Sequence record: NC_019423.1
Source: Escherichia phage IME11
Length of the DNA stretch: 64,000 bases
Reading direction: 5' to 3' (one strand)
Of the stretch, positions 1-64,000 are shown piece after piece. Positions within the stretch are counted from its first letter, which is position 1. The number at the start of each line of letters is the position of its first letter. The translations under genes were made by a program, and so were the position numbers. The notes under the pieces are model-generated. The model searched no databases and was not told the DNA's origin. It was given only the letters and a program-made list of their open reading frames with translations.

Positions 1-153
1 GTTTCAGTTCTATCAAGTGGTACTACGGTATTCTGGTTAAACGTCCAGAACGTCTGGCTATGATTAAGACTGTTGCTCCTCTGTAATAGTCCGAAATAAA
101 ACAAGGGGGACTAATGTCCCCCTCTTAATAAAACTAAATGAACCACAGGAAAT

Positions 154-795
154 ATGAACATGAGCATTAACGATAAACCGACCACTGACGTAGAACTGAA
201 CGTACAGGGCAACGAAGATACCGTTAACGATATTGCAATGCCTAGTGAACTTGAAGTTCTTAAGCAACGTGCAACGTTGATGAATATTAAGTTCTCTAAC
301 AACATCTCCGTTGAGAAACTTCGTGAGAAGATTGAAGCTGCACAAGCAAGTGATGAACCAGAAGTAGAAGAAGCTGCTGTTAACCCACTGGGTGCTAAAC
401 AAGAAGCAGGCGTTAAGAAGATGACCCTGGGTCAGAAGATTCGTGCAGAACAGACTCGACTGATTCGTGTACGTATCCAGAACCTTGACCCTAAGAAGAA
501 AGACCTGCCAGGTGAGATTATCACCGTAGCTAATGAATATATGGGTACTGTACGTAAGTTTGTTCCGTTCGGTGAAGTAACCGACAATGGTTATCACATT
601 CCGTACTGTATCTATGAGTTCCTTAAAGAACGTAAGTTTATCAACATTACGACTCGTAAAGGTAAGAATGGCTTACCGGATATCCGTGCAACAGAAGCAC
701 GTGAGTTCTCCATTGAGGTACTGCCACCACTGACTGAAGCAGAGCTGGCTCAACTGGCTCAAGCACAGATTGCTGCTGGTAGCCTGAACGATTAA
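154..795 (+). CDS. hypothetical protein of the late/virion module
   Basis: ATG with AGGAAAT RBS; 213 aa; same strand as vRNAP and structural genes; hairpin plus T-run downstream. Confidence 0.55.
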   Translation: MNMSINDKPTTDVELNVQGNEDTVNDIAMPSELEVLKQRATLMNIKFSNNISVEKLREKIEAAQASDEPEVEEAAVNPLGAKQEAGVKKMTLGQKIRAEQTRLIRVRIQNLDPKKKDLPGEIITVANEYMGTVRKFVPFGEVTDNGYHIPYCIYEFLKERKFINITTRKGKNGLPDIRATEAREFSIEVLPPLTEAELAQLAQAQIAAGSLND

Positions 796-815
796 CGTAT
801 AAGCTACAGTTCAAC

Positions 816-857
816 ACGGCTCACTGGGGTAACTCCGTGGGCCGTTTCTTTTTGAAC
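816..857 (+). terminator. putative rho-independent terminator
   Basis: ACGGC...GCCGT inverted repeat followed by TTTCTTTTT after the 154-795 stop. Confidence 0.4.
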
Positions 858-865
858 CAAGAGGA

Positions 866-1708
866 ATGATTATGTCTTGTTCTGCTGAGGTAGAAGCTAA
901 CCGACTCCTAGAAGAGTTAACCAAGGGTGATGATTTTACCCTTCCCATTATTGATATGACCGGACCTGAATGGGATATCCCTGGTGGGGATAATTCACCA
1001 ATCTTTTCAGAAGTACCCCGAATCACTAACGAATCCCTTACTACTCGTGAAGTTGGTGGCTCTGGTGTATTTGATGCATTAATGGAATCTGCCGGTAAGC
1101 ATCTTAAAGCTGAGTTTAAAGAGAACCGAATTACAGGTGGTGAGTACACTAAAGCCTATATCGCTACCTTGGAAGCATGTATGGGTAACGCTGTTCAATT
1201 CCTTCTGGGTCGTGACTCTGCTTACTTCCAGGCAGCACTGGCACAGATTCAAGCAGTTACTGCACGTGTTGGTTTGGCAACGGCTAAGGCTCAGTTTGTA
1301 CTTGCTAAGGTACAGGCACTGTCTACTAAGTCTGAGTATGCCTTAACTAAGATGAAACTCTCTATTGAGGGCCAGAATTACTGTGCTGCAAAGTTCAATA
1401 TGGATGAGATTCTTCCAGCTCAGGGGCGTTTACTGCAAGAGCAATATGAAGTACAACGTGCACAGACTATGGAAACACGTTCTGACTCTTTACCAATCAA
1501 AGGTAGTATTGGTAAGCAGAAGGAGTTGTATGACCAGCAGATTACTTCATATCAACGTGATGCAGAAGTTAAAGCATCTAAATTGTTTACTGATGCATGG
1601 ATTACACAGAAGACTATTGATGAAGGCTTGAATCCACCAAATGGTTTCACTAACGCAAGTATTGATACCATTTTGACCAAGCTGAAGACTAACAACGGGC
1701 TGAACTAA
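866..1708 (+). CDS. hypothetical virion-module protein (start may be the second ATG at 872)
   Basis: 280-aa ORF; GAGGA RBS before the ATG at 872; co-oriented and tightly packed with neighbours. Confidence 0.55.
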
Positions 1709-1709
1709 T

Positions 1710-4352
1710 ATGGGTTTATTCAGTGGGAAGACCAAAGTATACGTAGCATCCTCTGTCTATAACATGGCAGGGGATATACATAAACGTCCAAACTATATGA
1801 AGACTGTAGTCATTGGTAATATTATTTCCAATACAGGATTCACTATGGCAGATACTATTTCTGATAGTTATCTGAATGGACCGGGTATTCGTATGCGACT
1901 GTTCTCTAGCTGGAGTAAGAACCACTATGATTCAGAAGTTGGTATGGCAGGTTCTTCATTAGGTGTACTGGCTAAGATTGACCCTACTGTTATAGAGGGT
2001 CAAATTACACCTCCTGCTGGAGAGTCTGTCTATGTTCAGGCAGCAGAGATAGGCTTTGCTGACTTTGAGCAATGGTGTGACCAGTATCTTTATGAGAATG
2101 CCCCAAGTCGAATCATGGAACGATTCGACATAGACATTGCTGAAGATACCAATGAAATTACTATGACCTCCTTAGATGGAGGCTCTACTATTACATTCAC
2201 ACCTACTAACTTTGAACCAGGTGCTTTGTATCTCTATGCTGACTACACATTCTATAAGTCACCTACTACTAATCCACCGGTAGAAGGTCCGACTACTGTC
2301 TATGATGATGAGGATGACTTACCCTCCACTTTATTATGGACTACCGTCTCCAGTGATACGACTGCTAATACAACTAACCTTACCAAGACTATACAGACTC
2401 ATTCTGTATACTCTGATGGCAGACCGGATGAAGACAGCACTGTCACAGAACCAAGTGTGGATAACTGGAACTCTTACGTTAAGGTTTATCGCAGAGGATT
2501 CACTGAGAAACCTGATGATGTGACTGTAGTTGTATCTGACAGAGTAATGACTCATACAAAGTTTGGTGAGATTCAATCCAGTACTGCTGTAACTACCAAT
2601 GTAGTTGATATAGGTGGTGGTGTTACTCGCACTGACACAATTACTACAACTACAGAGTCACTGGTTCGCAAGTATTCATCACAGACTACTCGTACTGATA
2701 CAGAAATGGCTGCTGCTGGTACACCTAAGATGCTTATCTATAAACAGAACTCTGGTAACGTTGCACTAGACTCACTGTTTGAAACTGAGGCTACTGATAA
2801 CCGGTTCTACCCATTCATCCCAATAAGGAACGATAAACAATGGGTAGAGAATGACCCAATCTACCCTCACTGCAAGAAGGCTCTTTATAAAGCTACCGGA
2901 GGAAAACTCAATAAAGTAACAGCAGAGCTTAAGAAGAATGATGACATTGGAGATATTCAATACATCTATGGCTCATTCGGTGTATCTCTTAATACACCAG
3001 AGGATACTGCTAAGGAATACATCTACCGTTTCTTTCAGATGGCTACTGAAGCATTCCCACCCGACCCAACTTATCCTACTTTGGAGGCAGTCATTGCAGG
3101 TTATCAGGCAGCTAATGATGCAGTTGATGACTATGTAGCATGGTGGAACAGGCAGGAAGGCCAGATTGTTGGAGCACCCCCACCGCTACCAGAATACCCG
3201 GTCATACCTAAGCGGGAGTTTAGGGTGCACAGTAATAAGCAGTACAAGTATGACATGACTATTGGCTGGAACTACGTATCTGAAACTACCCACTCAGGAC
3301 AAGCATGGGCTGGTGCTAAACAGGGACAACTACGAGCCAGGTATGCAGGAGATATAACTCTTACTCGCAAGAACATACGTACAGGTGATAGCAAAAAACT
3401 AGAGATTACCCCCACGTTTTACTCTATGCAGGAGTATGAATTACTTTGGCAGGATAGTAATAACTCTTACCGTAAACTTAGAGTACTGGGCCTACACCAT
3501 AATAACAGGGTGTATAAAAATAAATCAGTAAACATTGATGTTGCTGAGGCAATGAGTGACGCAGAAGAGAGTGGATTCATTATTCCACTACATACCAACA
3601 TCTACCGTTCCATGTCACTGGTTCGTAGCACTCAGTTATCTACTGCCTGTTCTTACTTAGTAATGAACTCATATAAAAAGGTTAAGAAAAAGTGGTATCA
3701 GTCTTCTGCCTTTAAGATTGTAGTTGTAGTGGTTGCTGTGGTTGTGTCTGTATTTACAGCTGGTGCTGGTGGTGTAGGTATACTTGGGGCATATGGTGCA
3801 GTTGGTGCATCACTAGGTTTTGTTGGATTAGCTGCTGTAATAGTTGGTGCTGTAGCAAATGCCATTGCTGGAATGATTCTGGTATCCCTTATCACAAAAG
3901 TATCCACTTCACTGTTTGGGGATAAACTAGGCTTTATCGTTGCTGCTATTGCTTCAATGGTAGCTACGAACGTTGGTACTGCTTTGTCTACTGGTACATC
4001 ATTATCTACCTTAGCAGGTGAAATGATGAATGCCCAAAACATCATGCAGCTTACCAGCTCAGTAGGTAATGGTATTAGTCAGTATATTAATGCATCCACG
4101 GCTGCTACTATTCAGAAAGCAGAGAGTGTAATGCAGCAGTACAATACTGATATGATGGCAATTAATAAGCAGTACGAAGAAATGTTTGGTACTGCTGGAC
4201 AGGGTGTAATTGACCCTATGCAATTCGTGTCAATGGAGTCGATGGAATCTTTCTTATCACGTACTCTTATGACTGGTTCGGATATAGCTGACTTGTCTTT
4301 AAACATGATTGGCAGCTACTCTGACATGACCCTTAATACTGACCTTGCTTAA
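1710..4352 (+). CDS. putative virion internal/structural protein with C-terminal Gly/Ala-rich hydrophobic segment
   Basis: 880-aa ORF; Thr/Ser-rich middle; long hydrophobic Gly/Ala/Val stretch (VVVVVAVVVSVFTAGAGGVGILGAYGAVGA...) near the C-terminus; three genes upstream of vRNAP. Confidence 0.6.
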   Translation: MGLFSGKTKVYVASSVYNMAGDIHKRPNYMKTVVIGNIISNTGFTMADTISDSYLNGPGIRMRLFSSWSKNHYDSEVGMAGSSLGVLAKIDPTVIEGQITPPAGESVYVQAAEIGFADFEQWCDQYLYENAPSRIMERFDIDIAEDTNEITMTSLDGGSTITFTPTNFEPGALYLYADYTFYKSPTTNPPVEGPTTVYDDEDDLPSTLLWTTVSSDTTANTTNLTKTIQTHSVYSDGRPDEDSTVTEPSVDNWNSYVKVYRRGFTEKPDDVTVVVSDRVMTHTKFGEIQSSTAVTTNVVDIGGGVTRTDTITTTTESLVRKYSSQTTRTDTEMAAAGTPKMLIYKQNSGNVALDSLFETEATDNRFYPFIPIRNDKQWVENDPIYPHCKKALYKATGGKLNKVTAELKKNDDIGDIQYIYGSFGVSLNTPEDTAKEYIYRFFQMATEAFPPDPTYPTLEAVIAGYQAANDAVDDYVAWWNRQEGQIVGAPPPLPEYPVIPKREFRVHSNKQYKYDMTIGWNYVSETTHSGQAWAGAKQGQLRARYAGDITLTRKNIRTGDSKKLEITPTFYSMQEYELLWQDSNNSYRKLRVLGLHHNNRVYKNKSVNIDVAEAMSDAEESGFIIPLHTNIYRSMSLVRSTQLSTACSYLVMNSYKKVKKKWYQSSAFKIVVVVVAVVVSVFTAGAGGVGILGAYGAVGASLGFVGLAAVIVGAVANAIAGMILVSLITKVSTSLFGDKLGFIVAAIASMVATNVGTALSTGTSLSTLAGEMMNAQNIMQLTSSVGNGISQYINASTAATIQKAESVMQQYNTDMMAINKQYEEMFGTAGQGVIDPMQFVSMESMESFLSRTLMTGSDIADLSLNMIGSYSDMTLNTDLA

Positions 4353-4365
4353 CAGGAGAATCCTC

Positions 4366-4809
4366 ATGGATTTGTCATTCTTAACAGGCAACCAAGCTCC
4401 ACAGCCAGCGGCTATGTCTTGGATGTCTAATAACAATCAGAATTTTAATACCCCGGCTATGAACTACAACCCAGGTGCTGCTATTGGTATGGGGGCAGGT
4501 TCGGGAGTAGCTTCCCCTACTTCTTTCATGTCTGGTTCAGCTAATCAGTTGGGCATGAACGTACCAACCTTCCAACTAGGATTAGGTGCACTTGGTTCAT
4601 TAGCTAATATTTACAGTGGTTTCCAGGCTAATAAGTTAGCCAAAGACCAGTTGAACTTTACTAAGAGTGTTACTAACACTAACCTGAATAATCAGATTAA
4701 GTCTTATAACACTGCACTGGAAGACCGTGCTCGTAGTCGTGCTACGGCAGAGAACCGTGACCAGTCTTCGGCTGATGCTTACATTGCAGCCAATAAACTA
4801 ACTCGTTAA
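4366..4809 (+). CDS. hypothetical Gly-rich virion-module protein
   Basis: Track ORF 4345-4809 begins at TTG; ATG at 4366 follows an AGGAGA RBS; low-complexity Gly/Asn-rich. Confidence 0.5.
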   Translation: MDLSFLTGNQAPQPAAMSWMSNNNQNFNTPAMNYNPGAAIGMGAGSGVASPTSFMSGSANQLGMNVPTFQLGLGALGSLANIYSGFQANKLAKDQLNFTKSVTNTNLNNQIKSYNTALEDRARSRATAENRDQSSADAYIAANKLTR

Positions 4810-4823
4810 TAGGAAACACTATC

Positions 4824-6776
4824 ATGCCGATTACATGGAGAAATGTTGATGCACCTAACTTCTCTGGGGTAGGTGACAGCATTCGCACATTTGGTAGCAT
4901 GATTGGTAACGCCACCTCCGGCTTAAGTGATGCACTGGGTAATTTCCAGAACGCTGCCAAGCAGGAGGCTGGCAATGCCGTCATGATGAATGCTATGCAG
5001 TACCAAGACCCAACTGAGTATCGTAATGCTTTGGCATCTGGTGCACTGTTTCAGGGGGTCGATCCTTCTCTGGTAAACCAGCGTACTCTCCAGAATCTGG
5101 ATGAGCGAGCAGGTACATTACTGACTCAACAAGGTCAACAGGGAACCAATGACTACAATGCTTATCGTTTTGGTCGTTTACAGAATACTGACTCTGCATT
5201 AGATAATGCTTCTCCTGCTATTCGTTTATTGTCTGAGGCTTATCAGTCTGGTGACCAGAACCGTATTAATGCTGCATTAGGTCAGACTCGTGAGGCACTA
5301 TCTGCACTCCCTGCTGACCAACAACTGGATATGTTGGGTAGTCTTCAGGGTCAAGGTGGTCAGGCTATTAACCAAGCACAGAACCGTTTTGATTTGGGTG
5401 TGGCTCAACGTAATGATGCTGATAGTCAGGCAGCTATGGGTGTAATGTCACAGATTACCCGTGGTGCTGAGAACCCTAATGATGCACGTCTGTTGGCAGA
5501 GGCATATAGCAAGAACTTGTCTCCAGTTGCTCAGGCACGTTTGCAGGGATTACTGGCTAGTGCTTATCCTGGTGTATATGGTAATGGTGTAGGTGCTGCA
5601 TCTGCTCCGGGTACTGCCGGTACTCGTCAGGGTTCCCCATATGATGTTACTTACCAGTTTGCTGGTACTTCCACTCCTATTACTCAAATGAGTATTGGTG
5701 ATGTAATCAAGCACCAGGATGGTATGAAGACGAACCAAGGTGCTTCACCTGTTGGTGCATTCCAGATTAACCAAGCTACCTTGAAAGACTTTGCTCCCAA
5801 AGTTCTCGGTTCAGATTGGCAAAGCCAGCCTCTTTCTGCTGAGAACCAGGATAAGATTGGTAAGGCTATCTTCGAACAGCGTAAGAATGGCAACCTTAAG
5901 GATACTTGGGCTGCACTTCCTAATGCTGGTGTTGGTGCATATAAGGATATGACCTGGGAAGAGATTAAACCAATTATTGCACAGGCAGAAGTTGGTGCTA
6001 ATCCGTTAGCTATGCGTCAAACTGCACAGGGTAACCAAGCTGTATCTACCTTGGCTCAGGGTATGATTGGTACTCGTTCTATGCAGGATAACACCGGTAG
6101 TCTTAATACCGACTTCCTTGGTACTGTCACTGATAATACCCCGGTAGGTGAGATTGCTAATCGACTGTTGGAAGGTGACTTTAAAGGTGCTGACCGTAAC
6201 TGGGTACTGAACCGACTAACTGATATTTCTCAACGTGGGAATATGTCACCAGCTATGGCTGCTGCTGTTATGCAACGTGCACAGACTGGCGTACCGGAAG
6301 GTTACATTAGCCGTGCTATTGATGCGGTTAACCCATTCATTACCAATGAAGCTGGTAATGGTATGCGTCTTAATGACCGTCAGGTAGAGCAGTTAATTGA
6401 GGGTGTACGTCGAGGCGAACCACTGGAAGGTAGTGTACGTAACCTGAGTCGTGCTCAGGCAGCACAGAACATTCAGGCAGCACAGACTGCTTATGATGCT
6501 GCTGTAGCTGCACTGATGAATACCCAGAACAAGATTAACACTGGACAAAGTGGTCTTACTGCATTGTTACCTGCACGACAGGAAGCTGTTACTAAAGCTG
6601 CTGCAATGCTACAAGCTGCTCAAGGACAAGTACAAGCAGACCCGGCTAACCTGGCTCCAAGAGGTTTCCAGTCACAGGCTAGTGTGGACAGAGCGCGAGC
6701 CAAGGAAGATGAAGAGCGTGCTGCTCGATACTTACGTCAGGCACAAGGTTTGCCTGAGTATATGCAACCTCGTTAA
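4824..6776 (+). CDS. putative virion protein with possible lytic-transglycosylase-like segment
   Basis: 650-aa ORF directly upstream of vRNAP; segment GAFQINQ...WAALPNAGVG weakly resembles SLT-domain motifs; strong terminator downstream. Confidence 0.5.
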   Translation: MPITWRNVDAPNFSGVGDSIRTFGSMIGNATSGLSDALGNFQNAAKQEAGNAVMMNAMQYQDPTEYRNALASGALFQGVDPSLVNQRTLQNLDERAGTLLTQQGQQGTNDYNAYRFGRLQNTDSALDNASPAIRLLSEAYQSGDQNRINAALGQTREALSALPADQQLDMLGSLQGQGGQAINQAQNRFDLGVAQRNDADSQAAMGVMSQITRGAENPNDARLLAEAYSKNLSPVAQARLQGLLASAYPGVYGNGVGAASAPGTAGTRQGSPYDVTYQFAGTSTPITQMSIGDVIKHQDGMKTNQGASPVGAFQINQATLKDFAPKVLGSDWQSQPLSAENQDKIGKAIFEQRKNGNLKDTWAALPNAGVGAYKDMTWEEIKPIIAQAEVGANPLAMRQTAQGNQAVSTLAQGMIGTRSMQDNTGSLNTDFLGTVTDNTPVGEIANRLLEGDFKGADRNWVLNRLTDISQRGNMSPAMAAAVMQRAQTGVPEGYISRAIDAVNPFITNEAGNGMRLNDRQVEQLIEGVRRGEPLEGSVRNLSRAQAAQNIQAAQTAYDAAVAALMNTQNKINTGQSGLTALLPARQEAVTKAAAMLQAAQGQVQADPANLAPRGFQSQASVDRARAKEDEERAARYLRQAQGLPEYMQPR

Positions 6777-6792
6777 AATACTTCATACTAAT

Positions 6793-6816
6793 AAAAGCCC
6801 TCCGGGGCTTTTTTCT
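6793..6816 (+). terminator. rho-independent terminator
   Basis: AGCCC-tccg-GGGCT hairpin followed by TTTTTT, directly after the 4824-6776 stop. Confidence 0.7.
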
Positions 6817-6879
6817 TTAACTGGCTTACTGTAGAGTAAGCTTCCTATATACGATATAAGTTTGAACAGGAAACATGCT

Positions 6880-9800
6880 ATGTCAACATTTGACCGTCTG
6901 GCAGGTTTCGCAGACAGCATCACTAATGCTAAGCAAGTCGATGTCTCTACTGCAACCTCTCAGAAGCAAGCTGCACAAGGGCAAAGCCCTTTCCAATTAA
7001 CCCCAGAGAACGCTTACAATCTCCAAACAGGACGAGTAGGTAATCTTGGAACTGGTGCATTCGATCCAGGTTCACTTCAGGCTGATTTCACCCAAGCCTC
7101 CCCATTAGAAATCATTAATAAGTACGGTAATGAGCAAGGTCTACAGATTCTTAATAGCCGAGCTAATGCTGCTGATGTCGTACGTCAGGACTTATCTAAA
7201 CAGCGTACTAACTCAGAAGCATTTGGCGATACTCTTTCTGGTGTTGGTCTTGGTGTTGCTAATACCCTTGGGGGCATTGCTGCTCTTGGCACAGGTCTGG
7301 TCAATGATAATGCCGGGGCATCCATTGCTTCCGGGATGGATTGGCTGAATGAAGGTGTACATAATCTACAGTCTGATGCACTGAATGCTACTCGTAAGGT
7401 TGTTCAGAATCAGAACCAGATTTCTGCACAAGAGAACCAGAAACTCTATGAAGAAGATATCAAAAATGGGGAGAGCAGTTTGGTTGCCTCCTTGTCTCGC
7501 ATTGGTCGTGACGCTTTTGATTCTGTTGCTAATACACTTGATAATGGTATGGCTGCTTCCGATGGACTGAGTGAAGGTGTTGGTTCTCTCTTTACTGGTG
7601 GTCCACTTATCCGTGGTGTGTCTGCACTAGGTAAAGTAATGGTAGGTGGGGATAAAGCTGTTAAGGGTATTACCCTAGCTGCTGAGTTAGGTTCACGTCC
7701 TGCACAGGTTGCTCTGTCTGCTGGTCGTGTTGCTGCACCTGCTGTAGCAATCGGTGGTATGGAAGCTGGTGGAGCATACCAACAGACTGCTTCTGAAATC
7801 ATGAAGATGTCTCATCAAGAGTTGGCAAGTAAGTCTCCTGTATATCGACAACATATTGCTGATGGTTTATCTCCTGATGAAGCACGCCGTCAGACTGCAT
7901 CTGAAACAGGTATTACTGCTGCTGGCTTAACTGCTCCAGTTGCTGCTGCTACTGGTCCACTGGTATCTCGTTTTGAACTTAACCCACTTAAGGTAGGTTC
8001 ACTGGCTGGTGCTGGTTCTAACATGCTCCGTGAAACTGTAGAAGAGGGTATTCAATCCGGCTTCGGTCAGTTCGCACAGAACACTGCAATTAAGGAAAAT
8101 GTTGATGCATCCCGTGACACCCTCAAAGGGGTTGGTGAGCAAGCAGGTCTGGGTGCACTCTATGGCTTTGGTAGTGCTGGAGTTGCTCAAGCTCCTGGTG
8201 CAACTGTTAAAGCTGCTGGTGCTGCCGTTGGTCCTACTGTACGTACTACCTTGGCTGGTGCTTCTCTGGTTGGTAATGCACTAGCAAAAGTAGCTTCTCC
8301 TATCACTAACATTCTGGTTCAACGTGGAGAAGAAGTTGCTAAGCGAAATGAACAAGCATCTCCTGTATCAGATGCTACCGTTAATGCTGCTGCACAAGAA
8401 GCTACTGCTCAAGCAGAACAAGCACAAGCAACCGTACAGGAAGCAGTAGATGCAATGGATATTTCTCCTGAAGAGAAAGCTGCTGCTACTCAGTATGCTG
8501 CTGACTTAACTCAGGCAATGAAGTTTGACCCAGTAGAACTGGAGCAAGCTAACCCGGCAATCCGTGAAGCTGTTTCTGGTTCCACTAACCGTGTTGAGGC
8601 TATCCAGAAGATGGCTGACTTGGTTAATACTGCCGAAGACCCTAACATTCAAATGGAAGCTGCTATTCAGATGTATGACAACATCATGTCTATGGATAGC
8701 TTCATTAACCGTGACCCAGGTGCACTAGCTAATCTGGAACAAGGCTCTCCTGCTGCTAATATTGTTGACCAGTTCTCTGGTCTGATGGCTAACGTTCAGA
8801 ATACACCGAAGGTACTTCGTGCATTCCGTGCTATTCATTCCATGATTCAGGAACAGGCTGAAGCAGGTAAACTGAAAGCTACTGAAGAAGCTAACCAAGC
8901 TCAGGCAAACAACATTGCTATGGCTGCTGATATGTCTCCAGAAGTTCTGGATGCAGATTCAGTGAACATGGTTCTGAAACATGCTAGTGAAGGTAAGATT
9001 ACACTGGGGAATCGTCAACGTGCTGCCCTGCAATCGGCTGCTGCTGTCTTACAGGGTGCACGTGAGTTCGACGCTAAGGCAGAAGAACTTGGCTTACGTC
9101 CTCAAGACATTGTTAGTAAACAGATTAAAACTGACGAATCTCGTTCTAATGAAGGCCAGTACTCTGCGTTGCAACATGCGAAACGCATTCGCTCTGCGTA
9201 CAACTCTGGTAACTTTGATTTGGCCTCCGCTTACCTTGACGACTTTATGAAGTTCGCCCAGCACATGCAGAATAAGGTCGGAGCGTTGAATGAGCATCTG
9301 ATTTCGGGGAATGCGGATAAGAATAAGTCTGTTCACTATCAGGCTCTCTCGCCTTCCCGTGAATGGGTACGTAGTCGTACTGGCCTCGGTGTTAATCCGT
9401 ATGATACCAAGTCGGTTAAGTTTGCCCAGCAAGTAGGACTGGAAGCCAAGACCGTAGCTGATATTGCTAATGCACTTGCTACGGCTTACCCGGAGCTTAA
9501 TGTTTCTCATGTTAAAGTTACTCCATTAGATTCACGTCTGGACAAGCCTGCTGCCCAGGTGGTTAAAGAGTTCCGTCAGGGCAATCTTGACGCTGCTCAA
9601 TCCCAACAGACTAATGAACCAGTGAATCAGGTTGATGAATCTCCTGCACCAGTGCAAGAGGCCACTACTACTGTACAGCCTAAAACTAAACCAGTGGTAG
9701 AAAATAAATCTGCTCCTGTTAAGGATACTAGTTCAAAACCAGAAGAAGTAACTACTACTGAGTCTGAAACAGTAGATACTGCCCTCACCAATGAGGATAC

Positions 9801-12800
9801 CACTCAGGAAGTAGCTGAAACTAAAACGGAAATGGAAACAGTGTTCCCTGTCTATAACAATGACAAGACACCGAGCCAGTTCCTTAAAGCATTTGCTCTG
9901 CCGGAAGAACCTAAGACTCGTACCATTGGTTCTGAATCTCCTTTGACTGATGTTAAGCAAGCACTGTCTTCTGCTGCTCGCTTTGAAGCATTCACACAAA
10001 AAGAAAATAACGCTCTCACGGGTGATGTGATGAAACGTTATCAAGACTTACTAGGCTTTGGTGAAACTCTGAAGAGTACTCTGTCTGACCGTCTGGCTAA
10101 GTTCCTTGCTAACAAGAATGTTGGTAAACGTTTTGCAGAGGGTACTGAGGCTAACCGTTGGGTAGGTGGCAAACTGCTGAATATCGTTGAGAAAGATGGC
10201 GACACCTTTAAGTTCAACGACCAGTTGTTGGAGACTGCTGTACTTGCTGGATTGCAATGGCGATTAACTGCTACGCAGAATGCTGCCATTAAAGACATGA
10301 AAGACGTAGCTGCTATTACTGGTGTAGAAGTATCCTTGTTACCTGATGGTATTCTGGCTGACTTTGAGAATGCTCAGACCCTGGTTGAAGCTACTAACTC
10401 ACTGGCCCAAAAGATTGAATCTTACTGGGGTTTGAATCGTAATCCAAATGCACCACTGGGTTATACCAAAGGTATCCCAATGGCAATGGCTACGGAGATT
10501 CTGTCTTCTCTCATTGAGATGGGTGAAGTTAAAGAGTCTATGCTGGATGTGTCTGAAATTGACCCAGCCTCCAATAAGACTGTTGGTCTGTATACTATTG
10601 AGAAGCTGGATGATAATGATGCCATTAATAATTTTCCTACTGCTATTGAGGAAGCTGTCCTCGTAGAACCAGAAGAGAAAATGTACTTCGGTGATGATAT
10701 TCCTTCCGTGGCTCAAACTCAGTTACGTAACCCGGCTGTTAAGAATACCCCGGAACAGCAAGCTGCTCTTAAAGCAGAACAGGCTACTGAGTTCCGTGTA
10801 CACATGCCTATGGTTAACTTCTATGAAGCATTGGGTCGTGACAACATTCTGGAACTGATGGGTGCTGGTACTCTTAATCCTGAATTACTGAACGTAAACA
10901 CTGCTAAATCATTGGAAGGTAAAAACCTGTCCGTGTCTATGGCATACGATTCCTTGTTTGGGGTAATCAATCAGGTTCAGGAACAGGAGAACGGACTGGA
11001 TACACCTATTCACTATGGTTACAACATGACCCGTGTAGGTCGTATGCAGATGCTTGGTAAGAATAACCCACAATCCAGTAAGCTGGTTCGTGAAGCAATT
11101 CTGCCAACCTTCTCTACTATCGACTTGAGTAATGAAAACAGCCAAACGTTCTCAGACTTCCAGTTAGGTCTGGCTCAGGCATTAGGCATCAAGGTACATA
11201 ACATGTCCCGTGAAGCTATGTCTGAAAAGCTGACTAAAGCTCTGGAAGGTAATCTGAAACCTGCTGTTGATATGATGGTTGAGTTTGATAAGTCTGGTCA
11301 CTTACCTACTGATGCAGTGGATATTCTGAAGACCTCTTTAGGTGGCGATAAATCATTCGTAGCTCTCATGGCTCTGATGGAATATGCCCGTTACCTGAAT
11401 AGTAACGACCGTGCTAATTTTAATACCCCACTGTACGTTGAAGCCGATGGTGTAACCAACGGACCAATTAACGCAATGGTATTAATGACCGGTGGTAAGT
11501 TCACTCCAGACTGGATTAAGAATACTGCTAAAGGTGGTTTGTTCTTCGGTAAAGCTGGTAAGACTATGAACGAGCATCGTTCACAGGATGACAGTGTTGA
11601 CCTGTATGAAGCATCTACTAATGGTCTGCAACAGGCACTTGGTGAATTACGTAGTACTTACCGTAACAACGTTCCTGTTATGAGCCAGATGAGTCATCTC
11701 CAGAAGTTAATGGACCTGTTCATCAAAGACTTTAACCTGAATGAAGACGGTACACTGGACCTGAAACGTGGTATCGCTAAAAATCCACTAACCATTACCA
11801 TCTATGGTTCTGGTGCTCGTGGTATTGCTGGCAAGATGGTTAGTGCAATTACTGATACCATCTACGAACGCTTCAGCGACGTTCTGCAAGCTCGTGCTGC
11901 TGACCCTAGCATTTCCCCGGCTATGGCAATGTTTGGTAAGGAGGCTGCATCTGAGGCCGATGCTCAGGCTATGCTGGATACTTTCCTTACTTCTATGGAA
12001 GCACTGACTGGTAATGTTCCAGTTATGCGTAAGGGTGAGTTGTCTATTCAGCAAGCAGAAGGTGCTCTGACTGGTAAGTTAGACCCACAGAAGTTTACTG
12101 TATCTGGTAATGCCCTGAAGAACTTACAAGAGAACATGCTTCACCTGTTCGTTGAACCAATGCGTACTGGTATCCGAAATACTGTTGGTGAAGGTCTGAT
12201 GCATTCTACTGAGAACTTACAGAAGGCTACCCAGATTCAATCTCTGGTATTGCAGGATATGTTCCAACAAGCAGTACAGGCTAAACTGGCAGAAAAAGAA
12301 AAAGACCCAACATGGAAGAAAGGTGATTTCTTAACACAGAAAGAACTGAATGAAATTCAGGAATCATTATCTCCACTGGCTCCAATGATTGAGACTGGCT
12401 CACAGACTTTCTACATTGCTGGTAGTGAGAACACTGATGTTGCTAACCAAGTACTGGCTACTAACTTAGATGACCGTATGCGTGTGCCAATGAGCATCTA
12501 TGCTCCTTCACAAGCAGGTGTTGCAGGTATTCCATTTATGACCATCGGTACTGGTGACGGCATGATGATGCAGACCCTTTCTACTATGAAAGGTGCTCCG
12601 AAGAATACCCTGAAAATCTTTGATGGTATGAACATTGGTATCAATGACATCACTGATGCAAGTCGTAAAGCTAATGAGGCTGTATATACTTCCTGGCAGG
12701 GTAACCCTATCAAGAATGTTTATGACTCCTTTGCTAAGTTCATGAAGAACGTAGACTTCAGCAAACTGTCTGATGAAACCAAACAGGCTATCGCTAAATC

Positions 12801-15800
12801 TGCTCTGGAATACGACCAGCGTGAGGGTGCTACTGATGACCTGTTACGTATTGGTGCTGAACAGATTGAACGTAATCTGCGTAACATTGCTCTGGGTGTA
12901 GATATTCGCCACAAGGTAATGAACCAGGTACAGACTACTGTTGACCAGATGGCTGCTGTAGGTGCTCCTTATGTGAACAACGGTAAAATTTCTCTGGAAG
13001 GTCTGACTGTAGACCAACAAGTAGCTAAGCTGAACGAACTGTTTGATGTTGAATTAAACAAGCGTCGTGATGCAGTACGTGCTGCTAAAGCAGAACCAGT
13101 GAAAGAAGTACCAGCAATGGAACAGGTTGGTCGTGTACTGAAGTCTGGTGTACGTCTACTGTCTAATACTGCTATTACTAAGTTGGCTAAAGAGATGACT
13201 CCAGAACAGGCTGCTGTACTGAAAGAAGTACAGAACTCCCTTGCTGCTAAAGACTACAAGGTTGTTTATGGCACTCCTTCTCAACTGGATGCCTACGCTA
13301 TTGAGAAGAACATTACTCGCCCAGCACCGGAAGATATTGAAGCTGCTGAAGCTGGTAATGCATACGGCTGGACTAACTTTGATGATAAGACCATCTACTT
13401 AGTTACTCCTTCCTTAGAGACTCTGGTTCATGAATTGGTACATGCTTCTACTTTTGAATCTGTACTGGCTCACTATGAAGGTACTCCTAATGAAGCAGTT
13501 CAGAATATTGAAGACCTGATGAACCAGTTCCGAACTCTGGATGTTAAGGATGAATCCCCGGCAGTACGTGAAGCATATGCTGATGCACTCAATACCATTA
13601 ATGGTCACTTGTCTAATGGCTTTATTGAACCAGCAATGGCTAAAGCTGCTGCACTGAATGAGTACATGGCATGGGGCTTAACCAACCGTGAACTGATTGG
13701 TAAGCAGAAGAAAACCACTGCACTTAAGGCCATGGTTCAGTCTGTGTATGAAGCAATCAAACGTCTGGTATTCGGACGTAAGAAAGCCCCTGCTAACGCA
13801 GATGATATGTTCTCTGGCTTACTGTTTAACTCTTCTGTAGTTATGCGTGGGCAGGCTCCTACTGCTGCTGTAGCCAAGGACACTACTCTGTTCCATAACA
13901 AAGCATATGGTGACAATACTCGTCTGGAAGAGCTAGGGAAGACCTTCGATAAACTGATTACTAACTACATTGGTTCAGAACCAGTACAACAAGTAATTCG
14001 TAAAGGTAAGTTCTCTGATGCAGTAGTGAATGCAACTAAAGTAACCCGTGATGTTCAGGCTCATGGCTTCACTATGAATATGCAGGAACAGCGTCTCTTT
14101 ACTAACATTGTTGCTGCACTGGCTACCGAAGCTGCTATTAGTCCAGCTGCTCTGGCTCGTGCACAAGAATACTATGCACACGTAACCAAGAACCTGACTG
14201 TTGAAGCGTTCATGACTGACCCGGATAGTACTAACCCTGCTGACCGTTACTACGCACAGCAGAAGTTCGATACCATCATGGGTGCTAACAACATTGAGTT
14301 TGATGCACAAGGTCGTTCTTCCTTACTGCCTACCTTTGTGGCACTGGCAATGGTAAGTGAAGATGTACGTAATGTGCTGGCTGACATTCCTGTTATGAAA
14401 GCAGATAAGCAATCCGGTAATACCGTTGATGCAATGCTGACTAATATCGGTACTGCTGCAATGGCTAGTCTGAATGCTCGTGTAGCAGGTGATACTAAAG
14501 CTACCAATGTACAAGAAGGTATGGATGCACTGGCTCAGACCATCATGCAGACCAGTCTTAATGCACAGTCATTCTATGATTCCGTCGCCACTCCTAGTGG
14601 TAATGCTATAGACCGTGCTAACCAGTATCTGGTGGACTCTATTGATGTACTGTCTACCCGTGCTTTAGAAGGTGCTCGTGAAGTTGCAGCTAATACCAAG
14701 AACCCGTTGGTTAAAGGTGCTGCTCATGCTGCACAACTGGTAGCTGCTATTGCTACAGAGAAGAATGGTGCAATCGTAGCTGAAGGTGTTATGGCTGCAA
14801 TGAACCAGGGTAAAGCATGGCAACCTTTCCACGACCTGGTTAATGACTTAACCGGACGTACTAAGAGCAATGCTTCTGTATATGATTTGATTAAAGCAGT
14901 TCGTGCACAGGTACAGGCTGACCGTCAACAGTTCCGTGAACACTTACCTACCACTATCGCATCCAAGTTCAGCCGTAAGCTGACTAATGATGAGTGGAAA
15001 GCAATGCATACCGGTATGGGTAAAACTGACTTGGCTGTCCTGCGTGACACTATGTCTTTGGCTGAAATTCGTGACCTGCTGACTGACCAGAAGATTGTTG
15101 ACCGTGAGGTGAATAAGCTGGAAGCAGATTTACAGAAACAAGCAGGACGTAACTGGCCTTTGATTAGCCGTAAATCTAAGCAACTGGCTCAGTACATGAT
15201 TAACGGTACAGTCGGTAGTAACCTGCTGCGTAATGCTACTGCAATTTCTCGTATGCTGGGTGAACGACAGGCTGCACGTTCTACCGTAGATGTGGCTCAA
15301 CTGGATAAGCTGATTACCTTGTATGCACTGGAAGCAATGAATAAGACTGACCGTGAGATGTTATCTTCACTGGCTCAGACAGAAATTGAAGGTATGGACT
15401 TTGCTACTTCTTATCTGGTTGGGCAGCGTAAAGATGAAATGGCTAAAGCCAAGTCTGATATGCGTGCAACCTTGAACCAGTACAAAGGACATATCCCCAG
15501 TGAAACTAAACAGGGTGTTAACCTGATTGTTGCTGAAGATAGTCAGTTTGCTGATTTGATTGAGAAGTCCTATGTACGTCTGGGTACTTATCAAGGTAGT
15601 TCTGCTAACCGTGGTCCAGCACGTAGCTACTACTTTGCACCAGTACAGGCACAGGCTCCATTCTCACAGGGTATATTACAGAACGTTCGCAATACTGCTG
15701 GTGGTGTGGACCTTGGTACAGGCTTTACGATGGGTTCCATGGTAGCAGGTCGTATCACTGACAAGCCTTCCGTAGACCGTATCACTAAAGCTCTGGCTCG

Positions 15801-17232
15801 TGGTGAACGTGGTAATGAACCACTGCTGCCTGTATATGATGACAAAGGGAATGTGGTTGCTTATGAGCAATCCATTGACCCTAACATGCTGAAGCACATT
15901 GAGGGTGAGAACCATCTTGCTCGTGCAATCGGTGTATGGCGTGGTCGTCAGGTAGAAGAGGCTAAGGCTCAGCGTTTCAACGATATGCTTATTGAGAACC
16001 TACATAGCATGTATGAGAACGACATTAAGATGTCTGCCTCTAATAAGTCCCAGTACGTTAACCTTCTTGGTTCTAAACTGGACCCAGTAACTGCCGATGC
16101 TCTTAAGCTGATGAATAGTGAAACTCGTCAGAAAGCAGAAAGCCTGTTTGGCCCGGGTGAGTTGTGGGTACGTCGTGATATGCTCAACGATGCTCTTGGT
16201 TATCGTGCAGCTTCTGTAGGGGATGCCTGGTCTGGTAATTCTCGTTGGTCCCCAGAAACACTGGATACCTTCAAGAAAGCTATGCTAGGTGTATTTGGCA
16301 ATCGTGCATATAAGTACACAATGGGTGGTGAGAACCTGGTTCAGAACTTAGTTAAAGAAGCTAAGACCCTGATTGTAGTTAAGTCAGTAGTCGTACCTGC
16401 AGTTAACTTCCTAGCTAACCTTTACCAGATGGTTGCTCGTGGTGTACCGGTTAAGAACATTGCTAAGAGCATTCCACAGAAGACTGCTGAGATTAACCAG
16501 TACCTGAAATCTCGTCTACGTCAGGTAGATGCAGAAGCAGAATTACGTGCAGCTACTAACCCGAACCAGATTCGTAAACTTAAGGCTGAGATTCAGTCCA
16601 TCTCTGATAGCCATAAGCGTTTAAGTATCTGGCCTCTGTTAGAAGCTGGTGAGTTCTCTTCAATTGCAGATGCTGGTATCGGACGTGATGACATCCTTAT
16701 TACTGAGGGTAAACTTCACGAATACATGGATAAGCTGGCTGATAAGCTACCTAAGTCTGTACGTAACGCAGGTCGTTATGCACTTATCACTAAGGATACT
16801 GCTCTCTTCCAGGGTATCCAGAAGACGGTTGAGTACTCTGACTTTATCGCTAAAGCAATCATCTATGATGAACTGACTCAGCGTAAAGGTAAGACTCGTG
16901 AGGAAGCACTGGGACGTGTAACGGAAGAGTTCATTAACTATGATCGTTTACCTGGTCGCTTCCGTGGGTATATGGAAAGCATTGGCTTAATGTGGTTCTA
17001 CAACTTTAAGATTCGTTCTGCAAAAGTTGCAGTGTCCATGATTCGTAATAACCCAGTACATGCTGCTATGGCTATGTTGGCTCCAACCCCTACCATGTTT
17101 GGTAATGTTGGTTTACCTATTCAGGACAACATCTTCAGCATTGCTGCACAGGGCAATCTCGGTTACTCCTTCGGTTTCGGTCAGGGCTTACGTGCCCATA
17201 ACCTGAACCCTTGGCTCAATCTTACTAACTAA
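6880..17232 (+). CDS. virion-encapsidated giant RNA polymerase (N4 vRNAP-like)
   Basis: ~3450-aa single ORF (track start 6862 is TTG; ATG at 6880 follows AGGAA). T7-like motif A YVEADGVTNGPIN (Asp codon 11446-11448), motif B RGIAKNPLTITIYGSG (~11770-11815), motif C KIFDGMNIG (Asp codon 12622-12624). The two Asp are 392 aa apart, the spacing I recall for N4 vRNAP. Confidence 0.9.
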   Translation: MSTFDRLAGFADSITNAKQVDVSTATSQKQAAQGQSPFQLTPENAYNLQTGRVGNLGTGAFDPGSLQADFTQASPLEIINKYGNEQGLQILNSRANAADVVRQDLSKQRTNSEAFGDTLSGVGLGVANTLGGIAALGTGLVNDNAGASIASGMDWLNEGVHNLQSDALNATRKVVQNQNQISAQENQKLYEEDIKNGESSLVASLSRIGRDAFDSVANTLDNGMAASDGLSEGVGSLFTGGPLIRGVSALGKVMVGGDKAVKGITLAAELGSRPAQVALSAGRVAAPAVAIGGMEAGGAYQQTASEIMKMSHQELASKSPVYRQHIADGLSPDEARRQTASETGITAAGLTAPVAAATGPLVSRFELNPLKVGSLAGAGSNMLRETVEEGIQSGFGQFAQNTAIKENVDASRDTLKGVGEQAGLGALYGFGSAGVAQAPGATVKAAGAAVGPTVRTTLAGASLVGNALAKVASPITNILVQRGEEVAKRNEQASPVSDATVNAAAQEATAQAEQAQATVQEAVDAMDISPEEKAAATQYAADLTQAMKFDPVELEQANPAIREAVSGSTNRVEAIQKMADLVNTAEDPNIQMEAAIQMYDNIMSMDSFINRDPGALANLEQGSPAANIVDQFSGLMANVQNTPKVLRAFRAIHSMIQEQAEAGKLKATEEANQAQANNIAMAADMSPEVLDADSVNMVLKHASEGKITLGNRQRAALQSAAAVLQGAREFDAKAEELGLRPQDIVSKQIKTDESRSNEGQYSALQHAKRIRSAYNSGNFDLASAYLDDFMKFAQHMQNKVGALNEHLISGNADKNKSVHYQALSPSREWVRSRTGLGVNPYDTKSVKFAQQVGLEAKTVADIANALATAYPELNVSHVKVTPLDSRLDKPAAQVVKEFRQGNLDAAQSQQTNEPVNQVDESPAPVQEATTTVQPKTKPVVENKSAPVKDTSSKPEEVTTTESETVDTALTNEDTTQEVAETKTEMETVFPVYNNDKTPSQFLKAFALPEEPKTRTIGSESPLTDVKQALSSAARFEAFTQKENNALTGDVMKRYQDLLGFGETLKSTLSDRLAKFLANKNVGKRFAEGTEANRWVGGKLLNIVEKDGDTFKFNDQLLETAVLAGLQWRLTATQNAAIKDMKDVAAITGVEVSLLPDGILADFENAQTLVEATNSLAQKIESYWGLNRNPNAPLGYTKGIPMAMATEILSSLIEMGEVKESMLDVSEIDPASNKTVGLYTIEKLDDNDAINNFPTAIEEAVLVEPEEKMYFGDDIPSVAQTQLRNPAVKNTPEQQAALKAEQATEFRVHMPMVNFYEALGRDNILELMGAGTLNPELLNVNTAKSLEGKNLSVSMAYDSLFGVINQVQEQENGLDTPIHYGYNMTRVGRMQMLGKNNPQSSKLVREAILPTFSTIDLSNENSQTFSDFQLGLAQALGIKVHNMSREAMSEKLTKALEGNLKPAVDMMVEFDKSGHLPTDAVDILKTSLGGDKSFVALMALMEYARYLNSNDRANFNTPLYVEADGVTNGPINAMVLMTGGKFTPDWIKNTAKGGLFFGKAGKTMNEHRSQDDSVDLYEASTNGLQQALGELRSTYRNNVPVMSQMSHLQKLMDLFIKDFNLNEDGTLDLKRGIAKNPLTITIYGSGARGIAGKMVSAITDTIYERFSDVLQARAADPSISPAMAMFGKEAASEADAQAMLDTFLTSMEALTGNVPVMRKGELSIQQAEGALTGKLDPQKFTVSGNALKNLQENMLHLFVEPMRTGIRNTVGEGLMHSTENLQKATQIQSLVLQDMFQQAVQAKLAEKEKDPTWKKGDFLTQKELNEIQESLSPLAPMIETGSQTFYIAGSENTDVANQVLATNLDDRMRVPMSIYAPSQAGVAGIPFMTIGTGDGMMMQTLSTMKGAPKNTLKIFDGMNIGINDITDASRKANEAVYTSWQGNPIKNVYDSFAKFMKNVDFSKLSDETKQAIAKSALEYDQREGATDDLLRIGAEQIERNLRNIALGVDIRHKVMNQVQTTVDQMAAVGAPYVNNGKISLEGLTVDQQVAKLNELFDVELNKRRDAVRAAKAEPVKEVPAMEQVGRVLKSGVRLLSNTAITKLAKEMTPEQAAVLKEVQNSLAAKDYKVVYGTPSQLDAYAIEKNITRPAPEDIEAAEAGNAYGWTNFDDKTIYLVTPSLETLVHELVHASTFESVLAHYEGTPNEAVQNIEDLMNQFRTLDVKDESPAVREAYADALNTINGHLSNGFIEPAMAKAAALNEYMAWGLTNRELIGKQKKTTALKAMVQSVYEAIKRLVFGRKKAPANADDMFSGLLFNSSVVMRGQAPTAAVAKDTTLFHNKAYGDNTRLEELGKTFDKLITNYIGSEPVQQVIRKGKFSDAVVNATKVTRDVQAHGFTMNMQEQRLFTNIVAALATEAAISPAALARAQEYYAHVTKNLTVEAFMTDPDSTNPADRYYAQQKFDTIMGANNIEFDAQGRSSLLPTFVALAMVSEDVRNVLADIPVMKADKQSGNTVDAMLTNIGTAAMASLNARVAGDTKATNVQEGMDALAQTIMQTSLNAQSFYDSVATPSGNAIDRANQYLVDSIDVLSTRALEGAREVAANTKNPLVKGAAHAAQLVAAIATEKNGAIVAEGVMAAMNQGKAWQPFHDLVNDLTGRTKSNASVYDLIKAVRAQVQADRQQFREHLPTTIASKFSRKLTNDEWKAMHTGMGKTDLAVLRDTMSLAEIRDLLTDQKIVDREVNKLEADLQKQAGRNWPLISRKSKQLAQYMINGTVGSNLLRNATAISRMLGERQAARSTVDVAQLDKLITLYALEAMNKTDREMLSSLAQTEIEGMDFATSYLVGQRKDEMAKAKSDMRATLNQYKGHIPSETKQGVNLIVAEDSQFADLIEKSYVRLGTYQGSSANRGPARSYYFAPVQAQAPFSQGILQNVRNTAGGVDLGTGFTMGSMVAGRITDKPSVDRITKALARGERGNEPLLPVYDDKGNVVAYEQSIDPNMLKHIEGENHLARAIGVWRGRQVEEAKAQRFNDMLIENLHSMYENDIKMSASNKSQYVNLLGSKLDPVTADALKLMNSETRQKAESLFGPGELWVRRDMLNDALGYRAASVGDAWSGNSRWSPETLDTFKKAMLGVFGNRAYKYTMGGENLVQNLVKEAKTLIVVKSVVVPAVNFLANLYQMVARGVPVKNIAKSIPQKTAEINQYLKSRLRQVDAEAELRAATNPNQIRKLKAEIQSISDSHKRLSIWPLLEAGEFSSIADAGIGRDDILITEGKLHEYMDKLADKLPKSVRNAGRYALITKDTALFQGIQKTVEYSDFIAKAIIYDELTQRKGKTREEALGRVTEEFINYDRLPGRFRGYMESIGLMWFYNFKIRSAKVAVSMIRNNPVHAAMAMLAPTPTMFGNVGLPIQDNIFSIAAQGNLGYSFGFGQGLRAHNLNPWLNLTN

Positions 17233-17266
17233 ATAAAAAAGCCCCTCTAGTGAGGGGCTTTACTTT
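17233..17266. terminator. bidirectional rho-independent terminator between convergent vRNAP and minus-strand block
   Basis: AAATAAAAAA-GCCCCTC-tagt-GAGGGGC-TTTACTTT: 7-bp GC stem flanked by an A-run and a T-run. Confidence 0.7.
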
Positions 17267-17501
17267 AGAATCTTTCAATTCGTTTATTTAGTACATATAG
17301 ATAGGAACCCATAGCTTGATGTTGTAACCCAAGCAGGTATTTCTCTTCCGGTTCAATATCACGTGCTTTGGGACTGAGTAATAAATCACCTAAAGCTTCA
17401 TACTTCTCTTTGAGATTATCTCTTTCCACTAATACTCTTACTTGATATGCTGCAAATGATTTAGTCATGTGTTCTCCACATCTTAGGCTTACGCCCTTCA
17501 C
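17265..17501 (-). CDS. hypothetical protein
   Basis: 78-aa ORF at the distal end of the minus-strand block. Confidence 0.4.
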   Translation of the reverse strand: MKGVSLRCGEHMTKSFAAYQVRVLVERDNLKEKYEALGDLLLSPKARDIEPEEKYLLGLQHQAMGSYLYVLNKRIERF

Positions 17502-17694
17502 TTAGGAATTTACCAGTCTCCTTAATCTTCTGTAGTGTTTCCTCAGAAGGGAACCACAGGAATGAGAAGTAAAGTTTCTTAGCTACGTAACGAGTTACTC
17601 CTAGTTTCTCTGCGATTTCATCAAATGAATATGTACGGACGGTATTGTTGAGAATGGCCTCACGAACAACAGAGGTAATAGATACTTGTGTCAT
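17461..17694 (-). CDS. hypothetical protein (possible small DNA-binding protein)
   Basis: 77-aa ORF; short HTH-like stretch; overlaps its neighbour by 41 nt. Confidence 0.4.
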   Translation of the reverse strand: MTQVSITSVVREAILNNTVRTYSFDEIAEKLGVTRYVAKKLYFSFLWFPSEETLQKIKETGKFLSEGRKPKMWRTHD

Positions 17695-17704
17695 GCTATC
17701 TTCC

Positions 17705-18205
17705 TTACAGAATTACCCAGTCTTCTGCTAATACATCTGATTGGGATGGAACCCAAGGCATAAACTGGTCATCGACAGTTTTGATTCCCAACCACGGGCG
17801 TGGCTTCAGTTCATCAGCAAATCCTGGACGCTCTAAGCTACTACTGTTCCAATCTTGAGCGTCAACGTACTCAACATACATTCCTTTTCCGTTCCAACCT
17901 TTGCGGGCTAGCTTGAATCCTGATTTGAGAAGCTCTACTGCATGACCAAAGGTACAACCTTTTTCTACGTCATGGTATGCAGCTTCGAATGCAGTTTTAG
18001 GTGACCAGCTAATATAGCCACGGAACTGAGGATGGTTGGACTTCGAGTCTGGATACTCAACTAAGTAACCTACTTCTAGCGGGTCTTCATCTGCTGGTAC
18101 ATCCCAGCCACGAAGTTTGCAGTATGTTTCTTTGTTCATCCGGAAACCATTTACACACTTGGTTCCGATATAGTTGGTGAAATGGACTTTAATTTCTTCT
18201 GACAT
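17705..18205 (-). CDS. DUF2829-domain (Tad2-like) protein with extra N-terminal domain
   Basis: ATG at 18205 with GAGGT RBS (track ORF extends to 18343). C-terminal half LKSGFKLARKGWNGKGMYVEYV...RPWLGIKT...MPWVPSQSDVLAEDWVIL matches the DUF2829 pattern as I recall it. Confidence 0.5.
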   Translation of the reverse strand: MSEEIKVHFTNYIGTKCVNGFRMNKETYCKLRGWDVPADEDPLEVGYLVEYPDSKSNHPQFRGYISWSPKTAFEAAYHDVEKGCTFGHAVELLKSGFKLARKGWNGKGMYVEYVDAQDWNSSSLERPGFADELKPRPWLGIKTVDDQFMPWVPSQSDVLAEDWVIL

Positions 18206-18349
18206 AACTACCTCAAATGATAAAGCCCTCACTAGGAGGGCTTGTTTTGTTTTGGCTTCTAAAGCCTTACCACATGTCGGGTAGTTCTGTACCTTTCGGT
18301 GAAAACTACCATATACCTGTTTGCTAAATGGTGCAACCACCACTAACTT

Positions 18350-18598
18350 TTATTTAGAATATTGCCCTTTCGTATACTCAATGAAGTATCCGAACTTAGC
18401 TTCATACTCTGTAGGGGGATGTTTGCTTACATGGTGTTTAGCCATACTAAGTAATTCCTTTTCCAACTTATTTACATTGATTGTATCTGCTGTTTCCCCA
18501 ATAGGGAACTTATGGTGGTAAGCTGGTTCAGAAGTAATTTTTCCGCTTTTAGCTAAAACTTTAACGGAAGCAAACCCAACTTTAGGGTTTATATCCAT
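18350..18598 (-). CDS. hypothetical protein
   Basis: 82-aa ORF abutting its neighbour. Confidence 0.4.
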   Translation of the reverse strand: MDINPKVGFASVKVLAKSGKITSEPAYHHKFPIGETADTINVNKLEKELLSMAKHHVSKHPPTEYEAKFGYFIEYTKGQYSK

Positions 18599-19020
18599 TA
18601 GATTTTACAACCCCCACCTTCACACTCATTATTTTCCAGGAAGCCCTTCAGCATTTCTTGGCTCTGAGCTTGCTCATGCAGATTCTGCTTAAGCAGGTAA
18701 CCTTCCAGTAACCAGACCTTATCGATTGCATTTTCATAGGCAATCTTACGCCCAATTTCTTCGTTGAAGTTTCCCGGGGATGCACAGGCAGACTCACCAG
18801 TAACAGTGAAGCCATTCTCCAGAACCAGTACACAGAAAGTCAGCAGAGATAGTGACTGTACTTCCTGGTTCTTAATGGTTGCTAAGTCTGGTAGTACAGA
18901 TGCTGCACCATCCAGGCCAGTAAAGAAGTAAGTACCAAGTACTTTACTCTTGATGTGGTCAGGGGTAATGCGTGGAGCTTTATCAGCACCAGCTTCTTTA
19001 ATCTGTTGTTCGAGTTCCAT
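18598..19020 (-). CDS. N4 gp49-like protein (Phage_gp49_66 family)
   Basis: ATG at 19020 with GAGGA RBS (track start 19047); segment TFCVLVLENGFTVTGESACASPGNFNEEIGRKIAYENAIDKVWLLEGYLL resembles the gp49/Sf6 gene 66 family. Confidence 0.5.
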   Translation of the reverse strand: MELEQQIKEAGADKAPRITPDHIKSKVLGTYFFTGLDGAASVLPDLATIKNQEVQSLSLLTFCVLVLENGFTVTGESACASPGNFNEEIGRKIAYENAIDKVWLLEGYLLKQNLHEQAQSQEMLKGFLENNECEGGGCKI

Positions 19021-19046
19021 AGATTCCTCAGTGTTTATGTTATTCA

Positions 19047-19069
19047 AATAAAAAAGTCCCCCAGAGGGG
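19047..19069 (-). terminator. putative rho-independent terminator downstream of the tRNA cluster
   Basis: Minus-strand reading gives CCCC-tct-GGGG followed by ACTTTTTTATTT. Confidence 0.45.
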
Positions 19070-19328
19070 CGACTCTAGGGGACTTAGTACTATTTACCCA
19101 TAGCTGGGAGGCTTTTGGTTCTTACCACGAAGACAGTCCACGCTGACTAGGCTTGGGATTGATAGTCCCGTTCCTGTGGTAATTACTCAGGCTAGGATTT
19201 AAGGAGTTCCTATTCTCCAGCGAAATTCCCGTCGAGGGGAATAACAATACAATAGCAGTCACTGGACTGTCTTACCAGTGTTGTCTTTAGAGTGCTATGC
19301 AATCAGGACTATGTTACTGCTGAATGGG

Positions 19329-19402
19329 TGTCCACTACTGGATTTGAACCAGTGACTTTCCGATTATTAGTCGGTTGCTTTCCCCGTCTAAGCTAAGTGG
19401 AC
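19329..19402 (-). tRNA. tRNA; manual fold gives anticodon loop CUAAUAA (anticodon AAU, Ile-reading) - needs software confirmation
   Basis: 74-nt cloverleaf: 7-bp acceptor GTCCACT/AGTGGAC, D arm GCTT/AAGC, anticodon stem CCGA/TCGG, T arm ACTGG-TTCAAAT-CCAGT; CCA not encoded. Confidence 0.6.
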
Positions 19403-19408
19403 TTATTA

Positions 19409-19484
19409 TGGTTACCCAGGCAGGATTCGAACCTGCGTCCTAGTTGGTTTACTAGTGGGGCTTTACCACTAAGCCTACTGGGTA
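19409..19484 (-). tRNA. tRNA-like gene with encoded CCA and non-canonical anticodon loop (6 or 8 nt)
   Basis: 76 nt: perfect 7-bp acceptor TACCCAG/CTGGGTA, D arm GGCT/AGCC, T arm GCAGG-TTCGAAT-CCTGC, discriminator A plus CCA. The anticodon arm only pairs as CTAGT/ACTAG with a 6-nt loop (AAACCA) or as a 4-bp stem with an 8-nt loop. Confidence 0.55.
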
Positions 19485-19724
19485 TTAATAGGGGAGTCAT
19501 GCCAGGCTTTAACTGGCTCCTTCTTCGCAATCCTTACATACCCCTACATAATTATTGCGTTAAGCTTTTTTGTTTAAGTTTAAGTGAAGGCGTTCTTGCT
19601 GACTCATTGTTGGATGCTCCCGGGTATCTGAACTATTGAACGGGTGTTTCCAGCCATGCAGGCGTTCAAGATGTTTGGGAGCATAATTCTTTCAATTCAG
19701 AGTAGCACTGTTGCAGTCGTCACT

Positions 19725-19798
19725 GCCCATAGGTAAGGATTCGAACCTTACAATACCGTTAGTTTGCAACGTCGCTGTACCATTTCGCGTTCTATGCA
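19725..19798 (-). tRNA. tRNA-like element, possibly degenerate
   Basis: T arm TAAGG-TTCGAAT-CCTTA present; acceptor pairing has a G-G mismatch; anticodon loop lacks U33; resembles the neighbouring element. Confidence 0.3.
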
Positions 19799-19812
19799 AT
19801 GCTACTTTGAAT

Positions 19813-19879
19813 TGGTTCCGGCGTCTGGACTCGAACCAGAACACTCACGTTTGTGCACAACGCTAGTACCTACACCGGA
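19813..19879 (-). tRNA. compact tRNA-like gene (67 nt, encoded CCA, anticodon loop GUGCACA suggesting GCA/Cys, reduced D arm)
   Basis: Acceptor TCCGGTG/CGCCGGA (one G-U), T arm TCTGG-TTCGAGT-CCAGA, anticodon stem GCGTT/AACGT, 3' ACCA; only 7 nt where the D arm should be. Confidence 0.4.
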
Positions 19880-21105
19880 ATTAATTGCCAGGGATTCCAC
19901 CTGGCTCTATCTGTTTTTATAGTCACTCAGATATCGTCTGGACTTGTTGTGGTGACCGGTACTGATCTCCGGCATAAGGCGCTTATTCGGCGGCGTCGAG
20001 CTTGCTTATTCGCTTGAGCCATCCTCGTGAGTCAGCCACGTCCCACTGCGCATCAGCCTGCACATTCACCACAACGGAAAGAGCACTGATGCGCTCACTT
20101 GGGACTCCTTAGCCATAACCCACGGGCTTCTGGTACACCAATGCTCTTACCTGTTGTGTGCCCATTATTAATCACACCGGGCCAGTGCGCCGAATTTGTT
20201 TACAAGGAATCGGAAGACCTTGCTGACTTATAGGCTATTACGCCGCCATCAGAACAACATCATCGTTTGCATTTATGTTATTGGTTCGTTTCTAAAAAAC
20301 CACATAATCGCTTACGAAAACTATCAAAGAGTACACTTACTCGACTGGTTAAACTACATCTGTCCAGCTCCGCAACAAATATACTCATTGATAGGATGTC
20401 ATAATAGGGGAGGGAGGACGAATCCCTCTTTACCCTATGGTTTAGTTTACATGTAAGACCTAACATCTCTATGCTGGATGAATAGCGTAATGAACTATCC
20501 GACATCATTGGTTAATGTTGTGCTCAACATGAGCGTTAGTTGATAAGGGATCTGAAGCCTTATCCTAAAGATACTAACCTTTGGGATATAGCCTAAGATT
20601 CAGAAATGGCCCCTATAGGGAGAGGCCATTGATTAACCCGAATGTTGCTTTACATTTTCTGTGATAACCCATTCTTAAAATAGTCTACCTGACGGATGGG
20701 AGTTAACCCTAGCGTCAGTGCCATACGGCAAAGATTAAGTTAAGAAAGGTTACGATAGGAGTTCCTATCTCAAAGGATTCTAACAGAACCCTTCACGATA
20801 TTAACTATTCATTGTGAAATTCTTTGTTTCCTTCAGCAGGTTCTACACCCAAGAAAAAGCTAACTTTTCCACTTAGTTTAGATTGAACCAATGGACTTCG
20901 GAGAGTATTAAAGCCCACTGGTTCGGTTGTTGTTGTTACTCTGGCGGCTTGTCACCACCGTGTTTACCACTGCATTTCCACAGGATAATGACAGTGATGA
21001 TAAAAGCTATGTATGGAGCCGACACGTCTATAATCCTGACCAGTAGTAGCATCAGGACTATAAACACTACCACACCTAGCAGCAGCTTCTGAGCCACCTA
21101 CCAGA

Positions 21106-21546
21106 TTAACTACGTTTCAGGCCAGCGAACAGTGAAGGTTTCGCAGCAGGTTTCTCTACTGGTTCTTCAGCCTTAACTTCTTCCTGCACAACTTCTTCTT
21201 GTGCTTCTGGTTCAGCTACTGCTTCTTCTTCAGGTTCCGGCGTAGAACTCTCGTTCTGACCACCAGTAGAGGTCTGGGTTTCTTCTACCTTTACCTCTTC
21301 AACTACTTCTTCCGGCTCTGGTTCTACCGGGCGATGTTTAGCTTCTTGAGGGTTCTTACGAGAACGGCGAGTTTTCTTCTCTACTCCCACGGGTGGAGTA
21401 TCTTCATGAACCTCTTCGTTGATGCCAACGGAGGCAGTACCATCTGCATTGATGACAATACTAATGTCACCAGCAAGATTGATTTGATCATCGACATAAG
21501 CCTGTACAGCAGCTTCTACTTCGGACTGGTTCAAAATGATTTGCAT
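21106..21546 (-). CDS. acidic Glu-rich hypothetical protein
   Basis: 146-aa ORF with ATG start; extremely Glu/Val/Pro-rich C-terminal half; stop overlaps the RuvC-like start. Confidence 0.5.
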   Translation of the reverse strand: MQIILNQSEVEAAVQAYVDDQINLAGDISIVINADGTASVGINEEVHEDTPPVGVEKKTRRSRKNPQEAKHRPVEPEPEEVVEEVKVEETQTSTGGQNESSTPEPEEEAVAEPEAQEEVVQEEVKAEEPVEKPAAKPSLFAGLKRS

Positions 21547-21547
21547 A

Positions 21548-22102
21548 TTACGCCTTTAATAACTTAATGAGGTTCTGGAAAGCTGAGAGATTTACACCAG
21601 CATGTATTGCACCGATTGCATCTGCTAAGTGCTCATTCTTATTCAGAAGTTTACCCTTCTTATCAGTGAGCCAGTTGGCTTCAGGATAGATGGCATGAGC
21701 AGCACGAATCATCGTGTCTTTGGATGCAGTTTTATCACCGACCAGTGCAAGTTTGTTTTCAATTGGGGATACTTCAAAGATTGGACAACCCAATGCACGA
21801 AATGCACCTATTAATCCTACGCATACGCCATATGATTTCATACCGTTAGCAGACTGAGAGCCTACTGGTACTTCTACGAATACTGCTTTAGCAGATCGTA
21901 ACCATTCTTCACAACCAAGAAACAAATCGTGAGCGGCTTGTATATCTTTGGAGTTGGTTCGAACTTGTTTGTTGTGGTCAACTTCAGTTTGAACCAGTTT
22001 AAGTTCGACCTGCTCGAAGACGCCGGACTCAATGTCCAGCATCCCACGAGCTAAACCCCAATTGCGGAGACTAATGTCTGCACCGACAATTGGGATTTTC
22101 AT
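21548..22102 (-). CDS. RuvC-like Holliday junction resolvase
   Basis: 184 aa; N-terminal KIPIVGADIS, mid VFVEVP, C-terminal HLADAIGAIHAG match RuvC-family acidic catalytic positions. Confidence 0.6.
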   Translation of the reverse strand: MKIPIVGADISLRNWGLARGMLDIESGVFEQVELKLVQTEVDHNKQVRTNSKDIQAAHDLFLGCEEWLRSAKAVFVEVPVGSQSANGMKSYGVCVGLIGAFRALGCPIFEVSPIENKLALVGDKTASKDTMIRAAHAIYPEANWLTDKKGKLLNKNEHLADAIGAIHAGVNLSAFQNLIKLLKA

Positions 22103-22899
22103 TATTTCTTACCGAACAGTGATTTACCACCAGCAGGAGTAGTACCTGTGCCAGCACCTGGTTTAGGAGGCAATCCACCTTTACCATTACCACCGGCAGA
22201 ACTCTTAGTTTTATCACGAGTCTTGCCTTTGTTCTTCTCCAACCATGCTGCATGGAATACAGCCAGTTCTGGGGTCAGTTCTTTTTCAGCCTTCTCTGCT
22301 TCCTGAGCCTCAACGACTGTGACCAGCAGTTCCGGGTGAAACACTTTCTGAATCTCGTTTACTTCACGGGTTTCACCGGAGTCAACGTAACCGTTGTCAC
22401 CCTTGACCTGCTTAGCTTCCAGAACCTTTTCCAGAGCAAAGGTAACAGTCTGTCCAACCAGTTCAACCGGAACCATGACAGACTTATTAACTTCTGCTTT
22501 AGCGTCGAAATCGTAGACTTTAACAATCTTCTCTTCGAAATCTGCTTCAGGCAGTTCAGTACCAGTTGCCATCAGCATCATGTCATTAATGACAGTGTAG
22601 CCAGGCAGGAAGTACTCTTTACCGTTCTTCTCGTAAGTTGGCTTGTTGCCTTTAGCATTACCGGAAGTGAAGTACACCTGGGCACGGAACTCACCGGCAG
22701 GTACGCCATCAGAGTTCTTCAAGTTTTCAATAATTAACTGCATCCAGTCTGCACCAGAGTCAGCTTTACCTACGTAAGCTACTTTTACAGTACCGGTGTA
22801 GATATCGGATTCTTTTGCACCGAAGCCACCACCACCCAGGGAGTCTTTAACAGCTTCAACGTTTTTGGTTTTTTCTTTCAGATTACTGAACAATGACAT
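22102..22899 (-). CDS. putative single-stranded DNA-binding protein (N4 SSB-like by size and position)
   Basis: 265-aa ORF with Gly-rich N- and C-terminal tails, sited between recombination and resolvase genes; assignment is by synteny and size only. Confidence 0.4.
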   Translation of the reverse strand: MSLFSNLKEKTKNVEAVKDSLGGGGFGAKESDIYTGTVKVAYVGKADSGADWMQLIIENLKNSDGVPAGEFRAQVYFTSGNAKGNKPTYEKNGKEYFLPGYTVINDMMLMATGTELPEADFEEKIVKVYDFDAKAEVNKSVMVPVELVGQTVTFALEKVLEAKQVKGDNGYVDSGETREVNEIQKVFHPELLVTVVEAQEAEKAEKELTPELAVFHAAWLEKNKGKTRDKTKSSAGGNGKGGLPPKPGAGTGTTPAGGKSLFGKK

Positions 22900-22938
22900 A
22901 TGATTTTCCTAATAAGTGATTAACAACCAGGCAAACGC

Positions 22939-23691
22939 TTAAGCGTAGTATTCAGCCAGATGGTCTAAGAGTTTCTGGGCATCGTTGTCGATATAAGTCT
23001 CGGACTTATCGAACATACCCATTGGGGAACGAAGTCGTTTGCCAACTGACTTCTTGGTTGGACGGGTCTGGAATACGTGCTTATACCCTAAGTCACGTTC
23101 TTCTTCCGTAATTTCAAGCATCTTGTTCCCATACTTCTCCAGTTCTTTAATGTCTACGCGTTCTGCGTAAACTACTGTAGAGAAGTAGGCTTCAAGTCCG
23201 TTATTCTTCAGGGAGCCTTTCACTGGGATGAATGTTTTAATCACACCAGCAGCTTCATCCAGTTCGTCTTTAGCATGTGCAGTAATGATTACTGGCTTAC
23301 CAAATTTAACAACTTTCTGTTGTAGCAGTACTTTAAAGAATTGTGCAAAGTCCCCCCAAGCCTTTTGCGTATTTGCAGAAGGCAGAACATACTGTGATTC
23401 CAGCATGTCCATCATGAAGGTTGCTGAGTCAATAATGATACCATCAACATCGTCTGCCATTTCTCCACCCGGAGATGCAACATCAAATGCTTCCCAGATT
23501 TGATATGGGTCTTCAATGTTATAAGTGTTGAACTTGTTACGGAAAGGCAGACGCTTACCTGCTTCAGTATTCAGATATAACCAGCGTTCCTGGTTCCGGA
23601 TGTTGCGCAGTGATGCTGATTTACCACTCGCTGAGAATCCTGCAATCAGGATTAGCTGAGTGTTCATATCATTGGAGATTTCTTCGGACAT
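22939..23691 (-). CDS. Sak4-like RecA-fold ATPase (AAA_24-like)
   Basis: Walker A GFSASGKSAS and Walker B IIIDSATFMMD in a 250-aa protein. Confidence 0.6.
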   Translation of the reverse strand: MSEEISNDMNTQLILIAGFSASGKSASLRNIRNQERWLYLNTEAGKRLPFRNKFNTYNIEDPYQIWEAFDVASPGGEMADDVDGIIIDSATFMMDMLESQYVLPSANTQKAWGDFAQFFKVLLQQKVVKFGKPVIITAHAKDELDEAAGVIKTFIPVKGSLKNNGLEAYFSTVVYAERVDIKELEKYGNKMLEITEEERDLGYKHVFQTRPTKKSVGKRLRSPMGMFDKSETYIDNDAQKLLDHLAEYYA

Positions 23692-23747
23692 TATTTTTCC
23701 TCGTTTAGTTTAGGAGTCCTTCAAACCAAAGAAAGACTCCTGTTTGC

Positions 23748-25901
23748 TTATTTGCCAGCGAAGCGTTTAGCCACGGTGACCATTACGGTTGCATTCAATT
23801 CATCATCCGGCAACGGATTAGCCAGTTTCTTATTGAATGAGTAGACGGCTTGCTGTACTTGAGCAAAGTCCCAACCACTGTCTACTAATGCCAGTGCGTA
23901 TTTAATCATTTGATTATTACGATTACCGGAGGCAATACGACCAGCGAACCAACGCTCCAGATTATCCAACGACTGTACTTCCTTCATCTGGTTCTGGAAC
24001 TGCTCGTTCTTACTGGTACGAGGAATAAAGTCACGCACGTCCAACAGATTCGCATCAAGGTTGTAATGATAGGAACCAGTTTCACAGGACATCCACTTCT
24101 TGGCTCGTTGGTTAGCAGACTCATCCGTTTCGAATGGTAGCCAAGCCATAACGTTATTCATGAACTCTTTGTATTCCTCAGTGTCGAGGTGTAACTCATA
24201 GTTCATTGGAATAATTAGACGGAAGCGGTTCTCTTCATTAGAATGACGCTTAGTGGTATAGGTCATGAACTTATATTCCTTCATTAGTTCATGGCACGTA
24301 TGCAGTGGTACTCCACCATCACAATCAATAACAATCATGTTAAATCCTGGAATAACGTTCTCTTCAGAACGATGCCCATTCTTCATGTGATGGTTTACCC
24401 AGTGCATACCGGGAGCTTGGGTTAATACATGTAGCTGGTCAAACGGTACACGTTCACCAACATAGTCATAAGCAAAGCTATCACTATATGCCACCAGCAT
24501 CTCATTGGTGTCAGTCTCTTTCAGAGTCTCACCACGGAAGAACTCAATACCTTCATTGAAGGTCTTCTTAATAATGATGTGCTGTTTGTAACCCCATGCT
24601 GTAGCAAGAGTCATCATCTCATTACGAGCTGCATTACCACTCTTATAGAAAGGTAAAGACTCCAGTAAGTCAGCATGAGTTACTTCTTTACCTACGGAAG
24701 CAATGTACTTAGCCAGCTTCACATAAGCCTTCTCACGATTGAGGATTGTCTGGAATGCTGCCCCGGATTCCTCTACGAGCAGGATTGCTTGTTTAAGGTG
24801 AGTCATTTCAATGAATGAACTCTGGTCAACAAACGCCAGTGCACCTGCCAGCTTAAGAGCCTTGAAGTAACGGTGGGATATTTCAGCCTTACGAATTTCT
24901 TCGTGGTCAGCCATAGCCTCTGCTTGTTTCTCACAATCAATTTTGTAAGTAATCAGAGCAATACCCACTGCATCTTCCACAATCATCTTAAAGCCAAACA
25001 GGTTTGGGTCAGCCAAACTATGGAAGTGGTTAGCCCACTTACCAAGAGACTGTACGTTATCCTGCTTAATCAGGTTGCGGTAGATTTCTTCCGGGGTCAG
25101 CGTTGCATGTGCTCGTTTGTCTAAGTGCCCAATGGCAAACAGGCAGCGACGTGCATACCCTGTATCCAGGAAATCATAGAACTGGTCTTCAGTCTGACCA
25201 CCGTCCAGCAACTTACTTGGAGTACCAAATAACAGTAGGTTAGCGGGGGTCTTACCATCCAGTTCTTCGCCACGAACACTTTCAGCAGTGTTCTTGGTTA
25301 GTTTCTGCTTAACTTTCCCCTGGTCATACAACTCAAGGAACAGGTTAAGAACTTCAACGTTAGCAATGAGGTTGGAACCAATCTCATCAATCTGTAGGTT
25401 AATAGCGCCACAACCAGCCATAAGCAGTTTGTGACGAAGCTGTTTTACAGCAGGTGCTGTACCGGAGTCGAATGTGAATGGGAATGCCCCAGCACGTTTA
25501 TATTCTGCTTCAACTTTATCAAACTCTTCCTGCTGGTCAGTGCCCTGACGTGCAGAACGTTCGTTAGCAATCTTCCATAGACGGTCATTTGCAATGACGG
25601 GCATGGTGTCTTCCATAAAACGTTTACGGAAGCCAGTCATGAACCCGTCTTCAATGATATTTACTGAGTGACCTTTACCGAAACCAGATGTAGCCAACGC
25701 CATAGCGTAGATGTTTACCGGCAGGTCACCACGGTCTTTAGTTACGATGGTTGCACCCATGCAGGATGCCATTTTAGCCAAGAAGTAGGCCACTTCGACA
25801 CGGAAGAATCCCCGGTCATTATTCTGGGTTTTATTGCAGAGCACATCTACGATTTCTTCAATCGCTGGATGGTGCACTACTCCGGTAAGGTCAATACTCA
25901 T
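23748..25901 (-). CDS. putative DNA primase / replication initiation protein
   Basis: Track ORF to 25958 starts at TTG; ATG at 25901. Contains hhhDxD-type motif MIVIDCDGG and a C-terminal region reminiscent of primase C-terminal domains. Confidence 0.5.
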   Translation of the reverse strand: MSIDLTGVVHHPAIEEIVDVLCNKTQNNDRGFFRVEVAYFLAKMASCMGATIVTKDRGDLPVNIYAMALATSGFGKGHSVNIIEDGFMTGFRKRFMEDTMPVIANDRLWKIANERSARQGTDQQEEFDKVEAEYKRAGAFPFTFDSGTAPAVKQLRHKLLMAGCGAINLQIDEIGSNLIANVEVLNLFLELYDQGKVKQKLTKNTAESVRGEELDGKTPANLLLFGTPSKLLDGGQTEDQFYDFLDTGYARRCLFAIGHLDKRAHATLTPEEIYRNLIKQDNVQSLGKWANHFHSLADPNLFGFKMIVEDAVGIALITYKIDCEKQAEAMADHEEIRKAEISHRYFKALKLAGALAFVDQSSFIEMTHLKQAILLVEESGAAFQTILNREKAYVKLAKYIASVGKEVTHADLLESLPFYKSGNAARNEMMTLATAWGYKQHIIIKKTFNEGIEFFRGETLKETDTNEMLVAYSDSFAYDYVGERVPFDQLHVLTQAPGMHWVNHHMKNGHRSEENVIPGFNMIVIDCDGGVPLHTCHELMKEYKFMTYTTKRHSNEENRFRLIIPMNYELHLDTEEYKEFMNNVMAWLPFETDESANQRAKKWMSCETGSYHYNLDANLLDVRDFIPRTSKNEQFQNQMKEVQSLDNLERWFAGRIASGNRNNQMIKYALALVDSGWDFAQVQQAVYSFNKKLANPLPDDELNATVMVTVAKRFAGK

Positions 25902-26878
25902 GATGGAAAATATCTCTCTCTTTGTTTGCAAATGGACGCGACAGGGCAGTACAGACAACGCTTAACCTGCCCCTCCACGACCTTGATAGCACCCTTGCCA
26001 CCTTTTTCAGCCATGAAGATACGGGCAGATGACATATCGTCAAAGTTTTTAGTACTTCTGGCTCCAGGTACATCTACCTTAGAAGCATCAGAGAAGTATT
26101 TGAACTGTGGCTCTGTTCGCCACAACTCCTCGTCAGTACATTCAGGGATTTGCTCTTCAGGAGCATCCCAGTACTTCTCAATGAGGTGAATCTTCTCTTC
26201 TACCCAACGTTCAGTCTTCTCGACAGATAGCAACGGAATATCCTTATGCATAATACGATTAGCAGGATAATTCGGATTGCTATTAGCCATGTGTTTCATG
26301 AAGTCAGTGAAGATGTAGTTAATACGAATTACATCCTCGGTAATGATGTCGTTGTGAATCCAACGATACAAGCTACCTTGCATCTTGTGTTCATCATCAC
26401 GGGAACCAGCAACCCAGGAATAGGTTGAGGTAGACTTAAAGTCTTGCAACAGACCTTCTGTTACGATGTCGAACTTACCACCGATAGTCCAACCCTTAAC
26501 TATCTTGGTTCCACGTTGTTCAATGTAGATTGGAATAATGTCAGGGTTAGCATCAAAGTCTGCTTTGGTTGGGTTAATGACTACTGCATCAATTACTCGT
26601 TGAGGATAACCCAACTTCTTCAATGCAGTCTTATGACCTAGCTTCCAGGCTTTCTCGATAGAGTCATGTAAGCCAGTACCCATTGATGTGGAGACGAAAT
26701 CCATAACATCAATAGACTGGTCACTGAAATCTACACGATGTTTCATGACAATTTGCTTAAGAGGTTTAAGCAATGTAGTAGCAGACAGATACTTAGGATT
26801 GTCTACGTAATCATACTCATCATGCAATAGCCATACAGCCAGAGCCAGTGAGACATCATGGTTGTTGGTTATCTTCAT
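25898..26878 (-). CDS. PD-(D/E)XK nuclease, Cas4/RecB-like with C-terminal Cys cluster
   Basis: 326 aa; GGKFDIVTEGLLQDFKST fits the D...(D/E)xK core; C-terminal CLYCPVASIC (C-x2-C-x5-C) plus an N-terminal Cys suggest an Fe-S cluster. Confidence 0.5.
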   Translation of the reverse strand: MKITNNHDVSLALAVWLLHDEYDYVDNPKYLSATTLLKPLKQIVMKHRVDFSDQSIDVMDFVSTSMGTGLHDSIEKAWKLGHKTALKKLGYPQRVIDAVVINPTKADFDANPDIIPIYIEQRGTKIVKGWTIGGKFDIVTEGLLQDFKSTSTYSWVAGSRDDEHKMQGSLYRWIHNDIITEDVIRINYIFTDFMKHMANSNPNYPANRIMHKDIPLLSVEKTERWVEEKIHLIEKYWDAPEEQIPECTDEELWRTEPQFKYFSDASKVDVPGARSTKNFDDMSSARIFMAEKGGKGAIKVVEGQVKRCLYCPVASICKQRERYFPS

Positions 26879-27351
26879 CAGAAGGTAATCCTATAACGAT
26901 AAATATTTTCCCAATTAATGGACTCGAAAAGGAATCCTCCAGGAAAGCATGTGTATGTTTTACAATGGTCCTTGTACTCATACTCAATCTTCTTCCACTT
27001 ACGCATGAAGGAAGGTCTTTCATTACTGTAAACCCAATCGGTACAGGATTCTTCTTCCTTAACTGCTTCAGCACTAGCCTTAGAATCAATGAAAGCTTTA
27101 GCAAGTAGACGATTAGTGTAATGAACCAGCTTCTCACAGTCATACACTGTAGTGTTTCCTGGCTTACCATTACCCATACGGGCAGCAGCATTTCGCCATA
27201 GAGCTTTAAAGGCACAACCCTCATCGAAGGTCATGCCCAGTGCTTGGATAATATCCTCGCACTCTGCTTGATATGGCTCTTGCTCTTTCCGTTGAGGGTG
27301 CTTAACTGGTACTACATACCAGTTATTCAATCCACCGGAGAGCTTAGTCAT
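26878..27351 (-). CDS. hypothetical protein (possibly DUF3310-like)
   Basis: 157-aa ORF, ATGA overlap with neighbour; segment ALWRNAAARMGNGKPGNTTVYDCEKLVHY. Confidence 0.4.
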   Translation of the reverse strand: MTKLSGGLNNWYVVPVKHPQRKEQEPYQAECEDIIQALGMTFDEGCAFKALWRNAAARMGNGKPGNTTVYDCEKLVHYTNRLLAKAFIDSKASAEAVKEEESCTDWVYSNERPSFMRKWKKIEYEYKDHCKTYTCFPGGFLFESINWENIYRYRITF

Positions 27352-27656
27352 TATTCCCCCTTGGGAACCATGTTTGCTTGGAACTCTGGTTCAGACATTA
27401 GGCCCAGGTTGTTAATAGACAGATAAACAATGTCTTTCAAATCAACCGAGGTGTCGAAACGCTGGTCCAGACTAATCTTCAGAGAGTGATTGGCACGAGC
27501 CAAATCTTTATAGGTCACATGAGGTTCGTCAGTGAGCAACATTGTGTTCATAGTAAGCAGGGAACCGTCATCCACCTTAGGAAGCTGGAAGATTACCTGT
27601 GCTGCTATCATCCAATGATATTTTCTGACGACGGTTTCTTTAGTACTTTTAGTCAT
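27351..27656 (-). CDS. hypothetical protein
   Basis: 101-aa ORF translationally coupled between DNA polymerase and downstream gene. Confidence 0.4.
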   Translation of the reverse strand: MTKSTKETVVRKYHWMIAAQVIFQLPKVDDGSLLTMNTMLLTDEPHVTYKDLARANHSLKISLDQRFDTSVDLKDIVYLSINNLGLMSEPEFQANMVPKGE

Positions 27657-30232
27657 GCGAATGCCTTTTGAATTGTTTGATGAACTTCTTCTGGGGTAGC
27701 GTGATTTGGAATTTCAATCTCGTTAGCCCACGTTGGGTAGAACAAGGATAGTTCCCCACCCAAACCAACTTCTGGATGAGCAATATCAGGATGGTCTTGC
27801 CAGTTAACAGCCTCAACCAAGTGCTTGTTCGTGTACTGCAAGGTATCCATGTTGTCACGAATCATGAAGTACTGGGCATCATGAATGTGAATACTAGGAC
27901 GTATATCTAATCTGAACTCACTGGCTCTGACTTTACGCATAAACTCGGAACCCGCACGGTTATTCAGTAGACACCAGCTTTGCCCTAAAGCATTACCAGC
28001 GGTTCTGCCTTCAGCTTCTGCTTCATACGGAGTCTTACATGTCCCACGTAAAACCTGAGCCAGTAAAGGAGTACGCACTCTCAAACCGAATGCGGCAGTA
28101 ACATAACCAGTTTTGGCAGCTTCGTCTAGCTTAGCCTGAACCCACCTGTCACTAACTACATAGAGGTCGTGATAACGTTTCTCTGTAGTCTTAGCCTTCT
28201 CTTCAGAGAAGCCACAGTTTTTCATTAAGCCCATATACGTACCACCATAGGTAAGCAAGAAGGTTGGAGCCTTCGAGTCACTACGCAATGATTTGTACTT
28301 ATGCTGAATGGAGTTAATGGATTCTACCGTGTCTTCAATGTCTGGCATCTGCTCACCAAAGTAAGCATATGCACGGAGACTGTGCCCATCATAGCCATCG
28401 GTATACACCTTAAGCTTCTGTGGGTCTTTAGTAGTCAGTGCAGAGATTCTGTCTTCCAGCGAGGCGAAATCCAAGCCGCAAAATACCCAGCCAGGGGCTG
28501 CTTCGAAACATTTCTTAATCTTCTTGGCATATTTAGAGCCGGATGGAATTGTTTGTAGATTTGGCTCTGAAGCCGATAGCCTACCGGAGACTGTGCCTCC
28601 CAGATTGAGGTTGCCGAATAGGTAGTGCCAACCATCCGGTCCCGGTTGGGCATTCCTGAAAGCTGGTATAAAGCTAGTGATAATCTTATCCACGAGCTTA
28701 TAGTCGATAAGTGCATTGAGCAGTTCCTTAACATCTTCACTCTGCGTATGTGTACGCAGTGCTTTAATAGTGTCACCGTCAGTAGCAGGTTGCTTGCTCT
28801 TAGTAAGACCAAGAACTGGTAAGCCAATATAATCAAATAACAGTTTTTGTAATTGTGGACCAGAGTTTGGATTAAACTCGATGTCACAATCAGCAAGTGT
28901 TACCTGCTTCTTCTTCAACTTAGCATTCTTATCATCTACCCATTCCTGACGAAGCATCAGGGTGAAATTCTTCATGAGCTTAGATTCACGAATAGTTTTC
29001 AGAGCCTGGTTCCTGTCAGTTTCCATCTCTTTAGCTACTTGGTTAACGGTTTCCATATTCATGGGCATACCGGTTAACTGCATCTGAATAATGTCTTCAC
29101 AGGCTGGTTTAAAGATGTTGTTGTAAACATCCAGTTGGTCATCAGCAATGAGAGTATCCCAGTGCTTCTCATAGGTGTACCAAGTACACAAACCATCAAT
29201 GAGGTTGTAGCGTAACAGCTGTTCATTAGGAATAAGACGGATGTCTTTAATATCATCCTGAGCATAGTTACCAGCATACTCCTGAGCCTGGTCTTTCAGA
29301 CTAAGGTGATTACCAGCACAGCTGTTAGTAGCCAGGTAGGTGATTAACTTAGTACAGTCCCAATTACGTAGCATGATATCCATGCCATGCAGTAAGCCTT
29401 CTGTATCAATCAGGTTATCCATGAATAACTGATAGATGAGTACGTACACGTCATAGCTAATGTTGTGATACATCTGCCGTTGAGTGTACTTAATAAAGAA
29501 CTCACGTAGAAGATTTCGAACAACATCATTTCTATTGATACGCCCGTATGGTGCTTCTGTAGCTCCAGGAATCGGCTCGTAGTCCACATTAAAGGCTATG
29601 CCTTGTGTCTTACTCCAACAGAATGTAATTGTTCCTATACCGGCGTTATAGTGCTTTAAACCGAATGCTTCGATGTCTATAGCCAGTGGCTTATTCATCT
29701 CAAGCAGCTGGTCTAGCCAGGCTTTAATCTTCTCTGGGGTATCCGGGTAAGCTTCAAACTCAATGATTCCTTGTCCTGGTTCAGCATACTGTCCACGAAT
29801 GTGGTTAAGTAATGCATCCATACCTTGAGCAATCTTGGATTTCACTACAGGTGGGTCATAAAAGACCTGCCTGTAGCTAGGTGCATAGATAACCTTTTGA
29901 TTACCCCATACTGAATCACAAACATAGCCAAGGTTAGCCTCTGCTTTAGCTTCTTTAGTCAGTATTTTGAAGTAATCAGAATCGGTACAGATAATGTACT
30001 GAGTTTCTGCATCATCCAGTACTTGCTGCAATTCCTGCTGTATGAACTCCTTAATCTCCCTTGCAGGAGTCTTCTTCTTGCCTGGGGCAGAATGAAGTTC
30101 GATGAAGATGAAATCTTCCATGCTTAGGTCATTAGGCAGCAGGTAGGTTTTAATCATCTCCTCCCTTCGGATTTGATGACCGAGGATAGCAATAGGATAC
30201 TTACCCGTATCTTGAGAGGTGATGTAACGCAT
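27653..30232 (-). CDS. family-A DNA polymerase with 3'-5' exonuclease domain
   Basis: 859 aa; exo motif LAIDIEAFG; Pol motif A CGLDFASLEDR, motif B KAPTFLLTYGGTYMG, motif C IHIHDAQYF; ATG with AAGGT RBS. Confidence 0.85.
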   Translation of the reverse strand: MRYITSQDTGKYPIAILGHQIRREEMIKTYLLPNDLSMEDFIFIELHSAPGKKKTPAREIKEFIQQELQQVLDDAETQYIICTDSDYFKILTKEAKAEANLGYVCDSVWGNQKVIYAPSYRQVFYDPPVVKSKIAQGMDALLNHIRGQYAEPGQGIIEFEAYPDTPEKIKAWLDQLLEMNKPLAIDIEAFGLKHYNAGIGTITFCWSKTQGIAFNVDYEPIPGATEAPYGRINRNDVVRNLLREFFIKYTQRQMYHNISYDVYVLIYQLFMDNLIDTEGLLHGMDIMLRNWDCTKLITYLATNSCAGNHLSLKDQAQEYAGNYAQDDIKDIRLIPNEQLLRYNLIDGLCTWYTYEKHWDTLIADDQLDVYNNIFKPACEDIIQMQLTGMPMNMETVNQVAKEMETDRNQALKTIRESKLMKNFTLMLRQEWVDDKNAKLKKKQVTLADCDIEFNPNSGPQLQKLLFDYIGLPVLGLTKSKQPATDGDTIKALRTHTQSEDVKELLNALIDYKLVDKIITSFIPAFRNAQPGPDGWHYLFGNLNLGGTVSGRLSASEPNLQTIPSGSKYAKKIKKCFEAAPGWVFCGLDFASLEDRISALTTKDPQKLKVYTDGYDGHSLRAYAYFGEQMPDIEDTVESINSIQHKYKSLRSDSKAPTFLLTYGGTYMGLMKNCGFSEEKAKTTEKRYHDLYVVSDRWVQAKLDEAAKTGYVTAAFGLRVRTPLLAQVLRGTCKTPYEAEAEGRTAGNALGQSWCLLNNRAGSEFMRKVRASEFRLDIRPSIHIHDAQYFMIRDNMDTLQYTNKHLVEAVNWQDHPDIAHPEVGLGGELSLFYPTWANEIEIPNHATPEEVHQTIQKAFA

Positions 30233-30241
30233 AGCTTTACC

Positions 30242-30772
30242 TTAGAAAATCAGATGGGAAGCTGCATAGTACTCAATAGAAGGCAGAATCTTCTCATACT
30301 GTTTTATTGCCATAGTATCACCAGCAAGAGTCCAGGCTGCTTCACGAGTACGTGGCAGTTCCTTGTACTTACCAGTCTGGTCTTGTGCTACCAGGCATTC
30401 AGGTAAAGCATCACGTACATCCTGATAGGACATACAACCACGAACCAGGCGATATACAGTCTGGTTCACAAGGTGTACTTCCATAATCAGACGACTGGAG
30501 GCTTTCAGATACTTGTCCATTGCAGGCCATAGTTCTGGATTAAGTGTTAATCGTTCACCGTAGGTTGGAGGTCTGGAAGCATTAGAACGCTGATAGAACT
30601 CCCCTTGATAAAGAAATCCAGCTGATACATCAATACCATTGATACGGTCATTCTTATCAATGATACCGTTTAACACACTATCAAGACGAACCAGTTCTGC
30701 TAAGAACAGGTGTTTGACTATCTCGCTGCTATTGGCAACTTGACCAATAGTCGCTGAACCAATCTGAGGCAT
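30242..30772 (-). CDS. hypothetical protein
   Basis: 176-aa ORF between helicase and polymerase. Confidence 0.45.
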   Translation of the reverse strand: MPQIGSATIGQVANSSEIVKHLFLAELVRLDSVLNGIIDKNDRINGIDVSAGFLYQGEFYQRSNASRPPTYGERLTLNPELWPAMDKYLKASSRLIMEVHLVNQTVYRLVRGCMSYQDVRDALPECLVAQDQTGKYKELPRTREAAWTLAGDTMAIKQYEKILPSIEYYAASHLIF

Positions 30773-30782
30773 ATATCCTCCC

Positions 30783-32093
30783 TTAGAAAGTTAGACCACC
30801 ATACTTACTGGCAAGATTGCCGTAGAACACTACTCGCTTACGGGCACGAGACACAGCGACGTAAAGCAGACGGGCAACCATATCAGGTTGGCGACAGCTT
30901 GAGAGGTCATCTGCATCAATGAAGATTGTGTCGTAAGTAGAGCCTTGTGATTTATGGACAGTACATGCATGAGTAGCACGTAGGTCTGGAATGGTTTCTT
31001 TAAGACGGAAGTATGGTTCCCAGTTCTTCTCTTTACCTAGCCACTTAACCAAACGGTTGAAGTATTCCGGGTCAGTAGGTACTGGAACTTCACTTACGAT
31101 ACCACCGTAACCAAGGTCCAGAGTACTATCACGAACTTCCAGTTCCAGGTCACCTGTAACCTTAATCATGCGAGTACTACTGTCCTGGTCAATGAGTTTT
31201 ACGTCTTGCTCGATAGACAGACGGTCATCCACCCCCAAACGAACAGCAGAGTTAGAAACTAACTGTTCACCAATGGAGTATTCACCTACGTAGCCATTGG
31301 CTTCACGAATGTAGTTATTGTAATTAATAACCTGGTCATTTGTGTAAGCAACAATACGGCTGTTGGTAGGTTGAGTGAAGTGACTGAGAACCAGTTTCTC
31401 CATCTCTTCCCCCTGTACCCAGTCAATAATGCCTGGAATACATTTAATAGGCAGGAAGCCTGTCTTACCTTCCACCGTATCACGCAATTGCTGGTGCAAT
31501 GCTTTGAGTTCCGGTGCATCGGTACGCATCTGTTCAGTCAGATAGTGTGTTGGGATATTACCTGCATACACTGGAGACTTATTCTCTTTAACAGGTAGAA
31601 GCTGAGAAGCATCTCCTACGAATACCAGTTTACACTGGTGAGTACCTTCACGAGCATACTTAAGTAACTGACGGTCAATCATGGATGCTTCATCTACGAA
31701 GATAATTTTGTTCTTCTTAATAGTGAATGATTTAGATGGCACTACGTTAGCCTCACCAGTCTTAAAGTCATTCTTAACAATCAGACCCTGGAAGGAATGA
31801 TAGGTAGACGTTGGACGACCTGTAGCTTGAGCCAGAACTTCAGCAGCTTTGTTCGTGGTCGCAGTCATAACAACTTCGTTATACAGAGGCTTGGTTCCCA
31901 TTAGAGAACAAGTTTCCATATATGCAGGCATAGTGTCATCAATGAGGTGCGACATCAGGAATGTCTTACCAGTACCTCCTGGGCCTGAAATTCCAAATTC
32001 GGTAGCATTAGGGTCGAGCAGGAAGTCGAAGAACTCCTTCGCAACCGCTTCTTGCCCCTTGTTCAGTGGGGCTTTGGTAGGTTTGGAAAACAT
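30783..32093 (-). CDS. SF1 DNA helicase (Dda/RecD-like)
   Basis: Walker A GPGGTGKT, Walker B FVDEASM, motif VI-like TVHKSQGSTYD. Confidence 0.8.
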   Translation of the reverse strand: MFSKPTKAPLNKGQEAVAKEFFDFLLDPNATEFGISGPGGTGKTFLMSHLIDDTMPAYMETCSLMGTKPLYNEVVMTATTNKAAEVLAQATGRPTSTYHSFQGLIVKNDFKTGEANVVPSKSFTIKKNKIIFVDEASMIDRQLLKYAREGTHQCKLVFVGDASQLLPVKENKSPVYAGNIPTHYLTEQMRTDAPELKALHQQLRDTVEGKTGFLPIKCIPGIIDWVQGEEMEKLVLSHFTQPTNSRIVAYTNDQVINYNNYIREANGYVGEYSIGEQLVSNSAVRLGVDDRLSIEQDVKLIDQDSSTRMIKVTGDLELEVRDSTLDLGYGGIVSEVPVPTDPEYFNRLVKWLGKEKNWEPYFRLKETIPDLRATHACTVHKSQGSTYDTIFIDADDLSSCRQPDMVARLLYVAVSRARKRVVFYGNLASKYGGLTF

Positions 32094-32105
32094 TAAAATC
32101 TCCAG

Positions 32106-32126
32106 TAAAAAACCCTCCGTAGAGGG
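32106..32126 (-). terminator. putative rho-independent terminator
   Basis: ACCCTC-cgta-GAGGGT hairpin with adjacent A-run on plus (T-run on minus). Confidence 0.45.
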
Positions 32127-32594
32127 TTAGATGTAAGGGGTTAAATCCGGGGGAGTATAGTCTTTCCCTTTCATAACTTTCATATTCTCATTGAAGACAG
32201 GTTCCCCATCTTCAAACTTAGAATAGTTTGAGCGATTGACTTCAGCCAATGCTCCGGGGACATTCATCCCAAGGAAAGTACCGACGCCAGTTGCTGTAAC
32301 AATCTGGTCTGCCAGCGAGTCCAGCAAAGCTAAGCGATTGCTATTCGCTGGGAAGATAGCCATGTGGTTTGCTTTCATCAGCAGAGATAATTTACCCAAA
32401 GCAGCCTGTGCATCGGCTAACACTTGCATACTATCCTCACAGGATGGGGTCAACTCATCTAACATTTCACATACTTCTTCCAGATGGCAACCAATCTGGG
32501 TACTAATGTTTTTACTCGTTGGATTTGGTACTGCTTTCCGGAACCAGGCTTCCGTATTTGCCAGCGTACAAACGGATGAACTTTTCATGTTCAC
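32127..32594 (-). CDS. hypothetical protein, possibly MazG-like NTP pyrophosphohydrolase (start uncertain)
   Basis: 155-aa ORF; acidic helix pattern HLEEVCEMLDEL and LLDSLADQIV; overlaps the upstream gene by 83 nt. Confidence 0.35.
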   Translation of the reverse strand: MNMKSSSVCTLANTEAWFRKAVPNPTSKNISTQIGCHLEEVCEMLDELTPSCEDSMQVLADAQAALGKLSLLMKANHMAIFPANSNRLALLDSLADQIVTATGVGTFLGMNVPGALAEVNRSNYSKFEDGEPVFNENMKVMKGKDYTPPDLTPYI

Positions 32595-32907
32595 TCTCTT
32601 GGTTAAGGTGGCGATTATTATATGCCTCCAGAATCAAGTCTCTTACATATGAGCGAATCTCATAAGCAGGACCAACTTGTTCTGACAGCCAATCAGCCAC
32701 ATGGGTTGGTAAAGGTCGTAATACGTTTTCCATGAACGTCCGACGTGTGTCGGCTGGTTCAATGTTTAGAGAACGCAATCGCAAAGTAACCGTAGTGGGG
32801 TGAACCCCCAGCGTCTTAGCGATAGTTGCGAGGGACAGACCAACAGCATTCATGCGAATGATGTCTTCATCAGTTGCTTTGCGATTACTTCTGAATACTT
32901 TAGACAT
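32512..32907 (-). CDS. small HTH DNA-binding protein
   Basis: 131 aa; helix-turn-helix-like GLSLATIAKTLGVHPTTVTLRLRSL. Confidence 0.5.
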   Translation of the reverse strand: MSKVFRSNRKATDEDIIRMNAVGLSLATIAKTLGVHPTTVTLRLRSLNIEPADTRRTFMENVLRPLPTHVADWLSEQVGPAYEIRSYVRDLILEAYNNRHLNQESEHEKFIRLYAGKYGSLVPESSTKSNE

Positions 32908-33133
32908 AGCTTATTTCCTCCTCAAAATTACCCTCACTTTATTACAAGTGAGGGCTTTTGAACAGGCTAGGACTGGTTCTTATACCATTCTCCGAACTCT
33001 TTCATCGCATCTTCTAGAGACAAGCCTTCAAAGAATTGACCAAAGTGTCCGTTGTACTTCACACAAATCCTTATAACGGTTTGCTTTAGGGGTGTGATTA
33101 CTTCCCGTATATCCACCTTATCAATGCTAACCA

Positions 33134-35185
33134 TTACTTAGCAGCCTTAACCAGCTTGGTAGCTAACTTAGCTTCTTCCTCAGTCAAACCCATTGCAGTG
33201 AATGACTTCTTAGCATGACGCTTATAGTCTTGCAGAGCATGGCCTTTCTGATAGTCGGAGTACGACGTATCGTTCAGGATGCTACGCAGATTATCAGCGT
33301 GTTTACCAGATGGAGCTACTTTAGTGGCAGCAGCAGAACGCGTAGGTTTAACTGTCTTATCCTGCTTAACAGCTTTAGGTTCTGGTTTACGTGTAGAACG
33401 TACATCAGCAATCTTAGCTACTACATCACTGCCGACACCGAATGCACCCCAAGGCTTTCTGGCTTTGGAACGCAGTTCTACCAGAAGGTCAGCAGCAGCT
33501 AACTCATCTTCTTGGGTTGGTGCATTTAGGAACTCTTTAACCAGTTCCTGGATTTGTTCTTTCACAGTAGGAGCCTTCTTATTAACAGGTTTAAGGTCAG
33601 TAGCCTTCACTGGTTCAGTAGCTACAGCTTCATTCAGTGTCTCTTCCATATTCAGTGCCTCTTTATTAGCAACTGTACGGAATTGTTCTACAGAACCAGA
33701 TGTAAGATTAGTGTATTTGAGGTTAGTACCACGGTGACCACCAACCATAATAAGTGTGGTAGGTGAACTATGGTTCCCAACGATGGCATCATTAAGTAAT
33801 TTCTTACCTACTTCTGTTTTAGACAGATAGATGCCATTGTTAACGTTATTACGTTCTTCTTCCGGCAGTTCAGCAATAATATGATATGCAGATACACGCA
33901 TCTTATTGGTGCTGTACTGAGGAACAGCAAATACATCTTCCGGTGCTACTTTACCAAGGATAGTTACGTTACCACCGAAGCTACGGATATAACTCATGGA
34001 TGCTACATGCAGACCATTTGAGCAGTCCTGACGACGGTCAGGGTCTACCAGGTCTTCACGCACTTGCACTTTACAGCCTACCCATTGACGGATATTGCCT
34101 GAATGACAGTCAACGAATACACGACGTTTGTGTTCATCTTCTCCTTTATACTGAAGACGTTTCAGGAACAGGATTGAACCATCATCAGCAATAGGCAGTT
34201 CAGCAGTCTCCATGAATTTCATCAGGTCTTCCACTGAGTGCAGACGGTCTTTAATAACCGGAGCCAGACGCTCAAGGAACTTAGTAAAGCCTTTGTAGTC
34301 TTTCAGCTTGGCAGACTGACGTAGGTGACGTTGTAGGTTTTCAACTCCAGGGATAACCCCATTGTTGGTGACAGCAACAACTACTTCATCTTCCCTCACA
34401 TCAGTGTGGAAGTTAGCATCATCGGTACTAATAGCCCCCAATGCAGCTAACTTCTCAGAAGCAGCAGCCAGTTTATCCTGGTTCGTAGTTTTAGTTACTT
34501 CTACGTAAGGAAATGGCGTTTCATCACGATTGGTAAATACAACGTGTACTCCTTTGATGTGCTTGGCTTGTTTAGAAAACTCACCCATCTCATCATCGGA
34601 TACTGCACGAATTGCAATAGGCCATTCTTGTGCAAGAGTACGGTTGGTATGGTCATAACCACAACGCAGTACGTCATTGATAAAACGAACCAGTGCAGGA
34701 TGGTTGTGGTCCTTATCCCAGCCAGTAACCCACATCAGATTGTCACGTCTGTCATAATAGCCATCTGTTACTGTTACTTCTGGTTCATTAGCCTGTACAG
34801 CCAGGAAGGTATCCATAGCTTTAGATACTAATGTTTTAGTAGGATTGCCTAGCTTAATATCAGAAACGATACGGGCAGGTGGAGCACCTGTACCATCTTC
34901 GAAGAACTCTTTCAGTTTAGCTTTTGCTACCTTGAAGAAACGGACGAATCCGTTAGTGTTCTTCTCTGCTTCCAGATATTCAGTACGTAGTTCTACTTCT
35001 GGTGCAATGTTTACTTCTACTTGGTCTTTGGTAGTTCCCAGACCTTTGGTTTGTGCTTCAGATACAATACGAGCAACCCGTGGGTCGCTCTGTGGATATA
35101 CAACCGTGGAGCCATCTGGCTTCCACAGTGTAAGGTTACGACTGTCAACTGCCAGTGCGATGATAGAAATCAGTTCGATTTTCAT
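33134..35185 (-). CDS. rIIB: rIIB-like protein (by position next to rIIA-like gene)
   Basis: 683-aa ORF immediately downstream of the rIIA-like gene; assignment is by synteny, not motif. Confidence 0.4.
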   Translation of the reverse strand: MKIELISIIALAVDSRNLTLWKPDGSTVVYPQSDPRVARIVSEAQTKGLGTTKDQVEVNIAPEVELRTEYLEAEKNTNGFVRFFKVAKAKLKEFFEDGTGAPPARIVSDIKLGNPTKTLVSKAMDTFLAVQANEPEVTVTDGYYDRRDNLMWVTGWDKDHNHPALVRFINDVLRCGYDHTNRTLAQEWPIAIRAVSDDEMGEFSKQAKHIKGVHVVFTNRDETPFPYVEVTKTTNQDKLAAASEKLAALGAISTDDANFHTDVREDEVVVAVTNNGVIPGVENLQRHLRQSAKLKDYKGFTKFLERLAPVIKDRLHSVEDLMKFMETAELPIADDGSILFLKRLQYKGEDEHKRRVFVDCHSGNIRQWVGCKVQVREDLVDPDRRQDCSNGLHVASMSYIRSFGGNVTILGKVAPEDVFAVPQYSTNKMRVSAYHIIAELPEEERNNVNNGIYLSKTEVGKKLLNDAIVGNHSSPTTLIMVGGHRGTNLKYTNLTSGSVEQFRTVANKEALNMEETLNEAVATEPVKATDLKPVNKKAPTVKEQIQELVKEFLNAPTQEDELAAADLLVELRSKARKPWGAFGVGSDVVAKIADVRSTRKPEPKAVKQDKTVKPTRSAAATKVAPSGKHADNLRSILNDTSYSDYQKGHALQDYKRHAKKSFTAMGLTEEEAKLATKLVKAAK

Positions 35186-35189
35186 CAGA

Positions 35190-37754
35190 TTAGTTACCTT
35201 TCAGTTTATTTAGACGATTACGGTAGAGGGACTTAAACCCAGGAATATCCTCTGGATTCTTCTTAAGGTGTTTTACCAAACTACCTAAGTCCAGCGTCTG
35301 TAGGATGTCATTTTTATTCCAGCTATAGCTGAATAACTCTTTGTAACCATTAAGTATCTCATAGTACTTATGGTTACGTGGATTAACCATCTTTACATAT
35401 GGCTCTAAGTCATTCACTGACTTAATACAACCCATTTCAACAAGTTTTTCTTTGTTGTTGAGTGGTCGATTACGTAAAAAGTCATATGCCCATTCATACT
35501 CTGGTTTAAAAATCAGATTCTGTAATGGTTTGAATGTTAGACCTAGTATGTTGAGGATTTCCCAATACTCTCTGTCATCCAGTCCTATGTATTCCAGAAT
35601 ATCGATGCGGTGTTCAGTAACATATTTCTTGAAGCCTTTACTGGTAATAACTGACATCAATTCACTAAAGCGAACATCATCAATGTGGATAGCACCTCGT
35701 CGTTTGGCCTTGTTAGCTTCGATTTGATTACGGCAGACAACTGTCTCTGCTTTCATCTCATCGGTCAGCTCATACCATTTCCACATGGTTCCAATCTGAG
35801 CAGTTACAGAACTACCCGAACCAACCTGATTGGCTAGTACGTAGTACTTAGGTTGCTCCACTTCAACGAAACCGTGCTTCTCATGACGACTTGGGTCAGC
35901 AAATCCCTTGTCAATGAATGGCTTATATATCAAATCACCGCTCTTATCCCATCCAAGAGTAGTACCAAGAACTGCATTCAATGAAATCAGTGCATTAGTT
36001 TTACCTTCTGCTTTGGTTTTATTGGCAGCTATTGTCTTAGCCCGTTTCTCAGCAGCCATCTTAGCCTGTTCCCTGCGGAAGTTAGTTGGTTTGTCCCACT
36101 CATTATATTGAGTAAGGTCAATTACCCGATAACCCATAGCAGTGAACTTAGCTACAGCCTCTTCTGCTGCACCCTTCTTAGGACCAACGACGTGAACAAA
36201 AGCTGTACGCTCCAGGTCACCTCGGTTGTACTCAGGGAAGTATGAGAAAGAGTCTGCACAATCAGATAAACGTCGGGTAACTACAACATTCTTGGTAGTG
36301 AATATGCCAATACTCTGGTGGGAGTTATGGTAAATCTTAAAGTAGTCAGTAAGTTTACCTTTCACCAGGTCTACAGTGTTACCTTGATTCATTATGTAAC
36401 CAGACCACTTAACACCAGAAGCTTTTAAAGCAGCAAGCTGGGGTAAATGTAGATGACGGTATACTAAATCCTGAAATAAGGTTGCACAGTCTGCACGTGT
36501 ATGTTTAAGAGCACCCATAGCCTTACTATATAGTTTTTTAAGTCCTGCATATTCAGGACGGGCTAATAATGCCTTATTGGATAAGTTACGCCAGTGCTTG
36601 ATGTGGTGCTTACGTTGCTTAGCCCATAAACTGGAGGACATATAGCGTTGAACAATTGGGTCTGTAACAGCACCCAGGAAAGAAGGATATTCCCAGAAGC
36701 GAGTAGAGGATTTAGAGGCATATTCTTCAACCTGCTTAATAGCTTCAGGAATCTTAGCCTTAATCTCTTTCTCCATACGGTCTACTAAATCTACACATAG
36801 AGTAGTAATACCATCGTCGGTTAACTTCTGGTTAGATAGTGTTTCTCGACTAGGAGCAATAGCCAGCGTATCTGGTGCAGCCTGAACTACTAAATTGTCA
36901 GCACCAATAATATTCATGAAGTTGAGGATAAGACCTACAGCCTCTTCACTAGCTGGGCTGGATACAATTGGGTACATTACGTTACCGTAGCGAACGTATA
37001 TGTTACTGCTTCCCATATAGCCTTGATACCAGCTATCAGACATATCATATGAACCAGGCTCAAATGACATGCCTAGTGTACTCAGTAGAGTGTAGTCGCC
37101 CTGCTGAATACTATTACTCTCGTCTGTTCTAATGAGTTTGGGGGTACTTAGCTCAGCTTTAATCTCACCGTTAAACACGATTGACTTGATGTAATGTACA
37201 AAGGTATTTACATCATGCTTACCTAGCTGGAATTTAACTTCCAGACCAGATTCCTTAGTAGGAATATTAGTAACAATAGGAACAATACCAGGCTTACCAT
37301 CATTCTCAATCGCAGCCTTAGCTACGTTATATACAGACATCTTTCCTTGGTTCCATGAAGTAACCTGGAAGCTATCTGTATAAGCGAATGGGGATTTACA
37401 TCCCAGACCAAAGCCACCAGTAACACTACTGTTGGACTTCTTAGTAGATGCACCATAGACACCATAGATGGAACCAATGAGTTCATCTGGGATTCCGTTA
37501 CCGAAGTCACGGAAGGTAATAAAGTTGTCTGTATCAATGGTAATACGGATAGGGGTATCAGTTTTACCTGCTTCAATATGAGCATCCCAACTGTTACAGA
37601 TAGTCTCACGAACTACTGCCAGAGTAGGATTGTTATACAGGGAAGTACTTAATACATGAAAGAATGCCGGGTCATCAGAGATGCCAAAGGCAATAGTTTC
37701 TTTGCCACCCAGTGTCGCTGAGGTAGCTACTTCATTGGTATCTGCAACTAACAT
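35190..37754 (-). CDS. rIIA: rIIA-like protein with GHKL-type ATPase N-terminal domain
   Basis: 854 aa; N-box ETICNSWDAH and G1-box DFGNGIPDE near the N-terminus. Confidence 0.65.
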   Translation of the reverse strand: MLVADTNEVATSATLGGKETIAFGISDDPAFFHVLSTSLYNNPTLAVVRETICNSWDAHIEAGKTDTPIRITIDTDNFITFRDFGNGIPDELIGSIYGVYGASTKKSNSSVTGGFGLGCKSPFAYTDSFQVTSWNQGKMSVYNVAKAAIENDGKPGIVPIVTNIPTKESGLEVKFQLGKHDVNTFVHYIKSIVFNGEIKAELSTPKLIRTDESNSIQQGDYTLLSTLGMSFEPGSYDMSDSWYQGYMGSSNIYVRYGNVMYPIVSSPASEEAVGLILNFMNIIGADNLVVQAAPDTLAIAPSRETLSNQKLTDDGITTLCVDLVDRMEKEIKAKIPEAIKQVEEYASKSSTRFWEYPSFLGAVTDPIVQRYMSSSLWAKQRKHHIKHWRNLSNKALLARPEYAGLKKLYSKAMGALKHTRADCATLFQDLVYRHLHLPQLAALKASGVKWSGYIMNQGNTVDLVKGKLTDYFKIYHNSHQSIGIFTTKNVVVTRRLSDCADSFSYFPEYNRGDLERTAFVHVVGPKKGAAEEAVAKFTAMGYRVIDLTQYNEWDKPTNFRREQAKMAAEKRAKTIAANKTKAEGKTNALISLNAVLGTTLGWDKSGDLIYKPFIDKGFADPSRHEKHGFVEVEQPKYYVLANQVGSGSSVTAQIGTMWKWYELTDEMKAETVVCRNQIEANKAKRRGAIHIDDVRFSELMSVITSKGFKKYVTEHRIDILEYIGLDDREYWEILNILGLTFKPLQNLIFKPEYEWAYDFLRNRPLNNKEKLVEMGCIKSVNDLEPYVKMVNPRNHKYYEILNGYKELFSYSWNKNDILQTLDLGSLVKHLKKNPEDIPGFKSLYRNRLNKLKGN

Positions 37755-37781
37755 TTATTTACTCTCTAGATTAAATGTTGC

Positions 37782-38030
37782 TTACATTAGAACTTGTTTA
37801 CATTTATCAAAAATAGCCTTACGAAGTTCAGCTTCTTCCCGTGGTTCATCATTGGGATGGTGACCCACTGGACTATTTTGAAAAGCATTCATTAGGAATA
37901 AGACCTGATACTCGGTTAATCCATTAATCTGAATGCTATACGTTTTCTCTGAGGCGATATTTACATTAGCCATTACGTTTACCTGCCATTGCTTGCAATA
38001 CAAACACAGCCATATCTGATGCCATGTCAT
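37782..38030 (-). CDS. hypothetical protein
   Basis: 82-aa ORF, overlaps neighbour. Confidence 0.35.
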   Translation of the reverse strand: MTWHQIWLCLYCKQWQVNVMANVNIASEKTYSIQINGLTEYQVLFLMNAFQNSPVGHHPNDEPREEAELRKAIFDKCKQVLM

Positions 38031-38340
38031 CTGTTATATCGTTGACAGTCCCATAAGGGAGTGGGCCATTCTCTTCCCAGTTATCTAACGTGTTTTGCAC
38101 TTCAGCTAAACCAGCCAGTACCATTTCCTTGCTTGGTTCCAGCCATAATTTACGTTCTTCTGCCAGTGCAGCAATACACATACGGAGAGAAGCAATATTT
38201 GCAGGGCAAGCAGCAATATCTCCAGTTACTGCAATCTCACTAAGTGGTACAGCCTTACCGGTTTTACTATGAATTACTTCAGGATTTATCATGAATTTGC
38301 TCCAGGTTATGGGCAGGAATAGGGAAGCATGGATAGTCAC
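37966..38340 (-). CDS. hypothetical protein
   Basis: 124-aa ORF. Confidence 0.4.
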   Translation of the reverse strand: MTIHASLFLPITWSKFMINPEVIHSKTGKAVPLSEIAVTGDIAACPANIASLRMCIAALAEERKLWLEPSKEMVLAGLAEVQNTLDNWEENGPLPYGTVNDITDDMASDMAVFVLQAMAGKRNG

Positions 38341-38497
38341 CGGTAGGGTCCAGTGTTACTGATACATGCAGTGTATTGGTCATTTGGGTTAGCATCTGGG
38401 CAGCATTGAAGTCATCCTGAATACAGGCATACACAATGTCACCCTTCTCACCTTCACACATTACGGGTGTGTCTTTGATACGGTATTTAGCAGGCAT
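38279..38497 (-). CDS. hypothetical protein
   Basis: 72-aa ORF. Confidence 0.4.
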   Translation of the reverse strand: MPAKYRIKDTPVMCEGEKGDIVYACIQDDFNAAQMLTQMTNTLHVSVTLDPTGDYPCFPIPAHNLEQIHDKS

Positions 38498-38516
38498 ATG
38501 CCCTCCTGAAAGAGTT

Positions 38517-38541
38517 AATTGAAACCAAAAAAAGACCTCCC
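38517..38541 (-). terminator. rho-independent terminator
   Basis: GACCTCC-cgga-GGAGGTC with 7-nt A-run on plus (T-run on minus). Confidence 0.55.
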
Positions 38542-38557
38542 GGAGGAGGTCTTAGGT

Positions 38558-38797
38558 TTACTTACTATTTTCTTCAATGAAGCGTCTCATACGTTCCTTT
38601 GCTTCATCATGTTCACGAATTGCTTCATAATCACGAGCAAAGTAGTAAATGCACCACAAACCAATTTCACTTACAAAGAGCAGAATGCTGGCTCGAATGA
38701 ACTGCATATCTGTTTCTAATACAAAGGCTACTTTGTATGCGAAGATTAGTGTGAGTAAGGCACTAGTTAGCATTGTGTACAGAGCTAGTTTTTTCAT
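38558..38797 (-). CDS. small membrane protein
   Basis: 79 aa with two predicted hydrophobic helices. Confidence 0.45.
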   Translation of the reverse strand: MKKLALYTMLTSALLTLIFAYKVAFVLETDMQFIRASILLFVSEIGLWCIYYFARDYEAIREHDEAKERMRRFIEENSK

Positions 38798-39738
38798 TCA
38801 GTAATAGTCTCACCGGGGATTAACTTACGGAATTGGATAAAGTGAAGCAGGTTACCTGAATACAGATTCCCTTCTTTATCCATGGATGTAACACCTTGTT
38901 CCCAGGTAACTGGGTTCATGTTATTCACGTACTTCTCACCAAGGTTCATAGGCGTAGCTTGATGTTCCGTTGGAGAAGCATGAATAGGTTGGTTTTCCAC
39001 TAACTTAGCGAACAAGCCGAGGTCTTCTTCGATAGTAGAAGGGCGTCCTTCAAAGTTGTTATAGGAAGCTCGTGCACAACGTGCAGCACTCACTTTGAGA
39101 AGTAATCCATACATTTCTGCAATACTTGGTTCATCGCGTGTAACTCGATTACGTTTGCAGAAATTATAAGCCCCAACACGGTCACTATGAGTAATATATG
39201 GCAGATGCCAATGTCCATGCGATAGTGTTTTTGGTGAACTCTCTTCTTGTGCCTTACGCATTGCTTGAGCCAGTTCACGAATTTCTGGTTGTGCATCTTT
39301 GTGGTCACGCAGTCCATAGAAGTTAGCCCAGCTTGTTGAAGTTACCACTACACGGATATGTGTGAATGGTTCCAGAATACGGTTAACAATCTGCTTATGT
39401 ACTTGCCCACGACGCAACATTTCAGCATAGGTGGCAACACTGGATGCAGCCTGTTCCCAGATAAAAATTGCATCACTGCGTTGGTCTTCTGATAGCTCTT
39501 CAAATGCTTGCATACCTTTCTGGTTCTTACCCCAGTGACTTGGCATCACTGGTTCATTACGAACTTGTTCGATGAACTTAGCAGTGGGGATAGCACGACT
39601 ACTTGAAGCATTACGGTTGAATACACGGTGGGTCATAAACTCACTGTGAATGAATCGGGGATAAACCAATTCAAAGGTTGTGATACGAGTTCCTGTTTCT
39701 GGATGAACGGAATCTGCAATTACTGATGCCTTAATCAT
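38794..39738 (-). CDS. thyX: ThyX-like flavin-dependent thymidylate synthase (putative, motif variant)
   Basis: 314 aa; segment FMTHRVFNRNASSSRAIP resembles the ThyX RHR-x7-S signature but with THR in place of RHR. Confidence 0.45.
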   Translation of the reverse strand: MIKASVIADSVHPETGTRITTFELVYPRFIHSEFMTHRVFNRNASSSRAIPTAKFIEQVRNEPVMPSHWGKNQKGMQAFEELSEDQRSDAIFIWEQAASSVATYAEMLRRGQVHKQIVNRILEPFTHIRVVVTSTSWANFYGLRDHKDAQPEIRELAQAMRKAQEESSPKTLSHGHWHLPYITHSDRVGAYNFCKRNRVTRDEPSIAEMYGLLLKVSAARCARASYNNFEGRPSTIEEDLGLFAKLVENQPIHASPTEHQATPMNLGEKYVNNMNPVTWEQGVTSMDKEGNLYSGNLLHFIQFRKLIPGETITE

Positions 39739-40181
39739 TAGAATGACCTTAGATAGTTGGTGATACCACTTCTCGTCTCTGTGATTCTCTTAACCTGAAC
39801 GTATACCAGCTTAAACTCACTACGAGGTAGTTCTTGTAATACTGCTACACCTTCAGTAAGGGCCACAGAACACGCTACAGCGGTTTCTTCTTTAAAGGAG
39901 TACAAGTCTTCATACATGAGGGCTTCATACTCTTTACGGAGCATACAGAGAGCAACTCTTGCCTTATCACTTACTTCTTGTGAACCAGCAGACATAGCTA
40001 AGCTGTATATGATAAAGACTTGTTCAAAAACAAAGTCCAGTAATCTATCAGGGGTATTAGTACCCATGAATAATTTTGTTGTATAGGAACGAGCTTTACG
40101 GTTGAGTTCATACTCATCCTCTATGCCTTTATTATAAAGAACAGGATTTCGTTCCCTTTTTCTTAGGAATGGGATACGCAT
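39738..40181 (-). CDS. hypothetical protein
   Basis: 147-aa ORF with ATGA coupling. Confidence 0.45.
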   Translation of the reverse strand: MRIPFLRKRERNPVLYNKGIEDEYELNRKARSYTTKLFMGTNTPDRLLDFVFEQVFIIYSLAMSAGSQEVSDKARVALCMLRKEYEALMYEDLYSFKEETAVACSVALTEGVAVLQELPRSEFKLVYVQVKRITETRSGITNYLRSF

Positions 40182-40567
40182 TAGTATTTACTACCTCTTC
40201 TATACCAGGGGTAGTGGTGAGTAGTACTCTTACCCTTGAACAAGTCACGAGTAATGGGATTCTTTCGTAACTGCTCCAGGTATAGGTACATGTGACCTTC
40301 TCCTGGATATGCCCAGAACTTATCTATGATATGGTCTACCTTAGATTTCAGATGCGGTTCTGGGGGAATGTATGAGGTGGTATTAAAAGGTCTTCCAGTA
40401 GTCCATCCTTTCTGAACAAGAACCTGCATTGTTGTATAAAGATCTAATTCACTTTCATTCTCTACTTGGTCATGAATAGTTTTACCCAAAGTAAGCATTG
40501 CAGTTTGTTCCAGCTTACTTAAGTCCAGCCCATACAAGATAGACTTACCATTTCGTCTGTTTGACAT
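40181..40567 (-). CDS. hypothetical protein
   Basis: 128-aa ORF. Confidence 0.45.
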   Translation of the reverse strand: MSNRRNGKSILYGLDLSKLEQTAMLTLGKTIHDQVENESELDLYTTMQVLVQKGWTTGRPFNTTSYIPPEPHLKSKVDHIIDKFWAYPGEGHMYLYLEQLRKNPITRDLFKGKSTTHHYPWYRRGSKY

Positions 40568-40583
40568 ACGAGTACCTGTAATT

Positions 40584-40609
40584 AAAAAAGCCCACGGGTT
40601 ATGTGGGCT
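40584..40609 (-). terminator. rho-independent terminator
   Basis: AGCCCAC-gggttat-GTGGGCT with A-run on plus. Confidence 0.55.
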
Positions 40610-40682
40610 TGGATTAGGAGAAGGATAAGCAATGAGCTGGAAGCAACTTCCAGAAGTACCCTCTTAGGGATACTTCGGTTAG

Positions 40683-40925
40683 TTACTCTGCTTTACTGCC
40701 ACCATTGGTTTGAACAACAGTTACATTTGTAACCTGGTTCTGACCTTTGTTGGACAGTGCCCAAATAAGTGCTACTACCCAGAAGACTAAAGACCAGCCT
40801 AATACGATATTAAGCACACCAATGCCCCACTTAGAGGCATGGCCTCGTGTAAAAGCGATGATAGTAGGGATAAGGTATACAGCTAATACAAATAACAGAA
40901 CAAGGATTGCTGCTAAAGATTCCAT
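40683..40925 (-). CDS. superinfection immunity (Imm)-like membrane protein
   Basis: ATG at 40925 with AGGAA RBS (track start 40961 is GTG); two TM helices; YLIPTIIAFTRGH...NIVLGWSLVFWVVALIWAL resembles the Imm family. Confidence 0.5.
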   Translation of the reverse strand: MESLAAILVLLFVLAVYLIPTIIAFTRGHASKWGIGVLNIVLGWSLVFWVVALIWALSNKGQNQVTNVTVVQTNGGSKAE

Positions 40926-40998
40926 GATGGTTCCTATGTAGGGTTGAGTTAGTTTCTTCACAAATAGCCCAACTATGCTGGGCTATTTAGGCAGCTAC

Positions 40999-41208
40999 TT
41001 ACTCAGAGTCTTTGCTTGCAGGTGTAAGAGCTTTCTTCAGGTAATTGCGTACTGAACGATAGGTTTCTTTGGTTTCTATATAGTTATTATCTACAAATAT
41101 GACGCGTGCATGGTCAGACTGTGGAATCTGTTCTACTGCAATTACATTTGCAGCATTAATGGTTAAGCGTACATCTGAGGTTGCATGAGTTACTTGAAAT
41201 ACTGACAT
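40999..41208 (-). CDS. hypothetical protein
   Basis: 69-aa ORF. Confidence 0.4.
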   Translation of the reverse strand: MSVFQVTHATSDVRLTINAANVIAVEQIPQSDHARVIFVDNNYIETKETYRSVRNYLKKALTPASKDSE

Positions 41209-41217
41209 GAGTTTTCC

Positions 41218-41724
41218 TTATTTACTGCTTCTTGCAGCTACTGGTTTGTTTTCCTGGTTCTGATACTTGCCATTGTAATTAGCAGGTTCCTGAACCAGAT
41301 GAAATAATACTTGAGCTATCCCAGAACCAGCCGGGATATGCAGTTTTTTACGACCATGATAGACCAATTCGAGGGTAAGATACCCTTTCCATCCTGGTTC
41401 GATTACTGTATTAAATACGGATAATGCACGTCTTGCCCATGTAGACTTGTCGTGAACGATAGCCACACAGGATGGTGACATGTTGAACTTCTCAATTGCT
41501 GAAGCCAATGCGAATTTACCGAGATGGCGTGATACTTGATCTCCATCAACGACCTTCACCATTGGAATCAACCCAAATAAGCAATAGAAGGTAATATCTT
41601 GTTTGATGCGAATATCATAACCAGCTTCACCTAATCCATAGCTTACACCATGTTCGGATACCTTACGGTCTGGTACATCCAGCAACTGAGATGAACGATA
41701 TAGAGAATTACCATTAACAACCAT
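41218..41724 (-). CDS. dcd: dCTP deaminase (dUTPase superfamily)
   Basis: 168 aa; VSYGLGEAGYDIRI, VIEPGWKGYLTLEL and IPAGSGIAQVLFH fit Dcd-family motifs. Confidence 0.65.
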   Translation of the reverse strand: MVVNGNSLYRSSQLLDVPDRKVSEHGVSYGLGEAGYDIRIKQDITFYCLFGLIPMVKVVDGDQVSRHLGKFALASAIEKFNMSPSCVAIVHDKSTWARRALSVFNTVIEPGWKGYLTLELVYHGRKKLHIPAGSGIAQVLFHLVQEPANYNGKYQNQENKPVAARSSK

Positions 41725-42899
41725 TATTTCATTCCTTTAGGGATATGAACTACCTCCCCAAAAGGTACGGTAGCATTGGGATTATTCAGAACACACCAGA
41801 TGATAGGGATATCAAATGGTAATTCTTCCATTGGACGAACATACATATCAGAGAATATGATTGCAGCGGTTGGCTTATTCTTAATAATCCAATCTCGTAC
41901 TGGTTCAAGGTTTGTACCACCACGGCCTGTAATCTTAATCTCTTCGAAAGTATCTTCTTCAGTGATGTCTATTTCTTCCTGAATAATATCGTCGAAGGTA
42001 ATTAAGGACATCTTCTTAGGATTAAACTGGCTCTTAACATAGGCAACCTCTGAGTTAAAACGCAGAGAGTCAGCACTACTAATAGAACCAGATACATCCT
42101 CAAAGTAGGCTAAGTGTCGTAAGCGTCCTTCATCATCTTCCAGGGAAGGTAGATAAATGTCAAAGAAACGACGGTTAGGTCTGGCCCACGTATAATGTGT
42201 GTCATCAATGTCGGTAAAGAAGTTCATCAGAACTTCCTGCCAGGGAACCACTGGTTTAAGGAATTGGGTAATAACCTCTTCCATGCGACCAGCACCTTTA
42301 CCGGGCATTGTTCCACCAGCCATCTTCTGGCTCTGCATTGCACGTACTACGTTGTTGACAACAGCACCCTGGGACTGCCCCGAAGAGGGAGCTTTCATGT
42401 CGCCAGCAAGACCTGCTCCAGCACCCCCAGACGGCTTCTGCCTTTTCTGAGGGTTCTTCATCAGGTCATCGTAGATGTCTTCTTCGACCCATCCTTTATA
42501 TTGAGGGTCTTTGCAAATACCTTTATCAATGCCAGTGAACTTATAACCATCTTCCTCTAACTGAAGGTTAATGAAGTGATCACATGCCTGGTTCCAGACT
42601 TCCGGGTCACGGCTTCCACAACGGATGCCATGTAGATATGCTACATGCCAGAGTTCGTGCATTAACACTGTTTCCCTTGCATCTGGGCACATCCAGATAA
42701 AGAAATCTGGGTTGAAATGGAGTTCTATCCCATCAGTACATGCAGTGGGACAATCCTCACGTTTCCATGAGAACTTAAGACTACACAGCAATGAACCAAA
42801 AAACGCTGCACTGCGTCCTAGGAAAGCGTTGGCCTGAATACGGTCATACTCACGCAAGAGTTGTTCATCACTAAGTGTGTGCTGAGGTATCTGGTTCAT
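41724..42899 (-). CDS. VWA-domain protein with N-terminal HExxH metallopeptidase-like domain (DUF2201-type)
   Basis: ATG at 42899 lies 8 nt after the AAA gene stop (track ORF extends to 42983). HExxH in VLMHELWHVAYLHG; MIDAS-like DxSGS in YFEDVSGSIS. Confidence 0.6.
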   Translation of the reverse strand: MNQIPQHTLSDEQLLREYDRIQANAFLGRSAAFFGSLLCSLKFSWKREDCPTACTDGIELHFNPDFFIWMCPDARETVLMHELWHVAYLHGIRCGSRDPEVWNQACDHFINLQLEEDGYKFTGIDKGICKDPQYKGWVEEDIYDDLMKNPQKRQKPSGGAGAGLAGDMKAPSSGQSQGAVVNNVVRAMQSQKMAGGTMPGKGAGRMEEVITQFLKPVVPWQEVLMNFFTDIDDTHYTWARPNRRFFDIYLPSLEDDEGRLRHLAYFEDVSGSISSADSLRFNSEVAYVKSQFNPKKMSLITFDDIIQEEIDITEEDTFEEIKITGRGGTNLEPVRDWIIKNKPTAAIIFSDMYVRPMEELPFDIPIIWCVLNNPNATVPFGEVVHIPKGMK

Positions 42900-42906
42900 A
42901 GTGTGA

Positions 42907-43959
42907 TTACCCGTGAATGTAACGAGAGATATTAGCAGCAGCCTTACGCCATTCAGGAGTAGCCTGAAGATCTGGTAATGCATTGCCTACTGTACGGAAG
43001 TACAGAATCTTATGGGTGAATGTTTTAAAGCGTTCAATATACTGAAGAACATCAGCAAAGTTTTCTTCAGTAGTTTTGTTAGCCAGATGGTTAACGGTAG
43101 CCCAGCACAGGTTGTTATCTTCCGGTAGTGCACAGCCCATAGGGTCTTTAACTACCTTCTCAATCGTAATCATACGATTGTACACCTGAGTAAACTGAAC
43201 AAATTCTGTAGCTTTACCAGCAGTAACGTGACCTGCATAGTAGATAGAATCTTCATCAGGCAGAGCACCTTCTGGCAGGTTCTTGAGGTCTTTGTTAACA
43301 AAGTCCCAAGTACGAGGACAACAGAACGTTTTGTTTTTATGAGCAGGGTCGAAGTCATGTAGATAACCAGGGTTAGCATGTAAGAATGCAACCAGACGTT
43401 CATCCCATTGCTGAGGAACCATTACGTCTTCAACAAAGATGTCGAAGTTAAGTTCCATTTCAAAGTGAACCACACGAGACTGCATTGCAGTACCTAGTGG
43501 GTTAACAATGGCACGGTCGGTAGCTTTGTTACCAGCACATACAATCATCACATTAGGATGAAGTTTTTTCTGACCTGTCATACGGTCCAGAATCAGTTTG
43601 TATGCAGCAGCTACTACTTCTTTCTTAGCTGAGTTGAACTCATCAAGGAATAAGAGCCAGCCATTATACCCTTCTGGTAATTCATCCCCCTCAATAGGAA
43701 ATAAGTCAGCGAATGGGATAAATTCTGCACGGTCACCATTACGAAATGGTAAGCCAGAAAGGTCTTCCGGGGCAGAAGTAGACAGACGGTGGTCTATCAG
43801 CTTCATACCAAATTCTTCTGCAACAGAACGAATAATTGCAGATTTACCCATGCCCGGTGATGAAGTCAGGAACGGTACGTTACCTGCTCTAAGGGCACGG
43901 ATAATAAAGTTACGAGCTTGACGTGTATTACATACGGTCAAGGAGTCAATGCTTGCCAT
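42907..43959 (-). CDS. MoxR-like AAA+ ATPase
   Basis: 350 aa; Walker A SPGMGKSA, Walker B LLFLDEFN, sensor-like VCAGN; immediately upstream of the VWA partner. Confidence 0.7.
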   Translation of the reverse strand: MASIDSLTVCNTRQARNFIIRALRAGNVPFLTSSPGMGKSAIIRSVAEEFGMKLIDHRLSTSAPEDLSGLPFRNGDRAEFIPFADLFPIEGDELPEGYNGWLLFLDEFNSAKKEVVAAAYKLILDRMTGQKKLHPNVMIVCAGNKATDRAIVNPLGTAMQSRVVHFEMELNFDIFVEDVMVPQQWDERLVAFLHANPGYLHDFDPAHKNKTFCCPRTWDFVNKDLKNLPEGALPDEDSIYYAGHVTAGKATEFVQFTQVYNRMITIEKVVKDPMGCALPEDNNLCWATVNHLANKTTEENFADVLQYIERFKTFTHKILYFRTVGNALPDLQATPEWRKAAANISRYIHG

Positions 43960-43993
43960 TTACTTACTCTCCTAAAGTTAATGGAATTACTAA

Positions 43994-44323
43994 TTAAGAT
44001 TTGGTGCAGGGATATGCCTTGTGTACTGAGTACACAACAATTTGAGATGTATTCTTCAATTTGAGGATTGCAGAGTCATAAATAACTACTTTGGCAATCT
44101 TAGGCAGAATGTCTGAATACTTAATACCATCTGGAACACAGTTATCAGTGTTCTCGATGTAAGCAATCATACTGCCCATGAAGAATCCTTGTCCGAATGC
44201 ATCACGAGTGTCATCCAGGTAAGCCTGAGCACCTTCCAGAATTGGTTCTGGTTCAATTGCTTGTGCATTTGGGGCCAAAGCTATCAGTGCAGCTACGGTA
44301 AAACCTTTAAGTAAAGTTTTCAT
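43994..44323 (-). CDS. secreted/periplasmic small protein
   Basis: 109 aa; signal-peptide-like N-terminus MKTLLKGFTVAALIALAPNAQA. Confidence 0.5.
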   Translation of the reverse strand: MKTLLKGFTVAALIALAPNAQAIEPEPILEGAQAYLDDTRDAFGQGFFMGSMIAYIENTDNCVPDGIKYSDILPKIAKVVIYDSAILKLKNTSQIVVYSVHKAYPCTKS

Positions 44324-44509
44324 TTAGTTACCTTTCATTTCATTGAGATGAAGTACACCGATAGGGGTTAATGACCACCCAAGACCAGCATTGAACTGTA
44401 CTAAGCCCAGCTTCTTAAGAGACTGTGCGGTTTTGTTATTACGGTTGCTGGTGGCAGAGCCACCTTGAACCATACGAAGGAAGATTGCTTGGGACTGAGT
44501 TAATTTCAA
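44324..44509 (-). CDS. hypothetical small protein
   Basis: 61-aa ORF, tightly packed. Confidence 0.35.
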   Translation of the reverse strand: MKLTQSQAIFLRMVQGGSATSNRNNKTAQSLKKLGLVQFNAGLGWSLTPIGVLHLNEMKGN

Positions 44510-44715
44510 AGGTAATATCCTTCCAGGTTTATTGGTGTTACGAATGTACTTGCTGATAGACAGAAAGACTTACCAGTCTCTACTGCAACAGCAGCAGGTT
44601 TACCATCAGGTAGGTGAATCTTTAGACATACCGTCTGGTTATAAATAAAACCATTAGCAGGCTGCACATCACCAAAAGTTACCTCATTGTTCTCAGAACG
44701 ATTTGTTACTTTCAT
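44506..44715 (-). CDS. hypothetical small protein
   Basis: 69-aa ORF with ATGA coupling. Confidence 0.35.
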   Translation of the reverse strand: MKVTNRSENNEVTFGDVQPANGFIYNQTVCLKIHLPDGKPAAVAVETGKSFCLSASTFVTPINLEGYYL

Positions 44716-44933
44716 TTCTTCTCCGGTACGAACTGCATTACACAGTTTTGGTTACGAGGGATATTCAATTCACATTCATGCTTGAGGGTTTGTGTTACAG
44801 AGTTTGGAGTAGAACCAAAGTAGGTATTAGAAATAGCTACAAATCCTGCACCTATTAAACCACCCAGTAAGAATGAGAAAAATGCAATCTCTTTATACAT
44901 TTCCTGGCTCCAGATGTAGAAAACCCCAGTCAA
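44712..44933 (-). CDS. small single-TM membrane protein
   Basis: 73 aa with one hydrophobic helix (IAFFSFLLGGLIGAGFVAI). Confidence 0.4.
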   Translation of the reverse strand: MTGVFYIWSQEMYKEIAFFSFLLGGLIGAGFVAISNTYFGSTPNSVTQTLKHECELNIPRNQNCVMQFVPEKK

Positions 44934-44961
44934 TGCTGGGGTTTATCTATCAGTTTATGCT

Positions 44962-45222
44962 TTATAGACCGTGTGGTCGGCATAGGCTGCCCGAACCAAA
45001 GGAACGGTGTCCAAGTCGGCCCAGTATTAGATTGCTTACTTCAGCAGCAGCACGACTGAATGCTTTAAAATCAAAGGTTACAATACCGAAGAGTGGGGCT
45101 GCGATAGCAGCTGCCATGACTGGCGTCAGGTCAATCAATGACATACCCAAGATTAAGTGGGCAGCGTAGGCAATAAGGCCCATTACAGCACCACAACCGT
45201 ATCCAATAGCAATTTTACGCAT
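44962..45222 (-). CDS. small membrane protein
   Basis: 86 aa with two hydrophobic segments. Confidence 0.4.
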   Translation of the reverse strand: MRKIAIGYGCGAVMGLIAYAAHLILGMSLIDLTPVMAAAIAAPLFGIVTFDFKAFSRAAAEVSNLILGRLGHRSFGSGSLCRPHGL

Positions 45223-45282
45223 AGTTACCTTCTTAGTTAGTAGGTTGATTTACATATTTATATAACAGACAAACAATAGTCA

Positions 45283-45311
45283 AAAAAAGACCTCCCTTCA
45301 ATAGGGAGGTC
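45283..45311 (-). terminator. rho-independent terminator
   Basis: GACCTCCC-ttcaata-GGGAGGTC with A-run on plus. Confidence 0.55.
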
Positions 45312-45356
45312 AAACTTGAGGGTTTCATTTCAGGGTTTATAACCCCAAGAAAGCAA

Positions 45357-45671
45357 TCATACTTGCTTGGTTAGATAATTCAGATACTCTTCCGGGTCAT
45401 CAAAGAAATCATCTTCAGTTTCAATATACCAATCCACCCAACGGTCTTCTAAACCCATCTCCACTAGTTCTTGATCAGAGATAGTCTCATCCCACATCTC
45501 AATACCGTTAGCATTAGCATAATTGCCTTTGACATTGTTCTCATACTGAAATAGGTCATAGTCTGCTAATGCATTCTTAATCTTAACAGCTTCCTGAAGA
45601 CTATCTGTCTCTACATGAAATGCCTTCATTGGCACTTGAGGAATGTGCCATACACGCAATTTTTGTGTCAT
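45357..45671 (-). CDS. acidic hypothetical protein
   Basis: 104 aa, Asp/Glu-rich. Confidence 0.45.
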   Translation of the reverse strand: MTQKLRVWHIPQVPMKAFHVETDSLQEAVKIKNALADYDLFQYENNVKGNYANANGIEMWDETISDQELVEMGLEDRWVDWYIETEDDFFDDPEEYLNYLTKQV

Positions 45672-45737
45672 TTTTACTCTCCTATAAATACAAGAAAGCC
45701 CTCACAAGGAGGGCTATAACCACGAAAAGAAATACAC

Positions 45738-46571
45738 TTACTCTGCAACAGTAATAGCGATGGTTACATCGACAGTACCATTGGTAACTACTACAGAAGT
45801 AGCTTCACCAGCAGCCACTGGTTTAACTGTCAGCACATTACCAGCAAGGGTAGCTGTAGCACGAGCAGAATCCGGAGCAGTTTTGATAGTCAGCGTACCA
45901 GCAGAAGAACCAACAGGCATAGCAGCAATTGTTACGGTCTTACCGGCAGCGGTATCAGCAGCAACAGACAGAGCCAGTGAATCAGGAGTAGCTACCAGTG
46001 AGCTTGCTTCGTAGTAGCCTACAGCCAGCAATGAGGTATCTTCTACAGTGGTTCCATTAGCATCAGTAACAATTACTTTATAAGTACCAGCAGAAGCAGC
46101 TGTTACGTCATTAAGAGTCAATGTTGCAGTAATAGCAGATGCGTTCTCACCTGAATCAATATCAGCGAATACTGCACCAGCGGTATCAGCTTTAAATTGC
46201 CATTTATAAGTAAATGGTGCTTTACCACCTGCTACATCAACATGCCAGTTAATATCTTCACCTTCGATAGCGGAGATTACACGAGGCAGTTTGGTAGCAA
46301 TAGTCAGTCGTGGAGTTGCTTTCATATCAATAGAGATAGACTGCATATCCACGATGTTGTTAGGCCAGAAACCTGCTTCAGCAGGGTTTTTAGCAGAGCG
46401 TTTATACAGCAGATCACGTACACCGTGATAGATAACTAAGCTATCAGGGTAAGTGGCATCTGGGTGTACAAAGGTTCCTACTTCTACTGAACCACCGGGG
46501 ATAGAACCACCGGCATCCAGTACAGTTGCGACATTAGTGGTTTTGTTAAAACCTACTTTCAAAGTTGGCAT
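45738..46571 (-). CDS. Ig-like (Big-type) repeat protein
   Basis: ATG at 46571 with GAGGA RBS; Thr/Ala/Val-rich beta-strand repeats (TYKVIVTDANGTTVEDTSLLAVG, VTNGTVDVTIAITVAE) typical of bacterial Ig-like domains. Confidence 0.5.
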   Translation of the reverse strand: MPTLKVGFNKTTNVATVLDAGGSIPGGSVEVGTFVHPDATYPDSLVIYHGVRDLLYKRSAKNPAEAGFWPNNIVDMQSISIDMKATPRLTIATKLPRVISAIEGEDINWHVDVAGGKAPFTYKWQFKADTAGAVFADIDSGENASAITATLTLNDVTAASAGTYKVIVTDANGTTVEDTSLLAVGYYEASSLVATPDSLALSVAADTAAGKTVTIAAMPVGSSAGTLTIKTAPDSARATATLAGNVLTVKPVAAGEATSVVVTNGTVDVTIAITVAE

Positions 46572-46620
46572 ATCAATTTCCTCATAAGTAAATAGCAGGG
46601 TTAGTATACACGATGGGTAA

Positions 46621-46645
46621 AAATAAAAACCCACCTAGTGGTGGG
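46621..46645 (-). terminator. rho-independent terminator
   Basis: CCCACC-tagt-GGTGGG with A-run on plus. Confidence 0.55.
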
Positions 46646-46861
46646 TTAGTTGATTACACAGTAGAGAGCAAAAGCCATCCATCCTGCCATTACAAAGCAG
46701 CCAAATGAATATGCCCCATAGTAGCAATAGGCAAACTTAGACTTGTGGGCACGAACTATCGTAGCCAGAACCAGTACAGATAAAACTATCAGTATTAGCT
46801 GAAAGATTACTTCAAAATTGATTAGCATAGTTGTTACCTCCAAGCAAAAAATAAGCCTCAC
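46646..46861 (-). CDS. small membrane protein
   Basis: 71 aa with two hydrophobic helices. Confidence 0.4.
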   Translation of the reverse strand: MRLIFCLEVTTMLINFEVIFQLILIVLSVLVLATIVRAHKSKFAYCYYGAYSFGCFVMAGWMAFALYCVIN

Positions 46862-47012
46862 TCCCGAAGGAATGAGGCTAGTTTACTAACACACTTGCAC
46901 AGTCCAACCATTGTAGGAATCTACGAAGGCAATCCAGTCATCTTCTGACCAGAAGATAGAACAAACTCCTGGGGCTTTGAATCTATATAAACCTTGTCTA
47001 TAGGCTTCTTTT

Positions 47013-48230
47013 TTAACTAAGGGCATAATCAGTCTCCAGAATGTCCTGCCAGAGGCTGTCATCCAGCTTACCAGCAGAGAACTCTTGCCCCAATACCTGA
47101 GACAGGATGAAGCCCAGCAGGTCACTCTTAGCGATGTCAGACAGAATCTGATTGTACTGACGACGCAGGTCATTACCGTAGTTAGGATGGCAACGGAAGC
47201 AGTCATGCACAGTCATTACAGGGAATGGTTTCTTAGGCAGAGTGTCAATCATATCTGCTACTACCTGACGGTCTACATAAGCAATAGTACATGGGTCAAG
47301 ATAATCAATGATTGATAATGATAAGAAGCCAGATTTCTCATAGTGGCTCCATAGCTCTTGTACCTTCTCCAGATTACCTACAATCTCCCCATATTCTGAT
47401 GGACCTTCATCACAGAGTTCTCTCACAGCTTCCACTAAGTCACGGTCGAAGTTACAACGACGCAGCATCTCACGTACCACCATCCCATCAATTGAGTGAG
47501 TGATGTTAGCAGAGAGCATACGAGTCTTCTCTTCAGTACCCTGAACCATACGAGTGATGTCGAATGGCTTACCTAAGAAGTTAACAGTCTGTACTTCAGG
47601 AACCATTACCTTAATGACAGCGTGGAAGTTGTCAGGCAGTACCCATATATAACGGTTGGCATCCGGGTTACCACATTGCAGTAAGAACTTGTTCAGTGCC
47701 CAAGGACCACTTGCAACAGTTTCCATTACATTCTCAAAAGTCTTGAGACGAATACCTTCACCGAATACCTCTTTGGGCTTGGCTTCTGAGCCGTAGAATG
47801 CAGTCATAACTGCTTGCTTGGTGTCACTACGTTTAATACGGGATGCTTCACCAAGGATGTCCAGCATCTTGTGATAGATGACTGTATAAGCATCACGACG
47901 TAATGGCTTACCATTCTCTCCCATGTAGTTAACTACGTTACACAGTTCAGCAGCAGAACGGTCACCAGTCAGGCAGGCCAGTAACTGCAAGCCTGATGAT
48001 GTAGCATCCAGAGCTACGGCATAACCGATAGGCTTACCTGCTTTCATATCTTTCCATGCGTTTACACCAGCAAAGAACAGTGCAGATTCTTCAGCCTCAT
48101 CTACCAGATTAAGCAGGTTAGTTTCGTTCTCATCGAACCAAGCAATACGCTCATCCCATGTCTTCTTATCTAAGCCATAGTTATTGGCGATATCTACTTT
48201 CAGGTATTCACGAGCGGTTAACAGTTGCAT
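47013..48230 (-). CDS. T7-like RNA polymerase catalytic subunit (N4 RNAP II large-subunit-like)
   Basis: 405 aa; motif A AVALDATSSGLQ, motif B TKQAVMTAFYGSE, motif C MTVHDCF. Confidence 0.75.
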   Translation of the reverse strand: MQLLTAREYLKVDIANNYGLDKKTWDERIAWFDENETNLLNLVDEAEESALFFAGVNAWKDMKAGKPIGYAVALDATSSGLQLLACLTGDRSAAELCNVVNYMGENGKPLRRDAYTVIYHKMLDILGEASRIKRSDTKQAVMTAFYGSEAKPKEVFGEGIRLKTFENVMETVASGPWALNKFLLQCGNPDANRYIWVLPDNFHAVIKVMVPEVQTVNFLGKPFDITRMVQGTEEKTRMLSANITHSIDGMVVREMLRRCNFDRDLVEAVRELCDEGPSEYGEIVGNLEKVQELWSHYEKSGFLSLSIIDYLDPCTIAYVDRQVVADMIDTLPKKPFPVMTVHDCFRCHPNYGNDLRRQYNQILSDIAKSDLLGFILSQVLGQEFSAGKLDDSLWQDILETDYALS

Positions 48231-48287
48231 TTTATGTTCCTTTTGCTTCTTGGCTCCCCACTATGGAGAGCCTGCTTATTGGATGGA

Positions 48288-48527
48288 TTAGCCAGCATTA
48301 AATGATGCCAATACTATTCCTGGTTCCACACCTTCGGTGGCAATGCCCAGATATTCAACGTTTACTTTGTCAGGGGAAGAGCACCAAGCGGAGTATAGTT
48401 TCCATTCCCCGTCTGGGTTAATAAGGCGAGCTTCCTCTTCAGTTTTAGCCGCTACTACAGCAGAATCGTATGAATCCCATCCCGTATTTTCTTCCTGGCT
48501 AATAAGCCATAGTTTTAATCTACTCAT
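48288..48527 (-). CDS. hypothetical protein
   Basis: 79-aa ORF between the two RNAP II subunit genes. Confidence 0.4.
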   Translation of the reverse strand: MSRLKLWLISQEENTGWDSYDSAVVAAKTEEEARLINPDGEWKLYSAWCSSPDKVNVEYLGIATEGVEPGIVLASFNAG

Positions 48528-48697
48528 CGTTTACTAGCTCCTTATCTTAGATGGTTACTACGTCTGCAGTTAGTTTGTAAATTATGGTTTTACTCTTAGG
48601 GTTCTGTAGCTTGTAAAGCTTCTCAAAGTATAAGCACTTCACATATGTACCTGAGTAAATACACTCTTCATTAACCCATAGCTCATAGGAGCCAATG

Positions 48698-49516
48698 TTA
48701 GTCTTCATTTACTAACTCCTTATCAGCGAACTCCAGCACAGCTTTGTTGTAACTGGTTCCCTGATAGTTGATGTGGTAGCCACAGGCATATGTACGCCCA
48801 CGTTTGTCATATTTGTGAGCCAAGGAGAAGTTATTGCCTTCTTTGGTTACTAGCTCCATTACTTCCTTAGCTGTACGACTGTACTTCTCAAAGGCTTTAA
48901 CACGTTTCTCATAGTCCTGACGGGTTTCACCTTCTTTGGGTTTATCCATGTTAGGACGAGAGTCTTTTACGTAGTTAGCAACGTCCCAGTTAATGCAGAG
49001 ACGTTGATTATTCATACGGTTGATGTGGTCAAGACAGACGTCCATCTCATGATGGTTCTTCTTGAGGATGATGCTTCCTTTGCTTTCGTAGTAACCGGTG
49101 TCACGGTTACTCATAACAGGCTTAGGAGCACTTACGATAGGCAATGGGTACTGGAATGCTTCCAGTTCCATCTGTACATCTTCACCAATCTCATAAATAA
49201 CACCGAACTTGTCGATGGTAGGGTCATAGTTGAAGCAGTCATTCTCTGCCATCTTATACAGACAGTCAGCGATGTACTGAGCATCATCTGAGTGACTCAT
49301 GAGGGAGCCAATCATAGTTTGAATGTCAGCTCGTTTATGTAGGGCAATCTGCACCATTGCATCAATGAGCAGCTTATAATCAATTTCTAAATAGGCAGCG
49401 AATGCCTTAAAGTCAATTTCTTTGGAGTCCTCGAATTCCTTCCTCATGCGAGGCAGGAGCTGATTTTTATTGAATAGTACTTCGAGTTGCTTCTGATGTT
49501 CGATTGACGAGTACAT
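48698..49516 (-). CDS. putative RNAP II small subunit (by position and size)
   Basis: 272-aa ORF immediately downstream of hairpin promoter 49546-49564 and upstream of the catalytic subunit; assignment is by synteny. Confidence 0.45.
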   Translation of the reverse strand: MYSSIEHQKQLEVLFNKNQLLPRMRKEFEDSKEIDFKAFAAYLEIDYKLLIDAMVQIALHKRADIQTMIGSLMSHSDDAQYIADCLYKMAENDCFNYDPTIDKFGVIYEIGEDVQMELEAFQYPLPIVSAPKPVMSNRDTGYYESKGSIILKKNHHEMDVCLDHINRMNNQRLCINWDVANYVKDSRPNMDKPKEGETRQDYEKRVKAFEKYSRTAKEVMELVTKEGNNFSLAHKYDKRGRTYACGYHINYQGTSYNKAVLEFADKELVNED

Positions 49517-49545
49517 CGCTTATTCTCCTAAATGTGATTAATAAC

Positions 49546-49564
49546 CAAAAGCTGCGGAGCAGCT
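49546..49564 (-). promoter_or_regulatory. N4-type vRNAP hairpin promoter (template on plus strand, transcription leftward)
   Basis: CCAAAA-AGCTGC-GGA-GCAGCT: 6-bp stem, GGA loop; CC at 49545-49546 sits 11 nt 5' of the loop-centre G (template +1/+2, giving a GG-initiated RNA). Confidence 0.6.
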
Positions 49565-49569
49565 ATTAC

Positions 49570-49830
49570 CTAACGCTTAGTCCAAAAGGTAATACGAATA
49601 CTATTTTCATTACCAATGTAGTCGATACGTACATGCAAGCCATTACCATTAAACTCATTGCTTTTATTCTGATAAGGCCAGACTAGGCTAGTCATAGGTA
49701 TTTTAATGAAACCTGATATGTGTCCTAGTTTAGTACGGCTCTTTAATTCGTTCTGTAATGCACAATAGATATCGTGTCGTGTAAGTGCTCTGGCTCTGAC
49801 TTGAGCAGACCATAATTCTTCATAAGTCAT
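49570..49830 (-). CDS. hypothetical protein
   Basis: 86-aa ORF. Confidence 0.4.
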   Translation of the reverse strand: MTYEELWSAQVRARALTRHDIYCALQNELKSRTKLGHISGFIKIPMTSLVWPYQNKSNEFNGNGLHVRIDYIGNENSIRITFWTKR

Positions 49831-49832
49831 TA

Positions 49833-50183
49833 TTAACTCCAGTAGTTGTAAGCATCGCCTAAGTGTTTACGCCATGCTTCTGGTAACAGTACATTTCCAG
49901 TTACGTTAATGAATTGGTATGGGTCCAGATAGTCATTACTCATAACTTTGAAATCCCATTGTGGATTAGAAGATGCATAGGCAATGAAACCTTCAATGAA
50001 GCCATAGATAGCACCCTCTTTAATCCGGTTACCATAACCATCCTTTACTGGAATGGCAAAGCTATTACCATAATGACCATAGGCCATACCCCAGCGAGCA
50101 CCATGCTTCTTATATGCTAATTTGGCAGCAGCATTATTATGCTGCCCAAGTAAATTGGTAGTGAATACTAAGATTTCTTTCAT
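49833..50183 (-). CDS. hypothetical protein
   Basis: 116-aa ORF. Confidence 0.45.
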   Translation of the reverse strand: MKEILVFTTNLLGQHNNAAAKLAYKKHGARWGMAYGHYGNSFAIPVKDGYGNRIKEGAIYGFIEGFIAYASSNPQWDFKVMSNDYLDPYQFINVTGNVLLPEAWRKHLGDAYNYWS

Positions 50184-50186
50184 GAA

Positions 50187-50567
50187 TTATCCTTTTGGAT
50201 TTTCTACAAAGTAGTTATACATAGCCTTTACTAGCTTCTCTTTAATAACTTCACCATGACATGGTTTTGGATAGCAGAAGCACTGTAAGGCTAATCCTTT
50301 CTCGTCAATGGCTTTATTACCAAGACGATTAAGTTCATCCAGCACAACTGGATTACCTTTATCAATCTGTTCTTGTAACCAGACTCTATACTTAGCAATT
50401 ACTTGCTCTCTGGTTCCATGTTTACCAATGACGAATGGATTGCCTAATGGTGAGCCACGTCCAATATACTCACCGGATTTACCGTGATGTTTATTAACAA
50501 TAATGATTGGACGTGCAGATACACCTAGTAAAGCATTGGTGTCGTCACCTAATGACATAATCTTCAT
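50187..50567 (-). CDS. DUF4326-like protein
   Basis: 126 aa; GRGSPLGNPF...AKYRVWL resembles the DUF4326 WGNPF-type signature. Confidence 0.4.
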   Translation of the reverse strand: MKIMSLGDDTNALLGVSARPIIIVNKHHGKSGEYIGRGSPLGNPFVIGKHGTREQVIAKYRVWLQEQIDKGNPVVLDELNRLGNKAIDEKGLALQCFCYPKPCHGEVIKEKLVKAMYNYFVENPKG

Positions 50568-50878
50568 GGTTTAAGTACCTGAAATGCAAACACAGGACGT
50601 TTACTACGCCACTGGTTCATAGCTAATTCACTAGTTTCAGAACCATCATGTAAGTCATAGATAAATGAGATTACATAGTCTGGTTCCTCTGGGAAGTTCT
50701 CTGTAGAGAATGGTAGACCTGATTCCTTAAGGATTGGAACTAGTGGTGATTCAGCATTGCAGTACAGAGTAAACTCTTCATTGAATGCTTGGCTTGTCTG
50801 AGATACATAATCAATATTACGCATCATCTTATCTACATCAGTAAATGTAGAATCATGAATTACTAGAATAGTTTTCAT
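50564..50878 (-). CDS. hypothetical protein
   Basis: 104-aa ORF, ATGA coupling. Confidence 0.4.
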   Translation of the reverse strand: MKTILVIHDSTFTDVDKMMRNIDYVSQTSQAFNEEFTLYCNAESPLVPILKESGLPFSTENFPEEPDYVISFIYDLHDGSETSELAMNQWRSKRPVFAFQVLKP

Positions 50879-51129
50879 ACCTTTCTCAATGTCCCATAGA
50901 TGTTATTATTGACAATACTCAAATCACAGAAACCAATCTCTTCTTGTCTCCCAGCGGATACCCAGATATTGTTTTCTGTTAGCTTAGGTTTCTTAGAGAA
51001 TCCTATTAATGAGGTATTAGCACTCTTATACTGTCGGGTATATAACGCTATATACTTAACCCAGTGAGGCACTTGAATAGTATGTTTCATATACTCCACA
51101 GTCTTGCCTGTAGGATATGTAATAATCAT
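50875..51129 (-). CDS. hypothetical protein
   Basis: 84-aa ORF. Confidence 0.4.
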   Translation of the reverse strand: MIITYPTGKTVEYMKHTIQVPHWVKYIALYTRQYKSANTSLIGFSKKPKLTENNIWVSAGRQEEIGFCDLSIVNNNIYGTLRKV

Positions 51130-51347
51130 TTCTGATACCCTTCTATGAAGTTAGTACGACGAATGAGCTGAGTAGATGCCTTAACAGCCGTCTTCTTGAA
51201 CTCATCTTTGTGTTGGTTTTCCAATATCTTATCCCATTCTTTCTGGTTCCGGCGTTTCTGTAGAATACGACTACACTTCTTATGATTAGCAACTCCTTTA
51301 CGTTTATTACATATAGGGCAAACACCATAATCAGTTGAGTACATCAT
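51126..51347 (-). CDS. small Cys-containing basic protein (possible Zn-ribbon)
   Basis: 73 aa; CPIC...KKCS pattern; basic. Confidence 0.4.
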   Translation of the reverse strand: MMYSTDYGVCPICNKRKGVANHKKCSRILQKRRNQKEWDKILENQHKDEFKKTAVKASTQLIRRTNFIEGYQK

Positions 51348-51652
51348 TGGCTTAAAGCCTCCATTAATATTTTACGAATAACGTTAACATCAGATTCAGT
51401 ACCAATTAAGCCAACAGGTTTACCTGTACTATCTGTTACAAAGGATGCAATCCTTTCCATCTCTGCTATAATTAACTTGTCACCACTAATAAGACGATTA
51501 CGAAGGTAAGCTTCATAAGCTACCTCTACATCTTCTACCGTGGTTCTTTCATTACGAGAGAATGGATTACTTAATGGAAAGGGTAAATGTACCCTTATAT
51601 TCCTGTCAGCTACCTTAGCTAAATGAGGAAGTATACATACTATTTCATTCAA
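51344..51652 (-). CDS. hypothetical protein
   Basis: 102-aa ORF. Confidence 0.4.
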   Translation of the reverse strand: MNEIVCILPHLAKVADRNIRVHLPFPLSNPFSRNERTTVEDVEVAYEAYLRNRLISGDKLIIAEMERIASFVTDSTGKPVGLIGTESDVNVIRKILMEALSQ

Positions 51653-51734
51653 GGTTATTTCTCCTATTTAAATACATATCTAACTATTCAAGAATAAAAA
51701 ATAGAAGCCCTCCTAATGGAGGACTCCTTACAGT

Positions 51735-51947
51735 TTAGGAATATAGCTTGAATAGTTTTACTAATAACTCCATTACAAACCAAATCGTATAACCAATAGT
51801 TACACCACTGAGTAATGAACTGAAGTAACCCAATACAACAGCAGCAATATAATTATCACTGTTTTTAAGTGCACATAGTGCTTCTTTACCATTACGCTTC
51901 TGCCAACCATTCATGATTAGCAGTGTTACTAAGATAATAATTTCCAT
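51735..51947 (-). CDS. small membrane protein
   Basis: 70 aa with two hydrophobic helices. Confidence 0.4.
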   Translation of the reverse strand: MEIIILVTLLIMNGWQKRNGKEALCALKNSDNYIAAVVLGYFSSLLSGVTIGYTIWFVMELLVKLFKLYS

Positions 51948-52132
51948 TAGTTGTTTCCTAAGATTGATGGATGGTTGAAGGTTACGATACGAGCTTTACT
52001 TTGTTTAAGTCCTGCATCAATGAACTCTTGTAATTGTTCATTGGTCATGCTGAGTGCCCGTTTACTTGCTACATTACGATTACGCATACGTGATACGTCT
52101 TCTTTGGTTCCCATGATTAATGACTTACGCAT
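51947..52132 (-). CDS. hypothetical small protein
   Basis: 61-aa ORF. Confidence 0.35.
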   Translation of the reverse strand: MRKSLIMGTKEDVSRMRNRNVASKRALSMTNEQLQEFIDAGLKQSKARIVTFNHPSILGNN

Positions 52133-52289
52133 GATTTAGTTGTCCACATAAAACGTTGAGGGTTACTGTTACGTACAATACGCACAGCAATGAGATGACC
52201 TTTCTGTACCAGACCATAATGTCTTATCTGAGGACCACTGGTCATACGATACATAGCTTCTTCAATAGCAGCCTCTATATCGGTGAACA

Positions 52290-52508
52290 TCACTGGTTCC
52301 TCTTAGCATAGTCTTCTGCTTCCTTAGCCCAGAGTTGCTTACGAACTTCTTTAGCTACGATGGAAGCAAACAGACACTTAACGAATACAACTGGTAGCTT
52401 ACAGATAAGTACCAGCTTAGTGATTACCCACTTGGCTCCATTGAGGATGTAACCACGTAGGCGATACAGCACATAACAGAGTATTACAAACGCAATGAAG
52501 TCCAACAT
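52290..52508 (-). CDS. small membrane protein
   Basis: 72 aa, hydrophobic N-terminal half. Confidence 0.4.
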   Translation of the reverse strand: MLDFIAFVILCYVLYRLRGYILNGAKWVITKLVLICKLPVVFVKCLFASIVAKEVRKQLWAKEAEDYAKRNQ

Positions 52509-52512
52509 AGTC

Positions 52513-52698
52513 TTACTCCTTATGGAGTTTACGGATTTGTTTACGGGTAGGTTTAGTTACAAAGAAGTGGTCATAGCAACGACCATTTTCATCTTTTACA
52601 GATACCTGCCAACGAGCATTCAATGTCATCTTACTGCCCCAAGGCTGTAATGTAACAATCAACTTCTGTGAGTTATAACGGTTACATACTGTACGCAT
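52513..52698 (-). CDS. small basic protein, paralog of 53352-53558
   Basis: 61 aa ending KPTRKQIRKLHKE; shares N-terminal MR and C-terminal KPT(K/R)KQIRKL with its paralog. Confidence 0.45.
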   Translation of the reverse strand: MRTVCNRYNSQKLIVTLQPWGSKMTLNARWQVSVKDENGRCYDHFFVTKPTRKQIRKLHKE

Positions 52699-52803
52699 AA
52701 TGGTTACTCCTTCATCTAATATAAATCTATATCTATTGAGTTACTGTTTCAGTACCCTTCGTCTAAAGATACTCAAAAAGTAGAAATAGCTTATCGTCTA
52801 GTT

Positions 52804-52831
52804 AAAAATAAAAGACTCCCCGAAGGGAGTC
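52804..52831 (-). terminator. rho-independent terminator
   Basis: GACTCCC-cgaa-GGGAGTC preceded on plus by AAAAATAAAA (T-run on minus). Confidence 0.55.
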
Positions 52832-52841
52832 CAGTGGTTGA

Positions 52842-53318
52842 TTAGAAAGTCAGTTTACGAGCATATTTATTCTCGTCTGCTGGGATGTCAGCAGCCTCTG
52901 CTTTCACTCGACGAAGTTGAACTTGCAGGTTAATGATACCTTCTTCACCTGGTTCCAGGTTCTGAGCATATTCAATTAACTGTTCCAGCAAGTCGTTCTG
53001 TGCACAACGCATAGCACGGAAGTCAGCATTGCTGCTATTAGTAGGCAGTGGTTCCTGAGTATCCAGTGGAATACCAGTGGGCAAAGAGATGAACTTCTCT
53101 TCTTCAGAGCCTTCATTAGCTACATAACCAATGTTTAACCAGAACTGTGCCTTAGGCTTAGCAGCTTTAGATTCAGTAGAAGCAGCAGCGTTAGATTGAC
53201 CGAAAGTGAATTTTTGAATAGACATTTTGTACTCTCCAGATTTATGTGATTTACGGGTGAACTCGTCGGTGAGAACACCCAAACAAAAGGATAAAAGTTC
53301 AATGATTAGTGGATGCAT
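52842..53318 (-). CDS. hypothetical early protein (probable start near 53228)
   Basis: 158-aa track ORF; internal MSIQKF start more plausible; directly downstream of hairpin promoter 53329-53347. Confidence 0.45.
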
Positions 53319-53328
53319 TTACATCATC

Positions 53329-53347
53329 CATAAGACGCGGAGCGTCT
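53329..53347 (-). promoter_or_regulatory. N4-type vRNAP hairpin promoter
   Basis: CATCCATA-AGACGC-GGA-GCGTCT; CC at 53328-53329 is 11 nt 5' of the loop-centre G. Confidence 0.6.
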
Positions 53348-53351
53348 AGTT

Positions 53352-53558
53352 TTAGATTGCTTCTTTACGAAACTCTCTACGCAATTTACGGATTTGTTTC
53401 TTGGTAGGCTTAGCAGGGAATGAATGACAAGCAACATAGTGCTGTCTCTCTGTTACGTTAGTAATCTCTGAGAACCAAAGATTCCACTGAGCATCCATCT
53501 TACCTAACAATCCACCATTGTTACTCTTGTTTGCAAACAGGGAAGTTTGAATACGCAT
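53352..53558 (-). CDS. small basic protein, paralog of 52513-52698
   Basis: 68 aa with C-terminal KPTKKQIRKLRREFRK; flanked by two hairpin promoters. Confidence 0.45.
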   Translation of the reverse strand: MRIQTSLFANKSNNGGLLGKMDAQWNLWFSEITNVTERQHYVACHSFPAKPTKKQIRKLRREFRKEAI

Positions 53559-53587
53559 AGCTTAATCTCCAATAGTTAAATGATAGC

Positions 53588-53606
53588 CAATAGATGTGGA
53601 GCATCT
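53588..53606 (-). promoter_or_regulatory. N4-type vRNAP hairpin promoter
   Basis: AGCCAAT-AGATGT-GGA-GCATCT (one T-G in stem); CC at 53587-53588 is 11 nt 5' of the loop-centre G. Confidence 0.55.
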
Positions 53607-53612
53607 TGGTTT

Positions 53613-53813
53613 TTAAGGAATGTAAGAAAACCAGGTTAGCAGTTCAGCTTTAGCTTTCTGATACTTACTGTCTACATTTTCATCTGAGATATCTATGTCT
53701 GATTCTCCATAATGATGGAGGTCAGACTGATATTGTTCTTGCTGACGAACGGCTTCTTCAAAGCGTTCTAAAGCTTCTTGTGGAGATTCAGATTTGCAAT
53801 CTGTTAGAGACAT
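53613..53813 (-). CDS. hypothetical small acidic protein
   Basis: 66-aa ORF. Confidence 0.4.
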   Translation of the reverse strand: MSLTDCKSESPQEALERFEEAVRQQEQYQSDLHHYGESDIDISDENVDSKYQKAKAELLTWFSYIP

Positions 53814-53815
53814 AC

Positions 53816-53998
53816 TTATTCCTTAGTTAGTTCAACTATAAAGTTATCTAGTTTCTGCCTAGCTATTTCACACGATTCTACTATTGATTCATAGTCATCA
53901 GGGTCTGCTGAACCAGCCCAACTATCTGCAATTGCTGATTCTGCGTAGTTACTAATTAGCTTTTTAAGCTTCTCTGCTTGCTTAGGATTAAGGGACAT
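53816..53998 (-). CDS. hypothetical small protein
   Basis: 60-aa ORF. Confidence 0.4.
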   Translation of the reverse strand: MSLNPKQAEKLKKLISNYAESAIADSWAGSADPDDYESIVESCEIARQKLDNFIVELTKE

Positions 53999-54041
53999 TT
54001 TACTTCTCCTAAAGTAGATAGTTATCTACTTTTGACTATCT

Positions 54042-54068
54042 ATCTAATGTTCAAAACAGGAGACTCCG
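54042..54068 (-). terminator. putative terminator hairpin
   Basis: GGAGACTC-cgaa-GAGTCTCC downstream of 54087-54410. Confidence 0.4.
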
Positions 54069-54086
54069 AAGAGTCTCCTAGGTGAC

Positions 54087-54410
54087 TTAGTCTTTAGTCA
54101 GGATGTCAATTACTTTAGAATATTCTGCGTTATAGATACGAGCGTTCTCTGAATCTTTGCAGAAATCTTCGATACTTTTCTTACGCAGAGTCTCGTTCCT
54201 AGCTGTTTCCTCTGCCAGTTTATTAACAAAGGTATGCATTTCTAATTTAGTACGAATGGCTTGTTTCTCTGCCATAGTACTTACATATGAATTAAGCATA
54301 CCTACTGCTTTAGTTGCTGTACCAAATGTATCTGCAACAGTAGTAGCAGCTGAGTTAACAGTACCAAGTAAAGTTCCTGCGGTCATACGTACAGTAGCGG
54401 TAGTAGTCAT
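54087..54410 (-). CDS. hypothetical early protein
   Basis: 107-aa ORF, first gene downstream of hairpin promoter 54449-54467. Confidence 0.45.
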   Translation of the reverse strand: MTTTATVRMTAGTLLGTVNSAATTVADTFGTATKAVGMLNSYVSTMAEKQAIRTKLEMHTFVNKLAEETARNETLRKKSIEDFCKDSENARIYNAEYSKVIDILTKD

Positions 54411-54448
54411 GATGATAGCTCCAATAGTTGATGATAGGACGACATGTC

Positions 54449-54467
54449 CATAACATGCGGAGCATGT
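54449..54467 (-). promoter_or_regulatory. N4-type vRNAP hairpin promoter (the one furthest to the right in this window)
   Basis: GTCCATA-ACATGC-GGA-GCATGT; CC at 54448-54449 is 11 nt 5' of the loop-centre G. Confidence 0.6.
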
Positions 54468-54643
54468 GTAACGTGTAAGGTGGGGTAGGGTAGTGGCTAC
54501 ACCGTCAACATACCGGGGGGGCTAGTTGAGTGTAAGGGTGTAGCCCCAGCCACACCACTGTAGCCATACATAGCTATCATCATTTTGGTATGCAAAAATA
54601 CCATAGCTATCCTACTTATAAGCAGTTAAATAGGAGGAAGCTT

Positions 54644-54964
54644 TCAGGTGATTATGCGTGCTATACCAGGGTAATAGTCCGGATGGTTAGGATTACCACT
54701 ACTATTCCTTACGGTAGCATCTTTGATAAATACATGGGCATAATCACCGTATGGTATGAATACTGACTCACCATTTTGCAGGATAACTATCTCTGCATTA
54801 CTGTTAGTAAGTAGCTTATGTCCCTGTGCAAAGTCTGCTAACTCTCCTGGCTCCATTATTAGTGTAGAAGTTCCATGGGTCATAATGTGGATGATTGCTT
54901 TTTCTGGTACAGAGGAATAATGCAGTAAGTCCGTACCTTTCATTCCTAATAGTTTAACGTTCAT
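54644..54964 (-). CDS. small protein of tandem paralog family (member F)
   Basis: 106 aa; core EPGELADFAQGHKLLTNSNAEIVILQNGESVFIP shared with 55265-55615 and others. Confidence 0.5.
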   Translation of the reverse strand: MNVKLLGMKGTDLLHYSSVPEKAIIHIMTHGTSTLIMEPGELADFAQGHKLLTNSNAEIVILQNGESVFIPYGDYAHVFIKDATVRNSSGNPNHPDYYPGIARIIT

Positions 54965-55268
54965 GCTTCAGTACCTGTTTAAGAAGACTATCCATGTAAT
55001 AGCAGTATGCCTCGGAGTTATCATCGTTGATTGGTAATCCAATGAACCCGAAGGTGTATATACAGAAGTGATTAAGTTCATGAACCAAGGTGATAGGGTC
55101 ACTATCTTGTGCATAGATAAGTACCGAACCATCAGATAGCAGTGTAGTTACACCTTTGCTTTGTTCCTCTGGTTCACAGCCCTTAGCTTTCTTGTACTTC
55201 TTAATGAAGGTATCCCAGTCGAATACTACCTCTAACTGTACCGGATAGGGGGATGTGTTTAGTTTCAT
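54954..55268 (-). CDS. small HExxH-motif protein (putative mini metallopeptidase-like)
   Basis: 104 aa; LVHELNHFCIY contains HExxH; embedded in the paralog array. Confidence 0.45.
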   Translation of the reverse strand: MKLNTSPYPVQLEVVFDWDTFIKKYKKAKGCEPEEQSKGVTTLLSDGSVLIYAQDSDPITLVHELNHFCIYTFGFIGLPINDDNSEAYCYYMDSLLKQVLKHER

Positions 55269-55615
55269 AGAGATACCTTTGGATAAATGGTGCGTACTCT
55301 TTTAAAATCTTTATTAGGTCTACCATCTATAGTAAGCCCAACAAACCCTTCTTCTATCCTTGGTTCAAAGAACAAGAATGCAGATTCACCAGCAGGTATC
55401 TTTATGGATTCCCCTGGATTAAGGATGGTTAAATTAGCAGGGCTGTTGAGTAGAAGGATGGAACCACGAGTACTATCTGCTAACTCACCGGGTAACATAA
55501 GCATATGACAGTCTTGCGGGAGTAACCAATCAATAGCTTTAGTGACATTCTCAGAGTAAACGGATACCTCATCTGTATACTGGTGAAGGAATAATACTCT
55601 ATTCATAAGGTACAC
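55265..55615 (-). CDS. small protein of tandem paralog family (member E)
   Basis: 116 aa; core LPGELADSTRGSILLLNSPANLTILNPGESIKIP. Confidence 0.5.
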   Translation of the reverse strand: MYLMNRVLFLHQYTDEVSVYSENVTKAIDWLLPQDCHMLMLPGELADSTRGSILLLNSPANLTILNPGESIKIPAGESAFLFFEPRIEEGFVGLTIDGRPNKDFKRVRTIYPKVSL

Positions 55616-55923
55616 TCGTCGCTAGATAAATATGAGGTAGAAGGATAGAGGGTAATAAGTCTACCTGTTAGGGTAGTTACTACCATAGGTTCACAGGAGG
55701 AGTAGATGTATACAACTACATTCTCTGGAACTTCAATGGAAGTATCTATTTTAATAAAGGTAATAGGTACACCCAACATGAGGCAGGTTCCGATGAACTC
55801 ATCCGCTTTTTCACATTGTTCGTAGTACATGGTCATAGGTGTGCTTATCCTCAACCAATGGGATTTACCTACCCCCAGATTAAGGGGACTGGTACTACGA
55901 TAACTCAAACCATAGAAGTGCAT
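55603..55923 (-). CDS. small protein, possible divergent member of the paralog family (D)
   Basis: 106 aa; weaker similarity (ADEFIGTCLMLGVPITFIKIDTSIEVP). Confidence 0.4.
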   Translation of the reverse strand: MHFYGLSYRSTSPLNLGVGKSHWLRISTPMTMYYEQCEKADEFIGTCLMLGVPITFIKIDTSIEVPENVVVYIYSSCEPMVVTTLTGRLITLYPSTSYLSSDECTL

Positions 55924-55926
55924 AAC

Positions 55927-56304
55927 TTACTTCCTTACATAGTAGTAACGATAGTCATCATTATCATGACGACTATCCCACTGGTAGTCATGAGATATCA
56001 TCATGAAAGGTAGAGCATCATATGCACAACTAACGGTGTATACTGAGGGAGGAATGATACATACAACCTTACGGTCACAACCAGCTAAGAATAGCTGACC
56101 CCTTACTTCATGATAATCTTCTAAAGTAGGAACCAGTATTACTCGTTGGGGACTGCTGTTCATCACTTCTTCTAAAGTGAAGTCAGTTGTAAACAATAGT
56201 TCCCCTTTAATAAAACTGGGGGCGGTCATTATGAATTTCATGATTGATTCTCCTTCCTTTAGGAATAGGTCTGAAGTAAATGGAAAGTGTTTTATTAAAG
56301 ACAT
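55927..56304 (-). CDS. small protein of tandem paralog family (member C)
   Basis: 125 aa; core VPTLEDYHEVRGQLFLAGCDRKVVCIIPPSVYTV; overlaps member B by 98 nt. Confidence 0.45.
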   Translation of the reverse strand: MSLIKHFPFTSDLFLKEGESIMKFIMTAPSFIKGELLFTTDFTLEEVMNSSPQRVILVPTLEDYHEVRGQLFLAGCDRKVVCIIPPSVYTVSCAYDALPFMMISHDYQWDSRHDNDDYRYYYVRK

Positions 56305-56605
56305 TATGGTCAGCTATCAATTCCCAACCAGGTATCTTATAGAAACGTACACCGGGGAAGATCATACTAAAGTCATTGTAAAACGAAAGATCATACACCT
56401 TTGGTTCAGTAAGTATCTTAGTATTGAGTTGCAGATTGGATAGGAAAAGAGAACCAATAACTTCATGGGACTCTTCGCAGTCAGGTAAGAATACCGTTTG
56501 CCACGGGGTAATGAACTTACTTACTACTTCTGGTTCCCCTAGTAGATAGGGTTCCTGCTTATGAAGTACTCCAGTAATATCAATATCAAAAGCGTAGATG
56601 CTCAT
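56207..56605 (-). CDS. small protein of tandem paralog family (member B)
   Basis: 132 aa; core LPDCEESHEVIGSLFLSNLQLNTKILTEPKVYDL. Confidence 0.45.
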   Translation of the reverse strand: MSIYAFDIDITGVLHKQEPYLLGEPEVVSKFITPWQTVFLPDCEESHEVIGSLFLSNLQLNTKILTEPKVYDLSFYNDFSMIFPGVRFYKIPGWELIADHNVFNKTLSIYFRPIPKGRRINHEIHNDRPQFY

Positions 56606-56620
56606 AGTTGCATACCTCCT

Positions 56621-56657
56621 GAAAAAGAAATGGGGTAGAGCCTCTCGACTCTACCCC
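56621..56657 (-). terminator. putative rho-independent terminator
   Basis: 9-bp stem GGGGTAGAG/CTCTACCCC with 8-nt loop, preceded on plus by GAAAAAGAAA (T-run on minus). Confidence 0.45.
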
Positions 56658-56805
56658 TTACCGTTTTCTATCACGGGTCAGTTCATCACCCTAGATACAT
56701 GTGTATCGTTAGCCTACTAGGTAGGAAAGGAGCCGGGTAACCCTGACTGTAGAAGTTATTAACTCTTTACGAGTACCGCCACTGTCTACTAGGCGGTATG
56801 ACTAA

Positions 56806-57096
56806 TCACATCGTCACCGTCATCCGAACGCTGTCTTTGCTTCGTTTGATGGAGACACTATGAGGTAATTTTGTGAAGAACACAAGAGCTGAAAAGCGTT
56901 TTTCTAAAGAGTAAGTTTCTCTTGGTTCTAGGATTTTAATGCCAGGACGATTCTCTAACAGCATCATCCCAGCTAATTCATGATAGGTGTCTTCATCATG
57001 CGTAATGATAATATCACCTGAAAGGAAGCCAGTCTTAGTGTGGTCTAGCTCCTTGTATTCATCTTTAGAGTCCTGGACTCTCATATAGATTCTCAA
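56806..57096 (-). CDS. small protein of tandem paralog family (member A)
   Basis: 96 aa; core YHELAGMMLLENRPGIKILEPRETYSL; first minus-strand gene next to the divergent junction with terminase. Confidence 0.5.
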   Translation of the reverse strand: MRIYMRVQDSKDEYKELDHTKTGFLSGDIIITHDEDTYHELAGMMLLENRPGIKILEPRETYSLEKRFSALVFFTKLPHSVSIKRSKDSVRMTVTM

Positions 57097-57267
57097 AGGT
57101 TACTCCTTTAGGGAATAAGGTCATCGGAACATTACATACTATTTAGTATCATGAACTTTTTCTATATCATGACTAAAGTGTAACTGTATGGTATGGTTTC
57201 TTCAAGGGGTATCTCACCCCAAGAAAAGAATCTTCGTTAATAGACATAACTTTGTAGAGAGATAAGT

Positions 57268-57957
57268 ATGAGTGAGTTAACCAGACAGCAAATTATTAAT
57301 GCACTACCTGCTAACTTCAAAAATAGTGTAAGCCAGGAATTGGTAGACACGATTAACAACATTACCCAAGACCAGCTGGTTGCTGAGGCATTCCGTGAAA
57401 ACTTCATCTCTTACTCTGGTGTAATGAAGGAGGGTAAGTTCAAGACACAGGACTACATGAATGCAGTTCAGTATGTGACTTACAAACATATGGGCTATTC
57501 CAATAAGGAAGCCTACTTCAAAACATTCCCTAACCGACAAGCAGAACTTGTAGCACGGGGAACCAGTGAGAAAGATATTAGTGCTTATGTATCTGCTTAC
57601 CACAGGGGTAAGCTAGTTAACCTCATCATGGAACAAAGTTTGGTTCCAGTGTGGATTGTGAACCAAGACAATTATCAGAAGGCAATCAATGTTCAGGTTG
57701 AACTGATGACTACAGCAGCAAGTGAGAAGGTAAGATGTGATGCAGCTAACTCTATCCTTACCCACTTAGCTAAACCAAAAGACCAGGTAACTAACATCAA
57801 TCTGGACTTGAGAGAGAACTCCGGGTTGACCGACCTCAAAGCAACACTTGCTGCATTAGCTGAACAGCAAATCAATGCAATCAATAGTGGTGTACCTACT
57901 AAAGAGATTGCTGGTTCTAAACTAGTACGTGCAGATGAGGACATTACAGATGTCTGA
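57268..57957 (+). CDS. putative terminase small subunit (by position)
   Basis: 229-aa ORF immediately upstream of and overlapping the terminase large subunit; assignment is by synteny. Confidence 0.4.
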   Translation: MSELTRQQIINALPANFKNSVSQELVDTINNITQDQLVAEAFRENFISYSGVMKEGKFKTQDYMNAVQYVTYKHMGYSNKEAYFKTFPNRQAELVARGTSEKDISAYVSAYHRGKLVNLIMEQSLVPVWIVNQDNYQKAINVQVELMTTAASEKVRCDAANSILTHLAKPKDQVTNINLDLRENSGLTDLKATLAALAEQQINAINSGVPTKEIAGSKLVRADEDITDV

Positions 57958-59539
57958 GTTAATTAAACAGGAACTGGATGAATGGCTAGACCAGGTGGAT
58001 TATTCCCACCTTAACTCTTCTAACTATGTTCCCAGTCAGTTTGCTCTTACCTTTGCCAACTTTATTAAGTTGGTTAATGGTAAGGAAGGTGAATCCAACA
58101 AAACACCACCAGTTCACTTGAAGATGTTGGATAAGATGATTAGCCCGAACCAGTATGTAGTTAACCTGTGCTTCCGTGGTGCAGGTAAGACTGCTGTGTT
58201 CATGGAATACTTTACATTGTTCTTGGCAGTGTTTGGACACTTACCAAGTCTGGGAAAAGTAGAAGGAATGATTTACGTATCCGACTCAATGGATAACGGT
58301 GCTAAGTCTGCACGTAAGAATATTGAGTTCCGGTATAAGAATAGTGAGTTCCTTCAGCAGTGGATACCTGAAGCTACCTTTACGGATAACCTGTTAGAGT
58401 TCCGTAATGCAGAAGGGCATCGACTGGGTGTTAAGTTGTTTGGTGCTAAGACAGGTCTTCGTGGTACGAAGATATATGGTAAACGTCCAACACTCTGTGT
58501 ACTGGATGACTTGATTAGTGATGGTGATGCTAACTCTAAGACTAGCATGGAAGCTATTAAAGATACCGTCTATAAAGGTGTGAACCATGCTCTTGACCCA
58601 ACCCGTCGTAAAGTAATCTTCAACGGTACTCCCTTTAATAAGGAAGACATTATCATTGAGGCTGTTGAGTCTGGTGCATGGGATGTAAACGTATGGCCTG
58701 TATGTGAGAAGTTCCCTTGCAGTGAAGAAGAATTTCAGGGTGCATGGGATGACCGTTTCTCTTACGACTACATCAAAGCCCAATACGATATGGCAGTTAA
58801 GACCGGTAAGCTGGCAGGCTTCTATCAGGAACTTATGCTCCGTATCAGTTCTGAGGATGAGAGACTGGTTCAGGATAGTGAAATTAAATGGTACAGCAGG
58901 CAGCAGCTATTAAGGATGAAATCCTGCTACAACTATTACATTACAACTGACTTTGCTACTTCGGAGAAACAGACCAGTGACTACAGTGTCATATCAGTTT
59001 GGGCTTATAGTTCTAATGGAGATTGGTTCTGGGTTGATGGTGTGGCTAATCGCCAGCTTATGGATAAAAACTTTGATGACCTGTTCCGTCTGGTTCAGGA
59101 ATACCAACCACAAAACGTTGGTGTCGAAATTACAGGACAACAGAATGGATTCATCTCACTCCTTCAGAAAGAAATGATTAACCGTAACGTCTTCTTTAAC
59201 TTTGCTACCTCTGAGGGTGGTAAGCCAGGCATCCGTCCTGTAACCTCTAAGCTGTCACGCTTTAACCTGGTAGTTCCATGGTTCAAGGCTGGTAAGATGT
59301 ATTTCCCGGAAGAGTTGAGAGATACAACTATTATGGGGCTGTTCATGGGCCAGATTAAACTAGCTACCATTAATGGAATCAAAGGTAAGGATGACTGTAT
59401 TGATACTATTTCCATGCTGGGTTATCTCAATCCTTGGAAACCACAAGCAGGTATGACTATGGTGGATAGTAAGGGTGACCCAATGTGGGATGAGGAAGAA
59501 GAAGATAGTGTTAACCCACTACGTTCATATATTGTATGA
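57950..59539 (+). CDS. terminase large subunit
   Basis: ATG at 57950 with GAGGA RBS (track start 57929 is GTG); Walker A CFRGAGKT, Walker B LCVLDD, C-terminal nuclease-like acidic motifs (ITTDFATS, DDCIDT). Confidence 0.8.
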   Translation: MSELIKQELDEWLDQVDYSHLNSSNYVPSQFALTFANFIKLVNGKEGESNKTPPVHLKMLDKMISPNQYVVNLCFRGAGKTAVFMEYFTLFLAVFGHLPSLGKVEGMIYVSDSMDNGAKSARKNIEFRYKNSEFLQQWIPEATFTDNLLEFRNAEGHRLGVKLFGAKTGLRGTKIYGKRPTLCVLDDLISDGDANSKTSMEAIKDTVYKGVNHALDPTRRKVIFNGTPFNKEDIIIEAVESGAWDVNVWPVCEKFPCSEEEFQGAWDDRFSYDYIKAQYDMAVKTGKLAGFYQELMLRISSEDERLVQDSEIKWYSRQQLLRMKSCYNYYITTDFATSEKQTSDYSVISVWAYSSNGDWFWVDGVANRQLMDKNFDDLFRLVQEYQPQNVGVEITGQQNGFISLLQKEMINRNVFFNFATSEGGKPGIRPVTSKLSRFNLVVPWFKAGKMYFPEELRDTTIMGLFMGQIKLATINGIKGKDDCIDTISMLGYLNPWKPQAGMTMVDSKGDPMWDEEEEDSVNPLRSYIV

Positions 59540-59545
59540 GGAATT

Positions 59546-60253
59546 ATGATTAAACTAACCGAGCTGTATAAGAGTCTGGCTCTAAGTGTTCTGAATAACA
59601 CCAGTGTTGTTACTGATGATAAGAAGGACATTGAGACAGATAAGAAAGAATACATCCTCGAATTTATTAATGAGGGGCTTACCCGTTTACACGGCAGGTT
59701 CCCACTTAAAACTGAGAATATATTCGTAGAAATGAGGGAGGGTAGAACAGAGTACCCATTGCTCAAGCGATACTCTTTTATGGGGTTTGACCCTGAGCTA
59801 GCCCAGTACCCTTTCATAATGGATTCAGTAACTAACCCATTTGAGGAGAATGTGATAAAGATACTGATGGTGTATGACTCTTGGGGGGAACGTCGAGGAC
59901 TTAACGACAGCCACAATCCACATGGGTTATTCACCCCAAGACCAGACACGTTACAGTGTATTCGTCCTCGTCATTGTGAAGTACTTACGGTAACATATCA
60001 GGCGAAGCATCCAACTCTTACTGTAGAAGGTGAGAACCAGGAAGTAGACCTGCCTGATTCCTTACTGCCTGCATTAAAGTACTGGGTAGCATATAGCTAT
60101 TACACTGGCCTCAACACTGCTGAAAGTACAAGTAAGGCAGCAGAGTATTTGCAAATGTACGAGTCAATCTGTGGAGAGGTTAAGGACTATGACCTTGGTA
60201 GCAGCAGTGAGTCAAACACCAATACATTATTTGAAAGAAGAGGGTGGATATGA
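59546..60253 (+). CDS. hypothetical structural-module protein
   Basis: 235-aa ORF with AGGAA RBS between terminase and tail fibre. Confidence 0.5.
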   Translation: MIKLTELYKSLALSVLNNTSVVTDDKKDIETDKKEYILEFINEGLTRLHGRFPLKTENIFVEMREGRTEYPLLKRYSFMGFDPELAQYPFIMDSVTNPFEENVIKILMVYDSWGERRGLNDSHNPHGLFTPRPDTLQCIRPRHCEVLTVTYQAKHPTLTVEGENQEVDLPDSLLPALKYWVAYSYYTGLNTAESTSKAAEYLQMYESICGEVKDYDLGSSSESNTNTLFERRGWI

Positions 60254-62940
60254 ATTCTCATAATCCGTTTAACACAGGTGGTAGTGGGTGCACTAATGAT
60301 TTTCGTTCTGCTGACCAGTTAGTAGACCGAATTATTGGTGACGCCTACCATGTAGTAAAAGAGGTATACCTTGCATTAGGTAACCTTACCTACATCTATA
60401 ACTACCTACAGAAGTACGGCCTAATTATTACTGTAGACAGTGAAGATGCAATCAAGGATATCCCCTTATCAATTGGTAAGTTTGCACGTGTCTACAACAA
60501 ATCAGAAACGGCTGGGTACTACTTCACTGACTACCTGTATGTAGCAGATGATACTACAGGCATCCCATCGAATGACCCAACTGCAACTGGTTCATGGGTA
60601 AGTACGAAAGCTACCGGCTCTAATGCATCTTTCGTGCGTATCTGGAAGTATCGGGCTGAGGCCGATGGCGTTACTTCGATAGAGCTACCCACGGATATTC
60701 CAATTGTTGGAGTGCAGACCATTTACGTGGAGGGTGTAAGACAGGACATCAATGAAGGCTTCTCCTACAATGAGGGCACAGCTACAATCACATTAGCTGA
60801 CTCTCTAGAAGCTGGTAATCTGGTTACCGTTATTATAGGTATAACTGACCCAGATTTGGATGTGGATGTTTTCGCCATACTCAAGAACAGCGATGGGGCT
60901 TCCAACATTGGAACCAGCGATGGTAGTACTGTTCAACAAGAATTAGACACTGCACTAAAGAGCTTCATTAGTTTGGAAAAAGGTGGGGTTCTTACCAAAC
61001 GTAACCAATTAGTCTATGACGGAGAGTCGTTTTATAATTGGAGAGGGGACTTACCTAAGACTATCCCAGCAGGTAGCACTATTAGTAGCTTGGGGGGAGT
61101 TGGTAAGAAAACCTGGGGCGTCATCTCAATGACTGAAGCTTCTCAGTTGCTCTGGAAGCGTAATAAATTAATCACTGCAATTACCGGTGTAGGTGGGTTG
61201 TTGGACTCCCAATGGGTAAGTATTTGGGAGTTCGCCAATGAAATTGTAGACATGCCCACCAGCAATCCCCAAACTTGGGACTGGACACCAGCATTTGTAG
61301 CAGCCCGTGACTACATCGAGTCTTATGTGCAGCAGGTTGCAGTTAACTCTACCATGTGGGGAACCAAGACACTCTTCGTGCCTTCTGGTATTTACTTGCT
61401 TAAAGAAGAGGTACTGTTTACTCAGTACGCTAACAGCAGAGGCTCACTCTCTACAGGGTATCGTATCGTCGGTGACGGTATGACATCCACCGTCATTCAG
61501 CCTGTAACGGACGGACAAACTGCCTTCAGAGCTACTAACTGTAAGTTCAATCTACAGGATATTGGTTTCCGTGCTGGGGCTAAGTACAACAAGGGTGTGG
61601 TGATGGGTTCCACTGATAAGTGGGAACCAGTTTTCCACTCTAACTGGGACCGTGTTGGATTCTCTGGTTTTGCTCGTGGTGTTGTAGGCAACCTGGTATT
61701 TGACAGTACTTTTATTGACGTCTTTGTTCAAGAAATTACAGAGATGCAGGACATTAGCGAGTACTCTGCTGGGGTAGACTTCCCTGCCTATATGGGTCCA
61801 GCTAACAATAGCAAGGATGCTGTAAACACAGGGGACTGCTCCAACAATATTACGTTTATTCGTCTTACTGTAGAAACTGCTAAGACTAACAACGCAATCA
61901 TGATTAACTTACGAGGCAGGAACAACTCGTATGCTAACCATGCATTTAACTTCTTTGCTGGTCACGTAGAGACACACAACCGTTACGCTAAAACTCTGTC
62001 AGTACAGAACAGTATTAACATTAACGCATTTGGTGTGATTTTTAGCCAGAACGGTGATGAGGATACGCCTCCTACTCGTGTAATGTATTTCAACAACGCT
62101 TCAGACATTTGCCTGCAAGCTTGTCGTATCATTACTAATAACGTGGTTGCTGCCTATGCAGATACTGATACTAAGATGATTGCAGTAGAGGGCAACTCTG
62201 GTAACGTATCGTTCCCTCACACTTACGTAAGGACCCCTTACTACAACCTCAATACGTACAATGCTGGTATAGCGTATTGTATTGATAGCTCTAATGCTAC
62301 CCGTGGTGTGCGTTCTTATGACGATACTGGTGTCATCATTAACCAGTACTCCAACAAGAAGGTTGCCAGCAGACGTAGACTGACCAGCATGAATAGTATT
62401 GGCCTCTCCTTTGAAGAAAGGGTAGAGGCAGATGGTTCTTTAGTATGGGCTTACAGTACATCACGTGATGATACAACAGTTCCTACTGACAGAATGTCTC
62501 TTACTTCGGCTGGTGCACTGCAAACCACAGGTAACCTACAGATTGGTGCAATGTCTTCTTCTGGGGTCACCCGTGGAATTGACTTTATCAACAACGGTGA
62601 CAAGAGTACCATCACTGCACGTATTCAGGCAGATAATGTAGGGCGACTGTACTTTGGTTCCTATGGCTTAACCCAAAACTGGGTAATGGGTAGTAATACA
62701 TTTAACCCAACTACTGATAACACCCATAGCATGGGTACAGCAGCAAATAGAATCAATGCAGTTTACGCTGTAGTATTCCGCTTCTCTGCAACAGTAGGTA
62801 TCTTTTCTGGTTCTGGTAGCCCAGAAGGCATAGTAACTGCTGGAGCCGGTTCTATGTACTTAAGGACAGATGGTGGTGCTAATGCATCAATGTATGTTAA
62901 AGAAACCGGTTCAGGTAACGTAGGGTGGGTAGCCAAATGA
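60250..62940 (+). CDS. tail fibre / tailspike protein
   Basis: ~897 aa (track start 60244 is GTG); beta-rich Ser/Thr/Asn/Gly composition; C-terminal GSPEGIVTAGAGSMYLRTDGGANASMYVKETGSGNVGWVAK resembles conserved podophage tail-fibre C-termini. Confidence 0.55.
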   Translation: MNSHNPFNTGGSGCTNDFRSADQLVDRIIGDAYHVVKEVYLALGNLTYIYNYLQKYGLIITVDSEDAIKDIPLSIGKFARVYNKSETAGYYFTDYLYVADDTTGIPSNDPTATGSWVSTKATGSNASFVRIWKYRAEADGVTSIELPTDIPIVGVQTIYVEGVRQDINEGFSYNEGTATITLADSLEAGNLVTVIIGITDPDLDVDVFAILKNSDGASNIGTSDGSTVQQELDTALKSFISLEKGGVLTKRNQLVYDGESFYNWRGDLPKTIPAGSTISSLGGVGKKTWGVISMTEASQLLWKRNKLITAITGVGGLLDSQWVSIWEFANEIVDMPTSNPQTWDWTPAFVAARDYIESYVQQVAVNSTMWGTKTLFVPSGIYLLKEEVLFTQYANSRGSLSTGYRIVGDGMTSTVIQPVTDGQTAFRATNCKFNLQDIGFRAGAKYNKGVVMGSTDKWEPVFHSNWDRVGFSGFARGVVGNLVFDSTFIDVFVQEITEMQDISEYSAGVDFPAYMGPANNSKDAVNTGDCSNNITFIRLTVETAKTNNAIMINLRGRNNSYANHAFNFFAGHVETHNRYAKTLSVQNSININAFGVIFSQNGDEDTPPTRVMYFNNASDICLQACRIITNNVVAAYADTDTKMIAVEGNSGNVSFPHTYVRTPYYNLNTYNAGIAYCIDSSNATRGVRSYDDTGVIINQYSNKKVASRRRLTSMNSIGLSFEERVEADGSLVWAYSTSRDDTTVPTDRMSLTSAGALQTTGNLQIGAMSSSGVTRGIDFINNGDKSTITARIQADNVGRLYFGSYGLTQNWVMGSNTFNPTTDNTHSMGTAANRINAVYAVVFRFSATVGIFSGSGSPEGIVTAGAGSMYLRTDGGANASMYVKETGSGNVGWVAK

Positions 62941-63134
62941 GTAAGCAAACTGTTATCAGAGATGCAGCGGGTAATGTGATTAACATCGGTCCTTGGGATT
63001 TTGTTAAAACTGTAGAGACTGATTTAAGCACAGGTGAAGACTATCTGGTCATAAATAATCCTATGCCAGATGGTTGTTATGAGAGTACTGCTGAGATTAC
63101 AACTCTACCTGATGGTGGATTATCAGCTGAGTAG
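62937..63134 (+). CDS. hypothetical small protein
   Basis: 65-aa ORF; ATG overlaps the tail-fibre stop (ATGA). Confidence 0.35.
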   Translation: MSKQTVIRDAAGNVINIGPWDFVKTVETDLSTGEDYLVINNPMPDGCYESTAEITTLPDGGLSAE

Positions 63135-63190
63135 TAACTAAGGCTAGGGGGGTGTTAGCCCCCTTAAAACTACAACATGAGGAATGACCC

Positions 63191-64000
63191 ATGAATAAGG
63201 TGTTTACCCAACCCACAGGCCCAGTGGCTAAACAGGTTAATAAGCAAACTATAGCCCGATTGCTGGGTATAAAGACAGCACAAGTAGGTTATATAAATAG
63301 GCTCTCCCCTATTGATTCATATACTGTACTTTTTGATGAGTCCTCTCAGTTGCCCTTTTACAGAGGCTCAGCATTAGGTACTCCAACCTCATGGGCTTAT
63401 AACGCGGCCCTAGACGTGTTGGACATAACAACCACATCTGGGACTTATTCCCTGGTTCTAGCTAATAAAGTTAAAGAGCTAGAGAACAATCTAAAATCAG
63501 AAGATACAGGCAAAGGGGCTGATACTGTTAAAGTACGTAAAGGTAGAGCAAGCATTACTCCTGCTCGTACTGTGGCAGAGTTGTTATTAGATGGTATGGC
63601 TGGATTGCGTAAAAATTTCGGGGCAATTGGTAATGGTATTGCTGATGATACCAATGCTATCAATGATATGTGGGAATGCATGTATGATGCATCCTACAAA
63701 AGATTTGGAGCACTCACTGATGAAGCAGCTATCAGTTTTATGCTTCAAAAAGGCCCAGCTTGTTTAGTTGAAAATGGGGTGTATGTTTACTCTGGCCCCG
63801 GTTTAACTTTTCCAAGTGGTGCTGCATTTGTAATGAATATCCATGGTGAAAGTGCTCTTTCGTCTAAGTTCCTTATTACTTCAGATGCTTATCTTTTTGA
63901 TTTGGATAATAACCCAGTACATAGTTATTTAGGTAAATTAACTATTCATGGGGGGCGAGGGGCTGTACGAATGAAATCCGATGCCCGAACTACGGCGGGT
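63191..64000 (+). CDS. tailspike / depolymerase with pectate-lyase-like beta-helix N-terminal motif (3'-truncated by window end)
   Basis: ATG with GAGGAA RBS; open frame to window end (270 codons, absent from ORF track); motif GAIGNGIADDTNAINDMW resembles the G-D-G-x-T-D-D-T signature of Pectate_lyase_3-type tailspikes. Confidence 0.55.
   Translation, partial: MNKVFTQPTGPVAKQVNKQTIARLLGIKTAQVGYINRLSPIDSYTVLFDESSQLPFYRGSALGTPTSWAYNAALDVLDITTTSGTYSLVLANKVKELENNLKSEDTGKGADTVKVRKGRASITPARTVAELLLDGMAGLRKNFGAIGNGIADDTNAINDMWECMYDASYKRFGALTDEAAISFMLQKGPACLVENGVYVYSGPGLTFPSGAAFVMNIHGESALSSKFLITSDAYLFDLDNNPVHSYLGKLTIHGGRGAVRMKSDARTTAG

Follow-up and report, generated by a model that had tools for sequence, protein, structure and literature searches.

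Two putative glycan-specific tailspikes of the G7C anchor-and-branch type in the N4-like Escherichia phage IME11

The closest described counterpart of the locus analysed here is the branched gp66/gp63.1 complex of phage G7C (Prokhorov et al. 2017, as cited in PMC6872550), in which gp63.1 is an O-antigen deacetylase, that is, an esterase; the docking model used below is likewise that of Prokhorov 2017, in the form in which PMC6872550 relays it. The myovirus CBA120 (Kuttervirus) carries four spikes with other catalytic specificities, and its branched complex, in which docking proceeds through T4gp10-like domains, follows the same logic (PMC6872550). For the Shigella phages Moo19 and B2, cryo-EM maps show homologous 234-aa adaptors that hold the N-termini of the tailspikes, of which residues 10-74 were modelled within the tail assembly, adaptor included, while in B2 the anchor and the spike are split into two complex-forming proteins, gp49 and gp48, that were co-purified (PMC11654681). 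Finally, S2-3 (BAW85697.1) of the jumbo myovirus K64-1 is a verified K35 depolymerase (Pan et al. 2017, as reported in PMC11652154).

The window, by which I mean the whole stretch of 64,000 nucleotides from Escherichia phage IME11 (NC_019423.1), represents an N4-like genome, with a vRNAP open reading frame of 3456 aa at 6862-17232 and a backbone that is 90-92% identical in DNA to the gamaleyaviruses. In its late operon the order TerS, TerL, adaptor, RBP1 and RBP2 equals gp69-gp68-gp67-gp66-gp63.1 of G7C, and the same order is observed in phages 24-32N and BaqKoxi. All features described here lie on the plus strand. The 235-aa tail adaptor (59546-60253; Pfam SU10_adaptor, E 6.8e-11) is 62% identical to G7C gp67 in a pairwise comparison, and its stop shares an ATGA overlap with the start of ORF1, the RBP1 gene directly downstream. 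An earlier, sequence-only reading of this DNA had proposed two receptor-binding proteins in tandem, which agrees with the homologies of the two genes to RBP1 and RBP2 of the G7C type, and the anchor-and-branch architecture, which that reading had not recognised, explains why the two genes stand close together. I consider it very probable that the region is the host-recognition module of a Gamaleyavirus-type N4-like podophage, built on the G7C plan and furnishing two glycan-specific spikes.

The longest frame of ORF1 runs from a GTG at 60244 to 62940 (898 aa), but the ATG at 60250, as in the sequence-only reading, is the likely start, resulting in a protein of 896 aa (60250-62940); the Shine-Dalgarno sequence GAGGGTGG precedes this ATG, and homologues also start at MNSHNPF. 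Residues 1-200 (60250-60849) comprise the particle-binding anchor and a first beta domain of the gp66, Moo19 gp82 and B2 gp49 type. Among PDB sequences, aa 1-197 match 9d80_D (E 7e-37) and 9d83_D (E 5e-36), from the set of entries for Moo19 gp82 and B2 gp49/gp48 (9d80-9d84), and with BLASTP aa 1-195 are just 36.5% identical to aa 1-203 of G7C gp66 (E 8e-31), whereas in 24-32N and BaqKoxi the same region is 86-100% identical. A Tail_spike_N domain of the TSP1/Gp66 type follows at 60979-61122 (PF18668, E 1.4e-09; its 38.4 bits exceed the cutoff of 25); it aligns with aa 402-452 of gp66 in BLASTP, and a Foldseek search with the ORF1 model matches residues 1-335 of CBA120 TSP4. This domain is a candidate docking region for the product of ORF2. 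ORF1 would most likely form a trimer, fixed to the tail by its anchor (aa ~1-200) via the gp67-like adaptor, and would offer a side docking site in the Tail_spike_N / T4gp10-like region at aa ~130-293.

The C-terminal two thirds of ORF1 would constitute a beta-helix tailspike akin to Klebsiella capsule depolymerases, and are unlike the distal part of G7C gp66. AF2, Foldseek and sequence homology all predict a right-handed, depolymerase-like beta-helix at aa ~320-700 (61207-62349), where pLDDT is mostly 85-97 in a model that is moderate overall (70.6) and poor in the anchor (aa 1-127) and at aa 814-849. Foldseek matches of the helix include GVE2 ORF18, CBA120 TSP3/1/4, Depo32, phiAB6 and the RbmB lyase. 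At the sequence level, aa 303-840 (aa 13-550 of the query) are 45.5% identical to the K64-1 S2-3 'lyase' over 538 aa (E 7e-156), an alignment that spans the catalytic body, i.e. the beta-helix and the domain after it; both proteins belong to phrog_27613, and as judged by alignment S2-3 is the nearest characterised relative of the ORF1 tailspike. The K35 specificity is not transferable to ORF1, as an identity of 45% is too low for that. S2-3 carries a TSP1-type N-terminus where ORF1 has the gp66 anchor, and it lacks a recognisably similar C-terminal module, as the alignment stops before the last ~56 aa of ORF1.

ORF2, the second receptor-binding gene, opens with the ATG at 63191 and continues stop-free for 270 codons to the window edge at 64000, as had been noted from the letters alone. 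Contig L004, which is 96.4% identical in DNA to window positions 55246-64000, encodes at 10255-12555 a protein identical to this fragment in 269 of 270 residues, and the full length of ORF2 is likely 767 aa; the fragment is also 89% identical to Gp75 of phage 24-32N and 87% to its counterpart in BaqKoxi. Its first 102 residues (63191-63496), which include the conserved peptide MNKVFTQPTGPVAKQVNKQTIAR, form an N-terminal docking domain of the gp63.1 / CBA120 TSP1 type: aa 1-64 are 31% identical to aa 1-65 of gp63.1 (BLASTP, E 3.6e-7), phrog_22037 matches the domain with an E of 1.6e-20, and the 24-32N homologue matches 4oj5 (CBA120 TSP1) over aa 1-76 with a full-sequence E of 1.5e-4. Past aa 65, similarity to gp63.1 was not found. 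By this domain of ~100 aa ORF2 would dock on ORF1.

The fold of ORF2 was read from a homologue sharing 82% identity with the part of ORF2 inside the window, and this presumes that the window continues like contig L004. This proxy is modelled with pLDDT 80-93 over aa 20-90 and combines a right-handed parallel beta-helix with a beta-sandwich, including a predicted C-terminal CBM-like domain; the first rungs, at aa ~190-270 (63758-64000), lie within the window and the rest outside it. A gp63.1-type esterase (O-antigen deacetylase) was rejected on account of this fold and of the missing likeness beyond aa 65. The sequence-only reading had correctly picked out GNGIADDT at aa 147-154 (63629-63652), a beta-helix N-terminal cap motif that conforms to G[DN]GxxDDT and is kept as GDGxxDDT in the consensus of the family. 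Translation of the whole window in six frames contains it only once, and relaxing the pattern to G.G..DD[TS] adds no second match. Its counterpart in the 24-32N homologue aligns with 'AVGDGIADDT' of CBA120 TSP1, and the proxy model places it on a strand (148-152) that is followed by a helix (154-163). However, the motif alone fails to place ORF2 in PF12708 of the pectate-lyase-like PF12708 / PF13229 clan (proxy, positions 5-29 aligned, E 0.92; 9.7 bits, where 27 are required; not significant), and neither ORF1 nor the ORF2 fragment yielded a Pfam beta-helix or pectate-lyase match above threshold. The models of ORF1 and of the ORF2 proxy both match structures of CBA120 TSP1-4, although beyond the N-terminal domains this likeness is at the level of the fold only (10-15% identity). 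A characterised homologue of the receptor-binding domain of ORF2 was not found, and D293, nearly invariant in the family alignment, is the only lead to a catalytic residue.

The receptor-binding part of ORF1, together with a 65-aa open reading frame behind it, matches a Phapecoctavirus contig (L006) at 98.8% DNA identity, which indicates a recent exchange of the two as a cassette. DNA similarity breakpoints place the left recombination junction in the SDGASNIGT linker (ORF1 aa 213-224, 60886-60921): similarity to the backbone relatives ends at 60906-60915, and similarity to L006 begins at 60920. The linker motif is kept in relatives, with next to no variation in its columns of alignment A2. 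The right junction falls at ~63258, inside the peptide MNKVFTQPTGPVAKQVNKQTIAR of ORF2, with the matches to four contigs (L005, L006, L008 and L009) all stopping at 63255-63258.

ORF1 ends in a C-terminal module (aa 840-896, 62767-62937; ...GSGSPEG...YLRTDGG...YVKETGSGNVGWVAK) that corresponds to the tail end of phrog_16355 and is modelled with low confidence by AF2. The last 74 aa match 236 phage records across many hosts (tblastn), and nine tail proteins of unrelated phages share the ending ...GSPEG...Y.R.DG...YVKE.G.GNTGWVAK. The conserved C-terminus of the sequence-only reading is thus real, but its description as podophage-type is too narrow, as the module also occurs in the siphoviruses KOX1 and Loki and in the myoviruses FKP14, RSP15 and the Phapecoctavirus contig. 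That reading also had the order of the two large genes right, while overlooking the acidic 65-aa ORF between them (62937-63134), which overlaps the ORF1 stop by ATGA and belongs to an uncharacterised family. G7C has no such gene between its two. The layout recurs in pKP-BM327-1.1 (Schitoviridae, Efbeekayvirus), with a trio of 894, 66 and 674 aa and an ATGA-coupled small ORF; its first protein is 59% identical to ORF1 over aa 142-896 (65.5% in the comparison that yielded S2-3) and its small ORF 50%, while the genus, the anchor region and the second receptor-binding protein differ, and all its proteins are uncharacterised. In K64-1, a match to the small ORF was not found. The spacer before ORF2 contains a 9-bp G/C stem-loop (63145-63166) with no T-run 3' of it; the RNA fold of these 61 nt (-16.7 kcal/mol, z-score -0.83) is not significant. 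In the G7C annotation, gp63.1 is flanked by 16-bp GC palindromes.

The sequence-only reading took ORF1 for a plain tail fibre. A non-enzymatic, T7-style fibre, with ORF2 as the only depolymerase, would fit the occurrence of the small terminal module on fibres as well and the absence of the GDGxxDDT cap motif from ORF1. However, the gp66-type anchor, the Tail_spike_N domain and the confidently predicted beta-helix, the structural matches to tailspikes and depolymerases, the strong homology to K64-1 S2-3, RaK2 and many Klebsiella tailspikes, and the 1250 bits with phrog_27613 ('tail protein') largely refute it, and I give it hardly any credence. Somewhat less improbable, though still unlikely, is that one or both beta-helix proteins are mere adhesins that bind a glycan or protein receptor without depolymerase activity. 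Against this speak the 45.5% identity that ORF1 shows along its entire helix with an enzyme proven to depolymerise the K35 capsule, the structural neighbours of both models, which are mostly active tailspikes, lyases or hydrolases, and the CBM-like domain of the ORF2 proxy, which is typical of glycan-processing spikes.

For the 65-aa ORF the alternatives are less far apart. Its family matches phrog_33685 (E 8.8e-42, function unknown) and counts 71 clusters in a library of 1.8 billion proteins, but Pfam, NCBIfam and the PDB gave zero matches, the chaperone families Caudo_TAP and Phage_tail_APC included, and it is found in 17 phage records against 236 for the C-terminal module, which can therefore exist without a recognisable copy of the small ORF. 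These observations would suit a small moron, an anti-defence gene or a spurious hitch-hiker in the cassette, unconnected to tailspike assembly, which I consider a possible but doubtful explanation. The ORF is kept as a protein (40-55% identity among 67 relatives, with G18, W20, N41, P42 and P44 invariant) and is identical across six independent contigs; in all cases examined, from at least four phage families, the tail gene before it has a stop that overlaps its start or lies very close to it. Homologues lie directly 3' of the C-terminal module in nine of nine loci, every protein preceding one bears that module, and in the exchanged cassette the ORF moves together with the receptor-binding domain of ORF1. 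The idea of a chaperone is built on this position and on a single fusion, to Pfam Phage_tail_APC, a tail-assembly-chaperone domain, among the 67 relatives. I regard the ORF as a candidate partner of the C-terminal module in assembly. Its translation is coupled to that of ORF1, and its product most likely would help this module to fold or trimerise, or would bind to it.

The module as a whole combines known parts anew and is not a new kind of system. With G7C it has in common the anchor, the Tail_spike_N domain and the docking domain of RBP2, a backbone of the same genus type, and an identical succession of genes after the terminase and the gp67 adaptor, whereas the esterases of G7C gp63.1 and of the distal domains of Moo19 and B2 contrast with the beta-helices predicted for ORF1 and ORF2. 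Within the genus the same anchor carries many different heads, and that ORF2 bears a head other than the esterase of gp63.1 is normal variation. The ORF1 spike and the docked ORF2, which would direct a second, unrelated beta-helix and a CBM-like beta-sandwich against a second surface glycan, lead me to propose two glycan-specific spikes per virion. Targeting of capsule or O-antigen, as the sequence-only reading suggested, is plausible, and the two spikes may work in sequence, on the capsule and then on a second layer, or may broaden the host range.

The receptor-binding region of the late operon combines known modules in a new way within the already described G7C-type architecture, and its only less-charted elements are a 65-aa ORF and the C-terminal module that it accompanies. 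A sequence-only reading had proposed two receptor-binding proteins in tandem, the second with a depolymerase-like motif, and had taken them to suggest capsule or O-antigen targeting; its coordinates and motif are correct, and its interpretation is only partly supported. An ORF of 3456 aa (6862-17232), the size of a virion RNA polymerase, identifies the window as most of an N4-like (Schitoviridae) genome, and positions 35001-60000 show 90-92% DNA identity to phages of the Gamaleyavirus type, including Klebsiella phage vB_Kpl_K57alpha1.2, Shigella phage pSb-1 and several Escherichia phages. The region lies at the start of the late operon on the plus strand, where a TerS-like gene (57268-57957), TerL (57929-59539) and a 235-aa protein with a match to Pfam SU10_adaptor (59546-60253) are followed by ORF1 (the first receptor-binding protein), the small 65-aa ORF and ORF2 (the second receptor-binding protein). 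The same order is found in G7C (gp69-gp68-gp67-gp66-gp63.1) and in phages 24-32N and BaqKoxi. Because the late structural genes wrap round its ends, the window lacks the portal, capsid and lysis genes as well as the remainder of ORF2. Stop and start codons overlap as ATGA at 60250-60253 (adaptor to ORF1) and at 62937-62940 (ORF1 to the small ORF), and these two overlaps suggest coupled translation of adaptor, spike and small protein.

The reading frame of ORF1 is open from a GTG at 60244 to the stop at 62938-62940. Judged from the sequence, the true start is almost certainly the ATG at 60250, as it overlaps the upstream stop, is preceded by the ribosome-binding site GAGGGTGG and is where the homologues begin; the span of 60250-62940 originally given for this tail fibre thus agrees with both the open frame and the start evidence. 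By homology, aa 1 to ~200 form a particle-binding anchor, which matches the 'tail fiber protein' of Moo19 (PDB chain 9d80_D, E 7e-37), Gp49 of B2 (9d83_D, E 5e-36) and aa 1-203 of G7C gp66 (36.5% identity, E 8e-31), and is 86-100% identical to the corresponding region of 24-32N and BaqKoxi. In the cryo-EM structures of Moo19 and B2, the model of the tail assembly includes N-terminal residues 10-74 of the spike along with 234-aa adaptors, and gp49 and gp48 of B2 were co-purified as a complex (PMC11654681). Downstream of the anchor, aa 244-291 pass the curated cutoff for Pfam Tail_spike_N of the TSP1/Gp66 type (E 1.4e-9), and this region also matches aa 402-452 of G7C gp66, whose T4gp10-like region is the docking site of gp63.1 (Prokhorov et al. 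2017, as summarised in PMC6872550).

Searches of Pfam, NCBIfam and PDB sequences assigned no beta-helix or pectate-lyase family to ORF1 or ORF2. In the AlphaFold2 model of ORF1, aa ~320-700 form a right-handed beta-helix (pLDDT 70.6 overall, mostly 85-97 within this part), and Foldseek matches for the model include GVE2 ORF18, CBA120 TSP3/1/4, the K2 depolymerase Depo32, the phiAB6 tailspike and the RbmB lyase. Among sequence relatives of the head, the distal receptor-binding part, S2-3 of K64-1 is annotated as 'lyase' (aa 303-840, 45.5% identity, E 7e-156) and listed as a K35-specific depolymerase (PMC11652154); RaK2 shows 45.7% identity, and an uncharacterised protein of Klebsiella phage pKP-BM327-1.1 shows 65.5% over aa 292-896. 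Exact-sequence look-ups of ORF1 with either possible start gave no match, and a scan of GTDB genome contigs found no prophage copy of its head, hence no host clue.

ORF2 starts at an ATG at 63191 behind a GAGGAA site and is open for 270 codons to the window end. The motif GNGIADDT occupies its aa 147-154 (63629-63652) and is the sole match to the loose pattern G.G..DD[TS] in a six-frame translation of the whole window, so that the motif and the running off the edge were correctly noted. An exact-sequence look-up with the small ORF led to L004, a 72-kb Logan assembly contig collinear with the window, with unbroken 96.4% DNA identity to 55246-64000; its 767-aa protein begins with a sequence identical to the ORF2 fragment at 269 of 270 positions. 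The fragment is further 89% identical to Gp75 of 24-32N and 87% to a BaqKoxi protein, and its aa 1-64 resemble G7C gp63.1 (31% identity, E 3.6e-7). The 24-32N homologue aligns with CBA120 TSP1 (4oj5) at aa 1-76, and its motif region aligns with 'AVGDGIADDT' of TSP1. No Pfam family exceeded the threshold, the motif giving PF12708 at E 0.92. A direct BLASTP comparison of ORF1 with ORF2 detected no internal homology; both match positions 5-88 of phrog_27613, a relationship visible at the profile level only.

The fold of ORF2 was modelled through a proxy, the 767-aa cluster representative P0003, which shares 82% identity with the window fragment and 91% with the L004 protein; the alignment comprised 55 sequences. 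In this confident model (pLDDT 85.1), an N-terminal domain (aa ~18-102) and a flexible linker precede a cap, where the motif makes up a strand (148-152) and a helix (154-163) follows; next come a long series of short strands (aa ~190-545) and a C-terminal beta-sandwich (aa ~570-767). Foldseek results are consistent with this fold, and the C-terminal domain also matches CBM4 and CBM16 modules. The downstream sequence is thus predicted, by this proxy, to contain the beta-helix that the motif had suggested. The library of protein relatives returned only two partial matches for the 270-aa fragment, which reflects the sensitivity limit of the word index, because the full-length proxy gave 69. Head homologues with 52-60% identity occur in Raoultella phage RP180, Escherichia phages TH49 and TH50, a Vectrevirus and Klebsiella phages, as well as on many Klebsiella, Raoultella and E. 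coli chromosomes, where they presumably sit in prophages. A literature search for this head family (RP180, TH49 and similar) turned up no functional work.

The spacer 5' of ORF2 contains a 9-bp G/C stem-loop without a T-run (63145-63166), which is no more stable than shuffled sequences, and no promoter- or terminator-like signal rose above chance. In the G7C record, identical 16-bp GC palindromes (CCCCGCCGAAGCGGGG) are annotated on either side of gp63.1, at 16219-16234 and 18845-18860. Flanking hairpins may thus recur at the second spike gene.

DNA similarity to the backbone relatives ends at 60906-60915, within the conserved linker SDGASNIGT of ORF1. From there, window positions 60920-63258 are 98.8% identical to positions 7984-10321 of L006, a contig of a Phapecoctavirus (an rV5-like myovirus). 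The shared segment extends from aa 224 of ORF1 across the small ORF and the spacer to codon 22 of ORF2. The matches of L006 and of three other contigs (L005, L008 and L009) all stop at 63255-63258, within the N-terminal peptide MNKxFTQPTGPVAKQxNKQxIAR that is common to all second receptor-binding proteins examined. On DNA identity, the L006 match indicates a recent exchange of the cassette between a podovirus and a myovirus, which is the familiar modular swapping of receptor-binding heads, caught here at a recent stage. In public assemblies, the ~235-aa anchor of the ORF1 type is joined to at least seven Pfam-annotated heads (Beta_helix, Pect-lyase, GH28, SASA esterase, BNR sialidase, Peptidase_S74 and PF27114; proteins P0077-P0125). 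The gene after the small ORF in L006 (10254-10559) is a 101-aa ORF with only an N-terminal docking domain of the TSP1/gp63.1 type; this could represent either what is left of a truncated spike or a cap for the docking site.

The small ORF (62937-63134, plus strand), which had been overlooked, starts with an ATG that overlaps the ORF1 stop (GCC AAA TGA / ATG AGT). Its acidic product belongs to phrog_33685 (E 8.8e-42), annotated as function unknown, and a library of 1.8 billion proteins clustered at 50% contains 71 relatives, with G18, W20, N41, P42 and P44 invariant in the alignment; Pfam, NCBIfam and PDB contained no relative. The long repetitive matches P0128, P0130, P0149 and P0187, repeat proteins of the Ig-like, HYR, Cna-B or FG-GAP type, were judged to be composition artefacts. 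At all nine loci inspected (Schitoviridae of two genera, a Webervirus, a ~39-kb phage, a 143-kb myovirus and a Phapecoctavirus), the homologue lies directly 3' of a tail protein ending in ...GSPEG...GNTGWVAK. In ORF1 this ending is part of a terminal module of ~57 residues (...GSGSPEG...YLRTDGG...YVKETGSGNVGWVAK), found in 236 phage records with hosts such as Klebsiella, Acinetobacter, Ralstonia, Achromobacter and Vibrio. The C-terminus is therefore conserved, as had been noted, but 'podophage-type' is too narrow a name, since sipho- and myoviruses carry the module as well as podoviruses. Homologues of the ORF1 head align to its last residues in every phage with a small-ORF match, whereas in K64-1 and RaK2, which have no such match, the alignment stops at query aa 550, which corresponds to ORF1 aa 840. 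The converse does not hold, as a small ORF is detectable in only 17 phage records compared with the 236 that have the module. In one distant relative, P0140, repeats resembling the small ORF are fused to a Pfam Phage_tail_APC chaperone domain.

The linkage at nine loci, the co-occurrence with the module and the P0140 fusion favour, with modest confidence, an assembly or partner role of the small protein for the C-terminal module. A more speculative reading, which I consider rather doubtful, is that the two might constitute an undescribed, highly mobile two-part unit, in which the phrog_33685 protein would serve specifically in folding or trimerisation, or else be bound at the tip as an accessory subunit, and would travel with tailspike heads among podo-, sipho- and myoviruses of Enterobacteriaceae.

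What is directly shown comprises gene order, homology, the predicted folds and the exchange of the cassette; from here on I infer a mechanism. ORF1 trimers would attach to adaptor and tail through the anchor, and ORF2 trimers would dock by their N-terminal domain onto ORF1 at its Tail_spike_N / T4gp10-like region. The two beta-helices would bind, and probably cleave, different surface polysaccharides. The target of ORF1 is probably a Klebsiella-type capsule, for which K35 is only the closest specificity characterised so far. Hosts of the backbone relatives are E. coli, Shigella and Klebsiella; the ORF1 head has relatives in Klebsiella phages, and the ORF2 head occurs in phages of E. coli and Klebsiella.

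The current understanding of phage adsorption is unchanged by these results. The receptor-binding module decides which bacteria this phage can attack, and recognising two beta-helix spikes, one related to a K35 depolymerase, aids host-range prediction and the choice of anti-capsule depolymerase candidates. The near-identical Phapecoctavirus cassette illustrates cleanly how receptor-binding domains have recently been exchanged between podovirus and myovirus, its junctions in two short conserved linkers are useful for the design of chimeric spikes, and proteins P0077-P0125 already make up a catalogue of the head swaps in this group of phages. The 65-aa gene that travels along is a candidate, cheap to test, for a factor that such spikes need in order to be expressed in active form. 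If the two-part unit exists, it would add a new class to the assembly partners of tailspikes and matter for recombinant depolymerase production.
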